In this document: positions 1 through 64,000 of the stretch, piece by piece
Layout of the letters: every line of letters begins with the position of its first letter
Numbering within the stretch: position 1 is the first letter of the stretch
Source of the DNA: Candidatus Latescibacterota bacterium
Lineage (GTDB): Bacteria; Latescibacterota; UBA2968; UBA8231
Direction of reading: 5' to 3'
DNA: 64,000 bases
NCBI GenBank assembly: GCA_965200315.1
Contig: OZ241362.1
Location: forward strand, 192,001-256,000
The notes under the pieces: generated by a model
What the model was told of the DNA's origin: nothing
What the model saw: the letters and a program-made list of their open reading frames with translations, nothing else
Database searches by the model: none
Translations under genes and position numbers: made by a program

Positions 1-2
1 GC

Positions 3-233
3 TGGGGAATTGAAGCCGGCAGTGTGTATTGGCCGCCGTGTCATCTGACGCCGTTTTACCAGCGGGAACTCGGCTATGGCCCCGGGGATTTCCCCGTTGC
101 CGAGGCCGTGCTAGCGCAGGTCGTAACTCTGCCGATGTTCCCAAGCTTGAGCGACGAGGCCGTGGAAATGGTGTGCTGCGGTTTGGCGGAACTATTGGCA
201 GAGGAACAGGGAGATTGTCGTGGTGGTAAATAA
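3..233 (+). CDS. DegT/DnrJ/EryC1/StrS aminotransferase, C-terminal part (5'-truncated by window)
   Basis: Typical DegT C-terminus 'YWPPCHLTPFY...GDFPVAE...VVTLPMFPSLSDE'; frame open to window start. Confidence 0.85.
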   Translation, partial: WGIEAGSVYWPPCHLTPFYQRELGYGPGDFPVAEAVLAQVVTLPMFPSLSDEAVEMVCCGLAELLAEEQGDCRGGK

Positions 234-852
234 CCGAGTTTTGGTGCTCGCACCGCACACGGACGACGGCGAGCTTGGCTGCGGAGGGACGATCAGCCGC
301 ATGGTGGAGGAGGGACGCGAGGTGTACTACGCGGCCTTTTCCACGGCGGCCGAGTCGGTGCCGCCGCCCTTTCCGCCCGACATTCTGGAAAAGGAGGTGC
401 GGGAGGGCACGAAGGTCCTCGGAATTCCTCCGGCTAACCTGCTGGTCTATAAGTACAAAGTGCGCCACTTGCCCCACCTGCGCCAAGAAATCCTCGAAGA
501 GTTGGTGCGGATGAAAAGGGAAATTGACCCAACAACCGTGTTCTTGCCCAGTGCCCAAGACCTGCATCAAGATCACCAGACTATTCACATTGAGGGCCTG
601 CGCGCCTTTAAGACGGTCACCGTGCTCGGCTACGAGCTGCCGTGGAACAACTTGAGCTTTGACTACCGACATTTTTGCATACTCACCCGCGCACACGTGC
701 AGACCAAGATCGCTGCGCTGCGCTGCTACCAGTCGCAACAGCATCGTCCGTACACCCAAGAGGAGTTTATATGGAGTTGGGCGCGTACTAGGGGGGGGCA
801 GATTATGGTGGAATACGCCGAGGCGTTTGACGTGCTCAGGTGGGTGCGCTGA
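220..852 (+). CDS. PIG-L/LmbE family deacetylase
   Basis: 'LAPHTDDGELGCGGT' and 'DLHQDH' metal motifs. Confidence 0.9.
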   Translation: MVVNNRVLVLAPHTDDGELGCGGTISRMVEEGREVYYAAFSTAAESVPPPFPPDILEKEVREGTKVLGIPPANLLVYKYKVRHLPHLRQEILEELVRMKREIDPTTVFLPSAQDLHQDHQTIHIEGLRAFKTVTVLGYELPWNNLSFDYRHFCILTRAHVQTKIAALRCYQSQQHRPYTQEEFIWSWARTRGGQIMVEYAEAFDVLRWVR

Positions 853-1547
853 TGGGCCGGGTGCTGGCCGCGCACCAGCCCAATTTCCTGCCTTGGCTGG
901 GCTTGTTTCACAAGGTGGGGCAAGCCGACGTGTGGGTCTTGGCCGACGATGTGCAGTACAGCCGCGGCAGCCTGACCAACCGCAACCGCATTCGCACGAG
1001 CTCTGGCTGGCAGTGGCTGACTGTGCCAGTGCTGACGCGGGGCCGGAGCCGGCAGCGGATATGCGATGTGCAAATCCCGCCCGATGGCGATTGGCGCCGC
1101 AAGCACTGCGAGGCCCTGCGCTGGCACTACGGCCACGCGCCCTTTTTCGATGCGTACGCCCCAGCTATAGAGGACCTATACGCGGGTGCGTGGCCCCTGT
1201 TGCTCGACTTAAACGTGGCCCTGTTGCGCCACCTTTTGCAGCTGTTGGACTTGCAGGTCGAAGTCCGCTTTAGCTCGCAGATGGACCTGCGGGACGAGCG
1301 GACCTTGCGCTTGGTGGATATGACCAAGGCGTGCGACTGTCAGGTGTATCTTTCGGGGGGCGGGGCCTCAAAGGCGTACTTGGATGTGGAGGCATTTGCC
1401 GCGGAAGGCGTTGAATGTCGTTTTACCGAGTTTGAACACCCGGTGTACCCCCAGTGCCACGAGGGTTTTGTCGCCGAGATGTCGGTATTGGATTTGCTTT
1501 TTAATTGCGGCCCGCAAAGCCGGGAGGTGCTTTTTGGCCGCTCCTAA
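852..1547 (+). CDS. WbqC family protein
   Basis: 'HQPNFLPWLGLFHK...DDVQY...NRNRI' and 'MSVLDLLFN'; TGATG overlap with the upstream stop. Confidence 0.9.
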   Translation: MGRVLAAHQPNFLPWLGLFHKVGQADVWVLADDVQYSRGSLTNRNRIRTSSGWQWLTVPVLTRGRSRQRICDVQIPPDGDWRRKHCEALRWHYGHAPFFDAYAPAIEDLYAGAWPLLLDLNVALLRHLLQLLDLQVEVRFSSQMDLRDERTLRLVDMTKACDCQVYLSGGGASKAYLDVEAFAAEGVECRFTEFEHPVYPQCHEGFVAEMSVLDLLFNCGPQSREVLFGRS

Positions 1548-2691
1548 AGTGTACCACCTGACGAATGTCCACAGCCCGTTTGACGTGCGGATTTTCTACA
1601 AACAAGCGCAGACCTTGGCGCGGGCCGGATATGCGGTAACGGTGGTGGGGCCAGGGCCGGAGGAGTGGAATGGAGAGCGGGCTGGGGTGCGCGTGCAGAC
1701 CATACCAGTGGCGCGAGGGACTGGCCAGCGGATTTTGAACCTGTGGCGCTTGCTGTGCGTCGGGCTAGGTGCAAACGCCGCTTGCTTCCACTTCCACGAC
1801 CCCGAGCTGTTGCCGGTGGGCGCGGTGCTCAAGCTCTGCGGTCGCCGGGTCATCTACGACGTCCACGAGCACTTCCCACTGGTGGCGATGGTGCGGCCGT
1901 GGGTGCCCGAGCGGCTGCGGCGGCCCCTTGCGCGGTTGGTTGATTGGGGGGAACGTGCGATTGCTCGCTATCTTGTCACGGCCGTAGTCGGAGTGGTCGA
2001 GGAGCAAGGTGATCGCTTTGCCAGCCGCCCCTTTGCGGTGGTGAAAAACTACCCGCGCTTGGAGAGGTTTTCCCCCGGCGGCGAGTTGGGGCCTTGTGCG
2101 CTGGTCCACATTGGCTCACTATCCGAAGACCGAGGCGGGATGTTCCTGCTCGAAATCATGCGCGAGCTGGCCAAGACCCATCCACAGGCCCATCTCTTGA
2201 GCGTCGGGGCGTTTCACTCTCAGGAGCTGCGGGAGCGGTTCGAGTCCCGCCGGCGCGAGTGGGGGCTGGAAGAGCAGATTCACTACAGTGAAAAGCGCGT
2301 ACCGTACGACGAATTAGGGGCGGCTATCGCCGCGTGTCAGATCGGTTTGATTCCGGGGCAGATATCGCCCAAGAATTTGGCCTCTTTCGTGCCGACCAAA
2401 CTCTTTGAATACCTCGCCTGCGGCTTGCCCGTAGTCGCCAGTGATTTACCTTCCATACGTAGGTTTCTCGCGGTCGCGGATTGGGGACTGCTCGCCGACC
2501 CGTGCGACCCGGCCGCCCATGCGCGCGCCATCGGGTGCTTGCTCGACGACCCGGTGGCAGCGCAGGCCAAGGGAGCGCAAGCGCGGCGAGCCGCAGAAGA
2601 GTATTTTAACTGGGAGGCCGAAGGCGAGAAACTGTTAGCATTCTACGAGCGGATTGTACCGCGGAAAGGGATTGGGAAATGCGTTGGTTAG
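1534..2691 (+). CDS. Glycosyltransferase family 4
   Basis: 'H..FDVRIF', 'HFHDPEL', 'YDVHE', 'PTKLFEYLACGLPVV'; TTG start chosen behind GGAGG at 1523-1527. Confidence 0.85.
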   Translation: MAAPKVYHLTNVHSPFDVRIFYKQAQTLARAGYAVTVVGPGPEEWNGERAGVRVQTIPVARGTGQRILNLWRLLCVGLGANAACFHFHDPELLPVGAVLKLCGRRVIYDVHEHFPLVAMVRPWVPERLRRPLARLVDWGERAIARYLVTAVVGVVEEQGDRFASRPFAVVKNYPRLERFSPGGELGPCALVHIGSLSEDRGGMFLLEIMRELAKTHPQAHLLSVGAFHSQELRERFESRRREWGLEEQIHYSEKRVPYDELGAAIAACQIGLIPGQISPKNLASFVPTKLFEYLACGLPVVASDLPSIRRFLAVADWGLLADPCDPAAHARAIGCLLDDPVAAQAKGAQARRAAEEYFNWEAEGEKLLAFYERIVPRKGIGKCVG

Positions 2692-3491
2692 CAATAAGCC
2701 TCTTGGCCCTGTGCTGGGCCGGCGAGGTGTGGGCGGGGGCTTGGAGCCAGCCTCGCGGGGGCTACTACGCCAAGCTCTCGGGAATCCACTACTCGACCAC
2801 TGAGGTATTTGACGACATGGGCAAACGCGCTGCTATGGGCATGGACGACAACCGATTCCGCGCCCGCCAAGTCCTCGCCTACGGCGAGTACGGGTTGCGC
2901 GTGCGGTTGACATTGACCGGCCAAATTGGCGTGGGGCGGCTGGTGTCTGAGGATACCTTTGTCGAGCGCATCACTTGGGGGCTAGGCGACGTGCATCTCG
3001 GCGCGAAATACCAGCTCACCGAGGGCAGGCTAGTGTTGTCGCCGCAGGTCAATGTCGCGTTCCCCAGCGGGTACAACCGAGAGTACGACCCGGCCCTTGG
3101 CACTGGTTATTCCGAACAGGGAGCGCGGCTCTTGGCGGGGCTGTCGCTCTATCCGCTGCCGTTCTACGCGGGGGCCGAGGTAGGGTACAAGCTGCGCGGC
3201 GGCCCGTTTTCCAATCAGGCGTCCTATTTTGTCGAGCTAGGGGCTACGCCGCGTCCGTGGCTGTTCGCCAAGGGCTTTATCGCCAGTGTGTACACGCTCG
3301 CGGCGGATTCGGAGGGTGGGCTGGTCGGAGTAGTGCAGGTTTCGGAGGGAGATTTCGCCGAGGTAGGTGGCAATGTGGCCGTGCAGGTGGCCGGCCCGCT
3401 GTGGATCGACGTGTTGTGGAAATCGGTTTTCAAGGGCGAGAACATCGGGGCCGGATCGTCGTTGGGCCTAGGGCTAGCCCTCATTCGCTAA
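2679..3491 (+). CDS. Putative outer-membrane beta-barrel protein
   Basis: Signal peptide, 'AGAW..P.G' N-terminus, alternating amphipathic strands, 'GLGDVHLGAKYQL'. Confidence 0.6.
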   Translation: MRWLAISLLALCWAGEVWAGAWSQPRGGYYAKLSGIHYSTTEVFDDMGKRAAMGMDDNRFRARQVLAYGEYGLRVRLTLTGQIGVGRLVSEDTFVERITWGLGDVHLGAKYQLTEGRLVLSPQVNVAFPSGYNREYDPALGTGYSEQGARLLAGLSLYPLPFYAGAEVGYKLRGGPFSNQASYFVELGATPRPWLFAKGFIASVYTLAADSEGGLVGVVQVSEGDFAEVGGNVAVQVAGPLWIDVLWKSVFKGENIGAGSSLGLGLALIR

Positions 3492-3501
3492 AGGAGTCGT
3501 C

Positions 3502-4662
3502 ATGAACAGATCAACTAGGCGTCAGTTTCTCAAGTCGAGCGGGGCGGTTATCGCCACCGCGATCTTCCCCACTTGGGGTTGCGACGGCAACGAGGTGCGC
3601 TTCAAGAGCATGCCCACCGGGCCGGACATGGACATTATGGACTTGGACTTGGCGGAGATGCCCCCGGGCGAGATGGAAGAGATGATACCGCTGCCGCCGA
3701 TTACTTCCAATGCGCGGCACTATCTCCAGTCAATTAACGGGAAGAATTACGACCCGAAGCTCGTGGCCAATAGTTGGCGCTTGGTGGTGGATGGGTTGGT
3801 GGACCAGCCCCACGCGGGCTGGACGTACGCGGATATTACCGCGCTGCCCATACAGCGGCAGGTCTTGACCATGCAGTGCATTGGCAACTGGATCGGCGGG
3901 CCGTTGGTGGGCAATGCCGAGTGGGGCGGGACGCCGCTGTCTGAGGTGCTGAACATGGCCGGGATCAAGAGCGAGGCGATTCGGGTCAAGTTTTACAGCG
4001 TCGATGGCTATACCACGTCGATTCCACTGGATCGTGCGCTCCGCGACGAGGTGATCCTCGCTTGGGAAATGAACGGCGAGCCGCTACCCTCCAAGCACGG
4101 GTTTCCCCTGCGCTTGATAAACCCCGGGCACTACGGCCAGAAGATGCCCAAGTGGATCACTCGCATCGAGCTGATCGACGAAGTCTATCTCGGCTACTGG
4201 GAAAGCAAGCCCGAGAACAAGCCCTTCAAGTGGTCGGACGAGGCCGTGGCGACCATAAATTCGCGGATTGATGCGCCCCTTTCGGTCTGGGACGATGTGA
4301 AAGACCCGGCCAACGGCGGCGTTTCAGTAGTACTGCAAACTCTGCGCGGGGTCGAAGGCAGTTCTTTTATTATCCACGGAATCGCCATGGCCGGCGAGCG
4401 CACGGTCGAATCGGTCCGGGTTAGCACCAATGGCGGGCGGTCATGGAACGCAGCGCAGATTACCACGCAGCGCTTGCCCAACATTTGGGTCACGTGGGCC
4501 TACGAATGGAAATTGCCCGCGTCGGGCGAGTACGAAATCGTCGCGTGGGCAACGGATAGCGAGGGGGACTCCCAGCCGCGGACCGACGCTGGAGCCGATT
4601 TGTACGATGGCCGCACCGGCTGGCACCGCGTGCGGGTGAAGGTCGCTAGCAGAGCAGGGTAA
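3502..4662 (+). CDS. Tat-exported molybdopterin oxidoreductase, sulfite oxidase family
   Basis: RRQFLK Tat motif, 'TMQCIGN' Mo-ligating Cys, 'MNGEPLPSKHGFPLRL..PG.YG.K.PKW', C-terminal dimerisation domain. Confidence 0.85.
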   Translation: MNRSTRRQFLKSSGAVIATAIFPTWGCDGNEVRFKSMPTGPDMDIMDLDLAEMPPGEMEEMIPLPPITSNARHYLQSINGKNYDPKLVANSWRLVVDGLVDQPHAGWTYADITALPIQRQVLTMQCIGNWIGGPLVGNAEWGGTPLSEVLNMAGIKSEAIRVKFYSVDGYTTSIPLDRALRDEVILAWEMNGEPLPSKHGFPLRLINPGHYGQKMPKWITRIELIDEVYLGYWESKPENKPFKWSDEAVATINSRIDAPLSVWDDVKDPANGGVSVVLQTLRGVEGSSFIIHGIAMAGERTVESVRVSTNGGRSWNAAQITTQRLPNIWVTWAYEWKLPASGEYEIVAWATDSEGDSQPRTDAGADLYDGRTGWHRVRVKVASRAG

Positions 4663-4671
4663 GCGGCGCGT

Positions 4672-4962
4672 CTATTCTGAGGGGAACCAGTCTTGTATCT
4701 TGCTACAGATCGCGTGCGCCTGTGCGGCGCTTGACACCTCGAACTTGCTGCGCTGCGAAAAGGTGCCGTCGCGCTTCTGGTAGCGGCGAATGGATATTTT
4801 GCGCGGGCCGTACTCGCCGGTTTTGCGGTCGAGGTCTTGGTAGAGATACATAATCGTCGCCCAAGCGCCCTTGCTGAGCACTTCCTTGGCTACTTCTTTG
4901 CGCAAGACCTTGCCGTCTTCCTCGTACTGGATGGTGAGTTCGTCAATCGTTTCGTCGGCCAT
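4672..4962 (-). CDS. Conserved hypothetical protein (96 aa)
   Basis: Isolated ORF with protein-like composition, 'KEVLSKGAWATIMY...RRYQK'. Confidence 0.7.
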   Translation of the reverse strand: MADETIDELTIQYEEDGKVLRKEVAKEVLSKGAWATIMYLYQDLDRKTGEYGPRKISIRRYQKRDGTFSQRSKFEVSSAAQAHAICSKIQDWFPSE

Positions 4963-5080
4963 TGTTAAACACGTTGTGGATTAAAGGTTGGCGTGTGTCT
5001 GCTGTGCATTATCTATCAGATATTAATAAATACAGGATAACGGACAAGGGCTACGGGAGGGCGTAGCTCGAGAGCCTCTT

Positions 5081-8000
5081 ATGAAGCTGGACATTCAGGA
5101 CAAATTTCTACAGCGCGATGGCCGGGTCTTTCTCACGGGCATGGAGGCGATTGTGCGCCTCGTGCGCGAAAAACAGGAGCGCGATCAAGCCTCCGGCCAC
5201 GTCAACCAGACTTATTTCACCGGCTATGAGGGGTCGCCGCTGGGCGGGCTGGACCTGAAAATCGTCGCCCAACTCGAAATGCTCAACGAACTGGGGCGCA
5301 CGGTGCATCAGTTCGGCATCAACGAGAAAACCGCGGCTTCTGCCATCTTGGGCAGCCAATTTGCGGCCAGTGGGGACATAGATGCCTTCTGGTACGGCAA
5401 GGCACACGGCACGATGTGGATTCCCGACGAGGTGTGGCTGGCCAACCTCAGCGGTACGGGGGTACGCGGCGCGATGGTCCTGCTGTCGGGAGAAGATCAT
5501 CGCTCCAAGAGCTCGGTCTCGCCCGGGGCCAGCGATTGGGTGTTGCGCAGCAGCATGGTGCCGATTTTCTATCCGGCCAGTATCGAAGACGTCATTCGCT
5601 TGGGGCTGTACGCGGTTGCCTTGTCGCGCCACGCTGGCGTAGTAACCGCACTCAAGCTGGCAACGCCGGTGTGCGATGGCGCGAGCACGGTCGATTTGGC
5701 TTTTGTGCGGCCAGACATCGCCTTGCCCGAGCGCCCCTTTGCCAAGCGATTCAACCAGATCGTCATGGCTACGAGTGCCTTGCCCATGCAGCAGCAACTC
5801 GTGGAAGAAAAGTGGCCGTTGGTGGAGGCGTATATCCGCGCCAACGACCTCAACCGCCTAGTGGATGCGGACGCGGGCGGCGGAGTCGGCATCGTCGCTG
5901 TGGGCAAGAGCTACGCGGATGTGCGGCAGGCCCTCGACTATTTGGAGCTGCGCGTACCGGTGTTGCACCTTGCGGTGAGCTATCCGCTCGACTGCGAAAT
6001 TGTGCGCACCTTCGCCCGTGGACTGCGGCACATCTACGTGGTCGAGGAGCCAGGTCCTTTTGTCGAAGAGGGCGTCAAAGCCGCGCTGTGGGGAATGGAT
6101 GTGGAGGCCGTGTACGGCCAGTGGGACGAGGCCGGGCAGCCGCTGATCCCGGCGCACGGCGAAGTGGATCCCGAAGAATTAGCACTCAAGCTTGGCCCGC
6201 GTCTGGGGGCGGCTCCCGAGCGCCTCGCTGAGCTGCGGCGCGTGCTCGACCGCACCTACCCGGCCGTGCCCCGCGTCACGCCCATGTCCTGTGGCGGCTG
6301 TCCGTACAACAGCTTTCGCGACTTGCGCGAAAAGCCAGGCGGGGCCATTGGCTGTTCCTCCATTCGGGCGATTGAAGCCTACGACTCCGGCGTCCTCTAC
6401 ATCCCCACCATGGGGGCTGGTGGGTCCATTTACAGCGGCTGGGCCCCCTTCAACGGCAATCAGCACATCTACCAATACTTGGGAGACGGAAGCTATTTCC
6501 ACAGCGGCCGAGGCGCGATCCAAAGCTGCGTCCAAGGCGAGGTGAACATTACCTTTCTGCTGCTTTTTAACGGGGCGGTTGCGCTCACTGGCGGGCAGAC
6601 GCCCGGTGGACAGCGGCCGGTGTCGGATGTGGTACAGGAGCTTTTGGGGTTGGGGGTTGTGAAGGTGGGGATCGTCAGCGAGGACCCGGCGCGCTACCGC
6701 GACTTGGACGGGGAGCGGATCGAGGTTTTCGGCTTGGAGCGCCACGCCGAAGCGCTCGAGCAGTTTAAGGAAATCGCCGGGACGACCGTGCTCATCCTCG
6801 ACAAGGAATGCGCCACTGAGAAGGGCCGCCGTCGCCGCCGTCAAGGGTTGACGCCCGACGAATACGTGCTCATCGACGAGGCCATTTGCGAGGGCTGCGG
6901 CGACTGTTACGCCCAGTCCGAAGGATGCGCCGCGCTCTACAGCGTAGCGACCGAGTTCGGCGACAAGACACAGGTGCGGCAGGCCCAGTGCGCCCAAGAC
7001 GGGCTGTGCATTGACGGCGAGTGCCCGTCCTTTGTTGTGGTCAAGCCGGCCAAGGGCACGCGCTTGCGCCGCCGCCGCCCGGAGCCTTTGGACGAAATCC
7101 CCGAGCCGCCAGCGTACCCGCTGGACAAGCCATACGCGATTTTTGCCATGGGGCGGGGCGGGACCGGCGTGGTGACGATTTCTCATCTGATTGCGTACGC
7201 GGCCATGATGGAGGGCAAATACGTGTATTTGTCCAACAACACCGGCTTGGCGCAAAAGGGCGGGCCGGTGGAAGCGCCGATTGTGATAAGCGCGGCCGAG
7301 CAGCCTGTGTTCAACCGCCTCTTCCCCGGCGAAGTCGATCTGTACTTGGGTTTTGATCTGTTGAGGGCGGCCGAGCCGGACAACCTCAAATACGCCGCGC
7401 CCCAACGCACCCGCGCCCTCGTCAGCACCGCTGAAATCGCCAATGCGGAGATGAATCGCAACCCGCGTACGCAGCCTTTCCCCGAGGCGGCCCAACTGTG
7501 CGCCCTGATCGACCGCTGCACGAGCAAGGACAACATCTATCTCGATACCTACTGGCTGGCCGAGCAGCTCTTCTCGGATACCATTTTCGCCAATATGCTC
7601 CTGTTGGGTGCTGCGTATCAGGCCGGGGGGCTACCCCTACAAGCGGCCTCCATTGAGCGGGCCATCGTGCTCAACGGACAGGCCGTGGAAAACAACGTGC
7701 AGGCTTTTCGCTGGGGGCGCTTGGCCGTGGCCGATCCGGCGCGGGTGGAGCAGGCGTTGGGGACTCAGCAAGGGTCTGCGGATCAAAAATTATCCGAGGT
7801 GAAGGAGTGGCTGGCGCATGACGTGGCTGCTCGGGCGCTGCTCGACGAGGGCTTGGCGGAGCTGACGGGTTTGAATGCGGAGGGGCAGAAGGAGTTGGGG
7901 GTGCGGCTGGCCGAGCTGTGCGCGTATCAGGACGTCGCGTATGCCCGGCACTATTTGCGCTTTGTGCGCCAAGTGTGGGAAGTAGATCAGGGCTTGCCGC

Positions 8001-8503
8001 ACGGCTTGCAGCTCACGCGGGCCGTGGTGCGGGGCCTGTACAAACTGATGGCGTACAAAGATGAATACGAGGTCGCGCGGTTGGCCACGCACAACGGCAG
8101 CGAGGAGCGGCTGTGCGCCCTGTTCGACGGAGAGGTGGAAATCGTCCGGCAACTGCATCCGCCCACGTTGCGGCGTTTGCTCAAGGGCAAAATTGGCTTT
8201 GGCAAGGGCCTGCGTCCGGTACTGGTGCTGCTGAGCCGGCTGAAGGGATTGCGCGGGACCGCCTTCGACCTCTTCGGGCATACGGCGGCGAGGCGCTTGG
8301 AACGCGAACTGATTGGCTGGTATTGCGGGTTGATCGAAGAGGTCTTGCCGGCACTAGCCGCAGAAAGCTATGGGCTGGCCGTAGAAATCGCCGAGTTGCC
8401 GGACGGCATTCGCGGGTACGAGCAGGTAAAAGTGGCGTCGGCTATCCAAGCCAAGCAGCGGGCGGGGCGCTTGTTGGTGGAGTTGCGCGCGAAATATTCT
8501 TAA
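5081..8503 (+). CDS. Indolepyruvate:ferredoxin oxidoreductase, fused alpha/beta form
   Basis: 'GYEGSPLGG', 'GINE', TPP motif 'GDGSYFHSG', ferredoxin 'CEGCGDC', 'GLAQKGG', C-terminal 'KLMAYKDEYEVARL' and 'IRGYEQVK'. Confidence 0.9.
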   Translation: MKLDIQDKFLQRDGRVFLTGMEAIVRLVREKQERDQASGHVNQTYFTGYEGSPLGGLDLKIVAQLEMLNELGRTVHQFGINEKTAASAILGSQFAASGDIDAFWYGKAHGTMWIPDEVWLANLSGTGVRGAMVLLSGEDHRSKSSVSPGASDWVLRSSMVPIFYPASIEDVIRLGLYAVALSRHAGVVTALKLATPVCDGASTVDLAFVRPDIALPERPFAKRFNQIVMATSALPMQQQLVEEKWPLVEAYIRANDLNRLVDADAGGGVGIVAVGKSYADVRQALDYLELRVPVLHLAVSYPLDCEIVRTFARGLRHIYVVEEPGPFVEEGVKAALWGMDVEAVYGQWDEAGQPLIPAHGEVDPEELALKLGPRLGAAPERLAELRRVLDRTYPAVPRVTPMSCGGCPYNSFRDLREKPGGAIGCSSIRAIEAYDSGVLYIPTMGAGGSIYSGWAPFNGNQHIYQYLGDGSYFHSGRGAIQSCVQGEVNITFLLLFNGAVALTGGQTPGGQRPVSDVVQELLGLGVVKVGIVSEDPARYRDLDGERIEVFGLERHAEALEQFKEIAGTTVLILDKECATEKGRRRRRQGLTPDEYVLIDEAICEGCGDCYAQSEGCAALYSVATEFGDKTQVRQAQCAQDGLCIDGECPSFVVVKPAKGTRLRRRRPEPLDEIPEPPAYPLDKPYAIFAMGRGGTGVVTISHLIAYAAMMEGKYVYLSNNTGLAQKGGPVEAPIVISAAEQPVFNRLFPGEVDLYLGFDLLRAAEPDNLKYAAPQRTRALVSTAEIANAEMNRNPRTQPFPEAAQLCALIDRCTSKDNIYLDTYWLAEQLFSDTIFANMLLLGAAYQAGGLPLQAASIERAIVLNGQAVENNVQAFRWGRLAVADPARVEQALGTQQGSADQKLSEVKEWLAHDVAARALLDEGLAELTGLNAEGQKELGVRLAELCAYQDVAYARHYLRFVRQVWEVDQGLPHGLQLTRAVVRGLYKLMAYKDEYEVARLATHNGSEERLCALFDGEVEIVRQLHPPTLRRLLKGKIGFGKGLRPVLVLLSRLKGLRGTAFDLFGHTAARRLERELIGWYCGLIEEVLPALAAESYGLAVEIAELPDGIRGYEQVKVASAIQAKQRAGRLLVELRAKYS

Positions 8504-8556
8504 GAGGCTGTCTTCAGCAGTTCCCGCTACGTTGCTAATAAGTTAGGACGACTAAT

Positions 8557-8793
8557 ATGTCGCGGGCGAGGCATCCGAGAAAGGAAATTGAAGAGGCTCT
8601 ATTTAATGCAGAATCGGCAGGATGGACAGTCACTCCTACAAAATCTGGTCATCGGTGGGGTGTGATACGATGTGCGAAAGCCGGTCGTCTTGGATGTCAG
8701 CATTCCGTCTGGTCCACACCTTGAAATCCTCAGAATCATGCGCGGCATTTGCTGCGCATGGTAAATAAATGCCCGCACAGGAGTAAACCGTAA
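8557..8793 (+). pseudogene. HicA-like toxin with an internal TGA at 8722-8724
   Basis: Hand translation: MSRARHPRKEIEEAL...GW...GHRWG..RC...C..SVWSTP*NPQNHARHLLRMVNKC; absent from the ORF track; lies directly upstream of a HicB-like gene. Confidence 0.7.
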
Positions 8794-8805
8794 AAGGGAC
8801 ACAAA

Positions 8806-9093
8806 ATGCAAACCTACCACTTTACGCTGATTGTCGAGGGCCCCGACATGCAAGATGAGGTTATGATCGATGCCCTCTTTGAGAATGGCTGTGACGACGG
8901 AACTGTTGGCCGGTCAGATGGGGTTCAATTCATCGTTTTCGATCGCGAAGCGGCGAGTCCTGTCGAGGCGGTGCGGTCAGCGATCAACGACATTGAGCAC
9001 ACTCCAGGACTAAAGGTCATTAGGATTGCCGACCCCGATTTGATTTCTCATTACGGCATTACGGACTGCATCAAGGCGGATCATCCCGCTTGA
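8806..9093 (+). CDS. HicB-like antitoxin (N-terminal domain, no obvious HTH)
   Basis: 'YHFTLIV...IDALFENGCDD...FDREAAS..EAVRSAINDI'. Confidence 0.65.
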   Translation: MQTYHFTLIVEGPDMQDEVMIDALFENGCDDGTVGRSDGVQFIVFDREAASPVEAVRSAINDIEHTPGLKVIRIADPDLISHYGITDCIKADHPA

Positions 9094-9125
9094 CCAACAT
9101 GTAAAATCAGGAGAGGAGGTACTCT

Positions 9126-9420
9126 GTGCCTACGACCTTGAAACCAGAAATGGAAGCCCAAATCGAGGCGTTGGCGGAGCGGTTGGCTCTTACGGACCCC
9201 GATGCTCACGAGCAGGTGCTGAAAATGGTCTTGGATAACTTGGACGCAAAAGTTCCTCCACTGAGGCGTAAGATGACGCCGGAGGAGATCGCCGAGGAGA
9301 AGGCTCATTGGTTGGAGTTCGGTCGCCAGTTGCGTACGAAATATCCTTACGATGACGACCAATCCGCTGTCCAAAGTCTGGCGAGAGGAGCTATACGACG
9401 AGCAGGGGCTGCCAAAATGA
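9126..9420 (+). pseudogene. Frameshifted VapB-like (Rv0623-type) antitoxin
   Basis: AGGAGG RBS; skipping one base near 9360 gives NPLSKVWREELYDEQGLPK*, the typical C-terminus; ATGA overlap then starts 'MIA', a vapC-like stub. Confidence 0.6.
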
Positions 9421-9456
9421 TAGCCGCGCAGGGCATCAAGACTTTCTCGATGCGGT

Positions 9457-10197
9457 TTATGCGGAATTGTCGTCCGCTGCATCACCCTGTTGGTCGCCGG
9501 AGACTAGAGGTAGGAGAATGTCGTAAATTTCTTCTACTTCACTTGGGCTAGTGACAAACCACTCTGCTCCTGGAGCTTCTTTCATCTGTTTGTCATCCCT
9601 GGCCAAGAATCGATGTATTGCCTTCTCCAATTCAGATGGCTTATCCGTTTTGATAGTGAGCGCGATTTTGGGCTTCTCAGGCATTGCTGTAGCCGCTTGC
9701 GACTCAACCCTGCTAACCGGATCGTGCTTGCTTTGGCCAACCTTACATGGCCAAGAAGATTTTCCTTTCAATTCTGCTAACTGCCGGTAAGCGGGGTAGT
9801 AGTAGAGATAAACCGAACCTTTCCCCGAGCCCACGCTCTTTTCATCGGGCGAATCGTGTTGCTCGTGTTGGATGGTTTCGTCCACATCGGAGACCGGAGG
9901 CGGCTCGACGCTTTCGACGGCCTCTGTTTCAGGGGAGCCGGGGCTTGGGACGATTCGCCATATTCCTAGGGAAACATTTTCTGCTCTGCCTTTTGACTTC
10001 ATATCGGCCAACGCCTTCTTGAAAACGCCAACCGTTTGACCTCGCGGCCGTGATCCCCCTCGATCGCAATGAATTTTGACTATGGTCTCAATGATCTCTT
10101 GCCTTTCAGCAGTCTCTCCCGAAAACTTCTCTATGATGAGCTCCCGAGCAATTGGTCGCGTGAGAGGTGTTTTAACATACTCATAGTCGTTGTTCAT
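9457..10197 (-). CDS. GIY-YIG/T5orf172-domain protein
   Basis: 'GSVYLYY...CKVGQS...RV..Q...MPEKP...LEKAIH..L...GAEWF'; lower GC than flanks. Confidence 0.75.
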   Translation of the reverse strand: MNNDYEYVKTPLTRPIARELIIEKFSGETAERQEIIETIVKIHCDRGGSRPRGQTVGVFKKALADMKSKGRAENVSLGIWRIVPSPGSPETEAVESVEPPPVSDVDETIQHEQHDSPDEKSVGSGKGSVYLYYYPAYRQLAELKGKSSWPCKVGQSKHDPVSRVESQAATAMPEKPKIALTIKTDKPSELEKAIHRFLARDDKQMKEAPGAEWFVTSPSEVEEIYDILLPLVSGDQQGDAADDNSA

Positions 10198-10254
10198 ATT
10201 GATTGCCTCTTGTTTGTAAATGTTCCCTAGCTCACTGATAGGACAATTGGGTTT

Positions 10255-11091
10255 TCAGCAGGCGACCAAAACAGGCTGGCGCGTCTTCAGTGCCCGCCGC
10301 AGGCCGCTGAGTAGGGCTTGGCCGCTGTCGGCGGAGTGTTCGCTCGGCGGATGCTCTTTCTCGCAAAAATCGCGCAACCACGCCAGTTCAGCAGGAGGCG
10401 TTGCCGTGTCGGACACGACGTGGGTTCCCTCGGCGCTGGCTAGGGCAATTCCGCTCTGCGCGGCGCTGGCTGAGATTACGCCGCCCCGGCCCAGCAGGGT
10501 CAGCTCGGCGAGTGCCGGCTGGGGGGCGACGACGAGCTGGATCGCCGCGCCGCTAGGAACTGTGGCGGTGAGCACCACTTGATAGGCGCGGCCGTGGTGG
10601 TTGGCGCAAAGATGTACTTGGGCCGGGGCCTCGCCCAGCAGGTCGCTGGCAAAGGCTAGTTGGCGACAGGCAGCCCACCACGCCGGTAGCAAGCCCGGCT
10701 CTTGGACGCCGGCCACGAGGCGCAAATAGACCGGCTCGGCAAACGAAGGATCGCGTCGCTGCTGTAGCACCTTGGCAAACAGGGGCGACCCGCGATGGAC
10801 GCCGCCGCTGGCGATGGGCAGGTCGGCCTTGGGCACCGGCCCGGCGCAGAGGACGGCGACGCCGGCTTGGAGGCAGGTGTGGACGTCGTTGTGGAGGTCT
10901 GCATAAGGCGAGAGGAAGGCGCAGACGCGGGGGTTGGTTTTTTGGAGCATGGCTGGCAAATCGCTGAAAAAAGGCAGGTCGGTGTTGGGGTTCCGACGCG
11001 CTGGATAGTACAGGCCCTTGATCGGCAGGGCGGCGGCGAGCTGGCCGACGAGTGGATTGAGGGCGGGATGGGCGCTGAGGGCGATAGTCAT
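10255..11091 (-). CDS. Degenerate Gfo/Idh/MocA-like protein
   Basis: Weak similarity ('CLQAGVAVLCAGP', 'FAEPVYLR'); coupled by ATGA overlap to the upstream Gfo gene. Confidence 0.5.
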   Translation of the reverse strand: MTIALSAHPALNPLVGQLAAALPIKGLYYPARRNPNTDLPFFSDLPAMLQKTNPRVCAFLSPYADLHNDVHTCLQAGVAVLCAGPVPKADLPIASGGVHRGSPLFAKVLQQRRDPSFAEPVYLRLVAGVQEPGLLPAWWAACRQLAFASDLLGEAPAQVHLCANHHGRAYQVVLTATVPSGAAIQLVVAPQPALAELTLLGRGGVISASAAQSGIALASAEGTHVVSDTATPPAELAWLRDFCEKEHPPSEHSADSGQALLSGLRRALKTRQPVLVAC

Positions 11092-12224
11092 AGCTCTTGC
11101 TCCAGCGGCAGGTCAACGGCCGCGTTGCACTCGACGGCGCGGTAGCCAGCGAGGATAATTTCCATCAAATCCCGCGCTTGGCGCACGCCATAGCGGGTCG
11201 GGCGGTCGTCGTCAATGGCGGCGACCAAATCGTCGAGCCCGGCTGCTACCCCCGCTGTGTCTTCGGATAGGGCGGCGGTTGGGACGGGTGGCCCTCCGTG
11301 CCACTGCATGGGATCCTCGGGGTTGGGCTGATAGTCGTAGCCGGTGCTATAGTCGCGCAGATAGGCGTCTAGCGCTGGTCTTTTGGCGTCGATAGTAGCG
11401 CTCTGGCGGGTGCCGATGAGGTACGCCCGCGATGGCCCGCCTTGGGGATGGGAGGCTGTGCCAATGCGGCCGCCGCACAAGGTGGCCACGCGGCCGTTGG
11501 CATCGGTCATGGTCAGAGTGCCAAAATCGTCGCAGCCGTGGGCCGCGTGCTCGGGGAAGAAGAAGGCCCCGGCGTGGCCGACTACGTGGCGGATGGGGCC
11601 GAGGCATTCTTGGATTAGGCCGACGGCGTACGCTCCGACCGTTAGCAACTCTCTTTTGATATCTGGGTATTTCCACCGACCGTTGGGGGCAGCAAAGGCG
11701 CGGCGTTGGGTTATGGGGCGCGGCCAGCCCTTGCCGAACATCACATCGACGTGGACGCCGAGTAGGGTACCCAAATCGCCGCTGGCGAGCACTTGGCGGG
11801 TGTGCTGGGCGAGGGTGCCGTAGGCGTAGCCGGGGATGATCGCCCGGACGCCGGTGCGCTCGACCGCGGCGGCGGCCGTCTCGGACTCGGCGAGGGTGGC
11901 CCCGGGAAACTTGTCGATCCACAGGTGCTTGCCAGCCCCGGCCGCGCGGACGATGAGCGTGGACCGCCGTTCAATCTCGCAGCCGACGCTGACCATATCG
12001 ACGGCCGGGTCGTCGATGGACTTGTCGAGGTCTTCTGAATAGGGTACGCCGAGTTGGCTAGCCCATTGCTGGTTGTAGGCGCGCAAGGCTGGGTCGATGT
12101 CGGGGTAATCGGCCACGCCGATGATGCGCAGGCGGGGATGGGCCTGATACAGGGGAATGAAGTGTTGCTGGTGGCTGTGTTTGCTAAAGCTGACCAGCAG
12201 AATGCCGTAGGTCTCAGCGGGCAT
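11088..12224 (-). CDS. Gfo/Idh/MocA oxidoreductase
   Basis: 'DPAVDMVSV', 'AGKHLWIDK', 'GDLGTL', 'ARDLMEIILAGY'. Confidence 0.8.
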   Translation of the reverse strand: MPAETYGILLVSFSKHSHQQHFIPLYQAHPRLRIIGVADYPDIDPALRAYNQQWASQLGVPYSEDLDKSIDDPAVDMVSVGCEIERRSTLIVRAAGAGKHLWIDKFPGATLAESETAAAAVERTGVRAIIPGYAYGTLAQHTRQVLASGDLGTLLGVHVDVMFGKGWPRPITQRRAFAAPNGRWKYPDIKRELLTVGAYAVGLIQECLGPIRHVVGHAGAFFFPEHAAHGCDDFGTLTMTDANGRVATLCGGRIGTASHPQGGPSRAYLIGTRQSATIDAKRPALDAYLRDYSTGYDYQPNPEDPMQWHGGPPVPTAALSEDTAGVAAGLDDLVAAIDDDRPTRYGVRQARDLMEIILAGYRAVECNAAVDLPLEQEL

Positions 12225-12348
12225 GGGATTTTCCTCGTTGGCGATGTGCGAGATAGTATAATAGTCCTGAGGATGATAGCCAAAAGGTTTGGCGGATGAG
12301 TTCTCCTTTTACCTAAAACAACATGGACAACTGCATGGTGGAAACCAC

Positions 12349-12760
12349 ATGACGACGATGTGCCACACGAACACGCTGTTCGATTGCGACGGTCCGCAGC
12401 TATTTGAGGCCCACGACGATGGTGGTCAATATCTGGCACTGCTGGTAGACAGCGAGGAAGAGCAGAATCGTTAGCTGGTCGTGCAGTTTGATCCTGAGTG
12501 CCTGCACCAGTTCCGCGTCGGGTGCCCTTGAACTGAGGCCGCTGATTGCCGAGGCAAGCAGGAACCAGTGGTATCTTGCGACCACGACGAACCTAGACGA
12601 ACCACTGGCGATTGAGCGCCAGAGAATGCCCATAGAGGAGCGTTTTCTGGCGCTCACGTTGGCTGACTCACCTCCGAAAGAGGGCACACTTGCAACAGAC
12701 GCAGAGTGCAACTCCGGTCCACCGGCCAATGCTGTCGAAGTCCGCGACCGTCTGGTATAG
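12349..12760 (+). pseudogene. Disrupted DUF6575-like gene
   Basis: 'HTNTLFDCDGPQLFEAHD.GGQYLA' then TAG (12472-12474), 'LVVQFDPE.LHQFR', a frameshift, then 'GALELRPLI...QWYLA'. Confidence 0.55.
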
Positions 12761-12821
12761 CTCCTCAAGCTCAACCTCGTCGGCCCTTCTAGCCATGTGC
12801 TTGCTGCGCTGCGCGATTAGC

Positions 12822-12851
12822 TTGACAGCAGTCGGCCCCCAATCCTATCCT
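12822..12851 (+). promoter_or_regulatory. Putative sigma70 promoter
   Basis: TTGACA-N18-TATCCT upstream of the AGGAGG RBS of the 12877 gene. Confidence 0.5.
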
Positions 12852-12876
12852 AGCAACTCCACACAAGGAGGAAATA

Positions 12877-13887
12877 ATGGTCAATATCGGCATTGTCGGC
12901 ATCGGTTTCATGGGCATGACCCACTACAAGGCTATGGCCCAGGTTAAAGGGGGCCAAGTCGCGGCCTTAGTCTCCCGCGATGCCAAAAAGCGCGCCGGGG
13001 ATTGGCGCGATATTCAGGGCAATTTCGGCGATAGCGGGGGAGTGCAGGACTTGTCGGGTGTGCGCTGCTACGAAACGCTGGACGAGCTGCTCGCCGATGG
13101 TGAGATCGATTTGGTGGATATTTGTCTGCCGACGACGATGCACGTCGAGGCCAGCATCCGCACGCTAGCCGCGGGCAAGCATGTGCTGTTGGAAAAGCCC
13201 ATTGCCGTGCGCTTGGACGACGCCGACCGGATTGTGGGGGTAGCCGCGGAACACCAGCGGCAATTTATGGTGGCCCACGTGCTGCGGTATTTCCCAGAAT
13301 TCCGGCTGATCAAACAGCTCGTCGCCGCCGCGGAGCACGGCCCGGTGCTCGCCGCTCACTTTAAGCGCATCATCTCGCGCCCGGTGTGGTGGGCGCCAGA
13401 AGATTTGGAACGCACCGGCGGCCCCGCGATCGACCTGCACATCCACGACGCGGACTTCGTGCAGTTTTTGTTCGGGATGCCCACCGCGGTTAGCTCGCAA
13501 GGGTACATTGGCCGGGGCGAGACGGTCGAGTACATCAACACTCACTACCAGTATGACGGCCCCATGGCCATCAGCGCTGAAGGCGGCTGGTTGGCGCAAC
13601 AGGGCTGTCCCTTTGAGCATGGCTATGACGTGTACTTTGAGGAGGCCACGCTCAAGTACAACTCGTCTTGGGGTCAGCTACCGCAACTGTTGACCAAGGA
13701 CGGCGAGGTCAGTACGCCATCACTGCCGGATGAGGACGGTTTCGTCGGCGAGCTGCAGGAAGCGGTGGATGTGATTGCGCAGGGCAAGGCGTCGCAGGAG
13801 ATAGGCGGTCAGAGTGCGCGGAACTCGCTGCTGTTGTGTTTGAAGGAAATTGAGTCGGTAAAGACCGGGCAGAAGGTAGCGATATAG
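12877..13887 (+). CDS. Gfo/Idh/MocA oxidoreductase
   Basis: 'GIVGIGFMG', 'AGKHVLLEKP', 'DLHIHD'. Confidence 0.9.
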   Translation: MVNIGIVGIGFMGMTHYKAMAQVKGGQVAALVSRDAKKRAGDWRDIQGNFGDSGGVQDLSGVRCYETLDELLADGEIDLVDICLPTTMHVEASIRTLAAGKHVLLEKPIAVRLDDADRIVGVAAEHQRQFMVAHVLRYFPEFRLIKQLVAAAEHGPVLAAHFKRIISRPVWWAPEDLERTGGPAIDLHIHDADFVQFLFGMPTAVSSQGYIGRGETVEYINTHYQYDGPMAISAEGGWLAQQGCPFEHGYDVYFEEATLKYNSSWGQLPQLLTKDGEVSTPSLPDEDGFVGELQEAVDVIAQGKASQEIGGQSARNSLLLCLKEIESVKTGQKVAI

Positions 13888-13896
13888 CCCGCCGGG

Positions 13897-14730
13897 CTAA
13901 TGCCCGTGGATGGTGCTAGATTCAGCGCAATACAGGGCATAGGCGAGGCCAATTCCCACGAGCAAGGATGCGATGAGCTTGCCGCGATCGTGGCTGTGGA
14001 AGTGGATCTCCGGCAGCAGGTCGCTCAAGGCAATGCACAGGAACGCGCCGGCCGCAAAGGACAGCACATAGCCGACGAGCGTCCCTTCTTCCGGGCCGAG
14101 CAATTCCACCCCCCCGAAGCTGGCCAGTGCCACCAAAGGGCACAGCACGGCAAATCCGACATTGGCCCCGGCTCGGACGCGCTGGCCGTGCCCGGCGGAT
14201 TTCATCATGCCGATGATGGAGTACGCGTCGAGCGGCTTGTGCAGCAAAATGGCGAGGAATACCCCTAGCCCCGCCCATGCGACGTCGTTATCATGCAGCG
14301 GCCCCATCCTCATGCTGGCCCCCAGCGCGATCCCTTCAGTCACCGTATGCACCCCTAGGCCGAGGGCCACGCCGAACAAACTCCGCGAATGGCCCCCACC
14401 GTGCCCTCGGCGATCGTACAGGTCGCTCGCTTCGCTGCTGAAGTCGTGCTGGTGAAAGTGAAAGATCCGCAGCAAGAAAATCATCATGACCATGCCCAAG
14501 ACCATCCATCCCAGTGCTTTTTCTACCATCTCAGGCCCGGCCATGAAGAGGCTGTGAGGGAGCAGGTGAAACATGGCGATGCCGAGGATGAAGCCGGCCA
14601 CTAAACTCATCACGATCTGGGTGCGCGTGTGCGTCATGGTGCCCAAGGCCGCTAGTTTCCCGCCGAGCAAGGACGCGGCAAAGATGGCGGCTGAATATGC
14701 CGACAAAACGAGTAGAGCGTTGGAGTCCAT
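13897..14730 (-). CDS. ZIP family metal transporter (copy A)
   Basis: 'HTVTEG', 'LLHKPLD', His-rich loop, 'DLLPEIHFHSHD'. Confidence 0.9.
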   Translation of the reverse strand: MDSNALLVLSAYSAAIFAASLLGGKLAALGTMTHTRTQIVMSLVAGFILGIAMFHLLPHSLFMAGPEMVEKALGWMVLGMVMMIFLLRIFHFHQHDFSSEASDLYDRRGHGGGHSRSLFGVALGLGVHTVTEGIALGASMRMGPLHDNDVAWAGLGVFLAILLHKPLDAYSIIGMMKSAGHGQRVRAGANVGFAVLCPLVALASFGGVELLGPEEGTLVGYVLSFAAGAFLCIALSDLLPEIHFHSHDRGKLIASLLVGIGLAYALYCAESSTIHGH

Positions 14731-14868
14731 GATAGCTAGGGCCACAAACTAGCCGAGCAGGGCGGCGTCATGGACGCGATCTTGTTCGGTGCGAGAGGGT
14801 TTTATATACATACAAAGTCCAAAGTCGCAATCGTCATTTCCTCATATCATGGTACAGGAGGGCAAGCG

Positions 14869-15872
14869 ATGCACCTAGAACCCAATGAAAGAATGAGACT
14901 CCGGGAAGCTACGGCCATTATTGTAGCAGGTGGCGTCACAAACAGCATACTCGGCATCGTAAAAGTCGCCCTCGGCAGCGTTACCGGGTACCTACCCCTG
15001 ACTGCTTCAGGACTCCACTCGCTGTCGGACATTGTATCCGATGTCATCGCTTGGGTGGCCGTGCGGATGGGAGTGCGGTCCGAGCAACAGGGCGAGGATG
15101 TGCGGTTCCACTACGGCCGCCGGCGGATTGAAACCCTCCTGTCGTTTTTTGCCGCATTCCTGCTCGCGTTTGTGAGTGTGGAACTGATTCTGGATGCTTT
15201 CGGCTATCACGGGCACGGTCATGGGGTGTCCACAACAGCTATTCACGAACAAGCGGAAAGCCACGGCGACCACGAGCACGAGCAGGGGGGGTAGGTCATT
15301 TGTTCTTTCTCGTCTGCGCGGTAATCCTCGCTTCAGTGCTCGCCAAGGAAATACTGTTCCGCGCGACGCGGCGCAAGGGCGTCCGCCTGAACAGCCCCAT
15401 GCTAATCGCGAAAGCATGGCATCACCGGGCCGATTCCATCAGTGCCCTCGCAGTCCTGCTGAGCATTTTCGTTTCGTCCTATTTTCCGGCCTTCGCGTTG
15501 ATCAACCAAGTCACCACGGTCGTGATTGCCGGCCTAATCCTGCACAGTGCTTGGGAGGTTGGAAGCAACGCGGTCAAAGAGCTAATAGATTTCGCGCCCT
15601 CGCTAGAGACGATAGCCCTAATCGAAGAGATGGCGGAAGAGGTACAAGGCGTGACATTTACGCACAGTATTCGCATACGGTCTATGGGGGGTGCCCTGTA
15701 TGTTGAATTAACAGCGGAAACCGACCCGAATCTCACGGTAGCAGAAGGGTACGCCATCGTTAAACAGATCCGCGAGACGGTTAAGAATAAGGTCCCCAAT
15801 GTGATTGACGTCACCACCTTGCTAACCCCCAAAGGCGAATACGTCCGGCAGTTTCTGGGGTCGGAAACATAG
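14869..15872 (+). pseudogene. Cation diffusion facilitator split by a frameshift in a G7 run (15285-15291)
   Basis: N-half has 'HSLSD', 'FHYGRRRIE' and a His loop; C-half has 'AWHHRAD' and the dimerisation domain; one extra G joins the frames. Confidence 0.8.
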
Positions 15873-15893
15873 AGCAGGCTGACGCCCGGCGGG

Positions 15894-17123
15894 TCAACTG
15901 CTTCCACGTTGGTCGCTATGGGTGGACCGGAGGCGGATATTGAGTAGCATATCTTCGTAGCCGCTGCGCAGAGCACCGGCGCGGAAGCGCCAGATGATCA
16001 GGGCGATGAGGAGCAAAGCGCTGCCCCATTGCAGGAACTGAACGGCCGGCGCAGGGGAGGCGTCGAGGTTCACGGGAATCGCCAGACCAGCAGCGAGAAG
16101 CAGCACATCGATGGCGATGCCCAAGACGACCGTAACCGCGAGGACGGCGGCTACGTAGATGGATGCGAAGCGGGTGCCAAACTGGCTGACGATGATGGCG
16201 ATCGTGCCCGTGTTGGTGGCCGGGCCAGTCATCAGAAAAATCAGTGCCGCGCCGGGGCTGACTCCTTTGACCACGAGCGCGGCGGCGATTGGAGTACTGG
16301 CGGATGCGCAGATATAGAGAGGAATGCCGATCAGCACCATGACCGGATAGGATAGCCAGCGGGCATACTCATTTGCCATCAGGTCGCTCGGAATCGCCAG
16401 AAAGAGTACGCCGCCCAGCACGACTCCCACCAGCAGCGCAAAGAGAATGTCGTCTGCTATCTCAATGAAGCCATAGCGAAAGATGTGCTTGACCAGCTTT
16501 GTGAAGTCCAAATCCCGATCGTCGGTGGATGAATTCCACCGGCCTGCGGCCATCCCCTTCAACCAGTTGACCAGTAAGACCTTCAGTTGCGAAAGGCTAA
16601 CGTAGCAATCATCCCGGTCGGCGATGAGCGATTGGTGATGCTCGTGGTCGCAGGCGTGGCAGGCGTCGCGCTCGCTCGCTTTGGCTTCATCTCGGTCGTC
16701 TCTTATCAGTCCGATGCAAAAGATACCGGCGACGACCGCGGTGATGAAGCTGATGACGGGCCGGACGATGGCAACGATAGGTCCGAAAAAGGCGTTAGTG
16801 ACTAAAATCGAGTCTGCGCCGGTCTCTGGTGCGGTGATCAAGAAAGACATGCAGGCCGAACGGGACGCCCCCTTATTGCGCATCTCAGCCACCACAGGTA
16901 CAACCGAGCAACTGCACAGCGGCACGGGGACGCCGATGGCCGAACTCATGGTGACGGATTTTAGGCTATCGTCGCGGAGCCAGCGGAGAATGGCCTGACG
17001 GGAGACAAACACGTGGATCAGGCCAGAGAGGAACAGCCCCAGCAAAAGCATGGGGGCTAGCAAGAGGAAGGATGACCAGAGGAAGTCAAAAAAGCCGGTC
17101 AGTATTCCAAGAGATTCGGCCAC
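15894..17123 (-). CDS. SO_0444-like/ArsP-type metal permease (copy A)
   Basis: 'GVPVPLCSCSVVP', 'APETGADS', 'PLYICASASTP', 'GPATN'. Confidence 0.85.
   Translation of the reverse strand: MAESLGILTGFFDFLWSSFLLLAPMLLLGLFLSGLIHVFVSRQAILRWLRDDSLKSVTMSSAIGVPVPLCSCSVVPVVAEMRNKGASRSACMSFLITAPETGADSILVTNAFFGPIVAIVRPVISFITAVVAGIFCIGLIRDDRDEAKASERDACHACDHEHHQSLIADRDDCYVSLSQLKVLLVNWLKGMAAGRWNSSTDDRDLDFTKLVKHIFRYGFIEIADDILFALLVGVVLGGVLFLAIPSDLMANEYARWLSYPVMVLIGIPLYICASASTPIAAALVVKGVSPGAALIFLMTGPATNTGTIAIIVSQFGTRFASIYVAAVLAVTVVLGIAIDVLLLAAGLAIPVNLDASPAPAVQFLQWGSALLLIALIIWRFRAGALRSGYEDMLLNIRLRSTHSDQRGSS
15925..17081. repeat. Left arm of a ~1.16 kb inverted repeat (partner 22018-23174)
   Basis: Reverse complement matches the right arm; about ten substitutions seen by eye. 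Confidence 0.9.
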
Positions 17124-17141
17124 TCAATAGCCTCCTGTGCG

Positions 17142-17170
17142 TTGAGATGCGACGAGTTTATTGCTATAAT
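17142..17170 (+). promoter_or_regulatory. sigma70 promoter for leader peptide 1
   Basis: TTGAGA-N17-TATAAT with extended -10 TG; 12 nt between the -10 box and ATG 17183. Confidence 0.7.
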
Positions 17171-17182
17171 TAGCCAAAGGTC

Positions 17183-17497
17183 ATGCTAACGCGCAAAACG
17201 GATATCTCGACCAACTCGGCAGCCTCGTTGGCCCTGCTGGCACTGACAGTGCTCTTTGCGGCTGTAATCAGCGGTCTCCCCTTCAGCCACCAGCTTTTCC
17301 ACGATAGTCTCGTCGAGCCTGAAAACTGTCCGGCCTACCTGTTGCAGAGTAGCCTATCGCTCCTTTTTGGGGGCTTGGTGCTCGCGCTCGTGGTGCTGAA
17401 TGCCTCTGAGCCAAATCCGTCCCCTCTGCGCACGGTACCGCTACATCTTTTTTTTCCTCGCTTTACCCATCTCAACCGAGGCCCGCCCCGGTGCTAG
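17183..17497 (+). CDS. DUF2946-like leader/arrest peptide 1 (CPAY ... RGPP)
   Basis: Hydrophobic N-terminus, His cluster, 'ENCPAY', C-terminal 'NRGPPRC'; precedes a metal-binding lipoprotein. Confidence 0.75.
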   Translation: MLTRKTDISTNSAASLALLALTVLFAAVISGLPFSHQLFHDSLVEPENCPAYLLQSSLSLLFGGLVLALVVLNASEPNPSPLRTVPLHLFFPRFTHLNRGPPRC

Positions 17498-17498
17498 C

Positions 17499-17517
17499 GC
17501 ATCCACGCTGTGGATGC
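17499..17517 (+). promoter_or_regulatory. Hairpin just after the leader 1 stop
   Basis: GCATCCAC-gct-GTGGATGC; identical copy at 18998-19016; followed by a C/U-rich tract. Confidence 0.6.
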
Positions 17518-17572
17518 CCTCTCCATATCCATTTCGCATACCATTAACTTCCCGTTCTGTGCGCAACGCTTA

Positions 17573-17685
17573 GAAGCCGTTTGAAAACCCGTCGGGCCGC
17601 TTTGCGGAACGGCCATTTTTCTCGGGCAAAATGCCCTCGATCCCAGCGGTTTGAGAGACCCAACCCGGAATTTTCAGATCGCTTC
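17573..17685. mobile_element. 113-bp MITE with TTA target duplication
   Basis: TIRs GAAGCCGTTTGAAAA and revcomp GAAGCGATCTGAAAA (12/15); TTA at 17570-17572 and 17686-17688; absent from the paralogous region near 19065-19075. Confidence 0.8.
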
Positions 17686-17730
17686 TTAGGGAAGTGCGCG
17701 TGGACGGCCAAACCATTGGAGACTAGCACC

Positions 17731-18255
17731 ATGTTTAAGAGCATAGCTGCGTTAAGTATCTTCGCCCTCGTCCTCTTTGCTAGCTGCGGCGACGACAACC
17801 CCGTCGGCGACGACCACGCCGAAGAACACGCCGAGGCTGTCGGCCTGATCGTGCGCGATAGCGGCGAGGAGATCGTCCGCGTTGAAAGCGGTCAGGTGAC
17901 CGGCGAGATTGAAGTCGGCCACGGCAAGGAAACCGCCCTGCTGTCTGTGCGCTTTATCGCCGAAGATGGCGACCTCTTCACCCCCCACGAAGAAGATGGC
18001 TTTGCCCTTGACTGGGAAATTGCCGACGAGAGCATCGCCGAAGTCGAGCATCACGCCGAGGACGGGGCTTGGGCTTTTCACATCCTCGGCCTAGAGGAAG
18101 GCGAGACCACCATCCGCATAAAAATCAACCACGAAGGCCACGCCGATTTCGTCTCGCTGGAAATCGAGATTCACGTCAGCGAGGACGGTCCCGGTGAGGA
18201 ACACGAAGAACACGATGAGCACGATGAGCACGATGAGGAAGAGGAAAGCGATTAG
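17731..18255 (+). CDS. His/Glu-rich lipoprotein 1, putative metal-binding
   Basis: Lipobox FASC, 'DDHAEEHAEA', 'HEGHADF', tail HEEHDEHDEHDE. Confidence 0.8.
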   Translation: MFKSIAALSIFALVLFASCGDDNPVGDDHAEEHAEAVGLIVRDSGEEIVRVESGQVTGEIEVGHGKETALLSVRFIAEDGDLFTPHEEDGFALDWEIADESIAEVEHHAEDGAWAFHILGLEEGETTIRIKINHEGHADFVSLEIEIHVSEDGPGEEHEEHDEHDEHDEEEESD

Positions 18256-18285
18256 ACCCACTGCGGTCTTTCGTATGTAAAAGCG

Positions 18286-18318
18286 GCGCGGGACCGGACA
18301 CAAGCACCGGTCCCGCGC
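18286..18318 (+). promoter_or_regulatory. Conserved GC-rich stem-loop after lipoprotein 1
   Basis: GCGCGGGACCGG-9nt-CCGGTCCCGCGC; covarying homologue at 19660-19692. Confidence 0.65.
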
Positions 18319-18429
18319 ACTTATGTCAAGTGCCTAGGTACACGCCAGTAGGGTTTTTCTTGGGAGCGCGGGACAGAGGCCCGCGCACTTAGGGCGATAC
18401 CAAAAAACGCCCACCCAAGCCAAGGGTCG

Positions 18430-18618
18430 GGTACTTAGCAAGGTCAATTGGATAGCCGACAGACAAAAGCCACAGGCCGCAGAATCTGGCCCCGGCTGCT
18501 TTAGAAGCTCGAACTCGCACTCGGCCTAGCAGTAGGTTCCGCTTGGGGACCAGACTGGCTCGCTAACCGGGCACGTGATCGACGCGGAAAGCGGCTAATC
18601 CGTCGAGTGGACATTGCC
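18430..18618 (+). pseudogene. Relic of a TonB-dependent receptor 5' end
   Basis: Aligns by eye with 19691-19850 (DQTGSLTGHVIDAESG* vs DRTGALAGHVINAESGQ); contains stops and frameshifts. Confidence 0.7.
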
Positions 18619-18647
18619 TAAAAAAGGCAAGCCGCTGGGGGCTGGGG

Positions 18648-18676
18648 TTGCGTTTTTTTTGCCGGACCACTAAAAT
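18648..18676 (+). promoter_or_regulatory. sigma70 promoter, predicted leaderless transcript for leader peptide 2
   Basis: TTGCGT-N17-TAAAAT with 8 nt before ATG 18685; no SD sequence. Confidence 0.6.
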
Positions 18677-18684
18677 CAAAAATC

Positions 18685-18996
18685 ATGCTAACGCGCAAAA
18701 CGGACATCTCGATAGGCTCGGCGTCCTCGCTGGCCCTGCTAGTGCTGACCGTGCTCTTTGCGGCTGTAAGCGGCCTACCCTTCGGCCACCAGCTTTGCCA
18801 CGAGAGCCACATCGAGCCTGAGAACTGCCCGGCTTGCCTGTTGCAGAGCGGTCTATCGCTCCTTTTTGGGGGCTTAGCGCTCGCGCTCGTGGTGCTGAAT
18901 GCCTCTGAGCCAAATCCGTCCGCTCTGCGCACAGTACCGTTACCTCTTTTTTCTCCTCGCTTTACCCATCTCAACCGAGGCCCGCCCCGGTGCTAG
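18685..18996 (+). CDS. DUF2946-like leader/arrest peptide 2 (CPAC ... RGPP)
   Basis: 'HQLCHESHIEPENCPAC' and 'NRGPPRC'; upstream of lipoprotein and TonB receptor. Confidence 0.8.
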   Translation: MLTRKTDISIGSASSLALLVLTVLFAAVSGLPFGHQLCHESHIEPENCPACLLQSGLSLLFGGLALALVVLNASEPNPSALRTVPLPLFSPRFTHLNRGPPRC

Positions 18997-19114
18997 TGCA
19001 TCCACGCTGTGGATGCCCCTCTCCTATCCAATTCGCGTACCATTAAATTCCCGTTCTGCGCACAACGCCTAGGGAAAGTGTGCGTGGACGGTCAAACCAT
19101 TGGAGATTAGCACC

Positions 19115-19621
19115 ATGCTTAAAAGAAGTATGTCTGCCTTGAGCATTTTCGCCTTGGCCCTTTTTATTGCTAGCTGCGGCGACGACGACAATCCCGTCGA
19201 TCCCGACCACCATGATGATCATGCCGAGGCTATCGGCCTGATCGTGCGCGATAGCGGCACTGAAATTGTCCGCGTTGAAAGCGGCGAGGTGACCGGCGAG
19301 ATCGAAGTTGGCCACGGCAAGGAGACCGCCCTGCTGTCCGTGCGTTTTATCGCCGAAGATGGCGATCTCTTTACCCCAGACGAAGCCGATGATTACTCCC
19401 TCGCTTGGGAAATGGCCGACGAGAGCATCGCCGAAGTCGAGCAGCACACCGAGGACGGGGCTTGGAATTTTCACATCCTCGGCCTAGAGGAAGGCGAGAC
19501 TACTATCCGCATCAAGATCAACCACGAAGGCCACGTCGATTTCGTCTCGCCGGAGATTGAGATTCACGTCAGCGAGGACGGACCCGGTGAGGAACACGAC
19601 GAGCACGATGATGAAGGGTAA
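19115..19621 (+). CDS. His/Asp-rich lipoprotein 2
   Basis: Lipobox IASC, 'DHHDDHAEA'; close paralogue of 17731-18255. Confidence 0.8.
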   Translation: MLKRSMSALSIFALALFIASCGDDDNPVDPDHHDDHAEAIGLIVRDSGTEIVRVESGEVTGEIEVGHGKETALLSVRFIAEDGDLFTPDEADDYSLAWEMADESIAEVEQHTEDGAWNFHILGLEEGETTIRIKINHEGHVDFVSPEIEIHVSEDGPGEEHDEHDDEG

Positions 19622-19659
19622 AGCGGTTAGATCGGCTGCGGCCTTCATAGGTAAAAGCG

Positions 19660-19692
19660 ACACGGGACCGGAGACAAACTCCGGTCCCGTGT
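19660..19692 (+). promoter_or_regulatory. Stem-loop between lipoprotein 2 and the TonB receptor
   Basis: ACACGGGACCGGAG-acaaa-CTCCGGTCCCGTGT; no U-tract. Confidence 0.65.
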
Positions 19693-19709
19693 ACTTATGT
19701 CAAGGCCAA

Positions 19710-21929
19710 TTGAATAGCTGTCGGCTACTTTGGCAGTTGGCAGCCATCGTCGGCCTAGCCGGCGGTCCTGTTTGGGGCGACCGGACTGGCGCTCTAGCCG
19801 GCCATGTAATAAACGCCGAAAGCGGCCAACCCGTCGGCTGGACTACCATCGTCATCGAGGGGCTCGAACGGGTGCGTACTAGCGACGCCGAGGGGTATTT
19901 CTTCTTCGCCAACGTACCCGCTGGCCCGCACGTCCTGCAAAGCCTGCACGTCGGCTACCACGAGGCGCGCTTTGAAGTCGAGGTTGTCGCCGGGGACACC
20001 ACGCATGTCGATCTGGCTATCGGCCACGAATCTCTGCGCGTAGAGACGATTCTTGTCGAAGGCGAACACACGACCCCTGTTTCTCCACTCCAAGCCCCGG
20101 AAGTCGTCTTCAGCGGCAGCAAGCTGCGGCAGAATTTGAGCCGCACCATTGCCGAGACCATCGACTACGAGCCGGGCATTGCCCTGCGCTCAATGGGGCC
20201 GGCGCCCGCGCGGCCGGTGCTGCGCGGGCTGGGCGGCGACCGCTTGCTGATGGTCGAAGACGGCGAGCGCACCGGCGATTTGTCTGCCACCTCCTCGGAC
20301 CACGCGGTGGCCATCGAGCCGATGACCACCGAGCGCATTGAAATCGTGCGCGGCCCCCGCACCTTGCTCTACGGCTCCAATGCCTTGGCCGGGGTCGTCA
20401 ATGTGGTGCGAGGGTACGTGCCCTCCGAGCAGCCCGATGGCTCGGGGGGATCTGTGGCGTATCAGGGGGAGAGCGTCAATCGAGGTTTGTCGGGCGGCCT
20501 GATCCTCGAACAGGCGCTCGGCCCACTGGCCCTGCGCTTCGATAGCAGTCTGCGCAATGCCGACGATATTGCCTCGCCGCACGGAAAGCTCGTCAATACG
20601 GACATCCGCACGGGCAATGCCTCGGTCGGCCTGAGTCTGATTCGTCCTTGGGGGCACGTGGGCGCGTCTGGTAGCTTGTACACTTCCGACTACGGCATTC
20701 CCCCCGACCCAAAGGGTGGCCATCCACATGGCGTGTCCATTGATCTCCAGCGCCAGCACCTCGAAGGGCGCGGTGAAATTCTCACCGCGCCGGACTGGCT
20801 CCAGCGCCTAGAATTGCACCATTCGTTTTCGCGCTATCAGCACGGCGAATTCGAAGCGAGTGGCGATTTAGGGATGGAGTTCGGTGTGCTCACGCACAAC
20901 AGCGGTGCGCTGGCTCACCTAGATCGTATGGGGCCTTTTGCAAACGGTGCGATTGGCCTGTGGTACGAGTACCGCAATTATGCTGCGGCCGGGCTCAACT
21001 ATACGCCGCCGGCCGAGGAATACGCCGGTGCTTTGTTCGCGTACCAGGAGTGGGAGCATGGGCCTTGGGCGGCCAATGCGGCTTGGCGCGTTGACGCCCG
21101 CCGCGTCGAGCCGCGCGAGGAGCGCTATTCGCGCCGGGTCGGCCGCATCCAGATGCGCGACTTTGCCGGGATGTCGGCCGGTTTGTCCAATCACTATCGC
21201 GCCAGTTCGACCTTGACCTTGGGCACGACCTTGATGCGCACCTTTCGCGCTCCCGGCATCGAAGAGCTGTTCTCCGAAGGGCCGCATTTGGCCGCCTATT
21301 CGTACGAGGTGGGCAATGGGGCCCTCGACAGCGAACGCGGCCTAGGACTGGAGCTGTTCGCCGACTACCACCTCGAAGAAGGCCATGTACACTTGGCCGT
21401 CTTTCGCAACGCGATCGATGGGTACATTTTCCCCAAGAACAGCGGCGAGCGCAGTTTGCGGCGTGCCGATCTCTTTCTCTATCAGACTGTGGGGGAGCGC
21501 GTCCTCATGCACGGGGCCGAAGCCAACTTCGACTGGCATCTAGCGGAGCCTTGGAAAGTGGCCGGTACTCTCAGCTATGTGCGTGGCCACCTCACTGATC
21601 TCGACGACGAACCTCTGCCGCGTCTGCCGCCCCTGCAAGGGCACCTGGCCCTGACTTGCGAACCCACTGAGGCGCTGAGTGCGACTATTGACGTGCGCTT
21701 GGCTGCGGAACAGGACCAAGTCGGCGAGTTTGAAGAGCCTACGGAAGGCTATGCAGTGCTGGATCTTTCGAGCCAGTACTACGTGCAGTGGGGGGGCCGT
21801 CTGCACACCTTCGCCCTGACCTTGGAAAACGCCACGGACGCGGTGTACCGCAATCACCTCAACCGCGTCAAAGAGATCCTGCCCGAGCCCGGCCGCAACC
21901 TGCGCCTTTTGCACAAGATATTCTTCTGA
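19710..21929 (+). CDS. TonB-dependent receptor, ZnuD-like, with N-terminal CarboxypepD_reg domain
   Basis: 'RPVLRGL', 'SSDHAV', 'IEIVRGPRTLLYGSNALAGVVN', 'EELFSEGPH', 'EPGRN', terminal Phe; start (TTG 19710 or GTG 19689) uncertain. Confidence 0.9.
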   Translation: MNSCRLLWQLAAIVGLAGGPVWGDRTGALAGHVINAESGQPVGWTTIVIEGLERVRTSDAEGYFFFANVPAGPHVLQSLHVGYHEARFEVEVVAGDTTHVDLAIGHESLRVETILVEGEHTTPVSPLQAPEVVFSGSKLRQNLSRTIAETIDYEPGIALRSMGPAPARPVLRGLGGDRLLMVEDGERTGDLSATSSDHAVAIEPMTTERIEIVRGPRTLLYGSNALAGVVNVVRGYVPSEQPDGSGGSVAYQGESVNRGLSGGLILEQALGPLALRFDSSLRNADDIASPHGKLVNTDIRTGNASVGLSLIRPWGHVGASGSLYTSDYGIPPDPKGGHPHGVSIDLQRQHLEGRGEILTAPDWLQRLELHHSFSRYQHGEFEASGDLGMEFGVLTHNSGALAHLDRMGPFANGAIGLWYEYRNYAAAGLNYTPPAEEYAGALFAYQEWEHGPWAANAAWRVDARRVEPREERYSRRVGRIQMRDFAGMSAGLSNHYRASSTLTLGTTLMRTFRAPGIEELFSEGPHLAAYSYEVGNGALDSERGLGLELFADYHLEEGHVHLAVFRNAIDGYIFPKNSGERSLRRADLFLYQTVGERVLMHGAEANFDWHLAEPWKVAGTLSYVRGHLTDLDDEPLPRLPPLQGHLALTCEPTEALSATIDVRLAAEQDQVGEFEEPTEGYAVLDLSSQYYVQWGGRLHTFALTLENATDAVYRNHLNRVKEILPEPGRNLRLLHKIFF

Positions 21930-21972
21930 GAATTCGTCTGGATTCACTCACCGGACTATGGGATTGCACAGA

Positions 21973-23229
21973 ATGACCTTTGATTTTCTTGGAATACTAA
22001 CCAGTTTTTTTGCCGTTCTCTGGTCATCCTTCCTCTTGCTAGCCCCCATGCTTTTGCTGGGGCTGTTCCTCTCTGGCCTGATCCACGTGTTTATCTCCCG
22101 TCAGGCCATTCTCCGCTGGCTCCGCGACGACAGCCTAAAATCCGTCACCATGAGTTCGGCCATCGGCGTCCCCGTGCCGCTGTGCAGTTGCTCGGTTGTA
22201 CCTGTGGTGGCCGAGATGCGCAATAAGGGGGCGTCCCGTTCGGCCTGCATGTCTTTCTTGATCACCGCACCAGAGACCGGCGCAGACTCGATTTTAGTCA
22301 CTAACGCCTTTTTCGGACCTATCGTTGCCATCGTCCGGCCCGTCATCAGCTTCATCACCGCGGTCGTCGCCGGTATCTTTTGCATCGGACTGATAAGAGA
22401 CGACCGAGATGAAGCCAAAGCGAGCGAGCGCGACGCCTGCCACGCCTGCGACCACGAGCATCACCAATCGCTCATCGCCGACCGGGATGATTGCTACGTC
22501 AGCCTTTCGCAACTGAAGGTCTTACTGGTCAACTGGTTGAAGGGGATGGCCGCAGGCCGGTGGAATTCATCCACCGACGATCGGGATTTGGACTTCACAA
22601 AGCTGGTCAAGCACATCTTTCGCTATGGCTTCATTGAGATAGCAGACGACATTCTCTTTGCGCTGCTGGTGGGAGTCGTGCTGGGCGGCGTACTCTTTCT
22701 GGCGATTCCGAGCGACCTGATGGCAAATGAGTATGCCCGCTGGCTATCCTATCCGGTCATGGTGCTGATCGGCATTCCTCTCTATATCTGCGCATCCGCC
22801 AGTACTCCAATCGCCGCCGCGCTCGTGGCCAAAGGAGTCAGCCCCGGCGCGGCGCTGATTTTTCTGATGACTGGCCCGGCCACCAACACGGGCACGATCG
22901 CCATCATCGTCAGCCAGTTTGGCACCCGCTTCGCATCCATCTACGTAGCCGCCGTCCTCGCGGTTACGGTCGTCTTGGGCATCGCCATCGATGTGCTGCT
23001 TCTCGCTGCTGGTCTGGCGATTCCCGTGAACCTCGACGCCTCCCATGCGCCGGCCGTTCAGTTCCTGCAATGGGGCAGCGCTTTGCTCCTCATCGCCCTG
23101 ATCATCTGGCGCTTCCGCGCCGGTGCTCTGCGCAGCGGCTACGAAGATATGCTGCTCAATCTTCGCCTCCGGTCTAGCACGGCCGATCGGGACCTGTCAG
23201 CGCGAGACCTCAGCAGTGGCAAGTCTTAA
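21973..23229 (+). CDS. SO_0444-like/ArsP-type metal permease (copy B)
   Basis: Near-identical to 15894-17123. Confidence 0.85.
   Translation: MTFDFLGILTSFFAVLWSSFLLLAPMLLLGLFLSGLIHVFISRQAILRWLRDDSLKSVTMSSAIGVPVPLCSCSVVPVVAEMRNKGASRSACMSFLITAPETGADSILVTNAFFGPIVAIVRPVISFITAVVAGIFCIGLIRDDRDEAKASERDACHACDHEHHQSLIADRDDCYVSLSQLKVLLVNWLKGMAAGRWNSSTDDRDLDFTKLVKHIFRYGFIEIADDILFALLVGVVLGGVLFLAIPSDLMANEYARWLSYPVMVLIGIPLYICASASTPIAAALVAKGVSPGAALIFLMTGPATNTGTIAIIVSQFGTRFASIYVAAVLAVTVVLGIAIDVLLLAAGLAIPVNLDASHAPAVQFLQWGSALLLIALIIWRFRAGALRSGYEDMLLNLRLRSSTADRDLSARDLSSGKS
22018..23174. repeat. Right arm of the ~1.16 kb inverted repeat
   Basis: See 15925-17081. Confidence 0.9.
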
Positions 23230-23258
23230 CCCGAACTCACGTTAAAGGAGGATTCTAT

Positions 23259-24680
23259 ATGAACACGCCTCGAAAAGTACCTGTTACCATCCTCACCGGC
23301 TTCCTCGGCTCTGGCAAGACGACCCTACTCAACCGGATCTTGAGTGAGGAGCACGGCAAGCGCATTGCCGTGATCGAGAACGAGTATGGGGAAGTCGGCA
23401 TCGATCAGGCACTTGTCATCAACGCTGACGAGGAGATATTTGAGATGTCGAACGGCTGCATCTGCTGCACGGTGCGCGGAGACCTGATTCGCGTGCTCGG
23501 CAATCTCATGAAGCGCCGCGACAAGTTCGACTATGTGTTGGTGGAAACCACAGGGCTCGCCGATCCTGGGCCAGTCGCTCAGACGTTCTTCATGGACGAC
23601 GAGATTCGTGCGGAGTTCTCGCTTGACGGGATCGTCACGCTCGTCGATGTAGCCCACATTGAGCAGCAGCTTGGCCGAAGCGACGAAAGCACAGAGCAAA
23701 TCGCGTTCGCAGACATCCTCGTGCTCAACAAGACGGACCTCGTCAACGGCGAAGCACTCGACAGACTCGAATCTCGGCTCCGAGACATGAACCGAATGGC
23801 GCGAGTCGTGCGCAGCGAGCGAGCGAACGTCTCCGTCGATACTGTACTCAATCTCGACGCCTTCAACTTGGACCAGGTGCTCGAGCGTCGCCCCACCTTC
23901 CTCGAGCCGGAGTATCCGTTTGAATGGACTGGAGTCTATTCGCTCGATATGGGCCGCTACGAACTCAGCCTCGCCGATGGACCTGATCCGACGATGTCGC
24001 TCGTCGTCGTGTCCGACCAGGGCACGGATGACGCTGCCCTCCGTGAGGGTGCGGAGTGGTGTGTGCGGCGGTACGCCGAACCTGCGGAGCTCATTCGCCC
24101 GGGGGAAGAGATTCCGGTCGGAAAGCATCTGAATCTCCGACTCGATTCCCCAGGGCGCAAGTCGTTCTTCTTGGAGGTCGATACGCAGGTGCGGGTTGGC
24201 CTCTACGCCCAGCACATCGCGGAGGAGTTCGATCTCCAACTGATGAACGCGGATGGAGCGACAATCAGGCTAGAGGATAGTCCGCGCTCCAAGCTGGCCT
24301 CCACAGAGCCCGGCACCCTGCGCATCAAGGGAGCGGTGGTTGCCGCCGAGGTCGAGCGAACCTGGGTCGCACAGCACGAGCACGACGACGAGGTGGGCTC
24401 GATCGCGATCGAGAGGGACGGCGACGTCGATCTCAACAGGCTCAACGCCTGGCTTGGCAAACTGCTCGGTGAGCGCGGGGTGGACATCTTCCGAATGAAG
24501 GGCTTCATAAGCCTCGCAGGTGAGTCGCATCGCTTCGTCTTCCAGGGGGTTCACATGCTCTTTGACGGCCAGCCGGATCGCGAATGGGGGGACGCACCCC
24601 GCCGCAGTCAGCTCGTCTTCATCGGCCGCAACCTCGATGAGCAGAGCATGCGGCAGGGGTTTGAAGCATGTTTGATTTAA
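23259..24680 (+). CDS. COG0523/CobW-family G3E GTPase metallochaperone
   Basis: 'GFLGSGKTT', 'GCICC', 'ETTG', 'NKTD', CobW_C 'IFRMKG...QGVH...LVFIGR'. Confidence 0.95.
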   Translation: MNTPRKVPVTILTGFLGSGKTTLLNRILSEEHGKRIAVIENEYGEVGIDQALVINADEEIFEMSNGCICCTVRGDLIRVLGNLMKRRDKFDYVLVETTGLADPGPVAQTFFMDDEIRAEFSLDGIVTLVDVAHIEQQLGRSDESTEQIAFADILVLNKTDLVNGEALDRLESRLRDMNRMARVVRSERANVSVDTVLNLDAFNLDQVLERRPTFLEPEYPFEWTGVYSLDMGRYELSLADGPDPTMSLVVVSDQGTDDAALREGAEWCVRRYAEPAELIRPGEEIPVGKHLNLRLDSPGRKSFFLEVDTQVRVGLYAQHIAEEFDLQLMNADGATIRLEDSPRSKLASTEPGTLRIKGAVVAAEVERTWVAQHEHDDEVGSIAIERDGDVDLNRLNAWLGKLLGERGVDIFRMKGFISLAGESHRFVFQGVHMLFDGQPDREWGDAPRRSQLVFIGRNLDEQSMRQGFEACLI

Positions 24681-25708
24681 GTGTCGGCAGCCCGAGGGGT
24701 GCTCTTCGCCGGGGCTGGTCTGCGGCGGTTGGCGACTACGCTATCGCCGGGGGTTGGAGCCTACGCGGTGAGGTGCTGATGGTCGGCGAGGCTGCAGGTG
24801 GCGTCTACGCATTCGACGGCAAGTCTGGCGCGGCCGCTTGGGAGCGACGCGGGGTTCATGAAGGCGGTGTGCTCGCAGTGGCGATCCACCCAAGCGGAAC
24901 CGCGTTCGCTACGGCCGGCCAGGACAGCCGAGTCTTAATCTGGAGTGCCGCCGAAGGTCAGGTAAGCCGGGCTATCGACGTCGGAAGCGGTTGGGTAGAA
25001 AACGTGGCGTGGTCGCCGGACGGCCAATGGTTAGCGGCCTCCTGCTCTCGGCAGGTTCGCACGTATGGTGCGGACGGCGCGGAGGTTTGGCGATCGGATG
25101 ATCATCCCAGCACCGTCAGCGCGATCGCCTGGTCGAGCGTAGGGGAGCTGGCTACGGCCTGTTACGGTCGAGTGACGTTCTTCGACGCGCCTACTGGCGA
25201 GCTTCGCCAGAAGCTGGAGTGGCAGGGATCCTTGGTGTCGATGGTACTGAGCTCGGACGGGGATATCGTGGCCTGCGGCAGCCAGGACAACTCGGTGCAC
25301 TTCTGGCGTCGCTCCACGGAGCAGGACTCCATGATGTCAGGATATCCTGCCAAGCCGTCGGCCCTGGCTTTCGATGACACCGGCACCCTCTTGGCCACCG
25401 GCGGAGGGGAGGCGGTGACGGTCTGGAGTTTCCATGGAAGTGGTCCCGAAGGTACGCGGCCCGGCGTTTTAGAGCTTCATGTTCAACCCGTCACGACGCT
25501 TGCCTTCGCTCCCAACGCGATGCGCTTGGCATCGGGAGGCCGCGATGGGACCGTGGTTGTGTGGTCGCTTCAGAGAGATGGAGAAGGCGAGCTGATAGGG
25601 GCCGCGGTTGTGGCGGGCGCAGTGGCCGAATTGTACTGGCGGCCAGACGGGCGTGCGCTTGCCGCGCTCGACGCGCGGGGTGGCGTGACGGTTTGGCGGA
25701 TAGGATGA
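24668..25708 (+). CDS. WD40 repeat protein coupled to COG0523
   Basis: Repeated 'ATAGQD', 'WSPDG', 'LASGGRDG' blades. Confidence 0.85.
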   Translation: MFDLSVGSPRGALRRGWSAAVGDYAIAGGWSLRGEVLMVGEAAGGVYAFDGKSGAAAWERRGVHEGGVLAVAIHPSGTAFATAGQDSRVLIWSAAEGQVSRAIDVGSGWVENVAWSPDGQWLAASCSRQVRTYGADGAEVWRSDDHPSTVSAIAWSSVGELATACYGRVTFFDAPTGELRQKLEWQGSLVSMVLSSDGDIVACGSQDNSVHFWRRSTEQDSMMSGYPAKPSALAFDDTGTLLATGGGEAVTVWSFHGSGPEGTRPGVLELHVQPVTTLAFAPNAMRLASGGRDGTVVVWSLQRDGEGELIGAAVVAGAVAELYWRPDGRALAALDARGGVTVWRIG

Positions 25709-25724
25709 ACAAAGCATAGTCATC

Positions 25725-26528
25725 ATGGATGCAAACGCTCTACTGGTTTTGTCGGCCTACTCAGCCGCCATCTTTGCCGCTTCCCTGCTCGGCGGCAAAT
25801 TGGCGACCTTGGGCACCATGACGCATACGCGCACTCAGATCGTGATGAGTCTCGTAGCCGGCTTCATCCTCGGCATCTCCATGTTTCACCTGCTACCCGA
25901 TAGCCTCGAGCACATTCCTGGACCTAGCGCCATGGAAAAAGCCATGGGATGGATGGTGTTAGGCATGGTGCTGATGATTCTCTTACAGCATATCTTTCAC
26001 TTTCACCAGCACGACTTCAGTCGCGAGGCGAGCGATCTGTATGATGACCACGGACACGGTGTCGTCCATGCGCCGAGTTTGTTCGGCGTTGCCCTCGGCC
26101 TAGGGGTGCATACCGCGACCGAAGGGATCGCGTTGGGTACCAGCATGAGGTTGGAATCGCCGTATGAAGACGGAGGCGCTTGGGCGGGACTAGGGGTATT
26201 CCTTGTCATTCTGCTGCACAAGCCGCTCGATGCGTACTCCATTGTCAGCATGATGAAGTACGCCGGTCACAGCCAGCGCGCCCGGACATGGACCAATGTT
26301 GGCTTTGCCATGCTGTGCCCGGTAGTGGCGCTGGCGATCTTTGGGGGGGTGGAATTGCTTGGCCCGGAAGAAGGGGCACTCGTCGGCTATGTGCTGTCCT
26401 TTGCGGCGGGCGTGTTTTTGTGCATTGCCTTGAGCGACCTGTTACCGGAGATCCATTTCCACAGCCACGATCGCGGCAAGCTCATCGTCTCCCTCCTCGT
26501 GGGAATCAGTCTCGCCTATATACTTTGA
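25725..26528 (+). CDS. ZIP family metal transporter (copy B)
   Basis: Paralogue of 13897-14730; the tail is shortened by a small deletion. Confidence 0.9.
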   Translation: MDANALLVLSAYSAAIFAASLLGGKLATLGTMTHTRTQIVMSLVAGFILGISMFHLLPDSLEHIPGPSAMEKAMGWMVLGMVLMILLQHIFHFHQHDFSREASDLYDDHGHGVVHAPSLFGVALGLGVHTATEGIALGTSMRLESPYEDGGAWAGLGVFLVILLHKPLDAYSIVSMMKYAGHSQRARTWTNVGFAMLCPVVALAIFGGVELLGPEEGALVGYVLSFAAGVFLCIALSDLLPEIHFHSHDRGKLIVSLLVGISLAYIL

Positions 26529-26555
26529 ATCCAGCACTCTTTATGGCGCACGAAG

Positions 26556-26608
26556 GGCTGCAACCTGCGCTTGCTGCACAAGGTATTCTTCTGAGAATTC
26601 GTCTGGAT
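26556..26608 (+). pseudogene. Relic of a TonB receptor 3' end plus downstream sequence
   Basis: ...CAACCTGCGCTTGCTGCACAAGGTATTCTTCTGAGAATTCGTCTGGAT closely matches 21891-21943. Confidence 0.75.
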
Positions 26609-26717
26609 CCACCGACATTATAGAGTTGCACAGGGCATAGCACACCAAACAGCTCTGTCCCGCGACCTCGGCAGTGGAGGAGATATGGTCGCCGAGCAGT
26701 AATTGAAATTGCCATCC

Positions 26718-26937
26718 AGTCGATGAAAACGAGCAATTGACCAAACGCCATAGAGAGATAATTGAAGAAGAGCGGTCGAATGGCCTTGGGGTATCTGCAA
26801 TTTCTTGCTGGGAAATCGCCACGTTTCATCGCGATCCAGCCGATCAAATCATCGTTGCAACCGCCCGCGAGTACGACTGTGAGCTACTCACGGTTGACCG
26901 AAAAATACTACAGTACGCACACGTAAGGACACGGTAG
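26718..26937 (+). pseudogene. VapC/PIN toxin fragment
   Basis: 'VSAISCWEIA' joined directly to 'FHRDPADQIIVATA...LLTVD'; the N-terminal LDT motif and the middle are missing. Confidence 0.75.
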
Positions 26938-26988
26938 CACGTTCATCCCTCGGCCATAGGGTATAGTGCACGGGAAACTGGTCCGTAC

Positions 26989-27294
26989 TCAGCTTTCCGG
27001 CCGCCACTCGTTGAGCGTGCGGGCGAAGAGGATATCCGAGCGGGTGACGGCTCCTTCGCTGTGGGTGGTGACCGAAACGGCGATGGTGCGCTGGCCGGTA
27101 TCCAAGGAGAAGTCCGGGTGGTGGTTTTGCTCGGTGATGGTGCGGGTTAGGTGGTTGAGGAACGAGGTGATGTCCTTGAAGTTGGCAAAAACGAAGGCGC
27201 GCGAGATGATGATGCCGTCGCGGCTCCAGCCGTCGAGAGTTTGCAATTCGGCATCTACTTCGGCGGCGGTGAGGGTGGTTTTGTCTTCGGTCAT
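26989..27294 (-). CDS. phhB: Pterin-4a-carbinolamine dehydratase
   Basis: 'NHHPD' and 'TTHSEGAVT..D' motifs. Confidence 0.85.
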   Translation of the reverse strand: MTEDKTTLTAAEVDAELQTLDGWSRDGIIISRAFVFANFKDITSFLNHLTRTITEQNHHPDFSLDTGQRTIAVSVTTHSEGAVTRSDILFARTLNEWRPES

Positions 27295-27309
27295 GGCGGA
27301 TTGGCTCCT

Positions 27310-28419
27310 TTAGGTAGTTAGGATGTGCCGGAGGCGGTTGGCGATGATTTCGGCTTCGCCGTCCAAGAGGGTTTGCGGCCCAACGCTGAGCGCGGTGTCG
27401 CCGCCGCTGACGAGGATTGACGGCTCGCCTTCTTCGAGTGCGCACACTACATCGCTAGCCGAGCGGGGGGCCGCGTCGCTGAAGTGAAGATGCACCAGCG
27501 GCGAGGCCGGCGGAAATTTGTTCTCATAGGCTTTGGTAAAACTAGCTTCCACGCCGGCGATGCCCTCGACGGCCGCGGCGACAATTCGACAGCGGTGCTC
27601 CCACTCGGCGACGACCGCTGCTTCATCCATTGCAAAGAAGAGTTCGACGGCGCGGAGCAGGCCGCAGATTTCCTCTTTGCCAACTTTCATGCCGCGGCCG
27701 ATGGCCGAGTGCGGGTTGGAGTTGAGGTGGCAGGCTTCGACGAGATCCTTGCGGCCCAAGACAAGGCCGGTTGACTGCGGCCCAAACAGGCCCTTGCCGC
27801 CGCTGAACACCGACAGGTCGCAGCCCATAGCCGGCAGGTCGGTCAGGTTGGAACGCGGCGGCAATTGCGCGGCCGCATCGACGATGACCGGCACGTTGCG
27901 CTCGTGGGCTGCGGCGACGAGCTCGGGCAGCTCGGACAGGGGCTGGCTGCCGAGGAAATACACTACGGCTGCGGTCTGAGGGCCGATGCCGGCGATGTAG
28001 TCGTCGAGCGTCACGGCTTGTGGGGTTCCGACTTTGACTAGCTCGCCGCCGCTGAGGCGAAAGCCCTGATGGACGTAGTAATGCGAATCGACCAAGCTGA
28101 TGACGAACTGGTTGGGCCGATCCCCGACATCGGGAAGCTGGGCAATGGCGCGGGCGTCGGTGCCGGTTAAGCAGGCTGCGCCGGCCAAGAGCATGCCGCC
28201 GGCCGCGCCCGATGACACAAAGGCCGCTTCCGCGCCGGTGAGCGCGGCGATGCGAGTGCCGGCCTTTTCGTGCAGCTCGTTGAGGTGGACGAATTGGCGC
28301 GCCGCTTCGGCCATGGCCTCGACCACGGGCGCGGGCATGATGGAGCCGCCGAGCGTGGTGATGGTGCCGCGGGCGTTGATGAAAGGGCGCAGGCCGAGGC
28401 GTTGGTATAGGGTGGGCAT
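27310..28419 (-). CDS. SelA-like/DgaE-type PLP-dependent enzyme
   Basis: 'INARGTITTLGGS', 'VDAAAQ', 'FSGGKGLFGPQ', 'GRGMKVGKEE'. Confidence 0.8.
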   Translation of the reverse strand: MPTLYQRLGLRPFINARGTITTLGGSIMPAPVVEAMAEAARQFVHLNELHEKAGTRIAALTGAEAAFVSSGAAGGMLLAGAACLTGTDARAIAQLPDVGDRPNQFVISLVDSHYYVHQGFRLSGGELVKVGTPQAVTLDDYIAGIGPQTAAVVYFLGSQPLSELPELVAAAHERNVPVIVDAAAQLPPRSNLTDLPAMGCDLSVFSGGKGLFGPQSTGLVLGRKDLVEACHLNSNPHSAIGRGMKVGKEEICGLLRAVELFFAMDEAAVVAEWEHRCRIVAAAVEGIAGVEASFTKAYENKFPPASPLVHLHFSDAAPRSASDVVCALEEGEPSILVSGGDTALSVGPQTLLDGEAEIIANRLRHILTT

Positions 28420-28485
28420 GGTTGGGTCCTTGGCTAGCGACATAGGCGGCAATAATCCAATGATGGGCCGGAGGAATTGGAAGAG

Positions 28486-28809
28486 CTAAACAGCAACAAC
28501 TCTCTGTTGTCCTTCTCTATTTTTTGAAGGAATAATGTGGATCTCAATATCGAGATTCAATCGGTTAAGAAAAGTCATTAACCGCTCAACGCTGTAATGA
28601 TTAAACTTGCCCTTCTTTAGCCGGGATATTTCAGGTTGCTTCACCCCTAAAATTTTCGCGGCCTCTGCTTGGGTCAATTTTCGGTTTTCTATAATCTGAA
28701 ACACTTTAAACCCAAGTGTTGCCCTGAGAAATAATTCTTCTGCATCTGGCAAGTCGAGATCCTCAAACCCATTGCCTGAACTCTTTTCAAATGTAATCTT
28801 CTCACTCAT
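28486..28809 (-). CDS. XRE-family HTH antitoxin (HigA-like)
   Basis: 'SSGN.FEDL', 'LTQAEAAKILGVKQPEISRL', 'SVERL'. Confidence 0.85.
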   Translation of the reverse strand: MSEKITFEKSSGNGFEDLDLPDAEELFLRATLGFKVFQIIENRKLTQAEAAKILGVKQPEISRLKKGKFNHYSVERLMTFLNRLNLDIEIHIIPSKNREGQQRVVAV

Positions 28810-29030
28810 AATTTACTTGCCTCCAGTTCCCGCGCCATTCTCAGACGTCTCTTGATAAGGCTTATCTCTTTCTTTGGAGTTTTCACTCTGCGTCTTGATT
28901 TTTTTTGAAAACAATGCAATACATAAACTCTCTCGCCAATTTTCACCGCATACACGGCACGGTAAGTGTCTGTTCTGTGATCCGCCCGTATTTCAAATAC
29001 TCCTGAGCCAATGCCCCTGAATGTATGAGT
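28806..29030 (-). pseudogene. RelE/Gp49-like toxin, 5'-deleted
   Basis: 'GSGVFEIR...YRAVY...VYVLHCFQKKS..KTPK.E' with no N-terminus. Confidence 0.8.
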
Positions 29031-29862
29031 GTATGAAAGGCCTCTTCTGCGATGGCTTCCTCGAACGTAGCGTGTTTCGAAGTTTCGTCCTGAGAGTAGA
29101 GCGACTAAGTCCTCTAAACGCCCGCGTTTGAATTGCGACGTAAACATGACGCGAAGCATATCGGTGTATGAGGGATCGTAGAGGTCATCCTTTTTATTCT
29201 TCAGCCACTCCATTGCACGGAAGTAGTCGATCGAGGCGAATTCAGCATCTTTGCCCAAGTCGTTATATGCTTCCGGCGCAACAGCCAGATGGCAAAAGTA
29301 GTCGATGCACTTTCTTAGCCGATGGCCATCGTACTGTTCACTGGCAGCCATCTTGGACATTGCGAAGTCCGCTGTATTAAGCGTGATGCCCTGCGAGTTT
29401 ATGCGGACAAAAATTTCCGCGACAGTCTCAACTTCCAGATCGGAGTTCAACTCGATGACGCCGAGGGGGTTATTACGAATACCGCGAAGGCGTTCCATGC
29501 GATCATCGATTTCGTATTTGTCTGCAATATGATTCGCTTCGCAATAGCAGTCCACTAATTGACGTATTCTCACGTCGGGAGCGAAGACAGTGGATATGTC
29601 GGCAATCCATCCCTTGTCCCTACATATGGCGGCATTTGCTACTTCAAAACGCTCCTCGTCAGGATGAAAGGCGATAGATATCCGTGTCCGCTTATAGTCT
29701 TTGTTGACAACCTGCTCCCCATGCAAAAATGAAATTACGCACCTTTGCCGCGTTCCAGATGAAGGGACGCTGGATCTCAGGAATAGCGATCTCATCGGAT
29801 TTGATCCAAGCCAGCAGGGTCTCGATAGGGTGCTGATTAATTGAGTAACGTTGGATGGGCAT
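29030..29862 (-). pseudogene. DUF262/GmrS-like gene with internal deletion and truncation
   Basis: '[12 protein letters not shown]' N-terminus and 'IFVRINSQG'; the DGQQR segment is missing; frameshifts present. Confidence 0.75.
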
Positions 29863-30061
29863 ATTATTATTTCTTTCAATTTGTGGCTCTGGTATGCGAA
29901 ATTGGTGCAGTGACCTCAAGCTCTAGCTGAGCAACTCCGTCTGGGCACTTTCAAAGAACGCCGGTCAAAGCGCAACCCGAGCTAGGTCGTCAATCCGTCG
30001 CCTAGGCACTCCCGCTGATTGCTCAATTGTGCCCCATCAACTGCGGAACGTGTCAGTTGAT

Positions 30062-30103
30062 AAAAAGAAAGCGGGCGGGATGAAACACCCCGCCCGCTTT
30101 TTT
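30062..30103 (-). terminator. Rho-independent terminator downstream of groEL, probably bidirectional
   Basis: AAAGCGGGCGGG...CCCGCCCGCTTT flanked by A and T tracts. Confidence 0.85.
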
Positions 30104-30123
30104 GCGTCTGCGCCAAGCGTCCC

Positions 30124-31764
<1,641 letters not shown>

Positions 31765-32061
31765 TTAGCCTACAACGGCGAGGATGTCGTCTTCGCGCAT
31801 GATCAGATATTCTTCGCCCTCGATCTTGACCTCGGTGCCCGAGTATTTGCCGATGAGGACCTTGTCGCCCACACTCACTTCCAAGCCGATGCGCTCGCCG
31901 TCTTCAACGCGCCCGGGGCCGACGGCGACGATCTCGGCTTCTTGGGGCTTTTCCTTGGCCGTGTCCGGGATGATGATTCCGCCGACCTTCTGTTCTTCGG
32001 CCTCGTCGAGACGCCTAGCTAGCACGCGGTCGGCGAGAGGTTTAATATTGATGGTGGCCAT
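31765..32061 (-). CDS. groES: Co-chaperonin GroES
   Basis: 'KPLADRV...[14 protein letters not shown]...REDDILA'. Confidence 0.99.
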
Positions 32062-32106
32062 GATTGGCTCCTCCTTTTAGGGGTAAAATGGCGATGGGAT
32101 GCTATA

Positions 32107-32122
32107 TGCAAAGTTCGTGCCA
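32107..32122 (-). promoter_or_regulatory. sigma54 (-24/-12) promoter of groESL
   Basis: Minus strand reads TGGCACG-AACT-TTGCA, a perfect consensus; AT-rich upstream tract. Confidence 0.8.
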
Positions 32123-32321
32123 ATGGACGAAGATTTTGCTAGTGGTTTGTTTATAAAGAACTTATGCCGTACTTTGGCGCAGAGCCGTAAACGGCCATTT
32201 TCCCGTATTGATAAAAATAAAGTGCAAAATGTATATAAGTGTATTAAAAATAACTTATTGTGTTTTTCTCTAAATGAAAATATAAAGCTCTGATTCCCAT
32301 TATGAAAAAATTGAGGGGATA

Positions 32322-33104
32322 ATGGACTGGGATGACCAGCGAGTTGTGCTTACCGGGGCCAGCAGCGGCATTGGTCGCGCCTTGGCTCTCGTGCTGGCCG
32401 AGCGCGGGGCGCGCTTGGTGTTGGTGGCTCGCCGCGCCGAGGCGCTAGCCGAACTGGGAGCGGCCATTGAAGCAAGCGGCGGTCTCCAGCCGCTAGTGGT
32501 GCCGTGCGACGTAGGCGATCTGGCCCAAGTCAGTGCTTTGCACGCCGAGGTGGAAGCGCAATGGGGTGGGGCCGATGTGCTGATCAACAACGCGGGTCGG
32601 GGGCATTACCGCTCCTTTGCCGACGCGGATGTGCGCGAATGCGAGGCTGTGGTGCAAACAAATCTGCTCGGCACCATCTACTGCACCCGCGCCTTTTTGC
32701 CGGGGATGCTGGCGCAAAGACGGGGCCGGTTGGTTTTCATATCGAGTATTGTCGGCGAATTTCCCGTGCCCAAGCACGCCGTGTACAGCGCGACGAAATT
32801 CGCGGTGAGCGGGTTGGCCGAAAGCCTTGACTACGAGCTGGCACCCCAAGGCATTGGCGTCCACCTCGTGGAGCCGGGCTTGGTGCATACCGAGTTTGCT
32901 GCGCGGGCCGGCACTAAGCACTTGCCCGTACAGAAAAAGTTCGCCAAATCGGCCGAGGAAGTGGCCGCGGCCATCGCAGATGCCGTGGCCGCGGGCAAGC
33001 ACAAGAGCGTCCCAGACGCGGCCGCGCATTTGCTGATCAAGCTGCGCCAGCACTTGCCCCGCTTGACGCGGTTCGCTTTTCGGAGAGCCTGCCGTCGGCT
33101 CTAG
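32322..33104 (+). CDS. SDR family oxidoreductase
   Basis: 'TGASSGIG', 'NNAG', 'YSATK'. Confidence 0.9.
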   Translation: MDWDDQRVVLTGASSGIGRALALVLAERGARLVLVARRAEALAELGAAIEASGGLQPLVVPCDVGDLAQVSALHAEVEAQWGGADVLINNAGRGHYRSFADADVRECEAVVQTNLLGTIYCTRAFLPGMLAQRRGRLVFISSIVGEFPVPKHAVYSATKFAVSGLAESLDYELAPQGIGVHLVEPGLVHTEFAARAGTKHLPVQKKFAKSAEEVAAAIADAVAAGKHKSVPDAAAHLLIKLRQHLPRLTRFAFRRACRRL

Positions 33105-33110
33105 TAACGC

Positions 33111-33194
33111 AGTGGTTAGTGGTTAGTGGTTAGTCCCGACCCTACTCCCAAGGCAGGGGAGCGGGGCGGACTCATCACTGGCCACTGACCACTA
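33111..33194. repeat. Palindromic element with heptamer (AGTGGTT)3 arm between convergent SDR genes
   Basis: Left arm TAGTGGTTAGTGGTTAGT pairs with right arm ACTGGCCACTGACCACTA; inner GC-rich stem. Confidence 0.65.
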
Positions 33195-33196
33195 AT

Positions 33197-33979
33197 TTAC
33201 TGAGCGGTGTACCCGCCATCGACGACTAAGGTCGCGCCGGTGGTAAAGCCAGAGGCTTCTGAGGCAAAGTAGAGGACGGCCGTGGCCAGTTCGCTTGGGT
33301 CGCCCCAGCGGTCCATGGGGACCTTGGCGATCATTTCGCGCGCTTTGGCCGGGTCTTGCAGCAGGATGGCGTTGATCGGGGTGATAAAGGGGCCGGGGCA
33401 GATGGCGTTGACAGTGATCCCGTGCGCTGCCCATTCGAGGGCGAGGGTCTTGGTGAGTTGGACGATGCCGCCTTTGCTCGATGCGTACGGCGTGCGGTCG
33501 GCGATTGAGACCTGAGACACGGTGGAGCCGAGGTTGATGACGCGGCCGTAGCCGCGCTCGATCATCTGCGGCCCCACGGCTCGGCAGTAGTACATCGGGC
33601 CGGTGAGGTTGATGGCGATGACCGCGTCCCAATCCTCGTCGCGCAGTTCGACGATGGGGCTGCGAATGTTGATGCCGGCGTTGTTGACCAAGATGTCGAT
33701 GGGCCCCAAGTCATCGTTGGTTTGGCGCACTGAGGCTTCCACTTGGGCGCGGTCGGCCGCATCGGCTTGCAAAGCGAGCACGCGGCCGTTGGTGTGAGCA
33801 CTGATTTGCGCGGCTACGGCGCGGGCCTCTTCTGCATGACGGCTGGTGAGGGCCACATCGGCACCGGCCGAAGACAGCGCACAAGCCATAGCTTCGCCGA
33901 GGCCCTTGCTGCCGCCGGTCACCAAGGCCGTGCGCCCCTTGAGGCTGAAGAGTTCGAGCGAGGAGGGTGGAATCATCAT
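33197..33979 (-). CDS. SDR family oxidoreductase (gluconate 5-dehydrogenase-like)
   Basis: 'TGGSKGLG', 'NNAG', 'YASSK', 'VDGG'. Confidence 0.9.
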
Positions 33980-34221
33980 AGCGAGGACCAGCCTTCGGCT
34001 TCGACCATGGACTTGGCGAGGTCGCCCAACTCGGCGACTAGGGCCTGTTGATCTTGGGCGCGAGCCTTATTGGTGATCTGCATGGTTAGGGCGATCAGCC
34101 CCAAGCCGAAGATCCGCTGCAAGCTCTGCGGCGAGTCTGGTTCGAGGTCGGGAATCAGCTCGGACAGGCGGTTGAGCAGGTCGCGGTGCTCAGTGGGAAT
34201 TTCAATAACTTCCAAGGACAT
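33976..34221 (-). CDS. Hypothetical protein (81 aa)
   Basis: ATGA-coupled to the SDR; GGAG RBS. Confidence 0.6.
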
Positions 34222-34382
34222 GTTTCAATCCGCTCCCCCGCCGAAGCGAGGGGAGATTCCTATTGCTTCAGGCACTATGTGGAGTGCCACTAAGTGGCGT
34301 TAAAGGTAACGCATGGCCTAGTCGCGGTCAAAGCGGACTGTGATTTGTGGGATTGCGGGATTTACAGGATGAAAAGCCGCGG

Positions 34383-35228
34383 TTAAAGTTCGCCATCGCG
34401 GGCGACGAAGTGTTCGCCATCTTGGGCGATGCGGCTCCACAGCGCGTCGGGATCGTGGTCCCAAGCCACGATCCATCCCCGGGCAGCGGCCTCCGCAGTA
34501 AAGTGCTGTTTGCGGGTCAAGGTCTGGTAGGGGAACATGTCGTAGGCCATGTTCCAATAGGGCCGCAGGTGAAGGCGCGTGGGGATCAGCTCCCCAGGAT
34601 AGACGAGAGTGTGCCCGCTGGCTTTGAGGCGAAAGCCCTGATGGGCGCGAGTATGGCCGCCGGTGACAAAAGTCGTCAGCCCGGGGGCCAATTCGCTGTC
34701 GCCGTCGAGGAAGCGCATCTCGACTTGGCGGGCGAGAGTGTGCAGCTCTTCGGGCCGATAGCTGCTCCGCATGGTGCTGCGACCAGCCAAGGCGTCGTCC
34801 CACTCGCCGCGCTGCACTGCGTAGATGGCGTTGGGAAAAAGCGGGGCTAGGTCCGTAGGCCCCTCGACGAGACAGCCGCAGAAGTGGTCGAAGTGCAGGT
34901 GGGTGAGCGCGACCATAGTAATCGCCTCCGGGGCTACGCCTGCGGCAGCGAGCGAGCCGCGCAGCGTATGCTCGCCGTCCATGCCGTACATAGTGCGTTC
35001 GCGCGAGGAAAAGCGCTCGCCGAACCCGGCGTCGAGCAGCACGAGCTCGCGGCCCGTTTTCAGGAGCAGGCAGTTGCACGACAGGCGGATGCGGTTGTGT
35101 TCGTCGGCGGTGGCAGCGCGTTGCCACAGGACCTTGGGTACTAGGCCGAACATGGTCCCCCCGTCGAGCCGAAAATCGCCGCCGGGCAGGTGTACGGCCT
35201 CTGCGTCGCCTAGGTCAAGGGTGTGCAT
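34383..35228 (-). CDS. MBL-fold metallohydrolase (YtnP-like)
   Basis: 'LDGGTMFG.VPK.LW', 'THLHFDH', 'GHTRAH'. Confidence 0.85.
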   Translation of the reverse strand: MHTLDLGDAEAVHLPGGDFRLDGGTMFGLVPKVLWQRAATADEHNRIRLSCNCLLLKTGRELVLLDAGFGERFSSRERTMYGMDGEHTLRGSLAAAGVAPEAITMVALTHLHFDHFCGCLVEGPTDLAPLFPNAIYAVQRGEWDDALAGRSTMRSSYRPEELHTLARQVEMRFLDGDSELAPGLTTFVTGGHTRAHQGFRLKASGHTLVYPGELIPTRLHLRPYWNMAYDMFPYQTLTRKQHFTAEAAARGWIVAWDHDPDALWSRIAQDGEHFVARDGEL

Positions 35229-35245
35229 CAGGCTTCGACCTGAGC

Positions 35246-36241
35246 TCAGCCGAAGGTGGGGACGAGGACCGCGACGCCCTCGGTGGCAAATTGGCAGCGC
35301 ATCTCGCGCAGGCCCTCTTGGGCCATACTTGTGCGCAGCTTGGCGTGGTGTTCAGCCGGGCAGTAGAACATGAGAAAACCACCACCGCCAGCCCCTAGCA
35401 GTTTGCCGCCGAGGGCACCGGCGGCGCGGCCGGCCGCGTACCAGCGGTCGATGTCCGCATTGGATATCTGCTGCGCCCGCTGTTTTTTGGTCATCCAGTG
35501 CTCGTGGAGCAATTCGCCGAAGCGGTCTAGTGAGTCTCGTTCGAGTGCCTCCTTGATTTGGTAGCCGATCTGCTTGGTCTGATGCAGGCTGTCTAGGACT
35601 TGGTTGTCGCCTTGTTGGGTATCTTGGTTTTGCTGGGCGAGGATGTCCGAACTCTCGCGCCGGATGCCGGTAAAAAAGACCAGCATGTTGGCGGCTAGGG
35701 TCTCGGCGGTGGGCGCGGAGATCGCCAGTGGCGCAACAACGACGCGACCGCTGGTGTCGATGTCGAGGCAAGTCAGGCCGCCAAAAGTGCCCAAGTAGTG
35801 ATCGTGTTTGCCCGCTGGCTGAGCGGCTCGCACCGCTTCGATATAGTGGGCTTCCTCCGCTAGCGCTTGGGGAGAGGGCTGTTCGCGCTTATAGGCGTGG
35901 AGTGCGGCCAACAGTGCTACGGTGAACGTTCCCGACGACCCCAAACCCGTGCGTCCGGGCACATCGGACATCGCGCTTATTTCGATCCCAGCCTCGATCC
36001 CGGCGTAGATCAGGGCTTCGCGTAGAAGAGGGTGTTGGATCTGACCGGGCGCATCGACCTTTTCGGTCTGCGAGTACTTGACGCGAATGAAGTCTTCCAC
36101 CTTGAGGTCGTTGAGTTGGATATAGACGTATTTGTCAATGCCAGCGCTGAGCACAAAGCCGCCGTAGTGGGCGTAATAAGACGCTAGGTCGGTGCCGCCG
36201 CCGCCGAGCGGAATGCGCAGGGGTGCTCTGGTGATGATCAA
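35246..36241 (-). CDS. GHMP sugar kinase, HddA-like heptose-7-phosphate kinase
   Basis: 'RAPLRI.LGGGGTD', 'GLGSSG', 'GGKLLGAGGGG'. Confidence 0.85.
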   Translation of the reverse strand: MIITRAPLRIPLGGGGTDLASYYAHYGGFVLSAGIDKYVYIQLNDLKVEDFIRVKYSQTEKVDAPGQIQHPLLREALIYAGIEAGIEISAMSDVPGRTGLGSSGTFTVALLAALHAYKREQPSPQALAEEAHYIEAVRAAQPAGKHDHYLGTFGGLTCLDIDTSGRVVVAPLAISAPTAETLAANMLVFFTGIRRESSDILAQQNQDTQQGDNQVLDSLHQTKQIGYQIKEALERDSLDRFGELLHEHWMTKKQRAQQISNADIDRWYAAGRAAGALGGKLLGAGGGGFLMFYCPAEHHAKLRTSMAQEGLREMRCQFATEGVAVLVPTFG

Positions 36242-36253
36242 ACTAGCCTCGTT

Positions 36254-36973
36254 TCAAGGAAGGGCAAAAGCGCCCGAGTCCACGCACTGACAGGCGTGGC
36301 GGTAGCGCTCTGGCGTATCGGTCGAAAGGAGCTGACCGCGCAGGGGATGCCCGCGCAGGGGGCGGCCTGCGGCGAGCAAGTCGGCGAAGACCTCGCTGAA
36401 GTCGCAGGGGGTGTCGGGGGGGATGCGGTCGAGGATTTCGGGTTGTAGAGCGTAGATTCCGGCGTTGACCCAATAGTTGTCGAATACTTGGTTGGGCCGC
36501 GGTTTTTCGACGAAGCGGGTGATGCGGCCGTGCGCGTCGAGCCCGACGATGCCCCGCGTGGTCGGGTCGTCCATCCACAGGAGTCCGATGCTGGCGATTT
36601 CGTCCTCGCGTTGGTGGGTTTGCCACAAGTCGCCTAGGTCGAAGTTGGTCAGGTTGTCTCCGTAGTACACTAAAAAAGGGCCGTCGAAAAAGTCGGCAAC
36701 TTGCCGCACAGCGCCAGCGGTGCCGAGTAACTCGTCCTCCAGCGAATAGGTAATCGACACGCCCCAAGCTCGACCATCGCCGAAATGGTCGGTGATGACT
36801 TGGGGTAAGTGGTGGAGGTTGATGACGAGGTCGTCGAATCCGTGCTGCGCCAACAGGCGCACGACGTATTCGAGCAGGGGTTTGCCGGCAAAGGGGACCA
36901 TGGCCTTGGGGGTCGCGTCGGTGAGCGGGCGCAGGCGCGTACCGCGCCCGGCCGCTAGGATCATCGCCTTCAC
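36254..36973 (-). CDS. NDP-sugar nucleotidyltransferase (HddC/GMPP-like)
   Basis: 'ILAAGRGTRLRPLT..PK', 'LGTAG', 'FVEKP'. Confidence 0.9.
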   Translation of the reverse strand: MKAMILAAGRGTRLRPLTDATPKAMVPFAGKPLLEYVVRLLAQHGFDDLVINLHHLPQVITDHFGDGRAWGVSITYSLEDELLGTAGAVRQVADFFDGPFLVYYGDNLTNFDLGDLWQTHQREDEIASIGLLWMDDPTTRGIVGLDAHGRITRFVEKPRPNQVFDNYWVNAGIYALQPEILDRIPPDTPCDFSEVFADLLAAGRPLRGHPLRGQLLSTDTPERYRHACQCVDSGAFALP

Positions 36974-38085
36974 GTGCTAACCCGGCGAAGGACGTTGGCG
37001 GCGCGCATATTCGCTTGAGCCGATGCGTAGAAGTCCGCGAGCTCGGGCTGCCCTTTGATCCACTCGATGTATTCGCCAATGGTTTGTTCTAGCGAAACCT
37101 CGGGCTGCCAGCCGAGGGCTTGTAGGGCTGCACCGGAGGAGACGGTGTGGCGGGTGTCGCCAAAGCGGTATTCGCCGCTTACGAGCGGTGCGATGGCCCG
37201 CCCGGCGATGCGCGTTACTAGTTGGGCGTATTCGAGGACGGTGGTGCCGCGCTGTCCGGCGACATTGAAGGAGCTGAAACTAGCGCGCTCGTCTTCGAGA
37301 CATAGGACATTGGCGTGGGCCACATCGCCGACATAGACGTAGTCGCGCAGCGATTGGCCGTCCTCGTAGCAGACCGGGGGCTGGTCGTGCAGGACGCGGA
37401 GGGCAAAAATGCGGCCAATGCCCGAGTAGGCATTGAAAAAGGAGTTGCGCGGCCCTTGGACGATGGAGTAGCGCATATTGACTGTGGGAATGTCGTATTT
37501 GCGGCCTAGGCTGAAGGAAGTCAGTTCGGCTGCGTATTTGGAGATGCCATAGGGGGTGTGGGGGTTGACGGTGGCTTCGGTGATCGGCCGGTGTTCGAGT
37601 TCCGCGGCGCAGTGGGGGCAGCGGACTTCCCATTCAGCTCGGGCTAGCTGCGCGTCAGGGCGGGCGTCGGGATAGACGATGCCGTGCTCGCCGCAGCGGT
37701 ACTTGCCCTCGCCATAGACAGCTTGCGACGAGGCTAAGACGACTTTCCGCACGGGCAACTTCTCGGCGACGATTAGCTCGTAGAGCAGGGTGGATCCGAC
37801 CGTGTTGACGTGGTGGAAGGTGGAAAAATCGGTCATGTAGTCTTGGTAGGCGGCTAAGTGGATGACGCCGTCGATGCCGTCGAGTGCGGCTCGCCAATCG
37901 GCGCGTTGGCGCACGTCGCCGCGCATCTTTTCCACGCTCGCGGGCAGATAGTTGGGCCAGCCTTCGGGGTGGACCCGCTCTTGGAGGGAGTCGAGGATGC
38001 GGACTCGATAGCCCGCGGCAACGAGGCGATCTACGGTGTGCGAGCCGATAAAGCCGGCACCGCCTGTGACTAGAATGTGGCGCAT
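36970..38085 (-). CDS. NAD-dependent epimerase/dehydratase
   Basis: 'VTGGAGFIGSH', 'YGISK', 'RDYVYVGD'. Confidence 0.9.
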   Translation of the reverse strand: MRHILVTGGAGFIGSHTVDRLVAAGYRVRILDSLQERVHPEGWPNYLPASVEKMRGDVRQRADWRAALDGIDGVIHLAAYQDYMTDFSTFHHVNTVGSTLLYELIVAEKLPVRKVVLASSQAVYGEGKYRCGEHGIVYPDARPDAQLARAEWEVRCPHCAAELEHRPITEATVNPHTPYGISKYAAELTSFSLGRKYDIPTVNMRYSIVQGPRNSFFNAYSGIGRIFALRVLHDQPPVCYEDGQSLRDYVYVGDVAHANVLCLEDERASFSSFNVAGQRGTTVLEYAQLVTRIAGRAIAPLVSGEYRFGDTRHTVSSGAALQALGWQPEVSLEQTIGEYIEWIKGQPELADFYASAQANMRAANVLRRVST

Positions 38086-38129
38086 GGGTTGGGGGCGGAG
38101 TGCTTCGCTACACAGTACGGCATTTTTCA

Positions 38130-38432
38130 TCAACCGATGGAAATAACAAGGTTCAAATTTTCTTTTCGCAGCATATCTTGTAATGTAAGCTGAACCCAAA
38201 AACTTTCTGGCTCGCCAAGTTTTCTGGCAATTTTAGCTGCCCTACTGGGATTTGGAATTCTTCTTTCTTTTTCAATATCACAAAGGCTTTGAGGTGAAAT
38301 ACCCCAAAAAATAGCAAACTCTCTCTAGCTTTTTTCTTCTCCTATTCGATGGCTTGCCAGAGCATTTCCAAATGTCAGACATCCAAAGTCTCTCTCCAAA
38401 TTAGAAATCCCATATTGTCCTTTAGTAATCAT
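38130..38432 (-). pseudogene. Frameshifted XRE-family antitoxin, preceded by the last codons of a RelE-like toxin
   Basis: AT-rich; pieces read MITKGQYG...LTFGNAL...GISPQSLCDIEKERRIPNPSRAAKIARKLG...WVQL.LQD; upstream 'EEINKHDY*' overlaps its start. Confidence 0.7.
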
Positions 38433-38640
38433 GTTTATTGATCTCCTCAAAATGCCGGTAGCGGTAATGTCCACGCCCGTATTGTCCTCGATCTTGTTGG
38501 GGGGTTCGTGAGCATCCCGTCATGTGCCGGTGCAATATAGATAAGGCGCGAAGTCCCGGCCAAGGGCGTCGCGGTTGACAGAAAATCGCTGTTGTGTGGA
38601 TTTTCAGAGGCAGCAGTGAATTAAACGGACGAAACAGAGA

Positions 38641-39762
38641 ATGCGCTACGCACCCAAGATAGCCCTCGCACTGGCCAGCTTAGTCATCGGGATCGCGCTG
38701 TGCGAGCTGGCGTTGAGCTTCTTGCACCCGCAGCTCTTCCGCCGGCCCCCGGTCTGGCGCTACGATCCCGAACTGGGTTGGAGCCACATCCCGGACCGCG
38801 TCGGCCGCTTGATCACCCCGGAATTCGACGTGGAAATGCGGATCAACAGCATGGGCTTGCGCGACCGCGAGTTTGCAACAGAAAAGGCCGCAGGCGTTCG
38901 CCGCGTTGCCCTGTTCGGCGACTCGTTTGTCGAAGGGTGGGGCGTTCCCGTAGAGGCCGCGGTCAGCCGTCAACTCGAAGCCTGTCTGCGGCGCGAAGGG
39001 GGCGCGGTGGAGGTGGCCAACTTCGGGGTGGCTGGCTACGGCACCGACCAAGCGTTGCTGTTTTTTGAACAACAGGGCGTGAGCTTTGGGGCCGATGAGG
39101 TGGTGCTCTTTTTTTACGGCAACGACCTGTGGAACAATGCGTCGCGCCGGGGCATTGGTGCCGAGCGGGGCTTTAAGCCCTACTTCCGGGTGCGGATCAA
39201 CGGGCAGCTTGCGCTCGCGGGCGTCCCGGTCAAGGAGTCGAGTTTTTGGCGACAGCCCGCCAACGAGTTGCCCCTCGCAGTAAGGTTGGATCGCTACTTT
39301 TCGCAGCACTGGCATTTGTACCGGCTGGTGCAAAAGGCGTGGCAGCCGAAGGTGCCGCGCGGGCAGCAGCAGGATTTTTACGCGGGTCTGTACGGCGCGG
39401 AGGTGCGCTTTGCCCCGGCTTGGGAGCTGACCGGCCGCATCCTCGCGGCCTTTAAGCGCAGCGTTGAGCAGCACGGCGCACGCCTGACCGTCGTGTACGT
39501 GCCGTCGATCGTCCAGGTAGAAGAGGACAACTGGCGCACCAAGCGCGAGCTGTACGGTCTGATCGGCGAGTTTGACCTGAGCAAGCCCAATGCCAAGCTA
39601 GCCAGCTTTGCCGAGGAGTACGGATTCGCGTTGATCGACTTGCTCGATGAGTTCAGGCAAACGGCCCAAACCCAAACGTTGTATTGGCGCGATAGCCACT
39701 GGAACGCGGCTGGCCACGCCTTGGCGGCCGAGCGGCTCTGCGCCCATCTGCGGAGGCCCTAA
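38641..39762 (+). CDS. SGNH/GDSL hydrolase or acyltransferase, membrane-anchored
   Basis: 'GDSF', 'NFGVAGYGTDQ', 'GND', 'DSHWNAAGH'. Confidence 0.85.
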   Translation: MRYAPKIALALASLVIGIALCELALSFLHPQLFRRPPVWRYDPELGWSHIPDRVGRLITPEFDVEMRINSMGLRDREFATEKAAGVRRVALFGDSFVEGWGVPVEAAVSRQLEACLRREGGAVEVANFGVAGYGTDQALLFFEQQGVSFGADEVVLFFYGNDLWNNASRRGIGAERGFKPYFRVRINGQLALAGVPVKESSFWRQPANELPLAVRLDRYFSQHWHLYRLVQKAWQPKVPRGQQQDFYAGLYGAEVRFAPAWELTGRILAAFKRSVEQHGARLTVVYVPSIVQVEEDNWRTKRELYGLIGEFDLSKPNAKLASFAEEYGFALIDLLDEFRQTAQTQTLYWRDSHWNAAGHALAAERLCAHLRRP

Positions 39763-39765
39763 CCC

Positions 39766-42123
39766 GTGGAGTGGCGCAAGGACCTAGGTGCGGTGGGGCT
39801 GCTCGGGGCCGCGGTCGCCGTTTTCTTTTGGCCGGCCACTGCGCTAGAGGGGGCGTTTTTCGTGCAGGACGTGATGGTGCAAAACCACCCGTTCCGCGAC
39901 TTTTTCGCCCGCGCCCTCCGCGAAGGTCAATTGCCGCTGTGGAATGCGGCCATCAACTGCGGCTTCCCCCTGTTTGCCGAAGGCCAAGCCGGGCCGCTGT
40001 ATCCGCCCAATGTGATTTTGGCGTTGCTTTTGCCCACATGGGCCGCGCTAAACTGGAACATAGTCTTGCACCTGTGGTTGGCGAGCGCGGGCATGTACGC
40101 ACTGGTGCGTGCCTTTGGCGTGGTGCGACCGGCTGCGCTGTGCGCCGGGCTTTGCTACGCCCTGAGCGGATACATGGTCGTGCGGGCCATGTCGCCCAAC
40201 TTCATCGACGTATGCGCTTGGCTGCCGCTGCTGTTTTGGCTCGTCGATCGCATCCTGAAGCGGGGGCACTTTTTTTACGTATTGCTCTTTGCCTTGGTGT
40301 TTGGCTTGCAACTGCTGGCCGGCCACCCCCAAGCCGCCCTATACGGGGCCGTCGCTGTTGCGGGCTACTGGCTCTATCGGAGTTGGGTTCAGGGCGCGGG
40401 ATGGATCGCTTGGCTGGCACTGGCGGTCGCATTCGCGTTGGGGGCAGCCCTAGCCGCTGTCCAGCTAGGACCTACCGCCGAATTAGTGCAGCTATCCAAT
40501 CGCGGGGCTGGCTTGTCGTGGGCCAGCTTTGTGGCGATGTCGCTGCCGCCCGAGCGGCTGGCTACCTTGTTGTGGCCCAATTTCTTCGGCAATTCGGCGC
40601 ACGGCACCTACGGGAGCCGAGAGCTAGGGTTCTTCATCCAACTCTGTGCCTACGTCGGCGTGGTGCCGCTGTTTTTGGCGTGGGCGGCCCTGCGCGAGCG
40701 GCGGGACGGCCAAGTCGGTTTTTTTGCCGCGCTCGCCCTCGCTGGCTTGGTGCTCGCACTGGGCCAATACACGGCCATCTTTTCCTTTTTTCATCAAATC
40801 CCGGGATTTAGCCTGTTCCGCATCCCGACGCGCTTTTTGTTGTGGTTTGCCGTGGGGGTATCCGTGCTCTGCGGCCTCGGCCTCGACCAAGTGCTGCGCC
40901 GCCAGCGTCAACGGCCGGCGAATGGCTGGCTGCTGGCTGTAGTTTTCGGTGCGGTCAGTGTGGGTCTGCTGTGGGTCAGCGAGGTCGCGCTTTTTGGCGA
41001 CCCAGAAACGCGCTACATCCACCACTTACGTGGCGACAGCCTGCGGCTTGTAGGGGCCTTGATGATCGGCGCGTGGCTGCTCGGGCGACGAGCGCGGCGA
41101 GCCGCAGCGTGGGCCGCGCCCGTGGCCATTTTTGCCGAGTTGTACAGCTTTGGCGCGGATTTTAACGGTACTATAGAACCGGCTGCGTACACGGAGACTC
41201 CGACGACGGCGCACGAGATTTTGGCCGACCACTCGGCGGCTGTACCGCCGCGAATCGTCAGCTTGGTCTCCGAGCGCAACTCGCCATTTGACTGGCACGG
41301 GGGATGGGCCTACGACTTGGGGTCCTATCGGCGTTATAACGAAACCTTGCGGATGTATTCGGGGGGGCTATACGGCGTGGCCAACGCGCTGCCGGGGTGG
41401 AGCCCGCTGCACCTGTATCGCCACGGAGAATTCGCCCGCGGCTATCCGGCGTTTGCCGCCTTGGCCGGCGTGGAATACGCGGTGCGCTACAGCCGCGACG
41501 GGGACCTCGATGTGCAGCGGCTGCCGGCGGCCTTGCCCCGCGCGTACGTGGTGGGCCAATTCCACCGCGCCACCAGCCCGCGAGCCGGGCTGAGTTATAT
41601 GGCTCGCGGGTTTCCCATGCGGCGCGAAGTCGTCTTGGAGGAAGCGCCCGCCACCTCGATTGGTCCGGGCGGTGCGGCGCAGATCGTCCGCTACGAGGAC
41701 GAGGAAGTCGCCGTGGCCCTCGCCGACGCGGCCGGGGGAATTTTGGTCTTGAGCGATACGTACTATCCGGGCTGGCGGGCCTTTGTCGATGGGGTCGAGC
41801 GCCCTATTCTTCGCGCCAATCACGTATTCCGCGCCGTAGTGGTCCCGGCCGGGGCGCAAGAGGTCGTCTTTTCGTACGAGCCGGATAGTTTCCGCTATGG
41901 CTTGCTGGTCAGCGTGGCCGCGGCCGCGCTCTGGCTGGGGCTGGCTTGGGGTAGGCGGTGGCTGATCCTTCCTCCGGTGAGGAACATGCCGGTGGATGCG
42001 GGGGCGCAGTTGAAGGTCCGGGCTGTGCTGGGAGTCTTGATCTTCGTGATTCACGGAATAGCTACGCAGGGGCCTTTGTGGAGCGGGTGGCTCGAACGCC
42101 TGCGGCTAGGGGTGGGGGCGTGA
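39766..42123 (+). CDS. YfhO family membrane protein (GT-C-like)
   Basis: 'PLWN...GFP', 'AGHPQ', 'FRIP.RF', 'LSDTYYPGW.AFVDG'. Confidence 0.85.
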   Translation: MEWRKDLGAVGLLGAAVAVFFWPATALEGAFFVQDVMVQNHPFRDFFARALREGQLPLWNAAINCGFPLFAEGQAGPLYPPNVILALLLPTWAALNWNIVLHLWLASAGMYALVRAFGVVRPAALCAGLCYALSGYMVVRAMSPNFIDVCAWLPLLFWLVDRILKRGHFFYVLLFALVFGLQLLAGHPQAALYGAVAVAGYWLYRSWVQGAGWIAWLALAVAFALGAALAAVQLGPTAELVQLSNRGAGLSWASFVAMSLPPERLATLLWPNFFGNSAHGTYGSRELGFFIQLCAYVGVVPLFLAWAALRERRDGQVGFFAALALAGLVLALGQYTAIFSFFHQIPGFSLFRIPTRFLLWFAVGVSVLCGLGLDQVLRRQRQRPANGWLLAVVFGAVSVGLLWVSEVALFGDPETRYIHHLRGDSLRLVGALMIGAWLLGRRARRAAAWAAPVAIFAELYSFGADFNGTIEPAAYTETPTTAHEILADHSAAVPPRIVSLVSERNSPFDWHGGWAYDLGSYRRYNETLRMYSGGLYGVANALPGWSPLHLYRHGEFARGYPAFAALAGVEYAVRYSRDGDLDVQRLPAALPRAYVVGQFHRATSPRAGLSYMARGFPMRREVVLEEAPATSIGPGGAAQIVRYEDEEVAVALADAAGGILVLSDTYYPGWRAFVDGVERPILRANHVFRAVVVPAGAQEVVFSYEPDSFRYGLLVSVAAAALWLGLAWGRRWLILPPVRNMPVDAGAQLKVRAVLGVLIFVIHGIATQGPLWSGWLERLRLGVGA

Positions 42124-43988
42124 GGGTGGGGGCTTCGGCAAGCTCAGCCGAGACGATTATCGGGCTGGCCGCAGGGACTGCCGCGCTTGTAATCTATGGC
42201 ATGACGCTGTGCCCGACCGTGTACGTAGAGGGGAGCGGCGAGCTGATCGGCGCGGCCTACGGGTTGGGGACGGCGCATCCGACCGGCTATCCCTTGTTTT
42301 GCCTCAGCAGCCGCTTGCTCGCGCTGGTGCTGCCGTGGGTCAGCCCGGCCGTGGCGATTAATGCCGCGTCGGCCCTGTTTGCCGCGGCCTGTTGTGGGAC
42401 TTTGGCAGCCGTGCTCTACGGGCGCGGGGCGCGGCCTGTGGTGGCTTTGGCCGCGGCCTTGGCGCTGGCGTTTTCGCGCACCTTTTGGTCCCAAGCCGTC
42501 ATCGCCGAAGTCTATGGCTTGGCTTTATTACTGGTGATCTTGGTGTTGGCCCAAGCCCTTAGAGTGTGTGAGAGCAAGGAGCCGCGCCAAGTGCTCCTCT
42601 TGGGCTGGCTGATGGGCTTGGGGCTGACGGCTCACTTGATGCAGGTGCTCGTGTGGCCGGGTGTGGTCGCGGTCTTGGCTTGGCGCTGGCCTGCGCTGTG
42701 GCGACGGCCCTTGTTGCTGGCGCAGGGGATGCTCGCTGCGCTGGGGGGATACAGCTTGGTGTCGTACCTGCCGCTGCGCAATGGCCAGGGTGGTGGGTTT
42801 CACTGGGGGCCGCTTGACGACCTAACGGCCCTGTGGGAGCACTTGAGCGGTGCGCTGTATCGCTCGTCGTTTTTTTCCCTGCCCTTAGAGGGCATGCTGC
42901 TCAATGCCCAGCGCTGGCTGGTGCAGGCCGCGGGCGAGTTTCACCTCGCGTTAGTGCCACTGATTGCTTGGGGTGGGTGGGCGGCTTGGCGGCGCGATCG
43001 CAGTGCGTTTGTCTTGGTTGGAGGGGCCATCGCCTGTAATTTGATCGCCGCGCTCAACTACCACCGCGATCCCAATGGCCTGCCGGTGTTTTACCTGCTC
43101 AGCATAGTGGGGTTGGCCGTGTGGTTGGGCATGGGGTTGGATGCGCTGGCTAGCCGGGTGCGGTCGGTTGTCTCGGTGCCGCTCGCCGCGCTCGTCGTCG
43201 CCTTGGTGCTAGCCACTCACTACGAGGAATCCGACCGCAGCGAAAATTGGGTCGCCGATCGCTATGGCCGCGACCTTCTCGCCGACTTGCCCGAGGGCGC
43301 GATCCTGATTACCGAGGGGGACGATGCGGCCTTTGTGCTCGACTACCTGCTGAGGATAGAGGGATTGCGCCCGGACGTGACTCTATACAACCGCATGGGA
43401 CGAGGGACGGATGTACTCGCTTGGAGCGAGTACGCGCTGCCCTCGCTAAGGCGGGAGCAACTGCGCTGGCGGCGCGAGGCCGCATTGGCTCGGGGCGAGC
43501 GGCCCCTTTTTTATTTGGTCCCGCGCCGCTCGCCGATTGCGGGATGGGTGTTTGTTCCGGCAGGCTTGGTCTATCGCCTGCAAGCACCTGACGACAGCAC
43601 GGGGGCCGCCCGGCAGATCGAGATGGGCAACGCGTTGGCCACGGGCTTTTTCCGCGACCCTTGGGTGAGAAAGATCCAGAGTAATTATTATTTTATGGCC
43701 GGCGAAGAGCGGCTATGGGCTGGAGATCGGGCCGGGGCTACGGCCGCGTACGAGCAGGCGGCGGCCCTCGCTTTCGACTCGCGCACCGTGCGCTTTAACG
43801 TGGCGCTTAAGTTGTTTGCAGCCGGCGAATTGGATCGCGCTATGGACCATGCGGCGGCCGCGGCCGCCATTGATCCTTGGCGGCCTATACCCTATCGCTT
43901 GATGGCGCGCATCGAGCGCGAACAGGGTCGCTATGCCGAGGCGCGACAACTGCTCGAAAAGGCCAATCGATTAGGAAAGACGCCTTGA
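42120..43988 (+). CDS. DUF2723/TMEM260-like GT-C glycosyltransferase with C-terminal TPR
   Basis: 'SGEL...LG.AHPTGYPL', 'WSQA.IAEVY', 'YLPLR', 'GDD', TPR-like tail. Confidence 0.85.
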   Translation: MRVGASASSAETIIGLAAGTAALVIYGMTLCPTVYVEGSGELIGAAYGLGTAHPTGYPLFCLSSRLLALVLPWVSPAVAINAASALFAAACCGTLAAVLYGRGARPVVALAAALALAFSRTFWSQAVIAEVYGLALLLVILVLAQALRVCESKEPRQVLLLGWLMGLGLTAHLMQVLVWPGVVAVLAWRWPALWRRPLLLAQGMLAALGGYSLVSYLPLRNGQGGGFHWGPLDDLTALWEHLSGALYRSSFFSLPLEGMLLNAQRWLVQAAGEFHLALVPLIAWGGWAAWRRDRSAFVLVGGAIACNLIAALNYHRDPNGLPVFYLLSIVGLAVWLGMGLDALASRVRSVVSVPLAALVVALVLATHYEESDRSENWVADRYGRDLLADLPEGAILITEGDDAAFVLDYLLRIEGLRPDVTLYNRMGRGTDVLAWSEYALPSLRREQLRWRREAALARGERPLFYLVPRRSPIAGWVFVPAGLVYRLQAPDDSTGAARQIEMGNALATGFFRDPWVRKIQSNYYFMAGEERLWAGDRAGATAAYEQAAALAFDSRTVRFNVALKLFAAGELDRAMDHAAAAAAIDPWRPIPYRLMARIEREQGRYAEARQLLEKANRLGKTP

Positions 43989-44107
43989 CTTGGTTGCATG
44001 GTCCGTCCTTTTTCTGGCCAATTGGGGCCGGGGGTGCAGGATTTTTTTCCTCAAACCAATGTATGTTTGTAGGCATGAATAACGAGCGGTCTAACCGGTG
44101 ATTGGGT

Positions 44108-45520
44108 ATGCAGACCTTATTTTATGATGAACTGGCGTCCGCTCCATTTGCTTCTTGTGGCGGCCCGGCCCGGACGGACCTACAGAGGCGCTTTGCACAG
44201 CGGCTGCGAGTCAACCCGCAATTGAGCCGCAAGTTAGTGTCGTACCAAGGGAACAAGGGGGCGGTTGGGTTCCGTTGGCTGAAGTACAAAGAGGGGTTTT
44301 CCACCACGCTTGTCCGCCAGTTTATTGAACGCGGGCAGGCAAAGCAGGTTTTGGACCCGTTTTCAGGGGCCGGGACGACGGTGCTGACGGCGATGGGCAT
44401 GGGGATACCGGCCACGGGCATAGAAATTTTACCGCTCGGCACCTTGGCCGCGCAGACCGTTGCGTATGCCGCTAATGGGATGCCGCTCGCCGCGTTCCGC
44501 ACCACCGCTCACGCCTTGCTGAACGCCATCGCCGAAGGCAGCGACGCCGGCCAGCATGCGCTGGCCCACGTTCCGATTACACAGGGGGCCTTTCCCTGTC
44601 GCACGGCCCACGAGATCGCTCGCGCCCGCAAGTTCATCGCCGCGCTGACGGACCCGGCCTTGGCGACCGCGCTGAGCCTCGCTTGCGTGAGCGTCTTGGA
44701 AGAAGTCAGCTACACCCGCAAGGATGGTCAGTTCTTGCGCTGGGATCCACGCTCGGGCCGCACCGTTTCCACCAAGCTGAACAAGGGGCCGCTGCCGTCG
44801 TTTGCCCCGGCTCTCTCCACGCGCCTCCAGCAGATGATGCACGATTTTCCCCTGCTGAAAGCGCACTATGCCGGCCCGCTCCCGACGTTTATCACTGGCT
44901 CTAGTTTGACCGAGTTGCACAAATTGGACACTGGCCAGTTCGATTGCGTCGTCACTTCGCCCCCCTATGCCAATCGCTACGACTACACGCGGACGTATGC
45001 CCTTGAACTGGTCTATTTGGGCTATGACGACGTTCAGATCAAGGCATTGCGGCAGGCCCTGTTATCGGCAACAGTGGAAAACCGCTGTAAGCGCGCCGGA
45101 CTATGTGCTGCTTGGGAGGATGTGCCGACCCTCGAGCGCGTCTTTCGCATGGTGGATCAGCAAGCGGCCTTACAGGAGGTTCTCACCATTTTGCGTGACC
45201 GCGCCGCCGAGCTAAGCAATCGCAATGTGATTACTCTACTGGAAAACTACTTTACGGAAATGGCCGTCATCGTACATGAGTTGGGCCGCGTCGTACGCGC
45301 CGGGGGCCGCGTGTTCATGGTCAACGACAACGTGCGCTATCACGGCGAAGAGGTGCCGGTCGATTTGATTTTGTCGGACTTTGCCGAGCAATGTGGTTTT
45401 CACTGCGCCGCGATATGGATGTTGAAGCGAGGCAAGGGCAATTCCAGTCAACAGATGGGCCGCTTCGGTCGGCGCGAGATCAGGAAATGCGTATATGAAT
45501 GGATCAAGGTCGATGAATGA
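44108..45520 (+). CDS. Amino-DNA methyltransferase (probably m4C)
   Basis: Motif I 'DPFSGAGTT', motif IV 'TSPPY', 'W.KYKEGFS'. Confidence 0.9.
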   Translation: MQTLFYDELASAPFASCGGPARTDLQRRFAQRLRVNPQLSRKLVSYQGNKGAVGFRWLKYKEGFSTTLVRQFIERGQAKQVLDPFSGAGTTVLTAMGMGIPATGIEILPLGTLAAQTVAYAANGMPLAAFRTTAHALLNAIAEGSDAGQHALAHVPITQGAFPCRTAHEIARARKFIAALTDPALATALSLACVSVLEEVSYTRKDGQFLRWDPRSGRTVSTKLNKGPLPSFAPALSTRLQQMMHDFPLLKAHYAGPLPTFITGSSLTELHKLDTGQFDCVVTSPPYANRYDYTRTYALELVYLGYDDVQIKALRQALLSATVENRCKRAGLCAAWEDVPTLERVFRMVDQQAALQEVLTILRDRAAELSNRNVITLLENYFTEMAVIVHELGRVVRAGGRVFMVNDNVRYHGEEVPVDLILSDFAEQCGFHCAAIWMLKRGKGNSSQQMGRFGRREIRKCVYEWIKVDE

Positions 45521-46475
45521 CGCACAACTTAGCAGTGCCCAAGCCCGAGCATTGATATTGTCGAAGGCCATCAAACGCCGAGATGACGTACGAATCCGCA
45601 TGTTGATTGAGGATTTTGATAGCGCGTTGGATTACGAGGAATATGGGCTGGAAGAACTTGCAATCTCCGATAAAGCGTGGGCCTGTGTCCAGCGGTTAAA
45701 GCTCGAGCCTAAAATGGTCTTTGCCCATCCGGCCTTGCTGCAACAATACCCGAAAGCCTCGCTCTATTATCGGGGTATTGCGACCTTATCCTTGAAACGG
45801 GTAAGTAGCATGGCGACAAACGTTGATGCTTGGGAAAACCCGTCCCAAGGTAAAAGGCACACTGCTAAGAAAGAAGCCGTCTTTAAGGTGACGAGGCTCT
45901 ACAATGCGGTGATTTCTTCGATTGTAGAAGGAACAGATGCGTGGGCGTTGGAAAACGGCTACCGCAATATCTTGGCGACCATTGGCATCAGCCAAGACGG
46001 GAAGATGCGCAACATCATCGGCCAAGAAGCTGAACGCGCAGTTCGAGATAAGTTGCTCCAGTGGATTAAAGATGTGGGGATTCCTTGTGAACAAAAAGGG
46101 GCGTGGTTTGAATTAGGCGCGGCGAAAACCGTCCGCATGACCTACGGCTCTGAGCCTGATATTATGTTTGAAAGATACGACGAAAAGGCGCAAAGCTGGG
46201 CTTTAGAGGTGACGATTGAGATCAAAGGCGGAATGGACCCAGCCGGTGCTCTAGAGCGATTGGGGGCCATCAAGAAGAGCTTCGATCAAACCCCGGCCCG
46301 AGTGGAAAACATCGCCATACTGGGCGTGGTCACGTCTGCGATGCGTGCAGAGTTAGACCAAATGAAGATAGTGGATTTCGACCTGTATGACGTGGTCAAT
46401 TCCAAAGAAGGTTGGGACAGGTTTGTGGAAGAGTTGTTCTGCCACAAACTGCGGTTACTGCTATGGAAAAATTAA
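45513..46475 (+). CDS. Type II restriction endonuclease, XcyI-like
   Basis: PD-(D/E)XK core 'SEPDI...IEIKGG.DPAGALER', 'YYRGIA.LS.K', 'G..RNIIGQ'; overlaps the MTase; lower GC. Confidence 0.7.
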   Translation: MNDAQLSSAQARALILSKAIKRRDDVRIRMLIEDFDSALDYEEYGLEELAISDKAWACVQRLKLEPKMVFAHPALLQQYPKASLYYRGIATLSLKRVSSMATNVDAWENPSQGKRHTAKKEAVFKVTRLYNAVISSIVEGTDAWALENGYRNILATIGISQDGKMRNIIGQEAERAVRDKLLQWIKDVGIPCEQKGAWFELGAAKTVRMTYGSEPDIMFERYDEKAQSWALEVTIEIKGGMDPAGALERLGAIKKSFDQTPARVENIAILGVVTSAMRAELDQMKIVDFDLYDVVNSKEGWDRFVEELFCHKLRLLLWKN

Positions 46476-46927
46476 ATCGCATACTCAATCCTCATAAGGT
46501 CGTCCTAAACTTGGCGGCGCAACGCAACTTCGACGCCATCCGCGAATTGGCTACCGTGCTGTGGCAAGACGAGATCGTGCCCGATCAAAAGCGCTTGCTG
46601 GCGGCCTTGATTCGGCGCGAACAACAAGCCTCTACGGGCATTGGCAAGGGCGTGGCCGTACCCCATGCACACGAGGATGGGATCCAGCGCCAGCTCTTGG
46701 CCATCGGCATCTCGCAGGCCGGCATTGACTTTGGCGCACCCGATGCCCAGCCCGTCCACATCATCGCGCTGTTGGTCACGCCCCGCAAACACCAAAAACA
46801 GCACATGGTGCTGCTGGCGGCCCTGTCACAACGCTTGCAGCAAGCGGAAGTACGCCAGCGCTTGCTGCAAGCGGCTGATGCGGCTGAGGTCGTCGATATT
46901 TTTACGGGCGATTCACCTTCCGGCTGA
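46463..46927 (+). CDS. PTS EIIA domain protein (Fru/Ntr-type)
   Basis: 'RREQQASTGIGKGVAVPHA', 'GIDFGAPD..PV'. Confidence 0.9.
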   Translation: MEKLNRILNPHKVVLNLAAQRNFDAIRELATVLWQDEIVPDQKRLLAALIRREQQASTGIGKGVAVPHAHEDGIQRQLLAIGISQAGIDFGAPDAQPVHIIALLVTPRKHQKQHMVLLAALSQRLQQAEVRQRLLQAADAAEVVDIFTGDSPSG

Positions 46928-46943
46928 GCGCAGCGCAAAAATC

Positions 46944-49016
46944 ATGGTTCCAGCATTCACTAGGGCGGTACACGGCCCTCTATTCGAGCGGCACTCGTGC
47001 TTTCTCGCCGGACCGCTCGTGGCGGGGCAGCGGCAGGCCCTGATTGAACGGCTGCGGGTTTTGCTCGCCGCCGGGGTGCCCGGGTACGCAATCTTGGTGC
47101 TGTTGCCCGACCGGGCGACCGCACGGCACTTTCGCCAATCAGTAGATCGGCTCGACTTGGGCCCGTACAGCAGCATTGATCTACAGACGTACTACGGGCT
47201 GGCGAGTAGGTTGGTGCGGCTGTTTTGGCCGCTGGTGGCTGGCAAGGCCGGCTTTGCGGCTCCAGCGCGGCCGCCGGTCTTCCTCAACTACGAAGCCGCC
47301 CAATACCTGATGGGGCAGGTGGTTGAGCCGCTGCTCGCCGAGGGCTATTTCGAGGGGCTGTACCTGCGGCCCCAGCGCATCCTCTCCCAATTGCTCGACA
47401 ATTTAAACAAGGCGGCTGTAGCGGATTTCGCGCTCGCGGAGGTGGCACCGCGCCTGAGTCGCGCTTGGGCTGGGGAAGAGCAGCGGTTGCGCGTGTACGA
47501 ACAGGTGCAGACGTGCGTCGACGGCTACCGCAGCCACTGCCTGCGGCACGGGTTGCTCGACGCGTCGCTGGTCTTTGAGGTCTGCAACCGCCACCTGATC
47601 GCGCAGGAGGAGTTCTGGCGCTACTTCACTGAGCGCTATCGCCACCTCTTGGTTGATTCGGCCGAGGAGCTGGTGCCGGTGGCCGGCGATCTGGTGCGGC
47701 GACTCTTGCCGAGGTGCGACTCGGCCCTGTTGGGGGGAGACGCGCAAGCCGGCTTCCGCATTTTTTTGGGCGTTGATGCGCCCGGTGCCACCGAGCTACA
47801 GCAGCAGTGCAAGGAGATGATTGCCGCGGCACCGGCGGCATGTGCCAGCCGGGATATGGTGGCTTTTGCCAACTGCCTTGGCGCGAAGTTGGGACAAACA
47901 ACCGACGGAGCCTCAGGAGGATCGCCGCGGCTGGCGGTGGCGGATGTAGTGCAGACCCGCTACCGGGGGCAGATGATCGAGGCCGTGGCCCAGCGGATTG
48001 GCGAGAAGATCGCCGAGGGCGTGGCCCCGGGCGAAATCGCGGTTGTGGCCCCACACGCCGACGGGGTGTTACGCTTTCTCTTGTCCGAGACTTTTCGCGC
48101 TGCCGACATCCCCTTTGCGATCGTGCGGCGCTACGAGGCGTTGCGCGAAGAGCCGGTGGTGCGCACCTGTCTGGCGCTGGCCATTCTCGCCCACCCCGAT
48201 TGGGGGCTGCGACTTTCGCTCTTCGATTTGTCCGGGGCGTTGGAGCGGGTGCTCAAGCCCCTCGACCGGCTGCGAGCCGAACTGATGACTCGGCACTTGT
48301 ACGATCCGCGCTCGGGCCAGCTCAAACCCGCGAGCGCGTTGAATGCTGCGCTGGGAGAGCGAATAGGCCGGGCTGCGCTCGTCCGCTATGAAGCCCTGCG
48401 AGCTTGGATTGAGGCGTATCGCAGCGGCGCGGCCGACCCTTGGGACCACTTTTTGCGCCGGCTTTTCGGAGAGGTGCTGTCGCATGCCGCGCTAGATCCT
48501 GAAGACGCCGAGGTGTACAGCAAGCTGATCGCCTCGGCTACCTCGTTCCGCGAGGTGGCTCCAGCGATGGGGCTAGCGGGCGCGGCGGTTGGCCAGCGCT
48601 ACGTCGAGATGATAGGGTCCGGGGTCGTCGCCGCCCAGTATCTGACCGATGTCGATCTAGACGAGGCTCCAGAGTCCATTGCCCTCGTCGCGCCGGTCTA
48701 TACCTATTTGCTCTCCGGCCACGTGGCGCGCTACCAGTTCTGGCTGGACATTGGCTCGGCCAACTGGTGGGAGCCGCTGCACCAGCCCTTGACCAACCAC
48801 TACGTGTTGACGCGGCGTTGGGATACCGAAGAACGCTGGACCGACGCGGTGGATTACTCAATCCGCAACCGCAACCTCTACCGCTTGGTGCGGGGTTTGT
48901 GCCTGCGCTGCCGCGATGGGATTTACCTGTGCGCCAGCGAACAGGAGGGGCATGGTTCGGCGCAGGATGGGCCGCTGATGATGGCGGTGCAACAGGTCTT
49001 GCAGGAAAGTGGGTGA
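46944..49016 (+). CDS. Inactivated UvrD/SF1-like helicase
   Basis: Degenerate Walker A 'AGPLVAGQRQ' and Walker B 'LLVDSAEE'; 'PGEIAVVAP', 'YQFWLD', 'L.RCRDGIYL'. Confidence 0.7.
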   Translation: MVPAFTRAVHGPLFERHSCFLAGPLVAGQRQALIERLRVLLAAGVPGYAILVLLPDRATARHFRQSVDRLDLGPYSSIDLQTYYGLASRLVRLFWPLVAGKAGFAAPARPPVFLNYEAAQYLMGQVVEPLLAEGYFEGLYLRPQRILSQLLDNLNKAAVADFALAEVAPRLSRAWAGEEQRLRVYEQVQTCVDGYRSHCLRHGLLDASLVFEVCNRHLIAQEEFWRYFTERYRHLLVDSAEELVPVAGDLVRRLLPRCDSALLGGDAQAGFRIFLGVDAPGATELQQQCKEMIAAAPAACASRDMVAFANCLGAKLGQTTDGASGGSPRLAVADVVQTRYRGQMIEAVAQRIGEKIAEGVAPGEIAVVAPHADGVLRFLLSETFRAADIPFAIVRRYEALREEPVVRTCLALAILAHPDWGLRLSLFDLSGALERVLKPLDRLRAELMTRHLYDPRSGQLKPASALNAALGERIGRAALVRYEALRAWIEAYRSGAADPWDHFLRRLFGEVLSHAALDPEDAEVYSKLIASATSFREVAPAMGLAGAAVGQRYVEMIGSGVVAAQYLTDVDLDEAPESIALVAPVYTYLLSGHVARYQFWLDIGSANWWEPLHQPLTNHYVLTRRWDTEERWTDAVDYSIRNRNLYRLVRGLCLRCRDGIYLCASEQEGHGSAQDGPLMMAVQQVLQESG

Positions 49017-49459
49017 GGGGTTGTGAAGAGTAGATATTGAGTTCGGGGAGGAATTACAAAACCTGATCGGTAGCGAGCTCTTTTCTTGACAATTTAGAAA
49101 GTCCCATATTATAGCTACCGCAAGACAAATTCTGACGTTTTGACTTTGAAAAATGTTATGGATTAATAAAAGTTATATGGGAGATGTCCTCAGTAAATAA
49201 ATAAATAAAAAACACCCTAGAAGAATGTATGGTCGGCATAGAGTCTGATAGTCCTCTATTCAATAATTTCTTCCGGCCTCCCTCCACGTTTACTGACGAG
49301 ACTATTACTCCTTATTCGATCCGCTCTCGATCCTAAGATACCTTTTTAACCCCCTCCTTTAGATGGTGCTTGCTTAGAGTAATACGTCATTCTTATAGCT
49401 ATTGTCTCCCAAAAATAGCGATAGTGGCTCAATAGGGCCTTCAAGCTATCGGAAATTTA

Positions 49460-49863
49460 ATGCGACTCCATATTTTCTGTGGCATCTTATTGCTTCATTT
49501 TTTCTGCCCTGCATCTGCAATTGCCGGGCTTGCCCCTGAAGCTTGCGGCGTTTGTCATCTTCCCCGAATTATAGAGTGGAAGGCTTCAAAACACGCTCTA
49601 AAAAAACAAAATGCGAGACCTGCCACGATGAAGGTCATAGTGCTGATGTGATGAGAGCCAGACAATGCGCACGTTGCCATACTAAGGATTTGGTTTTCTT
49701 GGTGCAAAAAGCTAACTTTGCTCCTTGGGAACCTCATGATTTGGAACTCACACAACAAGCACTGTCAATGAAACAGATAGGTTACAGGCTGATTGCTGTC
49801 AGCGTCCTCCTGTTGGCTATTTATGGAGTATTCAGGAAATACAGAAAACGAGAGCGTGTGTAG
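49460..49863 (+). pseudogene. Triheme cytochrome c split by a -1 frameshift at an A7 run (49600-49606)
   Basis: Signal peptide, CGVCH and 'W..SKHA' in frame 1; CETCH, CARCH and a C-terminal TM anchor in frame 2; AT-rich. Confidence 0.75.
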
Positions 49864-52084
49864 CCCGGCGTCGATTTTTGAGCCGCGCACCGGCCAGCGC
49901 GAGATTTTGGCCTACCAAGGCGGTCTGCTGGGCGTGTCGGCCGTGCCCGGCAGCGGCAAGACCACCGCGATTGTCGCCTTGGCGACTCGGATGATCGCCG
50001 CAAGGCGCGCCGAGGGCGGGCAAGTGCTTATAGTGACCTACCAAAACGCAGCCGTGGACAATGTCCGCGCCCGCATCGGCCAGCACCTGCAAGAAATGGA
50101 CTTGCTCCAAGTCGGCTACGACGTGCGGACCTTGCACAGCTTGGCCTACGGCATCGTCCAAGCCAATCCCGGGCTGGTGGGGGCCGCCGAATTTACGGTC
50201 CTCGACGAGCGCGCCAGCGAGAGTTTGCTCGACAAGGCGGTGCGGAGCTGGAACGACGACAACAAGAGGGTGTGGGGTCGGTTGGGGCCTGGGGAATACG
50301 TAGATCAGCGGTGGGAGCAGGAGTGGCGCGACATTGCGCGGAAAGTCGCCCGCACACTCATCACCACGGCCAAGAACCGCCGGTTGCGGGCCGAGGACCT
50401 CTTGGCGCGGATCGGTGGCCGGGACGACAGAAACCAGTTTTTGCGGATCGGCGCGGAAATCTACCGGCTCTACCAGCAGCAGGTGGAGACCATCGGCGGC
50501 CTCGACTTCGACGACTTGGTGTGGATGGCCGTAGAGATGTTGCAGCAGTACCCGGATTTGTGCAGCCGCTACCGCCGGCGTTGGCCCTTCGTCTTGGAGG
50601 ACGAGGCGCAAGACAGCGTCCCCTTGCAGGAGGAGCTGATTGCGCTGTTGGTGGGGCCGGGCGGCAATTGGATTCGGGTCGGCGATCCCAATCAGGCGAT
50701 TATGAGCACCTTCACCGCGGCCGATCCGCGCTATTTGCGCGACTTCTTGGATCGGGAAGACGTCGCGGTCGCAGAGATGACGATTTCTGGTCGTTGTGCC
50801 CCCAAGATCATGGATTTGGCCAATTTTCTGGTCGAGTGGGCCGCGGTCGAACACCCGCTAGCCGAGGTGCGCCAGCGCACTTTCCGGCCCCAGCAGATGC
50901 ATCCCACCGACCGCGGCGACCCTCAGCAAAACCCCGCGGATGCCGATAGTGCCATAGGGTTCCGCGAATACAACAACCGCCACGATGAATTCGACAGCAT
51001 TGCGCGGCGAGCCAAGGGCTTTGCCGAGCGCAATCCGAGCTTGACGGTAGCGGTGTTGGTGCCGACCAACCGCATCGGCTACGACATGGCCGAACGCTTG
51101 CGCCAAGCCGGAGCGGACTTCGACGAGGTGCTGCAAAGCCCGCGCTCGGCGCGACGGGTGGGCGAGGCGCTGTGTGCAGTGTTGGATTTTCTTTCAGAGC
51201 CTTTGGGGCGCAATCAGTTAGAGCGATCCTATCGCGCTTTGGTCGGCTTTTGGCCTGGGCCGAGTGGGCCGGGTAATGAGGAGGCCGTGGCCATGCTGTT
51301 GCGGAGTTGCTATCGGCCCGAAGCGCTGCTCTACCCAGAGGGCGGTAAGCGCATGGAGGAGGCCCTGCCCCCGGTGGATCACATCGAACCGCAGGATTTG
51401 GAAGCTATTGAGCTCCTGTGTGGTTATCTGCGGCGCTGGCTGCGGGCGGTCGAGCTGCCGGTGGATCAGCTTTTGATGACGGTCGCCCAAGATTTGCTAG
51501 TAGAGGAAGTAGATATGGCGCGGGCGCAGCAACTAGCGGTCTATGTGCGCATCCGCGCCGACCAAAACACAGACTGGCAGTTGCCCGAATTAGTGCGCGA
51601 ACTGAGCGAGGCCGTGCAGGGCCGAGCGGGCGCGCTCGCCGAGGCCGAGGCCGCATTGGGACCTCAGCCGCGGCGGATTTTCCTGACGACCATGCACAAG
51701 GCCAAGGGGATGGAGTGGGATTTAGTTTATGTCATGGGGGTTGATGGCGATTGGTTTCCCCACGACCTCGACGCGCGGTTTTTGGGCGAGTACGAATTTT
51801 TAGGCGGCGATCCCTGCGAGGATGCAAAGGCCGAGCTGTTGGACCTGCTCGGCGAAATCGGGTCGAGCCGACTGTCGGCCACTGATCGTTCGCACGCCGA
51901 GGTGATCGCCGAGCGACTGCGGCTACTCTACGTGGCCATTACCCGGGCGCGGCGCTATTTGGTCTTGAGCTGGAGTCGCCAAATTCCGCGCGCCACGCGG
52001 ATGCAGCCCGCGCCCATGGCCGAGGTGTTCCGCCAGTTGCAGCTCTATTGCGAGCAGCAGGGCGGCAGTCGAAGTTCTGGATAA
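49856..52084 (+). CDS. UvrD/PcrA-like SF1A helicase
   Basis: 'AVPGSGKT', 'EDEAQD', 'VGDPNQAI', 'TMHKAKGMEWD', 'LLYVAITRA'; start uncertain. Confidence 0.9.
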   Translation: MCSPASIFEPRTGQREILAYQGGLLGVSAVPGSGKTTAIVALATRMIAARRAEGGQVLIVTYQNAAVDNVRARIGQHLQEMDLLQVGYDVRTLHSLAYGIVQANPGLVGAAEFTVLDERASESLLDKAVRSWNDDNKRVWGRLGPGEYVDQRWEQEWRDIARKVARTLITTAKNRRLRAEDLLARIGGRDDRNQFLRIGAEIYRLYQQQVETIGGLDFDDLVWMAVEMLQQYPDLCSRYRRRWPFVLEDEAQDSVPLQEELIALLVGPGGNWIRVGDPNQAIMSTFTAADPRYLRDFLDREDVAVAEMTISGRCAPKIMDLANFLVEWAAVEHPLAEVRQRTFRPQQMHPTDRGDPQQNPADADSAIGFREYNNRHDEFDSIARRAKGFAERNPSLTVAVLVPTNRIGYDMAERLRQAGADFDEVLQSPRSARRVGEALCAVLDFLSEPLGRNQLERSYRALVGFWPGPSGPGNEEAVAMLLRSCYRPEALLYPEGGKRMEEALPPVDHIEPQDLEAIELLCGYLRRWLRAVELPVDQLLMTVAQDLLVEEVDMARAQQLAVYVRIRADQNTDWQLPELVRELSEAVQGRAGALAEAEAALGPQPRRIFLTTMHKAKGMEWDLVYVMGVDGDWFPHDLDARFLGEYEFLGGDPCEDAKAELLDLLGEIGSSRLSATDRSHAEVIAERLRLLYVAITRARRYLVLSWSRQIPRATRMQPAPMAEVFRQLQLYCEQQGGSRSSG

Positions 52085-52105
52085 ACGTAGAATCAGGAGG
52101 CCAAC

Positions 52106-52720
52106 ATGGACAAAGTTTTTATCTATTGGGACGACTCCAACATTTTCATCAGTGCTCAGCAAGTGGCTATTGAACGAGAAGGCGAAGCCGTGCGCTCTCG
52201 GGTGCGCATTCACTTTCGCAATTTGCTGGAATTGGCGCGGGCCGGGCGAGACATTGAGCACGCTGTCGCTGTTGGCTCCATTCCACCGGAGTTGCGACAG
52301 GTGTGGAATCGCTTGGAAAACGAAGGCGTCCCCGTCCACTTACTAGAACGCGGTGCCATGCAGGGGCGGGAACAGGGAGTGGACCAAGTGTTGCAAACCG
52401 CGATGCTGCGCGATGGATTCGATTACAACGGCGATCCGGGCATTGCGGTACTGCTCACCGGGGACGGGGCTGGCTTTGACGATGGCGTTGGCTTTCACGC
52501 CGACTTAGAGCGCATGCGCCGCCGCGGCTGGCGCATTGAAGTAGTGTCGTGGCGGCATAGTTGCAATCGCCGGATGCGAGAATGGGCCGAAGAGAATGGT
52601 CAATTTATTGCGTTGGATGATTTTTACGATAGTGTAACGTTTCTCGAGCGGCCCGCCCCGGGCGAACCCATAGCACCTCCGCGCTATGCGGTGCCGGTTG
52701 ACCTCGACCAGTGCCGATGA
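52106..52720 (+). CDS. NYN-domain (PIN-like) nuclease
   Basis: 'IYWDDSNI', 'EQGVDQ', 'LLTGDG', 'GWRIEVVSW'. Confidence 0.85.
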   Translation: MDKVFIYWDDSNIFISAQQVAIEREGEAVRSRVRIHFRNLLELARAGRDIEHAVAVGSIPPELRQVWNRLENEGVPVHLLERGAMQGREQGVDQVLQTAMLRDGFDYNGDPGIAVLLTGDGAGFDDGVGFHADLERMRRRGWRIEVVSWRHSCNRRMREWAEENGQFIALDDFYDSVTFLERPAPGEPIAPPRYAVPVDLDQCR

Positions 52721-53520
52721 TACCGCAAGGATTCCAGTACAGCCAGAGCAGTCTGACGGCTTTTGAGCGCTGTCGGCGGCAGTTTCTGTTGCGCTATGTC
52801 GAGCGGTTGGCGTGGCCAGCGCCACTGACCGACCAACTCGACGAGTGGGAGGCAGCAGCCGACCGCGGGCGGTCGTTCCACCAGTTCGTGCTGCAGGAGA
52901 GCTTGGGCATGGATGTGGAAGACGCAGTGCAGCGCAGCCGCGACCCGCTGTTAGCCGCTTGGTGGCGCAATTGGCGCGAGCAGCCGCCGGTGGTGCCCGA
53001 GGGGGCCATGTTCGGAGAAACCATGCTTTCCGTGCCCCTAGCGGGTCGGCGTCTAGTCGCTAAGTTCGACCGCGTGGTCTTAGCCGACGATGGCCGCGCT
53101 TGGATATTCGACTGGAAGACCGGCCGCAAAAAGCCAGCGCAAGCCGCATACTTCCAAAGCTGGCAAACGCTGGTCTATCGCTTTGTGTTGGTCGAGGCCG
53201 GTGCGGTCTTGAACGATGGCCGCGCCCTCGCGCCCGACGACGTGACGTTGGTCTATTGGCACGCTCAGTATCCGCAGGCTCTGCAGCCGATTGCCTATTC
53301 GGCTGCCGAGCACGAGCGGTCGCGTGCGCTTTTGTCAGAGGCAATCGCCGCCATCGAAACTCTGCCAGACGCGGATGCGTTTGCCAAAACCGACGACGAA
53401 GGCGAGTGCCGGCGCTGCGAATTTCACACCTATTGCAACCGGTCGGCGGCGCGGAGCGACGATTGGGACATCGACGATGATGAGTTGGAGTGGGAGCAGA
53501 TTCCCGAAGCAGAGCTTTGA
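52717..53520 (+). CDS. Stand-alone PD-(D/E)XK nuclease, AddB/Cas4-like with Fe-S ligands
   Basis: 'SQSSL..FERCRRQF', 'G..FH', 'AKFD...IFDWKT', 'QTLVY', 'CRRCEFHTYC'. Confidence 0.85.
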   Translation: MIPQGFQYSQSSLTAFERCRRQFLLRYVERLAWPAPLTDQLDEWEAAADRGRSFHQFVLQESLGMDVEDAVQRSRDPLLAAWWRNWREQPPVVPEGAMFGETMLSVPLAGRRLVAKFDRVVLADDGRAWIFDWKTGRKKPAQAAYFQSWQTLVYRFVLVEAGAVLNDGRALAPDDVTLVYWHAQYPQALQPIAYSAAEHERSRALLSEAIAAIETLPDADAFAKTDDEGECRRCEFHTYCNRSAARSDDWDIDDDELEWEQIPEAEL

Positions 53521-53526
53521 CGCTAA

Positions 53527-55008
53527 TCAGCCTTTGAGCGCACCGAGCTGGATGCCGCGCACGAAGAACCGCTGGCCGAAAACAAAGAGCACGATCATCG
53601 GAAGCATCATCAGGACGCTCCCTGTCATCAACAGCGAGTAGTTGGTCCCCTGTGAAGAGTCGAAGTAGCGCAGGGCCACCGGCAGGACTCGCATGTGTTC
53701 GGAGTGGGTGACGATCAGTGGCCAGGTAAAGGACTGCCAAGTGCCCATAAAAGAGAAGATGGAGAGGGTGATCAACGCCGGCTTGGACAAGGGCATGACG
53801 ATGGTCCAGAAGGTCTTCCAGAGGTTGGCGCCGTCGATTTCAGCAGCCTCTTCCAGCCCCCTCGGCAGCCCAGTCATAAACTGGCGCATCATAAAGGTGC
53901 CAAAAGCAGTGAACATGGCTGGGATGATGAGTGCTTGGAACGAATCGAGCCAGCCGAGGCTTTTGAGGATCACGTAGTTGGGAAGCAAGGTGACAATCCC
54001 GGGAACCATCAAGGTGGCCAAGTAGAGCAGGAAGACGGCGTCTCGGTAGCGCCATTCGAGGCGGGCAAAGGCAAAGCCGGCCATGGCCGAAGTAACCACT
54101 TGGCCGACCATTACGCAGACGGCGACAAAAAGGCTGTTCCAGCCATAGAGCGAGAACTTGATGTCCTTGTCGCGCAAGACCCGGATGTAGTTGGACCACA
54201 TGAAGCGTGACTCGCTAATTTTCAACACGTCGCTGCCGTATGCGATGCGCAGCTCGTCCTCTCCGGGGAAACGGGCGTAGAGGACGTCGCCTCCGGCTTT
54301 TTCCGTCAGCGGGTCGTTATCGCTTCTGAGCAAGGGAGAAGCCGAGCGAAAGGGCATGGTGTTGCCGTCGGCGTCGAGAATTGGCTCTTTGGCTTGGATG
54401 TCCAAAACCGGGTCCCCGACGCGGTCCCAGGAAATGTCGCGGTACGTGTAGGGTGTGCCGTCGGTGCGCAACAGTGGAGTGCCATCGGCAAGCTCGACTG
54501 AAGCTGGCGGTAGCTGCTCGGCCGTGCGCCAACTCTGGCGCTGCTGTATGAGCCGCTTCTGCCACTTGTGGCGCAGAGTTTCGGTCAACAGCAGGGGGGC
54601 ACCTTCGACGAGAATCGGATTCCAGCGGTTTTTGTACACGGCGATGCCGCCGCGCTCTTCGACGTTCTTGCCGGGGATGGGCTGACCTTCCGGATCGTAG
54701 ATCAGGCGGCCCTGATGGTCGCGGATGGGGTCGCCGGGGGCACCGAGTATTACTGGGTTGCCGAGGGTGATGCGGATTGGCCCGCCTTGGGCGTCGAGCA
54801 GCGGTTGGCCATCGCGGGTCCGCAGCAGGTCGCCTTCGTTGCCGAGGCGCACTTCCTGCGGCCAGACGTGGCTCTGGAAGACCTCGTTTTCGCTCTTGAG
54901 CGAGGTGAGCACCATCCACAGGAACGGCACGAGCGTGGTAAAGCCGAAGAGGACGAGCAGCCCGTGGCTCAGCGAGTGGAGCGCAGTCGTGCGCGCAACT
55001 TTAGCCAT
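53527..55008 (-). CDS. Carbohydrate ABC permease (MalG-type) with a large extracytoplasmic insertion
   Basis: 'PFLWMVLTSLK', 'LEEAAEIDGA', 'QRFFVRGI'. Confidence 0.9.
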   Translation of the reverse strand: MAKVARTTALHSLSHGLLVLFGFTTLVPFLWMVLTSLKSENEVFQSHVWPQEVRLGNEGDLLRTRDGQPLLDAQGGPIRITLGNPVILGAPGDPIRDHQGRLIYDPEGQPIPGKNVEERGGIAVYKNRWNPILVEGAPLLLTETLRHKWQKRLIQQRQSWRTAEQLPPASVELADGTPLLRTDGTPYTYRDISWDRVGDPVLDIQAKEPILDADGNTMPFRSASPLLRSDNDPLTEKAGGDVLYARFPGEDELRIAYGSDVLKISESRFMWSNYIRVLRDKDIKFSLYGWNSLFVAVCVMVGQVVTSAMAGFAFARLEWRYRDAVFLLYLATLMVPGIVTLLPNYVILKSLGWLDSFQALIIPAMFTAFGTFMMRQFMTGLPRGLEEAAEIDGANLWKTFWTIVMPLSKPALITLSIFSFMGTWQSFTWPLIVTHSEHMRVLPVALRYFDSSQGTNYSLLMTGSVLMMLPMIVLFVFGQRFFVRGIQLGALKG

Positions 55009-55020
55009 GCGCCTTGCCCC

Positions 55021-56178
55021 TCAGTTGACTGCGCCCCGACCGAAGCGCCAGTTGAACAGCGTGATGGTGAATATGATGACAAACATAAACCAAGCTACGG
55101 CGGCCGCGTACCCGAACTCTAGGTTTTCAAAGGCCGAGCGATAGATGTAGTAGCCGAGCGTTACGGTGTTGTCCCCGTCCTTGCCCGGGCCGCCATTGGT
55201 CATCAAGTAAGCGATCTCAAAGCCTCCTTGCAGCCCGCCGATAATAGACATGACACAGATAAAGAAGGTCGTCGGGGCGATCATCGGCCACGTGATGTGC
55301 CAAAATTGCTGCCACCGCGAGGCTCCGTCGATGTCCGAGGCTTCGTATAGCTCCTCGGGCACATTGGCGAGGGCCGCGAGGTAGAGGATCATGTTGCCCC
55401 CGCCCATGGACGCCCAGATGCCCATAAAAATGATGGCTGTCTTGGCCCAGTAGGCAGCTTGCTCTAGGCCGAGCCAAGACAGCCAGCCCAAATCGACGCT
55501 ACTGGAAAGCCAATTGGGCAAGTCGTCGATGCTGTTGAGACCCGACAGCAAGGCCATGCGCCCCGATAGCCAAGCCCAAGGACCGCCGTATTCGTAGAGG
55601 CCGCTGACGATCCAGTAGAGCGTGGCTACTGAAAGAAGCGCGAACAGGACTTGGGTCGGCCGTTCGGACATAGCCTTGCGCACGAGGGATTGCAGGGCCA
55701 AACCTACCAGCACGAGGATCGCCACGCGCACGGCGAGCGAGAAGTAGGGCCAAGAGAGCACGGGCAACAGGATCGAATTGACGAGACCGTACTTGGGGTT
55801 GTAAAGCCACTTCCAGAGCAAGAACAGCGCGACCCCATTGGTGACGGTGGGGAGGTAGAAGACGGTGCGATAGACGATGATGCCGCGCAGCTTTTGCGAG
55901 AGGACGATGGCCAATATGAGCGAGCCGCCGATGGACAGGGGCAAGCCTACCATGAGAAAGACCGTGTTGTAGAGATAAAACCAGAGCTTGGGGTCGGTCA
56001 GTAGCCGAATAAAGTTGTCGAAGCCAATGAAGCGGGGCGCGGAGAACGTGTCCCACTGAAAGAACGCGAGGCCAAAGGAAAAAAACACCGGCAGGGACGT
56101 GAAGATCAAAAACCCGGTCAGATTGGGCGCGAGGAAGAGCAGCGCCCAGCGCAGAATTCTCTTTTCGCGAGGTTTCAA
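55021..56178 (-). CDS. Carbohydrate ABC permease (MalF-type)
   Basis: 'FLAP', 'LYEASDIDGA..WQQFWHITWP', 'FGYAAA'. Confidence 0.9.
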   Translation of the reverse strand: MKPREKRILRWALLFLAPNLTGFLIFTSLPVFFSFGLAFFQWDTFSAPRFIGFDNFIRLLTDPKLWFYLYNTVFLMVGLPLSIGGSLILAIVLSQKLRGIIVYRTVFYLPTVTNGVALFLLWKWLYNPKYGLVNSILLPVLSWPYFSLAVRVAILVLVGLALQSLVRKAMSERPTQVLFALLSVATLYWIVSGLYEYGGPWAWLSGRMALLSGLNSIDDLPNWLSSSVDLGWLSWLGLEQAAYWAKTAIIFMGIWASMGGGNMILYLAALANVPEELYEASDIDGASRWQQFWHITWPMIAPTTFFICVMSIIGGLQGGFEIAYLMTNGGPGKDGDNTVTLGYYIYRSAFENLEFGYAAAVAWFMFVIIFTITLFNWRFGRGAVN

Positions 56179-57884
56179 GCGTCCATCTCCGCGCGTTGCC
56201 GCCGTGCGTAAAACGCTAGGCCAACGCCGATTGCCGCTAGAAGGACCGCGATTCCGAGGAGATCGAGCACGTGGCTGCGGCTGGAGAGTGTGCTGTTGCG
56301 CTTGGCCTTGGCCAAGGACTCGCGCATGCGGACGGACATTTCGCGGACGGCCGCTTGGCCGACCGTGGGGTTGCTCACCGCGCTCTGGTGGGGCTGGCGG
56401 CCGAGAAATCGGTAGGTCTGGCGGGCTGTTGAGTCGGCGGGCTGGTAAGCCGCGTTGATGAGGTTGGTACCCAGTGCGCCCTGCAACCGGGTAATGTCAA
56501 AAGCAGCTCCGTAGGCCGCGGCCTGCTCTGCGACGGGGTGTTCCATGGCGTCGAGGAGGGCCGAGCGGTGTTGGTCTTCATTGGGGAATTCGGGGTCGGG
56601 CTGAGAGAAGTAGCGCACTGAGAACTGCTTGCGACTGCCGAAGGCGTCTGCGTCCTTGGTCAACAAGTTGTTGAAATCCGGGCTGGACAAGTATTCCAAA
56701 AAGTAAAAAGCCTCCCGCTCGTGCTGCGTGCCCTTGCGGATGGCCGTCACGCGTCCGCCCATCTCGCCCGCCTTGCCCCGGTGGCGGCCGGTCCCGCTGA
56801 TTTCGCCCCAAGGGCCGTCGCGCCGGCTCGGATTGGCGCGGACCTCGGGATCGCTCATCCAGCGCTCCCATTCCTCATAGGGCACGTAGCGGGGCATGGG
56901 GTAAATCTCGGTGGTAAAGCGGGCCTCGCGGCGCACCTTAATAAGCCCCCAGCGGCCGATGAGGATAGTGCCCAGTTTGCCTGCCGAATACAGCCCTAAG
57001 ATGGATTGCCCGCCCCAACCGCCCCCACCTGTTTGCGCGGATTGATCTTCGGCCGAGGGCACGACGTGGAAGGTGTTGACGAGGTCGTATAGGTATTGGG
57101 CGGCTGTGGCACCGGCTGGCGAATCGAGGGCGATTTTGGTGCCATCGTCGTTGAGGAAGCTGCCACCGGCCTGATAGATGAAGTTGTTCAGCCCTCCGCC
57201 GAAACCGGCCCCGCCCGAGCCAAAGGTCTCATAGCGCCGGCCATCGGCGCTCTTTTTGGTGAGGGCTTGGCACAAGAGGACGTAGTCCCACCAAGTCCAG
57301 TGGTTCCACGGCAAGGGCGGCATGGCCAAGTTCTGCGCCTGACGCTCGCGCTGGACTGCGTCGTAGAGCGAGCGGTTGAGAAAGGTAACGCTGACGGTGA
57401 CGTTGTTGGGGACGGCAAAGATGCTAAAGTGCTCGTATTCGTCGGCCTCGGCTGGCGCACCGGCCACGGATACGGCGAGGGCGTTGCGCCGGTGCAGCCA
57501 GAAGTCGTCGAGGCTTAGCTTGGCCTCTTGCATGTAGTCGTTCAGTTCGACCATGACGCCCTTAGAGGCATAGAGCGCAAAGGTCGCATAGCTATAAATA
57601 TCGAAAACGTCCGGGCCGGAGCCAGCCGCGGCTTGGGTGAGAATTTTTTGCACATCCGCGCTCGGGTCGAGGACGACGCGCACTTTTTTGTCTTCGTAGA
57701 GCCGGTTGAAGAGGGCCATTTGTTCGGTGCGCGCCGGATTGGGGTCGGAGGCCCAGCGGATGACGGTGTACTCGCCGCCTGCGGACGGGTCGGCTGGATA
57801 GACGGATAAGCCCCAGCGGTTGAGGGCGTACCAACCGACCAAGATCAGGGCGAGGACGGCGATAGTCGTAGATAGATCGCGCAA
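56175..57884 (-). CDS. Sugar ABC solute-binding protein with N- and C-terminal TM segments
   Basis: 'AAGSGPDVF', 'AVP...FLNRSLYD', 'WTW.DY'; hydrophobic ends. Confidence 0.8.
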   Translation of the reverse strand: MRDLSTTIAVLALILVGWYALNRWGLSVYPADPSAGGEYTVIRWASDPNPARTEQMALFNRLYEDKKVRVVLDPSADVQKILTQAAAGSGPDVFDIYSYATFALYASKGVMVELNDYMQEAKLSLDDFWLHRRNALAVSVAGAPAEADEYEHFSIFAVPNNVTVSVTFLNRSLYDAVQRERQAQNLAMPPLPWNHWTWWDYVLLCQALTKKSADGRRYETFGSGGAGFGGGLNNFIYQAGGSFLNDDGTKIALDSPAGATAAQYLYDLVNTFHVVPSAEDQSAQTGGGGWGGQSILGLYSAGKLGTILIGRWGLIKVRREARFTTEIYPMPRYVPYEEWERWMSDPEVRANPSRRDGPWGEISGTGRHRGKAGEMGGRVTAIRKGTQHEREAFYFLEYLSSPDFNNLLTKDADAFGSRKQFSVRYFSQPDPEFPNEDQHRSALLDAMEHPVAEQAAAYGAAFDITRLQGALGTNLINAAYQPADSTARQTYRFLGRQPHQSAVSNPTVGQAAVREMSVRMRESLAKAKRNSTLSSRSHVLDLLGIAVLLAAIGVGLAFYARRQRAEMDA

Positions 57885-57920
57885 GGAAAAACCCGTTGAG
57901 GATGCGAGGCGAAAGGGCCA

Positions 57921-57948
57921 ATTGTAAAAAAAAATGTAGGATTGTCAA
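57921..57948 (-). promoter_or_regulatory. sigma70 promoter of the ABC operon
   Basis: Minus strand TTGACA-N16-TACAAT. Confidence 0.7.
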
Positions 57949-58012
57949 TGCAGTAGAGGGTAACGCTATTTAATAACTATTATAAAACAATAATAATAAA
58001 TAACAAAATAGC

Positions 58013-58041
58013 TTGACATGTATGGGAACAGTGCATAGATT
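58013..58041 (+). promoter_or_regulatory. sigma70 promoter with AT-rich UP element
   Basis: TTGACA-N17-TAGATT; A/T tract at 57968-58010. Confidence 0.7.
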
Positions 58042-58095
58042 GAGCACTTCGTCTCTCGCCCTATTAACCTTGAACCTTGCCAAAGGAGGCTTCCC

Positions 58096-58992
58096 TTGAA
58101 GAGACTGAGTCTTCTCGCTTTGATTGCGGTGATGGCTGCTTCGGCTGCTTTCGCGCACCAAGCTAATTATTTCATGCCGCAGATTCCCAACCCCGACAAC
58201 ATGGTCGTCGACGGCAACGACGACGACTGGGGTTGGATTGATCCGGCTTTCGCCATCAACCCGGACACCATGTTCGAGATTCTCGGTAGTGAGTGGCCCC
58301 CGGCCAAAGACGACTGGGACTGCATTCTCTACGTGGCTTGGAGCTCGTCCCCCGACAATTCGCTTTACTACTTTGCTCGGGTTACCGATGACTCGCTGGG
58401 CCTCTTCGTCGAGAACCCCCAGGAGTATTGGAAGGACGACTCGCTGGAAATCATCATCGATGCCGACCACTCGAGTGAGAATTTCAACGAGACCGAGATG
58501 ACCTCCGGCCAGCAGTACGGTATCCGCGTTTTGCCCGCCGCTGGTCAGAAGGACACTTGGATCTTCAACGTGCCGCAGGAGAGCATCCTGTGGTCCACCG
58601 AGCGTCCTTGGTTCGTCTATGAGTGGACGCTCGATCCGCCGGACGCCCGCCCGATGGAGCAGCCCGCTGGTAGCTCGGTGACCTATACTTACGAGGTCAA
58701 GCAAGCTGTGTGGACCTTCCACGACAAGACGGGTCCCGATGGCAGCGCCCGCCACAACTTCGCCCCCGACCAGATCATCGGTCTGACCTTCCAGTTTGAC
58801 GAGACCGAGAATCCCGAAGCGGGCCGCGAAAAACAGCCGGGCACGACGCCGGTCAACGGCGCGTTCCAAGACAACTCAAACGGCTCGGACTTCATCACGG
58901 TGGAGACCGAAGGGGCTACGGGTGGTACAGGCGGCACGACGGCAGTCGAGGCCGATAGCTGGGGTCGGATCAAAAGCTACATGGTCCAATAA
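58096..58992 (+). CDS. Secreted CBM9/DOMON-like protein with a C-terminal TAVExxSWGxIK motif
   Basis: Signal peptide, 'VDG..DDW', 'LYYFARVTDD', 'DSLEIIIDAD', Gly/Thr linker, then TAVEADSWGRIKS. Confidence 0.7.
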   Translation: MKRLSLLALIAVMAASAAFAHQANYFMPQIPNPDNMVVDGNDDDWGWIDPAFAINPDTMFEILGSEWPPAKDDWDCILYVAWSSSPDNSLYYFARVTDDSLGLFVENPQEYWKDDSLEIIIDADHSSENFNETEMTSGQQYGIRVLPAAGQKDTWIFNVPQESILWSTERPWFVYEWTLDPPDARPMEQPAGSSVTYTYEVKQAVWTFHDKTGPDGSARHNFAPDQIIGLTFQFDETENPEAGREKQPGTTPVNGAFQDNSNGSDFITVETEGATGGTGGTTAVEADSWGRIKSYMVQ

Positions 58993-59111
58993 GGGGCACC
59001 CTAGCATCTTCTGCTAGATCGCACATTGTGCGCAATTGATAAAGAGAGGTGGAGGCGACTTCATCTCTCTTTATCTATCGCCTCTGCACCGCTTTCAGGA
59101 AGGCATTCTCA

Positions 59112-59858
59112 ATGAGGATACGGAACATCGCAACGAGCGGGCTTTTGTCGGCTCTTTATCTGTTCGCGCTTGTCGGGTGCATCTCACAGGTGGGGCTGCG
59201 GCGCTTTGCAACGTCTCCCGAGCCCGTTCCTCAACAATACGAGGCCATGACCGTCCTCGACGACGGGACGATTGTCTACGCCAAGGATCGCTTGGAGATC
59301 TCGCTACAGGTGTTGGATGACGGATTCCTCAATCGCCAGTTCGCGGCGGATTCAAGAAAGGGTGCTGAATCAACCAATCCATACACCTATGGCAATTGGA
59401 AGCCTTGGGGCCAAGACTGGACTCCAGAGCGCTTTACCGTGGTCTTGCTAAAGGTCAAAAACTACGAGTATCCCAAGGTTTTCATCGACCCCAAGGCGCT
59501 CGTGATCACCACGTCGAACAGCCGAGTGTACAATGCACTCGACAGCGGACAGCTCGAAGATCTCTTCAGCCCGTATCTGCGGGCTTATACCGGCAACCAG
59601 CGGCGGCAGTTTGAGGCTACCACCGACCTGCTCAAACGCACCGTCTATCGGCCCGACATGATCTTTTCTGGCCAAGAGGAAGAAGGATATATCGTTTTCC
59701 CGGTTTTGCACAAAGACGTGAGCAACTTCACCATCAGTGTGTCGGACGTGGCCGTGCGGTTCGACTACAAGGGCGAACCGGTGGAGACGATTGACCTAGC
59801 ATTCAAATTTCAACGCGAAATTTACCACGCACTTCATCCGCACGCGGAGACGCCGTAA
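59112..59858 (+). CDS. Lipoprotein, function unknown
   Basis: Lipobox LVGC; 'NPYTYG.W'. Confidence 0.7.
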   Translation: MRIRNIATSGLLSALYLFALVGCISQVGLRRFATSPEPVPQQYEAMTVLDDGTIVYAKDRLEISLQVLDDGFLNRQFAADSRKGAESTNPYTYGNWKPWGQDWTPERFTVVLLKVKNYEYPKVFIDPKALVITTSNSRVYNALDSGQLEDLFSPYLRAYTGNQRRQFEATTDLLKRTVYRPDMIFSGQEEEGYIVFPVLHKDVSNFTISVSDVAVRFDYKGEPVETIDLAFKFQREIYHALHPHAETP

Positions 59859-61819
59859 TGAATCGGGGGACGGCCCGCATTGCGGCGCTGTTGTTCGCCT
59901 TGTGCACCTGTGTGCAGTGGCTCAGCGCCGACGAATGGGTCCTCGGAGGGGATGGATTCCCTTGGCGTGATCTTGTCCAGGTCCGCGCCCAGATCGACGA
60001 CCAGAGCAGCCCCGGCGCGATTCAACTCCGAGGCTTTACGCCCGACGAGAACATCATCGCCACGCTCTCTTGGAAATACGGCAAGCCCAACGACTTAGTC
60101 AGCGAGGGCAATGCGGCGCTGTGGGATAATACGGCGGCTAGGAATTCCATTTCGCTGTCGATTGTCGATGGCGATGACACCACAAGCACGGCAGACCTTT
60201 TTAAAACCGCTGGCGTTGATCAAGACGGGCGCACGTTCTTTTTGGACATAGGCTCGCGCGTGCCAGCCGACAGCTTGGTTTTCTTTCCCCGGCAAGAGGG
60301 GACATACGCCAACGGCAAGCCCTTTAGCGAGGACTTTGTTCGCAAGCACCGGATTTCCGTCAGCGATGGGCTGACGTACGTGAACGAACAGCCGCTTTTC
60401 ACCTTGCTGCGCGACGTCCCGGTGAACCCCAACAGCGTGTTCACCATGAAATTTCCCCAGCAGTTCATTCGTTTTATTCAGTTGCGCGTGGGGTCGCGGA
60501 GCCCCTTTGAGATTGCCGAATTTGAACTCTACGGCAACGGCTTCGTGCCGCGGGCTACGTACCGGAGTCAAGTTATTGACTTGGGCGAGGTCTCCAACTA
60601 TGGCACCATATCTTGGGCCCAGCGGGCGCTGGAGTTGGTGGACGGCGAGTTGATCGAGTTGCCGGATCTGGGGCAGACCTCGGTCGCGGTGCGCATGAAG
60701 ACGGGCCAAGACGACAGCCCGCTGGTTCACTTCCAAAAGGTTGTTGATGACGAAACGCGGGCCGTGAGCCAAGTAGTGGTCTCGGAAGCGGATTACAACA
60801 AGCTGCCTTCGGGCGAGAAGGGCGATATCGAGAACGACGCTGATAACTGGAGTCCTTGGTCGTTGCCGCTCGAATCCGGGCAATTGATTCCGCTGCCTAG
60901 TCCGCGTCCCTATTTTCAGCTACAGATCATCATGGAGAGCCAAGCCGTGACGCAGACGGTGCGCATCGATTCGTTGCGGATTGAGCATTCGCTACCCTCG
61001 GCTGCTGCAGTCGTCGGCGAGATCTCCTTGGCCGACGAGCCCAACCCACCGACCGACATCGGCGTAATCGACAAAGACGATGCCGTTGTGCTGCCGAGCA
61101 TCGACGGGGGTGAAGAGGTGCTCTTCGCCTATGATGTGCGAGCCACAATAAACAGCAACCAGAACGGCTTTGATGCTTTGCGCATCGATACGCCGACGCC
61201 AGCGCGCTTTGTCGGCTTGCAGATGGGCGATCCGCTCGAGCCTGTGGAGCCAGATCGCGTGAACGCGGACGACAGAAGCATTGAAGTGATCTTCACTAGC
61301 AACAAGATCTCCTTTGACAACAATGTGCCGCTACGTGTGCTCTTTGAGGGATCAACCGTGGTATTCGGCACGATTTTCACCGGCGCGGTCTGGGATACTC
61401 AGTCCGATATTCTCGGCCAGCCCGTGCTCGAAGGCGATGCCAATTTCGACGTCAGCACCAACTCGCTGCGCGTGGCCCTGACCCAGAAGTCCGTGGGCGA
61501 AATCGTCCGTGCTATAGAGTTTAACCCTTCGGTCTTCACGCCGAATGGAGATGGCATCAACGACCACATCGCCATCAAGTACACCGTAATTCAGATCTCC
61601 GAGCCTAAGCCCATTGAGGTGGCCATTTACGACTTGGCGGGTCGGCTGGTGCGCGTGCTGGCCGACCGCGAGCAGCCTGGCGGGATTTACACCGAGCTGT
61701 GGGATGGGCGAAGCGGTGCAGACGAGGCCGTGCCCCCGGGCAGTTACGTGGTCTCGCTCTCGGTTAATAGCGGAATTGGCAACTTCAGGCGAGTCGGCGT
61801 CGTCGGCGTGGCCTATTGA
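59858..61819 (+). CDS. Secreted protein with discoidin-like region and C-terminal FlgD-Ig domain
   Basis: Signal peptide; 'EIAEFELYGNGF'; 'FTPNGDGIND...IYDLAGRLVR...WDG...VPPGSY'. Confidence 0.8.
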   Translation: MNRGTARIAALLFALCTCVQWLSADEWVLGGDGFPWRDLVQVRAQIDDQSSPGAIQLRGFTPDENIIATLSWKYGKPNDLVSEGNAALWDNTAARNSISLSIVDGDDTTSTADLFKTAGVDQDGRTFFLDIGSRVPADSLVFFPRQEGTYANGKPFSEDFVRKHRISVSDGLTYVNEQPLFTLLRDVPVNPNSVFTMKFPQQFIRFIQLRVGSRSPFEIAEFELYGNGFVPRATYRSQVIDLGEVSNYGTISWAQRALELVDGELIELPDLGQTSVAVRMKTGQDDSPLVHFQKVVDDETRAVSQVVVSEADYNKLPSGEKGDIENDADNWSPWSLPLESGQLIPLPSPRPYFQLQIIMESQAVTQTVRIDSLRIEHSLPSAAAVVGEISLADEPNPPTDIGVIDKDDAVVLPSIDGGEEVLFAYDVRATINSNQNGFDALRIDTPTPARFVGLQMGDPLEPVEPDRVNADDRSIEVIFTSNKISFDNNVPLRVLFEGSTVVFGTIFTGAVWDTQSDILGQPVLEGDANFDVSTNSLRVALTQKSVGEIVRAIEFNPSVFTPNGDGINDHIAIKYTVIQISEPKPIEVAIYDLAGRLVRVLADREQPGGIYTELWDGRSGADEAVPPGSYVVSLSVNSGIGNFRRVGVVGVAY

Positions 61820-61878
61820 TGGTTGATTATGGTGTTGGCGGTACTGACCGGTAAAAATTCAAAAGGGAGGATTCCAGC

Positions 61879-64000
61879 GTGAAGTGCATGCTCTACGCAG
61901 CAGTTGTCACAGCCGGTGTCGCGCTCCTGTGCGATGCAGCTTTTGCCCAACGGGTCGGCTTTCTGACCGGACGCGAACCGCGCGGCGTGGATGTCTATGA
62001 GATGGCGATGACACCGGCGCAGCGAAAGTGGCAATATCCGCAAAGCCTATACCACTTCTACCGTTGGACTGGCGAGGAGTACAGCAATTACGCCCGCCAA
62101 AACTACGAGCGCTACGTATCTACCGAGCTTGAAGGCTTTCGCACCTACGACCTCTACGGGAACTATATCACTCGTGGTTTCGAGGTGTACAACTGGTCCA
62201 TGGACAGTCCAGTAACTTCGGGCAGCACGGTGCGCAAGGGACCCAAATACAGTGGGTGGTTTCAAAGCTTAATCGTCTCGTCGATGTCCAAGGGACAGTT
62301 TTATTCCTCGATGACCATTGGCGACGCCTTGCGCACCACCCTGACGCCGCTGACCTTTTCCAAGCCAACCTTTAATGGCGTCCAGTGGGACTTTGCCGCC
62401 GATAAGTACCAGATGACTCTCTTGGCATCGCGCTTGGCCTCCCCGGGCACACGCGTAGATAATGAAAGTTCGCTTGGACAGATCCTAGGCGACATGACAA
62501 ACCTCTTCGGTGCGCACTCCAAAGTGCAGCTCGGGGATTTTTCTAAGTTGGGCTTTACCTATCTGAACATTGCCAACTTCTCTACAGGTCGCAAGCTGGG
62601 TGATAACTCGCTCAAAGGCGTGTTGACCGAGGCCCAAAACGGCGGCAACGTCGAGACGATCGTCCTGCGGCTCTCGGACGATTCGCCCGAAGACGGCGTA
62701 GGCGGTGCTCAGCTTTTTTCCGAACGCATTATCATCAACGGAGTTGATCATCCCGAAATCGTGCCCTCGCCGCGCGGTGGTGTGCGGCGCGCCGGCGTCA
62801 TTGAGGCCAATGGTGCTGAGACGTTGGAACTGACCTTTAATATTGCCCGCGACTTCCGCCAACAGCCCGATGACGAGATCACCACGTTTCAGGAGATCAG
62901 CGAAATCGAGTTCGAGCTGGTCATCGCCAACGACTACCGGATCGAAATCACCTCCAATCTGCAAGTCAATGCCCAGGGTGAGCCGGTGTTCTTGGAAGTC
63001 GAGCGCGCCCACGGCAACGTCAGCGATGGTTCGAACCAGCGCTTCATCCGCTTTAAATACGGCCTGCCCACCGGCAAGGACATCATCGGACTCAACTTTG
63101 ATATAGACGATATCAAGGGCTTCAATATGCGCTCGGAGCTTGCTTTCAGCCGGGCGTTTCGCCGCTTCCCCAACCAGAACTTCCAAGAGCACGCTGTCGC
63201 CCAAGACGACGGTTTAGCCTACTACCTTACGGCCTCGCAGGACGCATATCCGTTCTTTGCGTACGGAGAATTCTATCGTCTGGAGCCTGAGTACCAGACC
63301 AATGCGTTCATCTCGGATGCACGGGGTTTTATCGACTACGAACATCCAGAGCGCTATTCCTTTGAGGCCGTTGATGACAACGACGACCAAGACCGCTTTG
63401 CCGACTGGAAACGCCTGTGGCACAACGGCGACTTCGCCTTTGGCCAAACGCCTTTTGGCACAGGCGGCGCAGCCGACCCGCAGGTCTTTCCTGGGTACGA
63501 CGAGAACGCGGACTTCATCTCGGATTTTAACCAAAACGACAACAGCCATCCGGATTTCGCCGAGCCGTTTCTGCGCTACAACGTCGATCCACCTGAGTTT
63601 CTCTTTGGCGTTGACATGAACAACAACAACGTCATCGACCGCTTTGAGAACGATAACTTTGCCGACTATCCCTACCGACACGATCGCGATGGCTACAACG
63701 TGTACGGAGGCGTTCACTTGACCGAAGCCATCAAGGTGACTCTGGGCTACTCCACGGCCGACGAAATCAGTTCCAAGCGCAACGCGCAGATGAGCTATGC
63801 GGTAGTCACGGGCGAGTGGAAATGGCCGGGCATTGAGGCTCGGGCTTTCCAGTACGCTCGCTCGGTCCAAGACGACATCGAAGACGATGTGATCCAATGG
63901 GTCGATCCAGATGGATTTCGCGAAACCATTGACCCACTGATCGCCCAAGACACCTTTGTCTGGACCGGCTATCTGACGTTCGATTACCTGCGCCTTAAAA
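61879..64000 (+). CDS. Large secreted/outer-membrane protein, 3'-truncated by window (>700 aa)
   Basis: GGGAGG RBS, GTG start, signal peptide; frame appears open to the end, so it is missing from the ORF track; Asp-rich motifs VDDNDDQD, DENADFISD, DMNNNNVID. Confidence 0.8.
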   Translation, partial: MKCMLYAAVVTAGVALLCDAAFAQRVGFLTGREPRGVDVYEMAMTPAQRKWQYPQSLYHFYRWTGEEYSNYARQNYERYVSTELEGFRTYDLYGNYITRGFEVYNWSMDSPVTSGSTVRKGPKYSGWFQSLIVSSMSKGQFYSSMTIGDALRTTLTPLTFSKPTFNGVQWDFAADKYQMTLLASRLASPGTRVDNESSLGQILGDMTNLFGAHSKVQLGDFSKLGFTYLNIANFSTGRKLGDNSLKGVLTEAQNGGNVETIVLRLSDDSPEDGVGGAQLFSERIIINGVDHPEIVPSPRGGVRRAGVIEANGAETLELTFNIARDFRQQPDDEITTFQEISEIEFELVIANDYRIEITSNLQVNAQGEPVFLEVERAHGNVSDGSNQRFIRFKYGLPTGKDIIGLNFDIDDIKGFNMRSELAFSRAFRRFPNQNFQEHAVAQDDGLAYYLTASQDAYPFFAYGEFYRLEPEYQTNAFISDARGFIDYEHPERYSFEAVDDNDDQDRFADWKRLWHNGDFAFGQTPFGTGGAADPQVFPGYDENADFISDFNQNDNSHPDFAEPFLRYNVDPPEFLFGVDMNNNNVIDRFENDNFADYPYRHDRDGYNVYGGVHLTEAIKVTLGYSTADEISSKRNAQMSYAVVTGEWKWPGIEARAFQYARSVQDDIEDDVIQWVDPDGFRETIDPLIAQDTFVWTGYLTFDYLRLK

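Follow-up and report, generated by a model that had tools for sequence, protein, structure and literature searches.

The window analysed here, 64,000 nt of the forward strand of a Candidatus Latescibacterota bacterium (GCA_965200315.1, contig OZ241362.1, positions 192,001 to 256,000), contains two tandem units in which a promoter-like site is followed by a leader ORF with a near-terminal RGPP motif, a hairpin identical in both units, a C/U-rich tract and the gene for a His-rich lipoprotein. Our best explanation, in which as a whole we place moderate confidence, is that each unit is expressed as a leaderless or near-leaderless mRNA opening with an ORF for a regulatory arrest peptide of the type represented by CruR and CutF, and that the two peptides act as membrane-inserted metal sensors, the next gene being translated only during the ribosome stall. 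CruR (Bp2923; DUF2946/PF11162) is encoded 5' of the TonB-dependent transporter BfrG/CrtA in Bordetella pertussis (PMC9426467; PMC12914433) and CutF, also DUF2946, lies 5' of cutO in Rhodobacter capsulatus (10.1101/2025.02.05.636593). The copper version of this principle is known; a two-sensor, zinc-type version is not.

Tandem units and their promoters

The units (17142-18255 and 18648-19621, both on the + strand) share 84-89% DNA identity by block-wise alignment. A module of leader, lipoprotein and TonB receptor is shared by 25 related MAG loci and by metagenome loci of more distant kin, and its recurrence at the 25 related loci indicates that the unit layout is not due to chance. The promoters, leaders, hairpin, tract and lipoproteins named in an earlier note on this DNA were all found where it had placed them. 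Leader 1 (type B, 104 aa, 17183..17497, stop TAG 17495-17497) reads HQLFHDSL...CPAY...RGPPRC* and leader 2 (type A, 103 aa, 18685..18996, stop TAG 18994-18996) reads HQLCHESH...CPAC...RGPPRC*; the peptides are identical at 88/104 positions. Both lipoproteins carry the lipobox ...A-S-C-G-D-D. Lipoprotein 1 (174 aa, 17731..18255) has a conserved His and an acidic/His-rich tail and matched no family in Pfam or NCBIfam; lipoprotein 2 (168 aa, 19115..19621) has a His-rich tail and is predicted to fold as an Ig-like beta-sandwich with disordered, His/Asp-rich ends (pLDDT 77).

In unit 1 a promoter-like site with a TG extension (TTGAGA-17-TATAAT, 17142..17170) agrees with the consensus at 11/12 positions, and its -10 element stops 12 nt short of the leader ATG; the sequence upstream of this unit is unlike that at every related locus. 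The site of unit 2 (TTGCGT-17-TAAAAT, 18648..18676) has 8/12 matches and was not reported by the consensus scan, its form is conserved in most related copies, and it ends 8 nt before the ATG. All 40 leader copies start with ATG and none has GGAG, GAGG or AGGA at -15..-4, while a promoter pair ends 8-13 nt 5' of the ATG in 37/40 and at 8-9 nt in 28/40; the second leader lacks a -35 region at two loci (L006 and L008). Contigs from RNA libraries also span the divergent promoter (16800-17409), so may possibly reflect DNA carry-over.

A decayed copy of the 5' end of a TonB-receptor gene, with insertions and an in-frame stop, lies between the units (18440..18612, +), which indicates that the pair arose by duplication of a leader, a lipoprotein gene and the start of a receptor gene. 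GC-rich hairpins occur 3' of lipoprotein 1 (18286..18318; 12-bp stem, no U tract, weak match to Rfam tpke11) and of lipoprotein 2 (19660..19692; tpke11 at 38 bits, cut-off 43), and their stems differ between units by paired changes.

RNA structure from leader stop to lipoprotein start

The shared hairpin, P2, is the 19-nt sequence GCATCCAC-GCT-GTGGATGC with an 8-bp stem and 3-nt loop; it begins 2 nt past the stop codon in unit 1 (17499..17517) and occupies 18998..19016 in unit 2, where it forms part of a conserved structure. Relatives have a homologous hairpin with compensatory changes, of which the window's hairpin is a loop-deleted version. The tract that follows (17518-17574 in unit 1, 19017-19062 in unit 2) is 46-57 nt long with 35-39% C and 11-12% G.

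A long-range helix, P1, pairs the leader's final codons and stop with the 9 nt directly 5' of the lipoprotein AUG. In unit 1 the 5' arm, GGUGCUAG (17490..17497, the final two codons plus stop), pairs in the MFE fold with CUAGCACC (17723-17730), and an anti-SD CUCC (17521..17524), with which the C/U-rich tract begins in both units, pairs with the SD GGAG at 17718-17721; the start region spans 17718..17733, with the AUG at 17731. In unit 2 the arms are GGUGCUAGU (18989..18997; consensus structure and MFE fold) and AUUAGCACC (19106-19114), and the anti-SD CUCC (19021..19024; helix 3, 100% of cells paired) faces the GGAG at 19102-19105 in the start region 19102..19117 (AUG at 19115).

Across 32 intergenic regions, 98% of cells were paired in the consensus structure, against 25-51% with slid partners. 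Seven pairs showed double changes, a number matched in 0/500 shuffles, a control that overstates the support because the covariation sequences are close kin. Pairs are invariant at 4/9 positions of P1 and 4/5 of the SD helix, and a U-A to C-G swap in P1 is present in the most distant locus. Both arms are under other constraints too, namely coding and SD spacing. MFE folds joined the stop and start regions in 6/7 cases tested. Three loci (L033, L034 and L038) have P1-type arm sequences unrelated to those of the window, and the L034 fold (z = -4.6) has 15 linking pairs, the AUG included; the stop-to-start helix was not seen in MFE folds at L040, one of five distant loci, and a duplex-energy control gave no discrimination. 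Unit 1 also harbours a MITE-like repeat element of ~116 nt (17574..17689, +), absent from unit 2, with terminal inverted repeats and TTAG duplicated at either end; seven diverged copies lie elsewhere in the genome. It is inserted between the tract and the lipoprotein 1 gene, inside the loop of helix P4, and by eye 7/7 repeat-element insertions in leader-lipoprotein intergenic regions fall in structure loops.

The earlier note had singled out the hairpin, the C/U tract and Rho; the conserved RNA feature seen here is the stop-to-start helix with its anti-SD, which makes SD unmasking the first candidate. A stall at RGPP would place the ribosome over the P1 arm, which suggests a switch of the SecM/CutF type. 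An alternative is that CruR-type Rho attenuation is the main device, with the stall keeping Rho off the C-rich RNA at and beyond the leader's end, release leading to termination before the lipoprotein and receptor genes, and RNA structure being secondary. Such attenuation is how CruR acts (PMC9426467), the genome encodes Rho (672.8 bits), and both the composition of the tract and the top regional C/G ratios (~3.1 in 60-nt windows), which fall over the leader 3' end, favour it. However, the C-rich tract is partly base-paired in the conserved structure through the anti-SD and P4, its pairing-free part is short (~45-55 nt), and Rho attenuation alone has no need of invariant helices masking the SD and start. 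We regard it as unlikely to be the main mode of control; it is compatible with SD unmasking, and Rho polarity is a possible second layer.

Probable metal-uptake genes behind the leaders

Downstream of unit 2 lies a gene for a TonB-dependent receptor with an N-terminal CarboxypepD_reg domain (19710..21929, +, with a putative TTG start). The best match of this receptor among solved structures is ZnuD of Neisseria (PDB 4RDR; 1.3e-34), followed by OprC (5.9e-14), although it scores 176 bits against the ZnuD family, for which the cut-off is 950. A co-oriented cluster follows (21958..26528, +), whose gene order is kept in related loci: an SO_0444-family permease (21958-23229; family labelled Cu/Zn efflux), a COG0523 GTPase (23259-24680), a WD40 protein (24668-25708) and a ZIP transporter (25725-26528); a CDF gene is also present in the cluster. 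The proposal that the leaders head a metal operon is borne out by these genes. The combination of COG0523, six-helix permease and ZIP resembles Zur-regulated clusters, in which these are typical zinc-starvation genes (PMC4176598). Here, unlike in those clusters, neither a Zur box nor, anywhere in the 5.36-Mb single-contig genome, a FUR-family (Zur) gene was found; 7/18 congeners have a FUR-family gene. Control of the window operon appears to be post-transcriptional.

From this gene context we infer that the sensed metal is probably Zn(II). The switch might instead respond to copper, cobalt or nickel, or the metal might prolong arrest as in CutF, and this, too, we consider unlikely. All characterised relatives (CruR and CutF) sense copper, the type A leader contains three Cys, the copper channel OprC ranks second among solved relatives of the receptor and the adjoining permease belongs to a family named for Cu/Zn efflux. 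Yet the receptor is far closer to ZnuD than to OprC, the cluster contains COG0523, ZIP and CDF genes with no copper-specific gene (CopA, CopZ, multicopper oxidase, PCuAC or PepSY_TM) in 13.9-26.5 kb, and the family-wide ligands, His-His-Cys-His/Tyr, suit zinc better than Cu(I).

Leader peptides, proposed mechanism and known relatives

Leader 1 has, in its own numbering, hydrophobic segments TM1 (~14-34) and TM2 (~53-73) flanking the loop H36-x3-H40...C49-P-A-Y52, and a tail ending ...PRFTHLNRGPPRC; the loop of leader 2 has H35, C38, H39, H42 and C48-P-A-C51, with R98-G-P-P101 in the tail. Two hydrophobic peaks, charges of +2, -3 and +4 for N-terminus, loop and tail respectively, and an AF2 model with helices at 13-38 and 49-73 and a disordered tail (pLDDT 68) suggest an N-in topology, with a signal anchor and the His/Cys loop in the periplasm. 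RGPP is present in 85/92 close homologues and RAPP in one (R[GA]PP in 86/92); exactly two residues follow the motif in 85 of these 86, and the sensor Cys stands 50 residues from the Arg of R[GA]PP in 83/86, as in 15/19 distant relatives having the motif. In close and distant relatives together H35, C48, P100 and P101 never vary, and H39 and R98 hardly ever. Among the results that would refute its reading the earlier note had listed a lack of RGPP/CxxC conservation in homologues; these do conserve RGPP and the first Cys, so the reading survives on this count. The leaders are also built like arrest peptides of the CruR/CutF type (anchor, His/Cys loop, fixed 50-residue distance and near-terminal R[GA]PP). 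Formal family membership fared less well: the DUF2946 HMM gave 18.0 bits (E=0.005, cut-off 23.7) for leader 2 and no match for leader 1, and just 2/34 relatives reach the cut-off. We class the leaders as outliers of DUF2946 that retain its ruler, with 46 residues from CxxC to RGPP, and its C-terminal arrest motif.

The leader ORFs are under purifying selection, with dN/dS of 0.38-0.47 overall, 0.33 in the loop and 0.22 in the arrest segment. A different reading of these data is that the products of the small ORFs are stable two-helix membrane proteins that serve metal uptake, for instance in metal hand-over from receptor or lipoprotein to an inner-membrane transporter, with RGPP tolerated or merely slowing translation and the stop-to-start helix serving ordinary translational coupling. 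Conservation of the TM helices and His/Cys loop would fit, and in mutant screens of Pseudomonas DUF2946 genes are reported to be cofit with a copper receptor, a result that leaves protein and cis roles unseparated (10.1101/072470). But the strongest constraint falls on the tail predicted to be disordered, the 50-residue ruler and two-residue tail have no obvious meaning in a mature protein, and RGPP is reported to be the most avoided bacterial tetrapeptide save at the C-termini of small uORF products (PMC12992588), all of which makes a stable protein distinctly improbable. It is scarcely credible that the conservation belongs to a non-coding RNA or DNA element in which the ORFs are fortuitous: synonymous divergence is low (pS ~0.2) and the ORF 3' end is partly an RNA helix arm, but the frame is open in 40/40 copies, loop lengths change in multiples of three ((E/G)SH repeats), dN/dS is below 0.5, distant relatives at 25-50% identity keep the protein motifs, and no Rfam family matched the leader or the leader-lipoprotein spacer.

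Under the arrest-peptide explanation, the nascent leader would enter the inner membrane as an N-in helical hairpin, and its loop H35-x3-H39...C48-x2-X51 would come out at the translocon's periplasmic mouth just when the ribosome, 50 residues behind the sensor Cys, gets to R98-G-P-P101. Arrest would occur with the two Pro codons (Pro100/Pro101) in the P and A sites, as codons 3 and 4 of the motif are in CruR toeprints (PMC12992588); of the arrest motifs compared in that source, RGPP was the strongest and depended least on context, and RAPP/RGPP uORFs are enriched there 5' of TonB-related genes. The arrested ribosome would cover the final two leader codons and the stop, i.e. the P1 5' arm, which in unit 2 would lie within ~16 nt of the P-site codon if the footprint geometry is as we suppose. 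Opening of P1 would weaken the adjoining CUCC:GGAG helix and make the His-rich lipoprotein gene translatable, much as a stalled ribosome unmasks the SD in CutF (10.1101/2025.02.05.636593), and translation-transcription coupling would extend expression to the ZnuD-like receptor operon after unit 2. Once arrest was released, termination two codons on would let the structure re-close and mask the start site, leaving the C-rich untranslated RNA as a possible target for Rho; Rho and EF-P are both encoded in the genome. As the controlled genes are probably for uptake, the most likely effect of metal binding to the periplasmic loop is release of the arrest, by folding or pulling force; release by metal has been proposed for CruR, and Zn-dependent release has been shown for an artificial fusion of a zinc finger to SecM (PMC4571824). 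The ligand sets of the tandem leaders differ (His2-Cys-Tyr in leader 1; His3-Cys3 with variable (E/G)SH repeats in leader 2), and we therefore propose that they provide two thresholds or two metal specificities.

Like CruR, the window leaders are small exported or membrane-anchored uORF products heading a metal-uptake operon with a TonB receptor, with a ligand motif at a fixed distance from R-x-P-P (45 residues from CXXC to RAPP in CruR, with +/-1-2 tolerated (PMC9426467); 46 between CxxC and RGPP here), an arrest motif 2-3 residues from the C-terminus, a long spacer before the following gene, and both C-rich RNA and a Rho factor present. They differ in falling below the Pfam cut-off, in having RGPP rather than RAPP, in a family-wide sensor of the form H-x3-H...C-P-x-[H/Y] with CxxC in only one derived paralogue, in a second hydrophobic helix after the sensor, in a His-rich lipoprotein rather than the receptor as first controlled gene, in Zn-type instead of Cu-type neighbours without PepSY_TM, in a start-masking RNA structure that replaces or accompanies Rho termination, and in the leaderless start and tandem duplication. 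With CutF they would share co-translational export of the nascent sensor and an RNA structure, shielding the next gene's Shine-Dalgarno, that is melted by the stalled ribosome. CutF, however, combines CXXXC with a PPP stall counteracted by EF-P, whereas RGPP is reported to be EF-P-resistant (PMC12992588); it is ON with copper for detoxification, whereas uptake genes follow the window leaders, so that the opposite sign is expected; and here the masking helix is built from the leader's own stop-codon region.

ApdA, ApdP, ApcA and SecM likewise have a C-terminal R-[AG]-P-P core in a small protein with a localisation signal and a downstream start within a structure that the ribosome opens while arrested (PMC12992588), but these monitor Sec/YidC activity and precede secretion genes, unlike the window leaders with their conserved metal-ligand loop and metal-uptake genes. 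The ADR1a zinc finger-SecM fusion, in which Zn-dependent folding of a His/Cys site pulls on and releases an R-A-G-P-type arrest, provides the physical principle that we propose for the window leaders; that construct is artificial and folds in the exit tunnel 24-26 residues from the PTC (PMC4571824), whereas the window site is natural and would act from 50 residues away, across the membrane.

The earlier note had taken unit 1 to have lost two Cys and a His, a polarity that is probably reversed. The F38/L42/Y51 type to which leader 1 belongs is found in 48/92 close homologues, and among 20 distant relatives Cys occurs at position 38 or 51 in none, position 51 being H in nine and Y in six, so that CxxH/CxxY is present in these relatives and CxxC never. 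The tree places the Cys/His-rich type inside the F38/L42/Y51 type, with weak support. The Cys/His-rich copy is thus probably derived, and HQLFH...CPAY a conserved paralogue type, which has a dN/dS of 0.38 and, in the window as in 13 related loci, invariably takes the upstream position.

Layout and conservation of the leader units

The two tandem units (17142-18255 and 18648-19621) lie between a divergent SO_0444-family permease gene on the minus strand (15894-17123) and a TonB-dependent receptor gene (approximately 19710-21929). They derive from bases 192001-256000 of a single contig of 5.36 Mb, and the nearest relatives of the source genome are MAGs deposited as Candidatus Latescibacterota or Gemmatimonadetes. 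Each unit consists, in order, of a promoter-like site, an ORF of 103 or 104 codons, a hairpin, a C/U-rich tract, a strong GGAG and a lipoprotein gene; the ORFs encode leader 1 (17183-17497, termed type B) and leader 2 (18685-18996, termed type A). The hairpin has 8 bp and begins 2 nt 3' of the leader stop, and in both units the tract contains 35-39% C and 11-12% G. The DNA of the units is 84-89% identical in blocks and the leader peptides are 85% identical, with a spacer between leader and lipoprotein of 233 nt in unit 1, 118 nt in unit 2 and 106-293 nt in relatives. The leaders head a metal-homeostasis operon in which the lipoprotein and TonB receptor genes come next, an arrangement shared by the window and 22 of 25 related loci; at the exceptions (the second unit of locus L007, L016 and L022) a lipoprotein or receptor gene is missing, broken or cut by a contig end. 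In the L007 unit at 10001, leader and receptor are intact, and of the lipoprotein ORF that follows the second leader only 29 codons remain.

The origin of the tandem pair is indicated by two features. Each lipoprotein gene is followed by the same GC-rich hairpin of 12-14 bp without a U tract (18286-18318 and 19660-19692), and the duplication junction (18440-18612) holds a degenerate receptor 5' end that is interrupted by two insertions and an in-frame stop. Together these point to duplication of a segment comprising promoter, leader, lipoprotein gene and start of the receptor gene. Differences between the hairpin copies are paired, compensatory changes, and the hairpin region resembles the Rfam family tpke11 at a sub-threshold level (38 bits against 43, E=5.9e-6).

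As judged from sequence comparison, the leaders are translated and constrained as proteins. We extracted 40 leader copies, two from the window and 38 from 25 of 26 related loci (L030, which holds only a 20-aa fragment, was excluded), and all 40 keep the reading frame and start with ATG. Values of dN/dS were 0.38 for type B, 0.39 for type A and 0.47 between types, and were lowest in the C-terminal 15 codons (0.22), followed by the loop (0.33), where leaders differ in length by three-codon steps corresponding to (E/G)SH repeats. Type A leaders of different genomes carry 0-3 extra (E/G)SH tripeptides after HQLCH, in the putative metal-binding site, and the window copy has none; homologues with this polymorphism include P0014, P0016, P0020, P0022, P0024, P0028 and P0031. 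A T homopolymer is also present within the leader codons for LFF or LFS (T8 at 17448-17455 and T6 at 18947-18952), and several database homologues (P0082, P0087-P0090) are frameshifted from about this point with loss of RGPP, which could reflect sequencing error or real slippage.

Searching 1.84 billion representative proteins with the leader profile gave only 25 matches at E<=1e-3. The 23 matches outside the close group are likewise of about 100 aa and have a plan in common with the close leaders: a hydrophobic helix, then L-P-x-x-H-x3-H, then a sensor motif C-P-x-[H/Y/..] eight residues beyond the second His, and next a second hydrophobic helix. The tail ends with R-[AG]-P-P plus 2-3 residues in 15 of the 19 motif-bearing distant relatives and plus 4-14 residues in the other four. 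Residues H35, C48, P100 and P101 are invariant across close and distant relatives, and H39 and R98 are nearly so. In the window leaders RGPP occupies residues 98-101 of 103 and is followed by a two-residue tail in both; R[GA]PP is found in 86 of 92 close homologues, 85 of these having the two-residue tail, and the motifs among 20 distant relatives are RAPP (14), RGPP (two), RPPP (two) and KAPP (one). The distance from sensor Cys to Arg is exactly 50 residues in 83 of 86 close and 15 of 19 distant motif-bearing members.

The leader ATG follows the end of a -35/-10 pair by 8-13 nt in 37 of the 40 copies (22 at 8 nt, six at 9, three at 12 and six at 13), and SD-like tetramers are absent from -15 to -4 of this ATG in all 40; by contrast, every lipoprotein gene has a GGAG 9 nt upstream of its AUG. 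Unit 1 of the window differs from the others in its upstream sequence and has a near-consensus promoter-like site (11/12). As the promoter pairs lie so close to ATGs that lack an SD, we predict leaderless mRNAs, or mRNAs with a 5' UTR no longer than about 5 nt. In L006 and L008, the second leaders (both units at 10001) lack the -35 part of the promoter and the post-lipoprotein hairpin abuts a -10-like CAAAAT, such that these leaders may depend on read-through and be poorly translated. Metatranscriptome contigs from four runs of one study span the junctions of leader, spacer and lipoprotein gene (17468-18104, 17380-18074 and 18813-19658) and also bridge the divergent promoter (16800-17409); being assembled contigs without transcript ends and possibly derived from DNA, they are not evidence for a TSS or for co-transcription.

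Relation to known arrest peptides and the two leader types

An earlier note on this DNA compared the leaders with DUF2946 peptides such as CruR and CutF. Against the Pfam model (PF11162, gathering threshold 23.7 bits), leader 2 has a sub-threshold match of 18.0 bits (E=0.005, profile positions 55-117) and leader 1 has no match at E<=1. Thirteen of 34 relatives match at E<=0.01, with only P0031 (25.7 bits) and P0028 (23.7 bits), both of which have long His repeats, reaching the threshold, and one of 23 distant relatives matches, at 19 bits. Elsewhere in the source genome, weak DUF2946 matches (L001, L002 and L004) have no RAPP-type ORF, and a search with the leader profile found the two window copies only.

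The features that characterize the published family are present in part. Both leaders carry the RAPP-like motif about three residues from the C-terminal end, and a hydropathy peak at about residues 14-34, behind R4 and K5 and followed by an acidic loop, predicts export. The interval between Cys motif and RGPP is 46 residues, which is within the published spacing of 45 residues (+/-1-2) between CXXC and RAPP (PMC9426467). Leader 2 has C48-P-A-C51 and leader 1 has C-P-A-Y; the first Cys is invariant across the family and CXXC is confined to one paralogue type. The leaders hence share with CruR and DUF2946 a RAPP-like end motif, a ruler, an export signal and first place in a metal operon with a TonB receptor (PMC9426467), and differ from the CutF subtype, which has CXXXC and a PPP stall in place of C-x2-[C/Y] and R-G-P-P. 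Given sub-threshold scores and partial possession of the defining features, we regard the leaders as an outlying, still unannotated branch of peptides of the CruR/CutF kind and not as certified DUF2946 members. The family escapes Pfam.

Unit 1 had also been interpreted as an altered version of an intact sensor. This interpretation is probably wrong in view of the conservation of type B, which accounts for 48 of 92 close homologues, with type A accounting for 36 and four others combining F38 with C51. Position 51 is Tyr in 48 of the close homologues, Cys in 40, Gly in three and His in one; among 20 distant relatives it is His in nine, Tyr in six, Arg in two, Leu in two and Ala in one, and none of the 20 has Cys at position 38 or 51. 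This absence makes it more likely that the Cys/His-rich type A is the derived form. In a DNA tree the 14 type A copies form one clade nested among type B (support 90/93, which is under the star threshold of the tool). The two L027 copies group with each other, an indication of gene conversion. What survives of the proposed sensor pair is therefore the difference in ligand sets, and not the opposition of intact and altered forms.

The window and 13 of 25 related loci have two units, always in the order type B (HQLFH...CPAY) then type A (HQLCH...H...CPAC), and 14 of 30 congeneric genomes have two leader copies. Single-copy loci carry CPAY (four), CPAG (two), CxxC variants (five) or CPVH (one); contig ends cut L016, L021 and L029. 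Within the same GTDB family, the leader profile detects members in 50 of 75 genomes; across three other families of the class it detects none in 56 genomes. Metagenomes contain distant relatives that have this module as well.

A stop-to-start structure between leader and lipoprotein

An alignment of 32 spacers, from which L024 and seven spacers with an inserted element were omitted, yielded a consensus structure of four helices (P1-P4). The long-range helix P1 pairs GGUGCUAGU, which comprises the last two leader codons, the stop codon and one base, with the 9 nt directly 5' of the lipoprotein AUG (18989-18997 with 19106-19114 in unit 2). P2 is the hairpin immediately 3' of the leader stop, P3 pairs CUCCA with the SD sequence UGGAG (anti-SD 19021-24 with 19102-05 in unit 2) and P4 is an internal helix. 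Standard pairs fill 98% of alignment cells, against 25-51% when partners are slid by 1-3 columns, and both-sided changes occur at seven pairs, a number reached in none of 500 shuffles, although these controls overstate the support because the spacer sequences are close kin. P1 and P3 are mostly invariant across the aligned spacers.

Independent support for the stop-to-start structure comes from the distant relatives, whose loci were fetched from metagenomes with seven closer sequences as query alignment. Single-sequence folds contain the stop-to-start link in six of seven cases (L033, L034, L037, L038 and both window units), L037 not being independent as its sequence is practically that of L029 in the alignment; the fold of L040 has no such link. 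In all six linked folds the GGAG is paired to a CUCC-type element, and L033, L034 and L038 have arm sequences that bear no relation to those of the window. For L034, the minimum-energy fold (z = -4.6) pairs UUCUAAGCAUCUGCA, which contains the leader stop, with the stretch containing the lipoprotein AUG. A duplex-energy test of the stop region against sliding windows was non-discriminating except for L034 (0 of 268 windows as good), because a GC-rich query pairs promiscuously. An Rfam scan detected no family over the leaders or the leader-lipoprotein spacers. As is characteristic of SecM, MifM, VemP and CutF, the downstream SD and start are sequestered and the 5' arm lies near the predicted position of the arrested ribosome.

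The spacer of unit 1 differs from that of unit 2 in containing a MITE-like element of about 112-116 nt (17574-17689) that is bounded by terminal inverted repeats and has duplicated its TTAG target. Elsewhere in the source genome there are seven diverged copies, 71-84% identical, and the element is also found in spacers of L005 (both units), L007:10001, L012:11174, L022:7745 and L025:1547. As assigned by eye, all seven spacer insertions are located in loops of the RNA structure, namely the P4 loop in the window and the P2 loop in the other six.

Candidate mechanism and the metal sensed

The mRNA channel of an arrested ribosome extends about 16 nt from the first P-site base. With Pro100 and Pro101 of leader 2 in the P and A sites, the ribosome would cover the message up to 18997, which is exactly the end of the P1 5' arm (18989-18997), and leave P2 outside. 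This would release the 9 nt preceding the lipoprotein AUG and weaken the anti-SD helix of 4-5 bp, while departure of a terminating ribosome would allow the masking structure to re-form. The two-residue tail (85 of 86 motif-bearing close homologues) fits a need for the stop-region arm to lie within the ribosome footprint. CruR arrest likewise involves two Pro codons in the P and A sites, RGPP arrests translation more robustly than RAPP, and uORFs with either motif are enriched upstream of TonB-related genes (PMC12992588). The same unmasking logic applies to CutF-cutO and SecM-secA (10.1101/2025.02.05.636593). Rho and the C-rich RNA would allow a CruR-like second layer of control on untranslated message.

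The hydropathy and charge distribution of the leaders are consistent with an N-in/C-in topology in which a helical hairpin presents the His/Cys loop on the outside, as is an AF2 model that (pLDDT 68) has helices at 13-38 and 49-73 and a disordered tail. The ribosome exit tunnel accommodates about 30 residues (PMC4571824), and we infer that the 50-residue ruler is approximately the length spanning tunnel plus translocon, so that the ligands would reach the periplasm as the ribosome reaches RGPP. In an engineered system, Zn-dependent folding of a Cys2His2 site releases arrest at R-A-G-P, and TM-helix insertion is cited as another source of pulling force (PMC4571824). In the more speculative reading taken up below, Zn(II) would fold the His/Cys(/Tyr) loop of the leaders or drive the second helix into the membrane, and the resulting pull would release arrest and shut down zinc uptake. 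As the controlled genes look like uptake genes, metal is expected to release arrest and switch the system off, as in CruR; the opposite sign, with metal switching the system on as in CutF, is less expected.

The identity of the metal is suggested by the surrounding genes. The best solved relative of the receptor is ZnuD (4RDR, 1.3e-34, compared with 5.9e-14 for OprC), and the ZnuD family NF038289 of NCBIfam is its top-scoring family, albeit at 176.1 bits, far under the cut-off of 950 bits. Downstream lie genes for an SO_0444-family 'Cu/Zn efflux' permease (over its cut-off), a COG0523 GTPase, a WD40 protein and a ZIP transporter; upstream and divergent are a second permease copy (a 98% identical inverted repeat), a second ZIP copy and a CDF (cation efflux) gene. 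No copper-specific gene was found in the metal cluster, and the family-wide ligand set of His, His, Cys and His/Tyr fits Zn. A fold search with the lipoprotein gave only generic Ig-like or S-layer-type sandwiches (best E of about 1e-4) and no clue to a metal site. Receptor likeness, neighbouring genes and ligand set together make zinc our best guess for the metal sensed, and not a finding.

A search of the source genome (5.36 Mb, single contig, estimated completeness 94.7%) at E<=0.001 detected no FUR-family (Fur/Zur) gene, and inspection of the promoter alignments by eye revealed no conserved palindrome resembling a Zur box. A FUR-family gene is present in seven of 18 congeners searched and lacking in 11; as congeners with the gene also carry two leaders, its absence is not linked to the leaders. 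That the leaders are natural Zn-operated force switches, acting as two tandem leaderless sensors in a two-threshold or two-metal controller that replaces Zur, is a speculative reading that we consider rather improbable. If it is true, zinc would be sensed by an arrest peptide for the first time, and the engineered ADR1a-SecM zinc-finger experiment would have a counterpart in nature.

To our knowledge, nascent-chain metal sensing has so far been shown for copper only (CruR and CutF), and our literature search on arrest peptides, TonB-dependent receptors and uORFs found no zinc-linked arrest peptide. The general principle is already published for CruR and CutF and in a 2025 survey of RAPP/RGPP uORFs, which reports them before TonB-related genes in many phyla without settling which signals they respond to or how they work; that paper nowhere uses the word 'zinc' (PMC12992588). 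The present locus offers a compact, sequence-defined system, in an uncultured lineage known from MAGs, in which the stall site, ruler length, masking helix and ligand residues are all readable. It contains two naturally paired putative sensors that differ at the three ligand positions 38, 42 and 51, has a zinc-type gene context within a genome without detectable Zur, and bears on whether periplasmic metal binding can be passed on mechanically through the translocon to the peptidyl-transferase centre.

Several minor features concern the genes flanking the units. The CDF gene consists of two ORFs (14770-15294 and 15300-15872) separated by a stop at the end of the His-rich loop, the N-terminal ORF matching Cation_efflux positions 3-92 and the C-terminal ORF positions 106-198 plus ZT_dimer; the gene may truly be split, may be a pseudogene, or may only look split owing to a sequencing error. 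An inverted duplication flanks the metal cluster (13939-17117 against 21982-26519), its permease copies being 98% identical over 1193 nt and its ZIP copies 85-87% identical, and this divergent layout recurs in most related loci. Finally, a 57-nt stretch after the ZIP gene (26556-26612) matches the receptor gene's 3' end (21891-21947) at 89% identity and may be a remnant of a second receptor gene; L012 has one at the same place.
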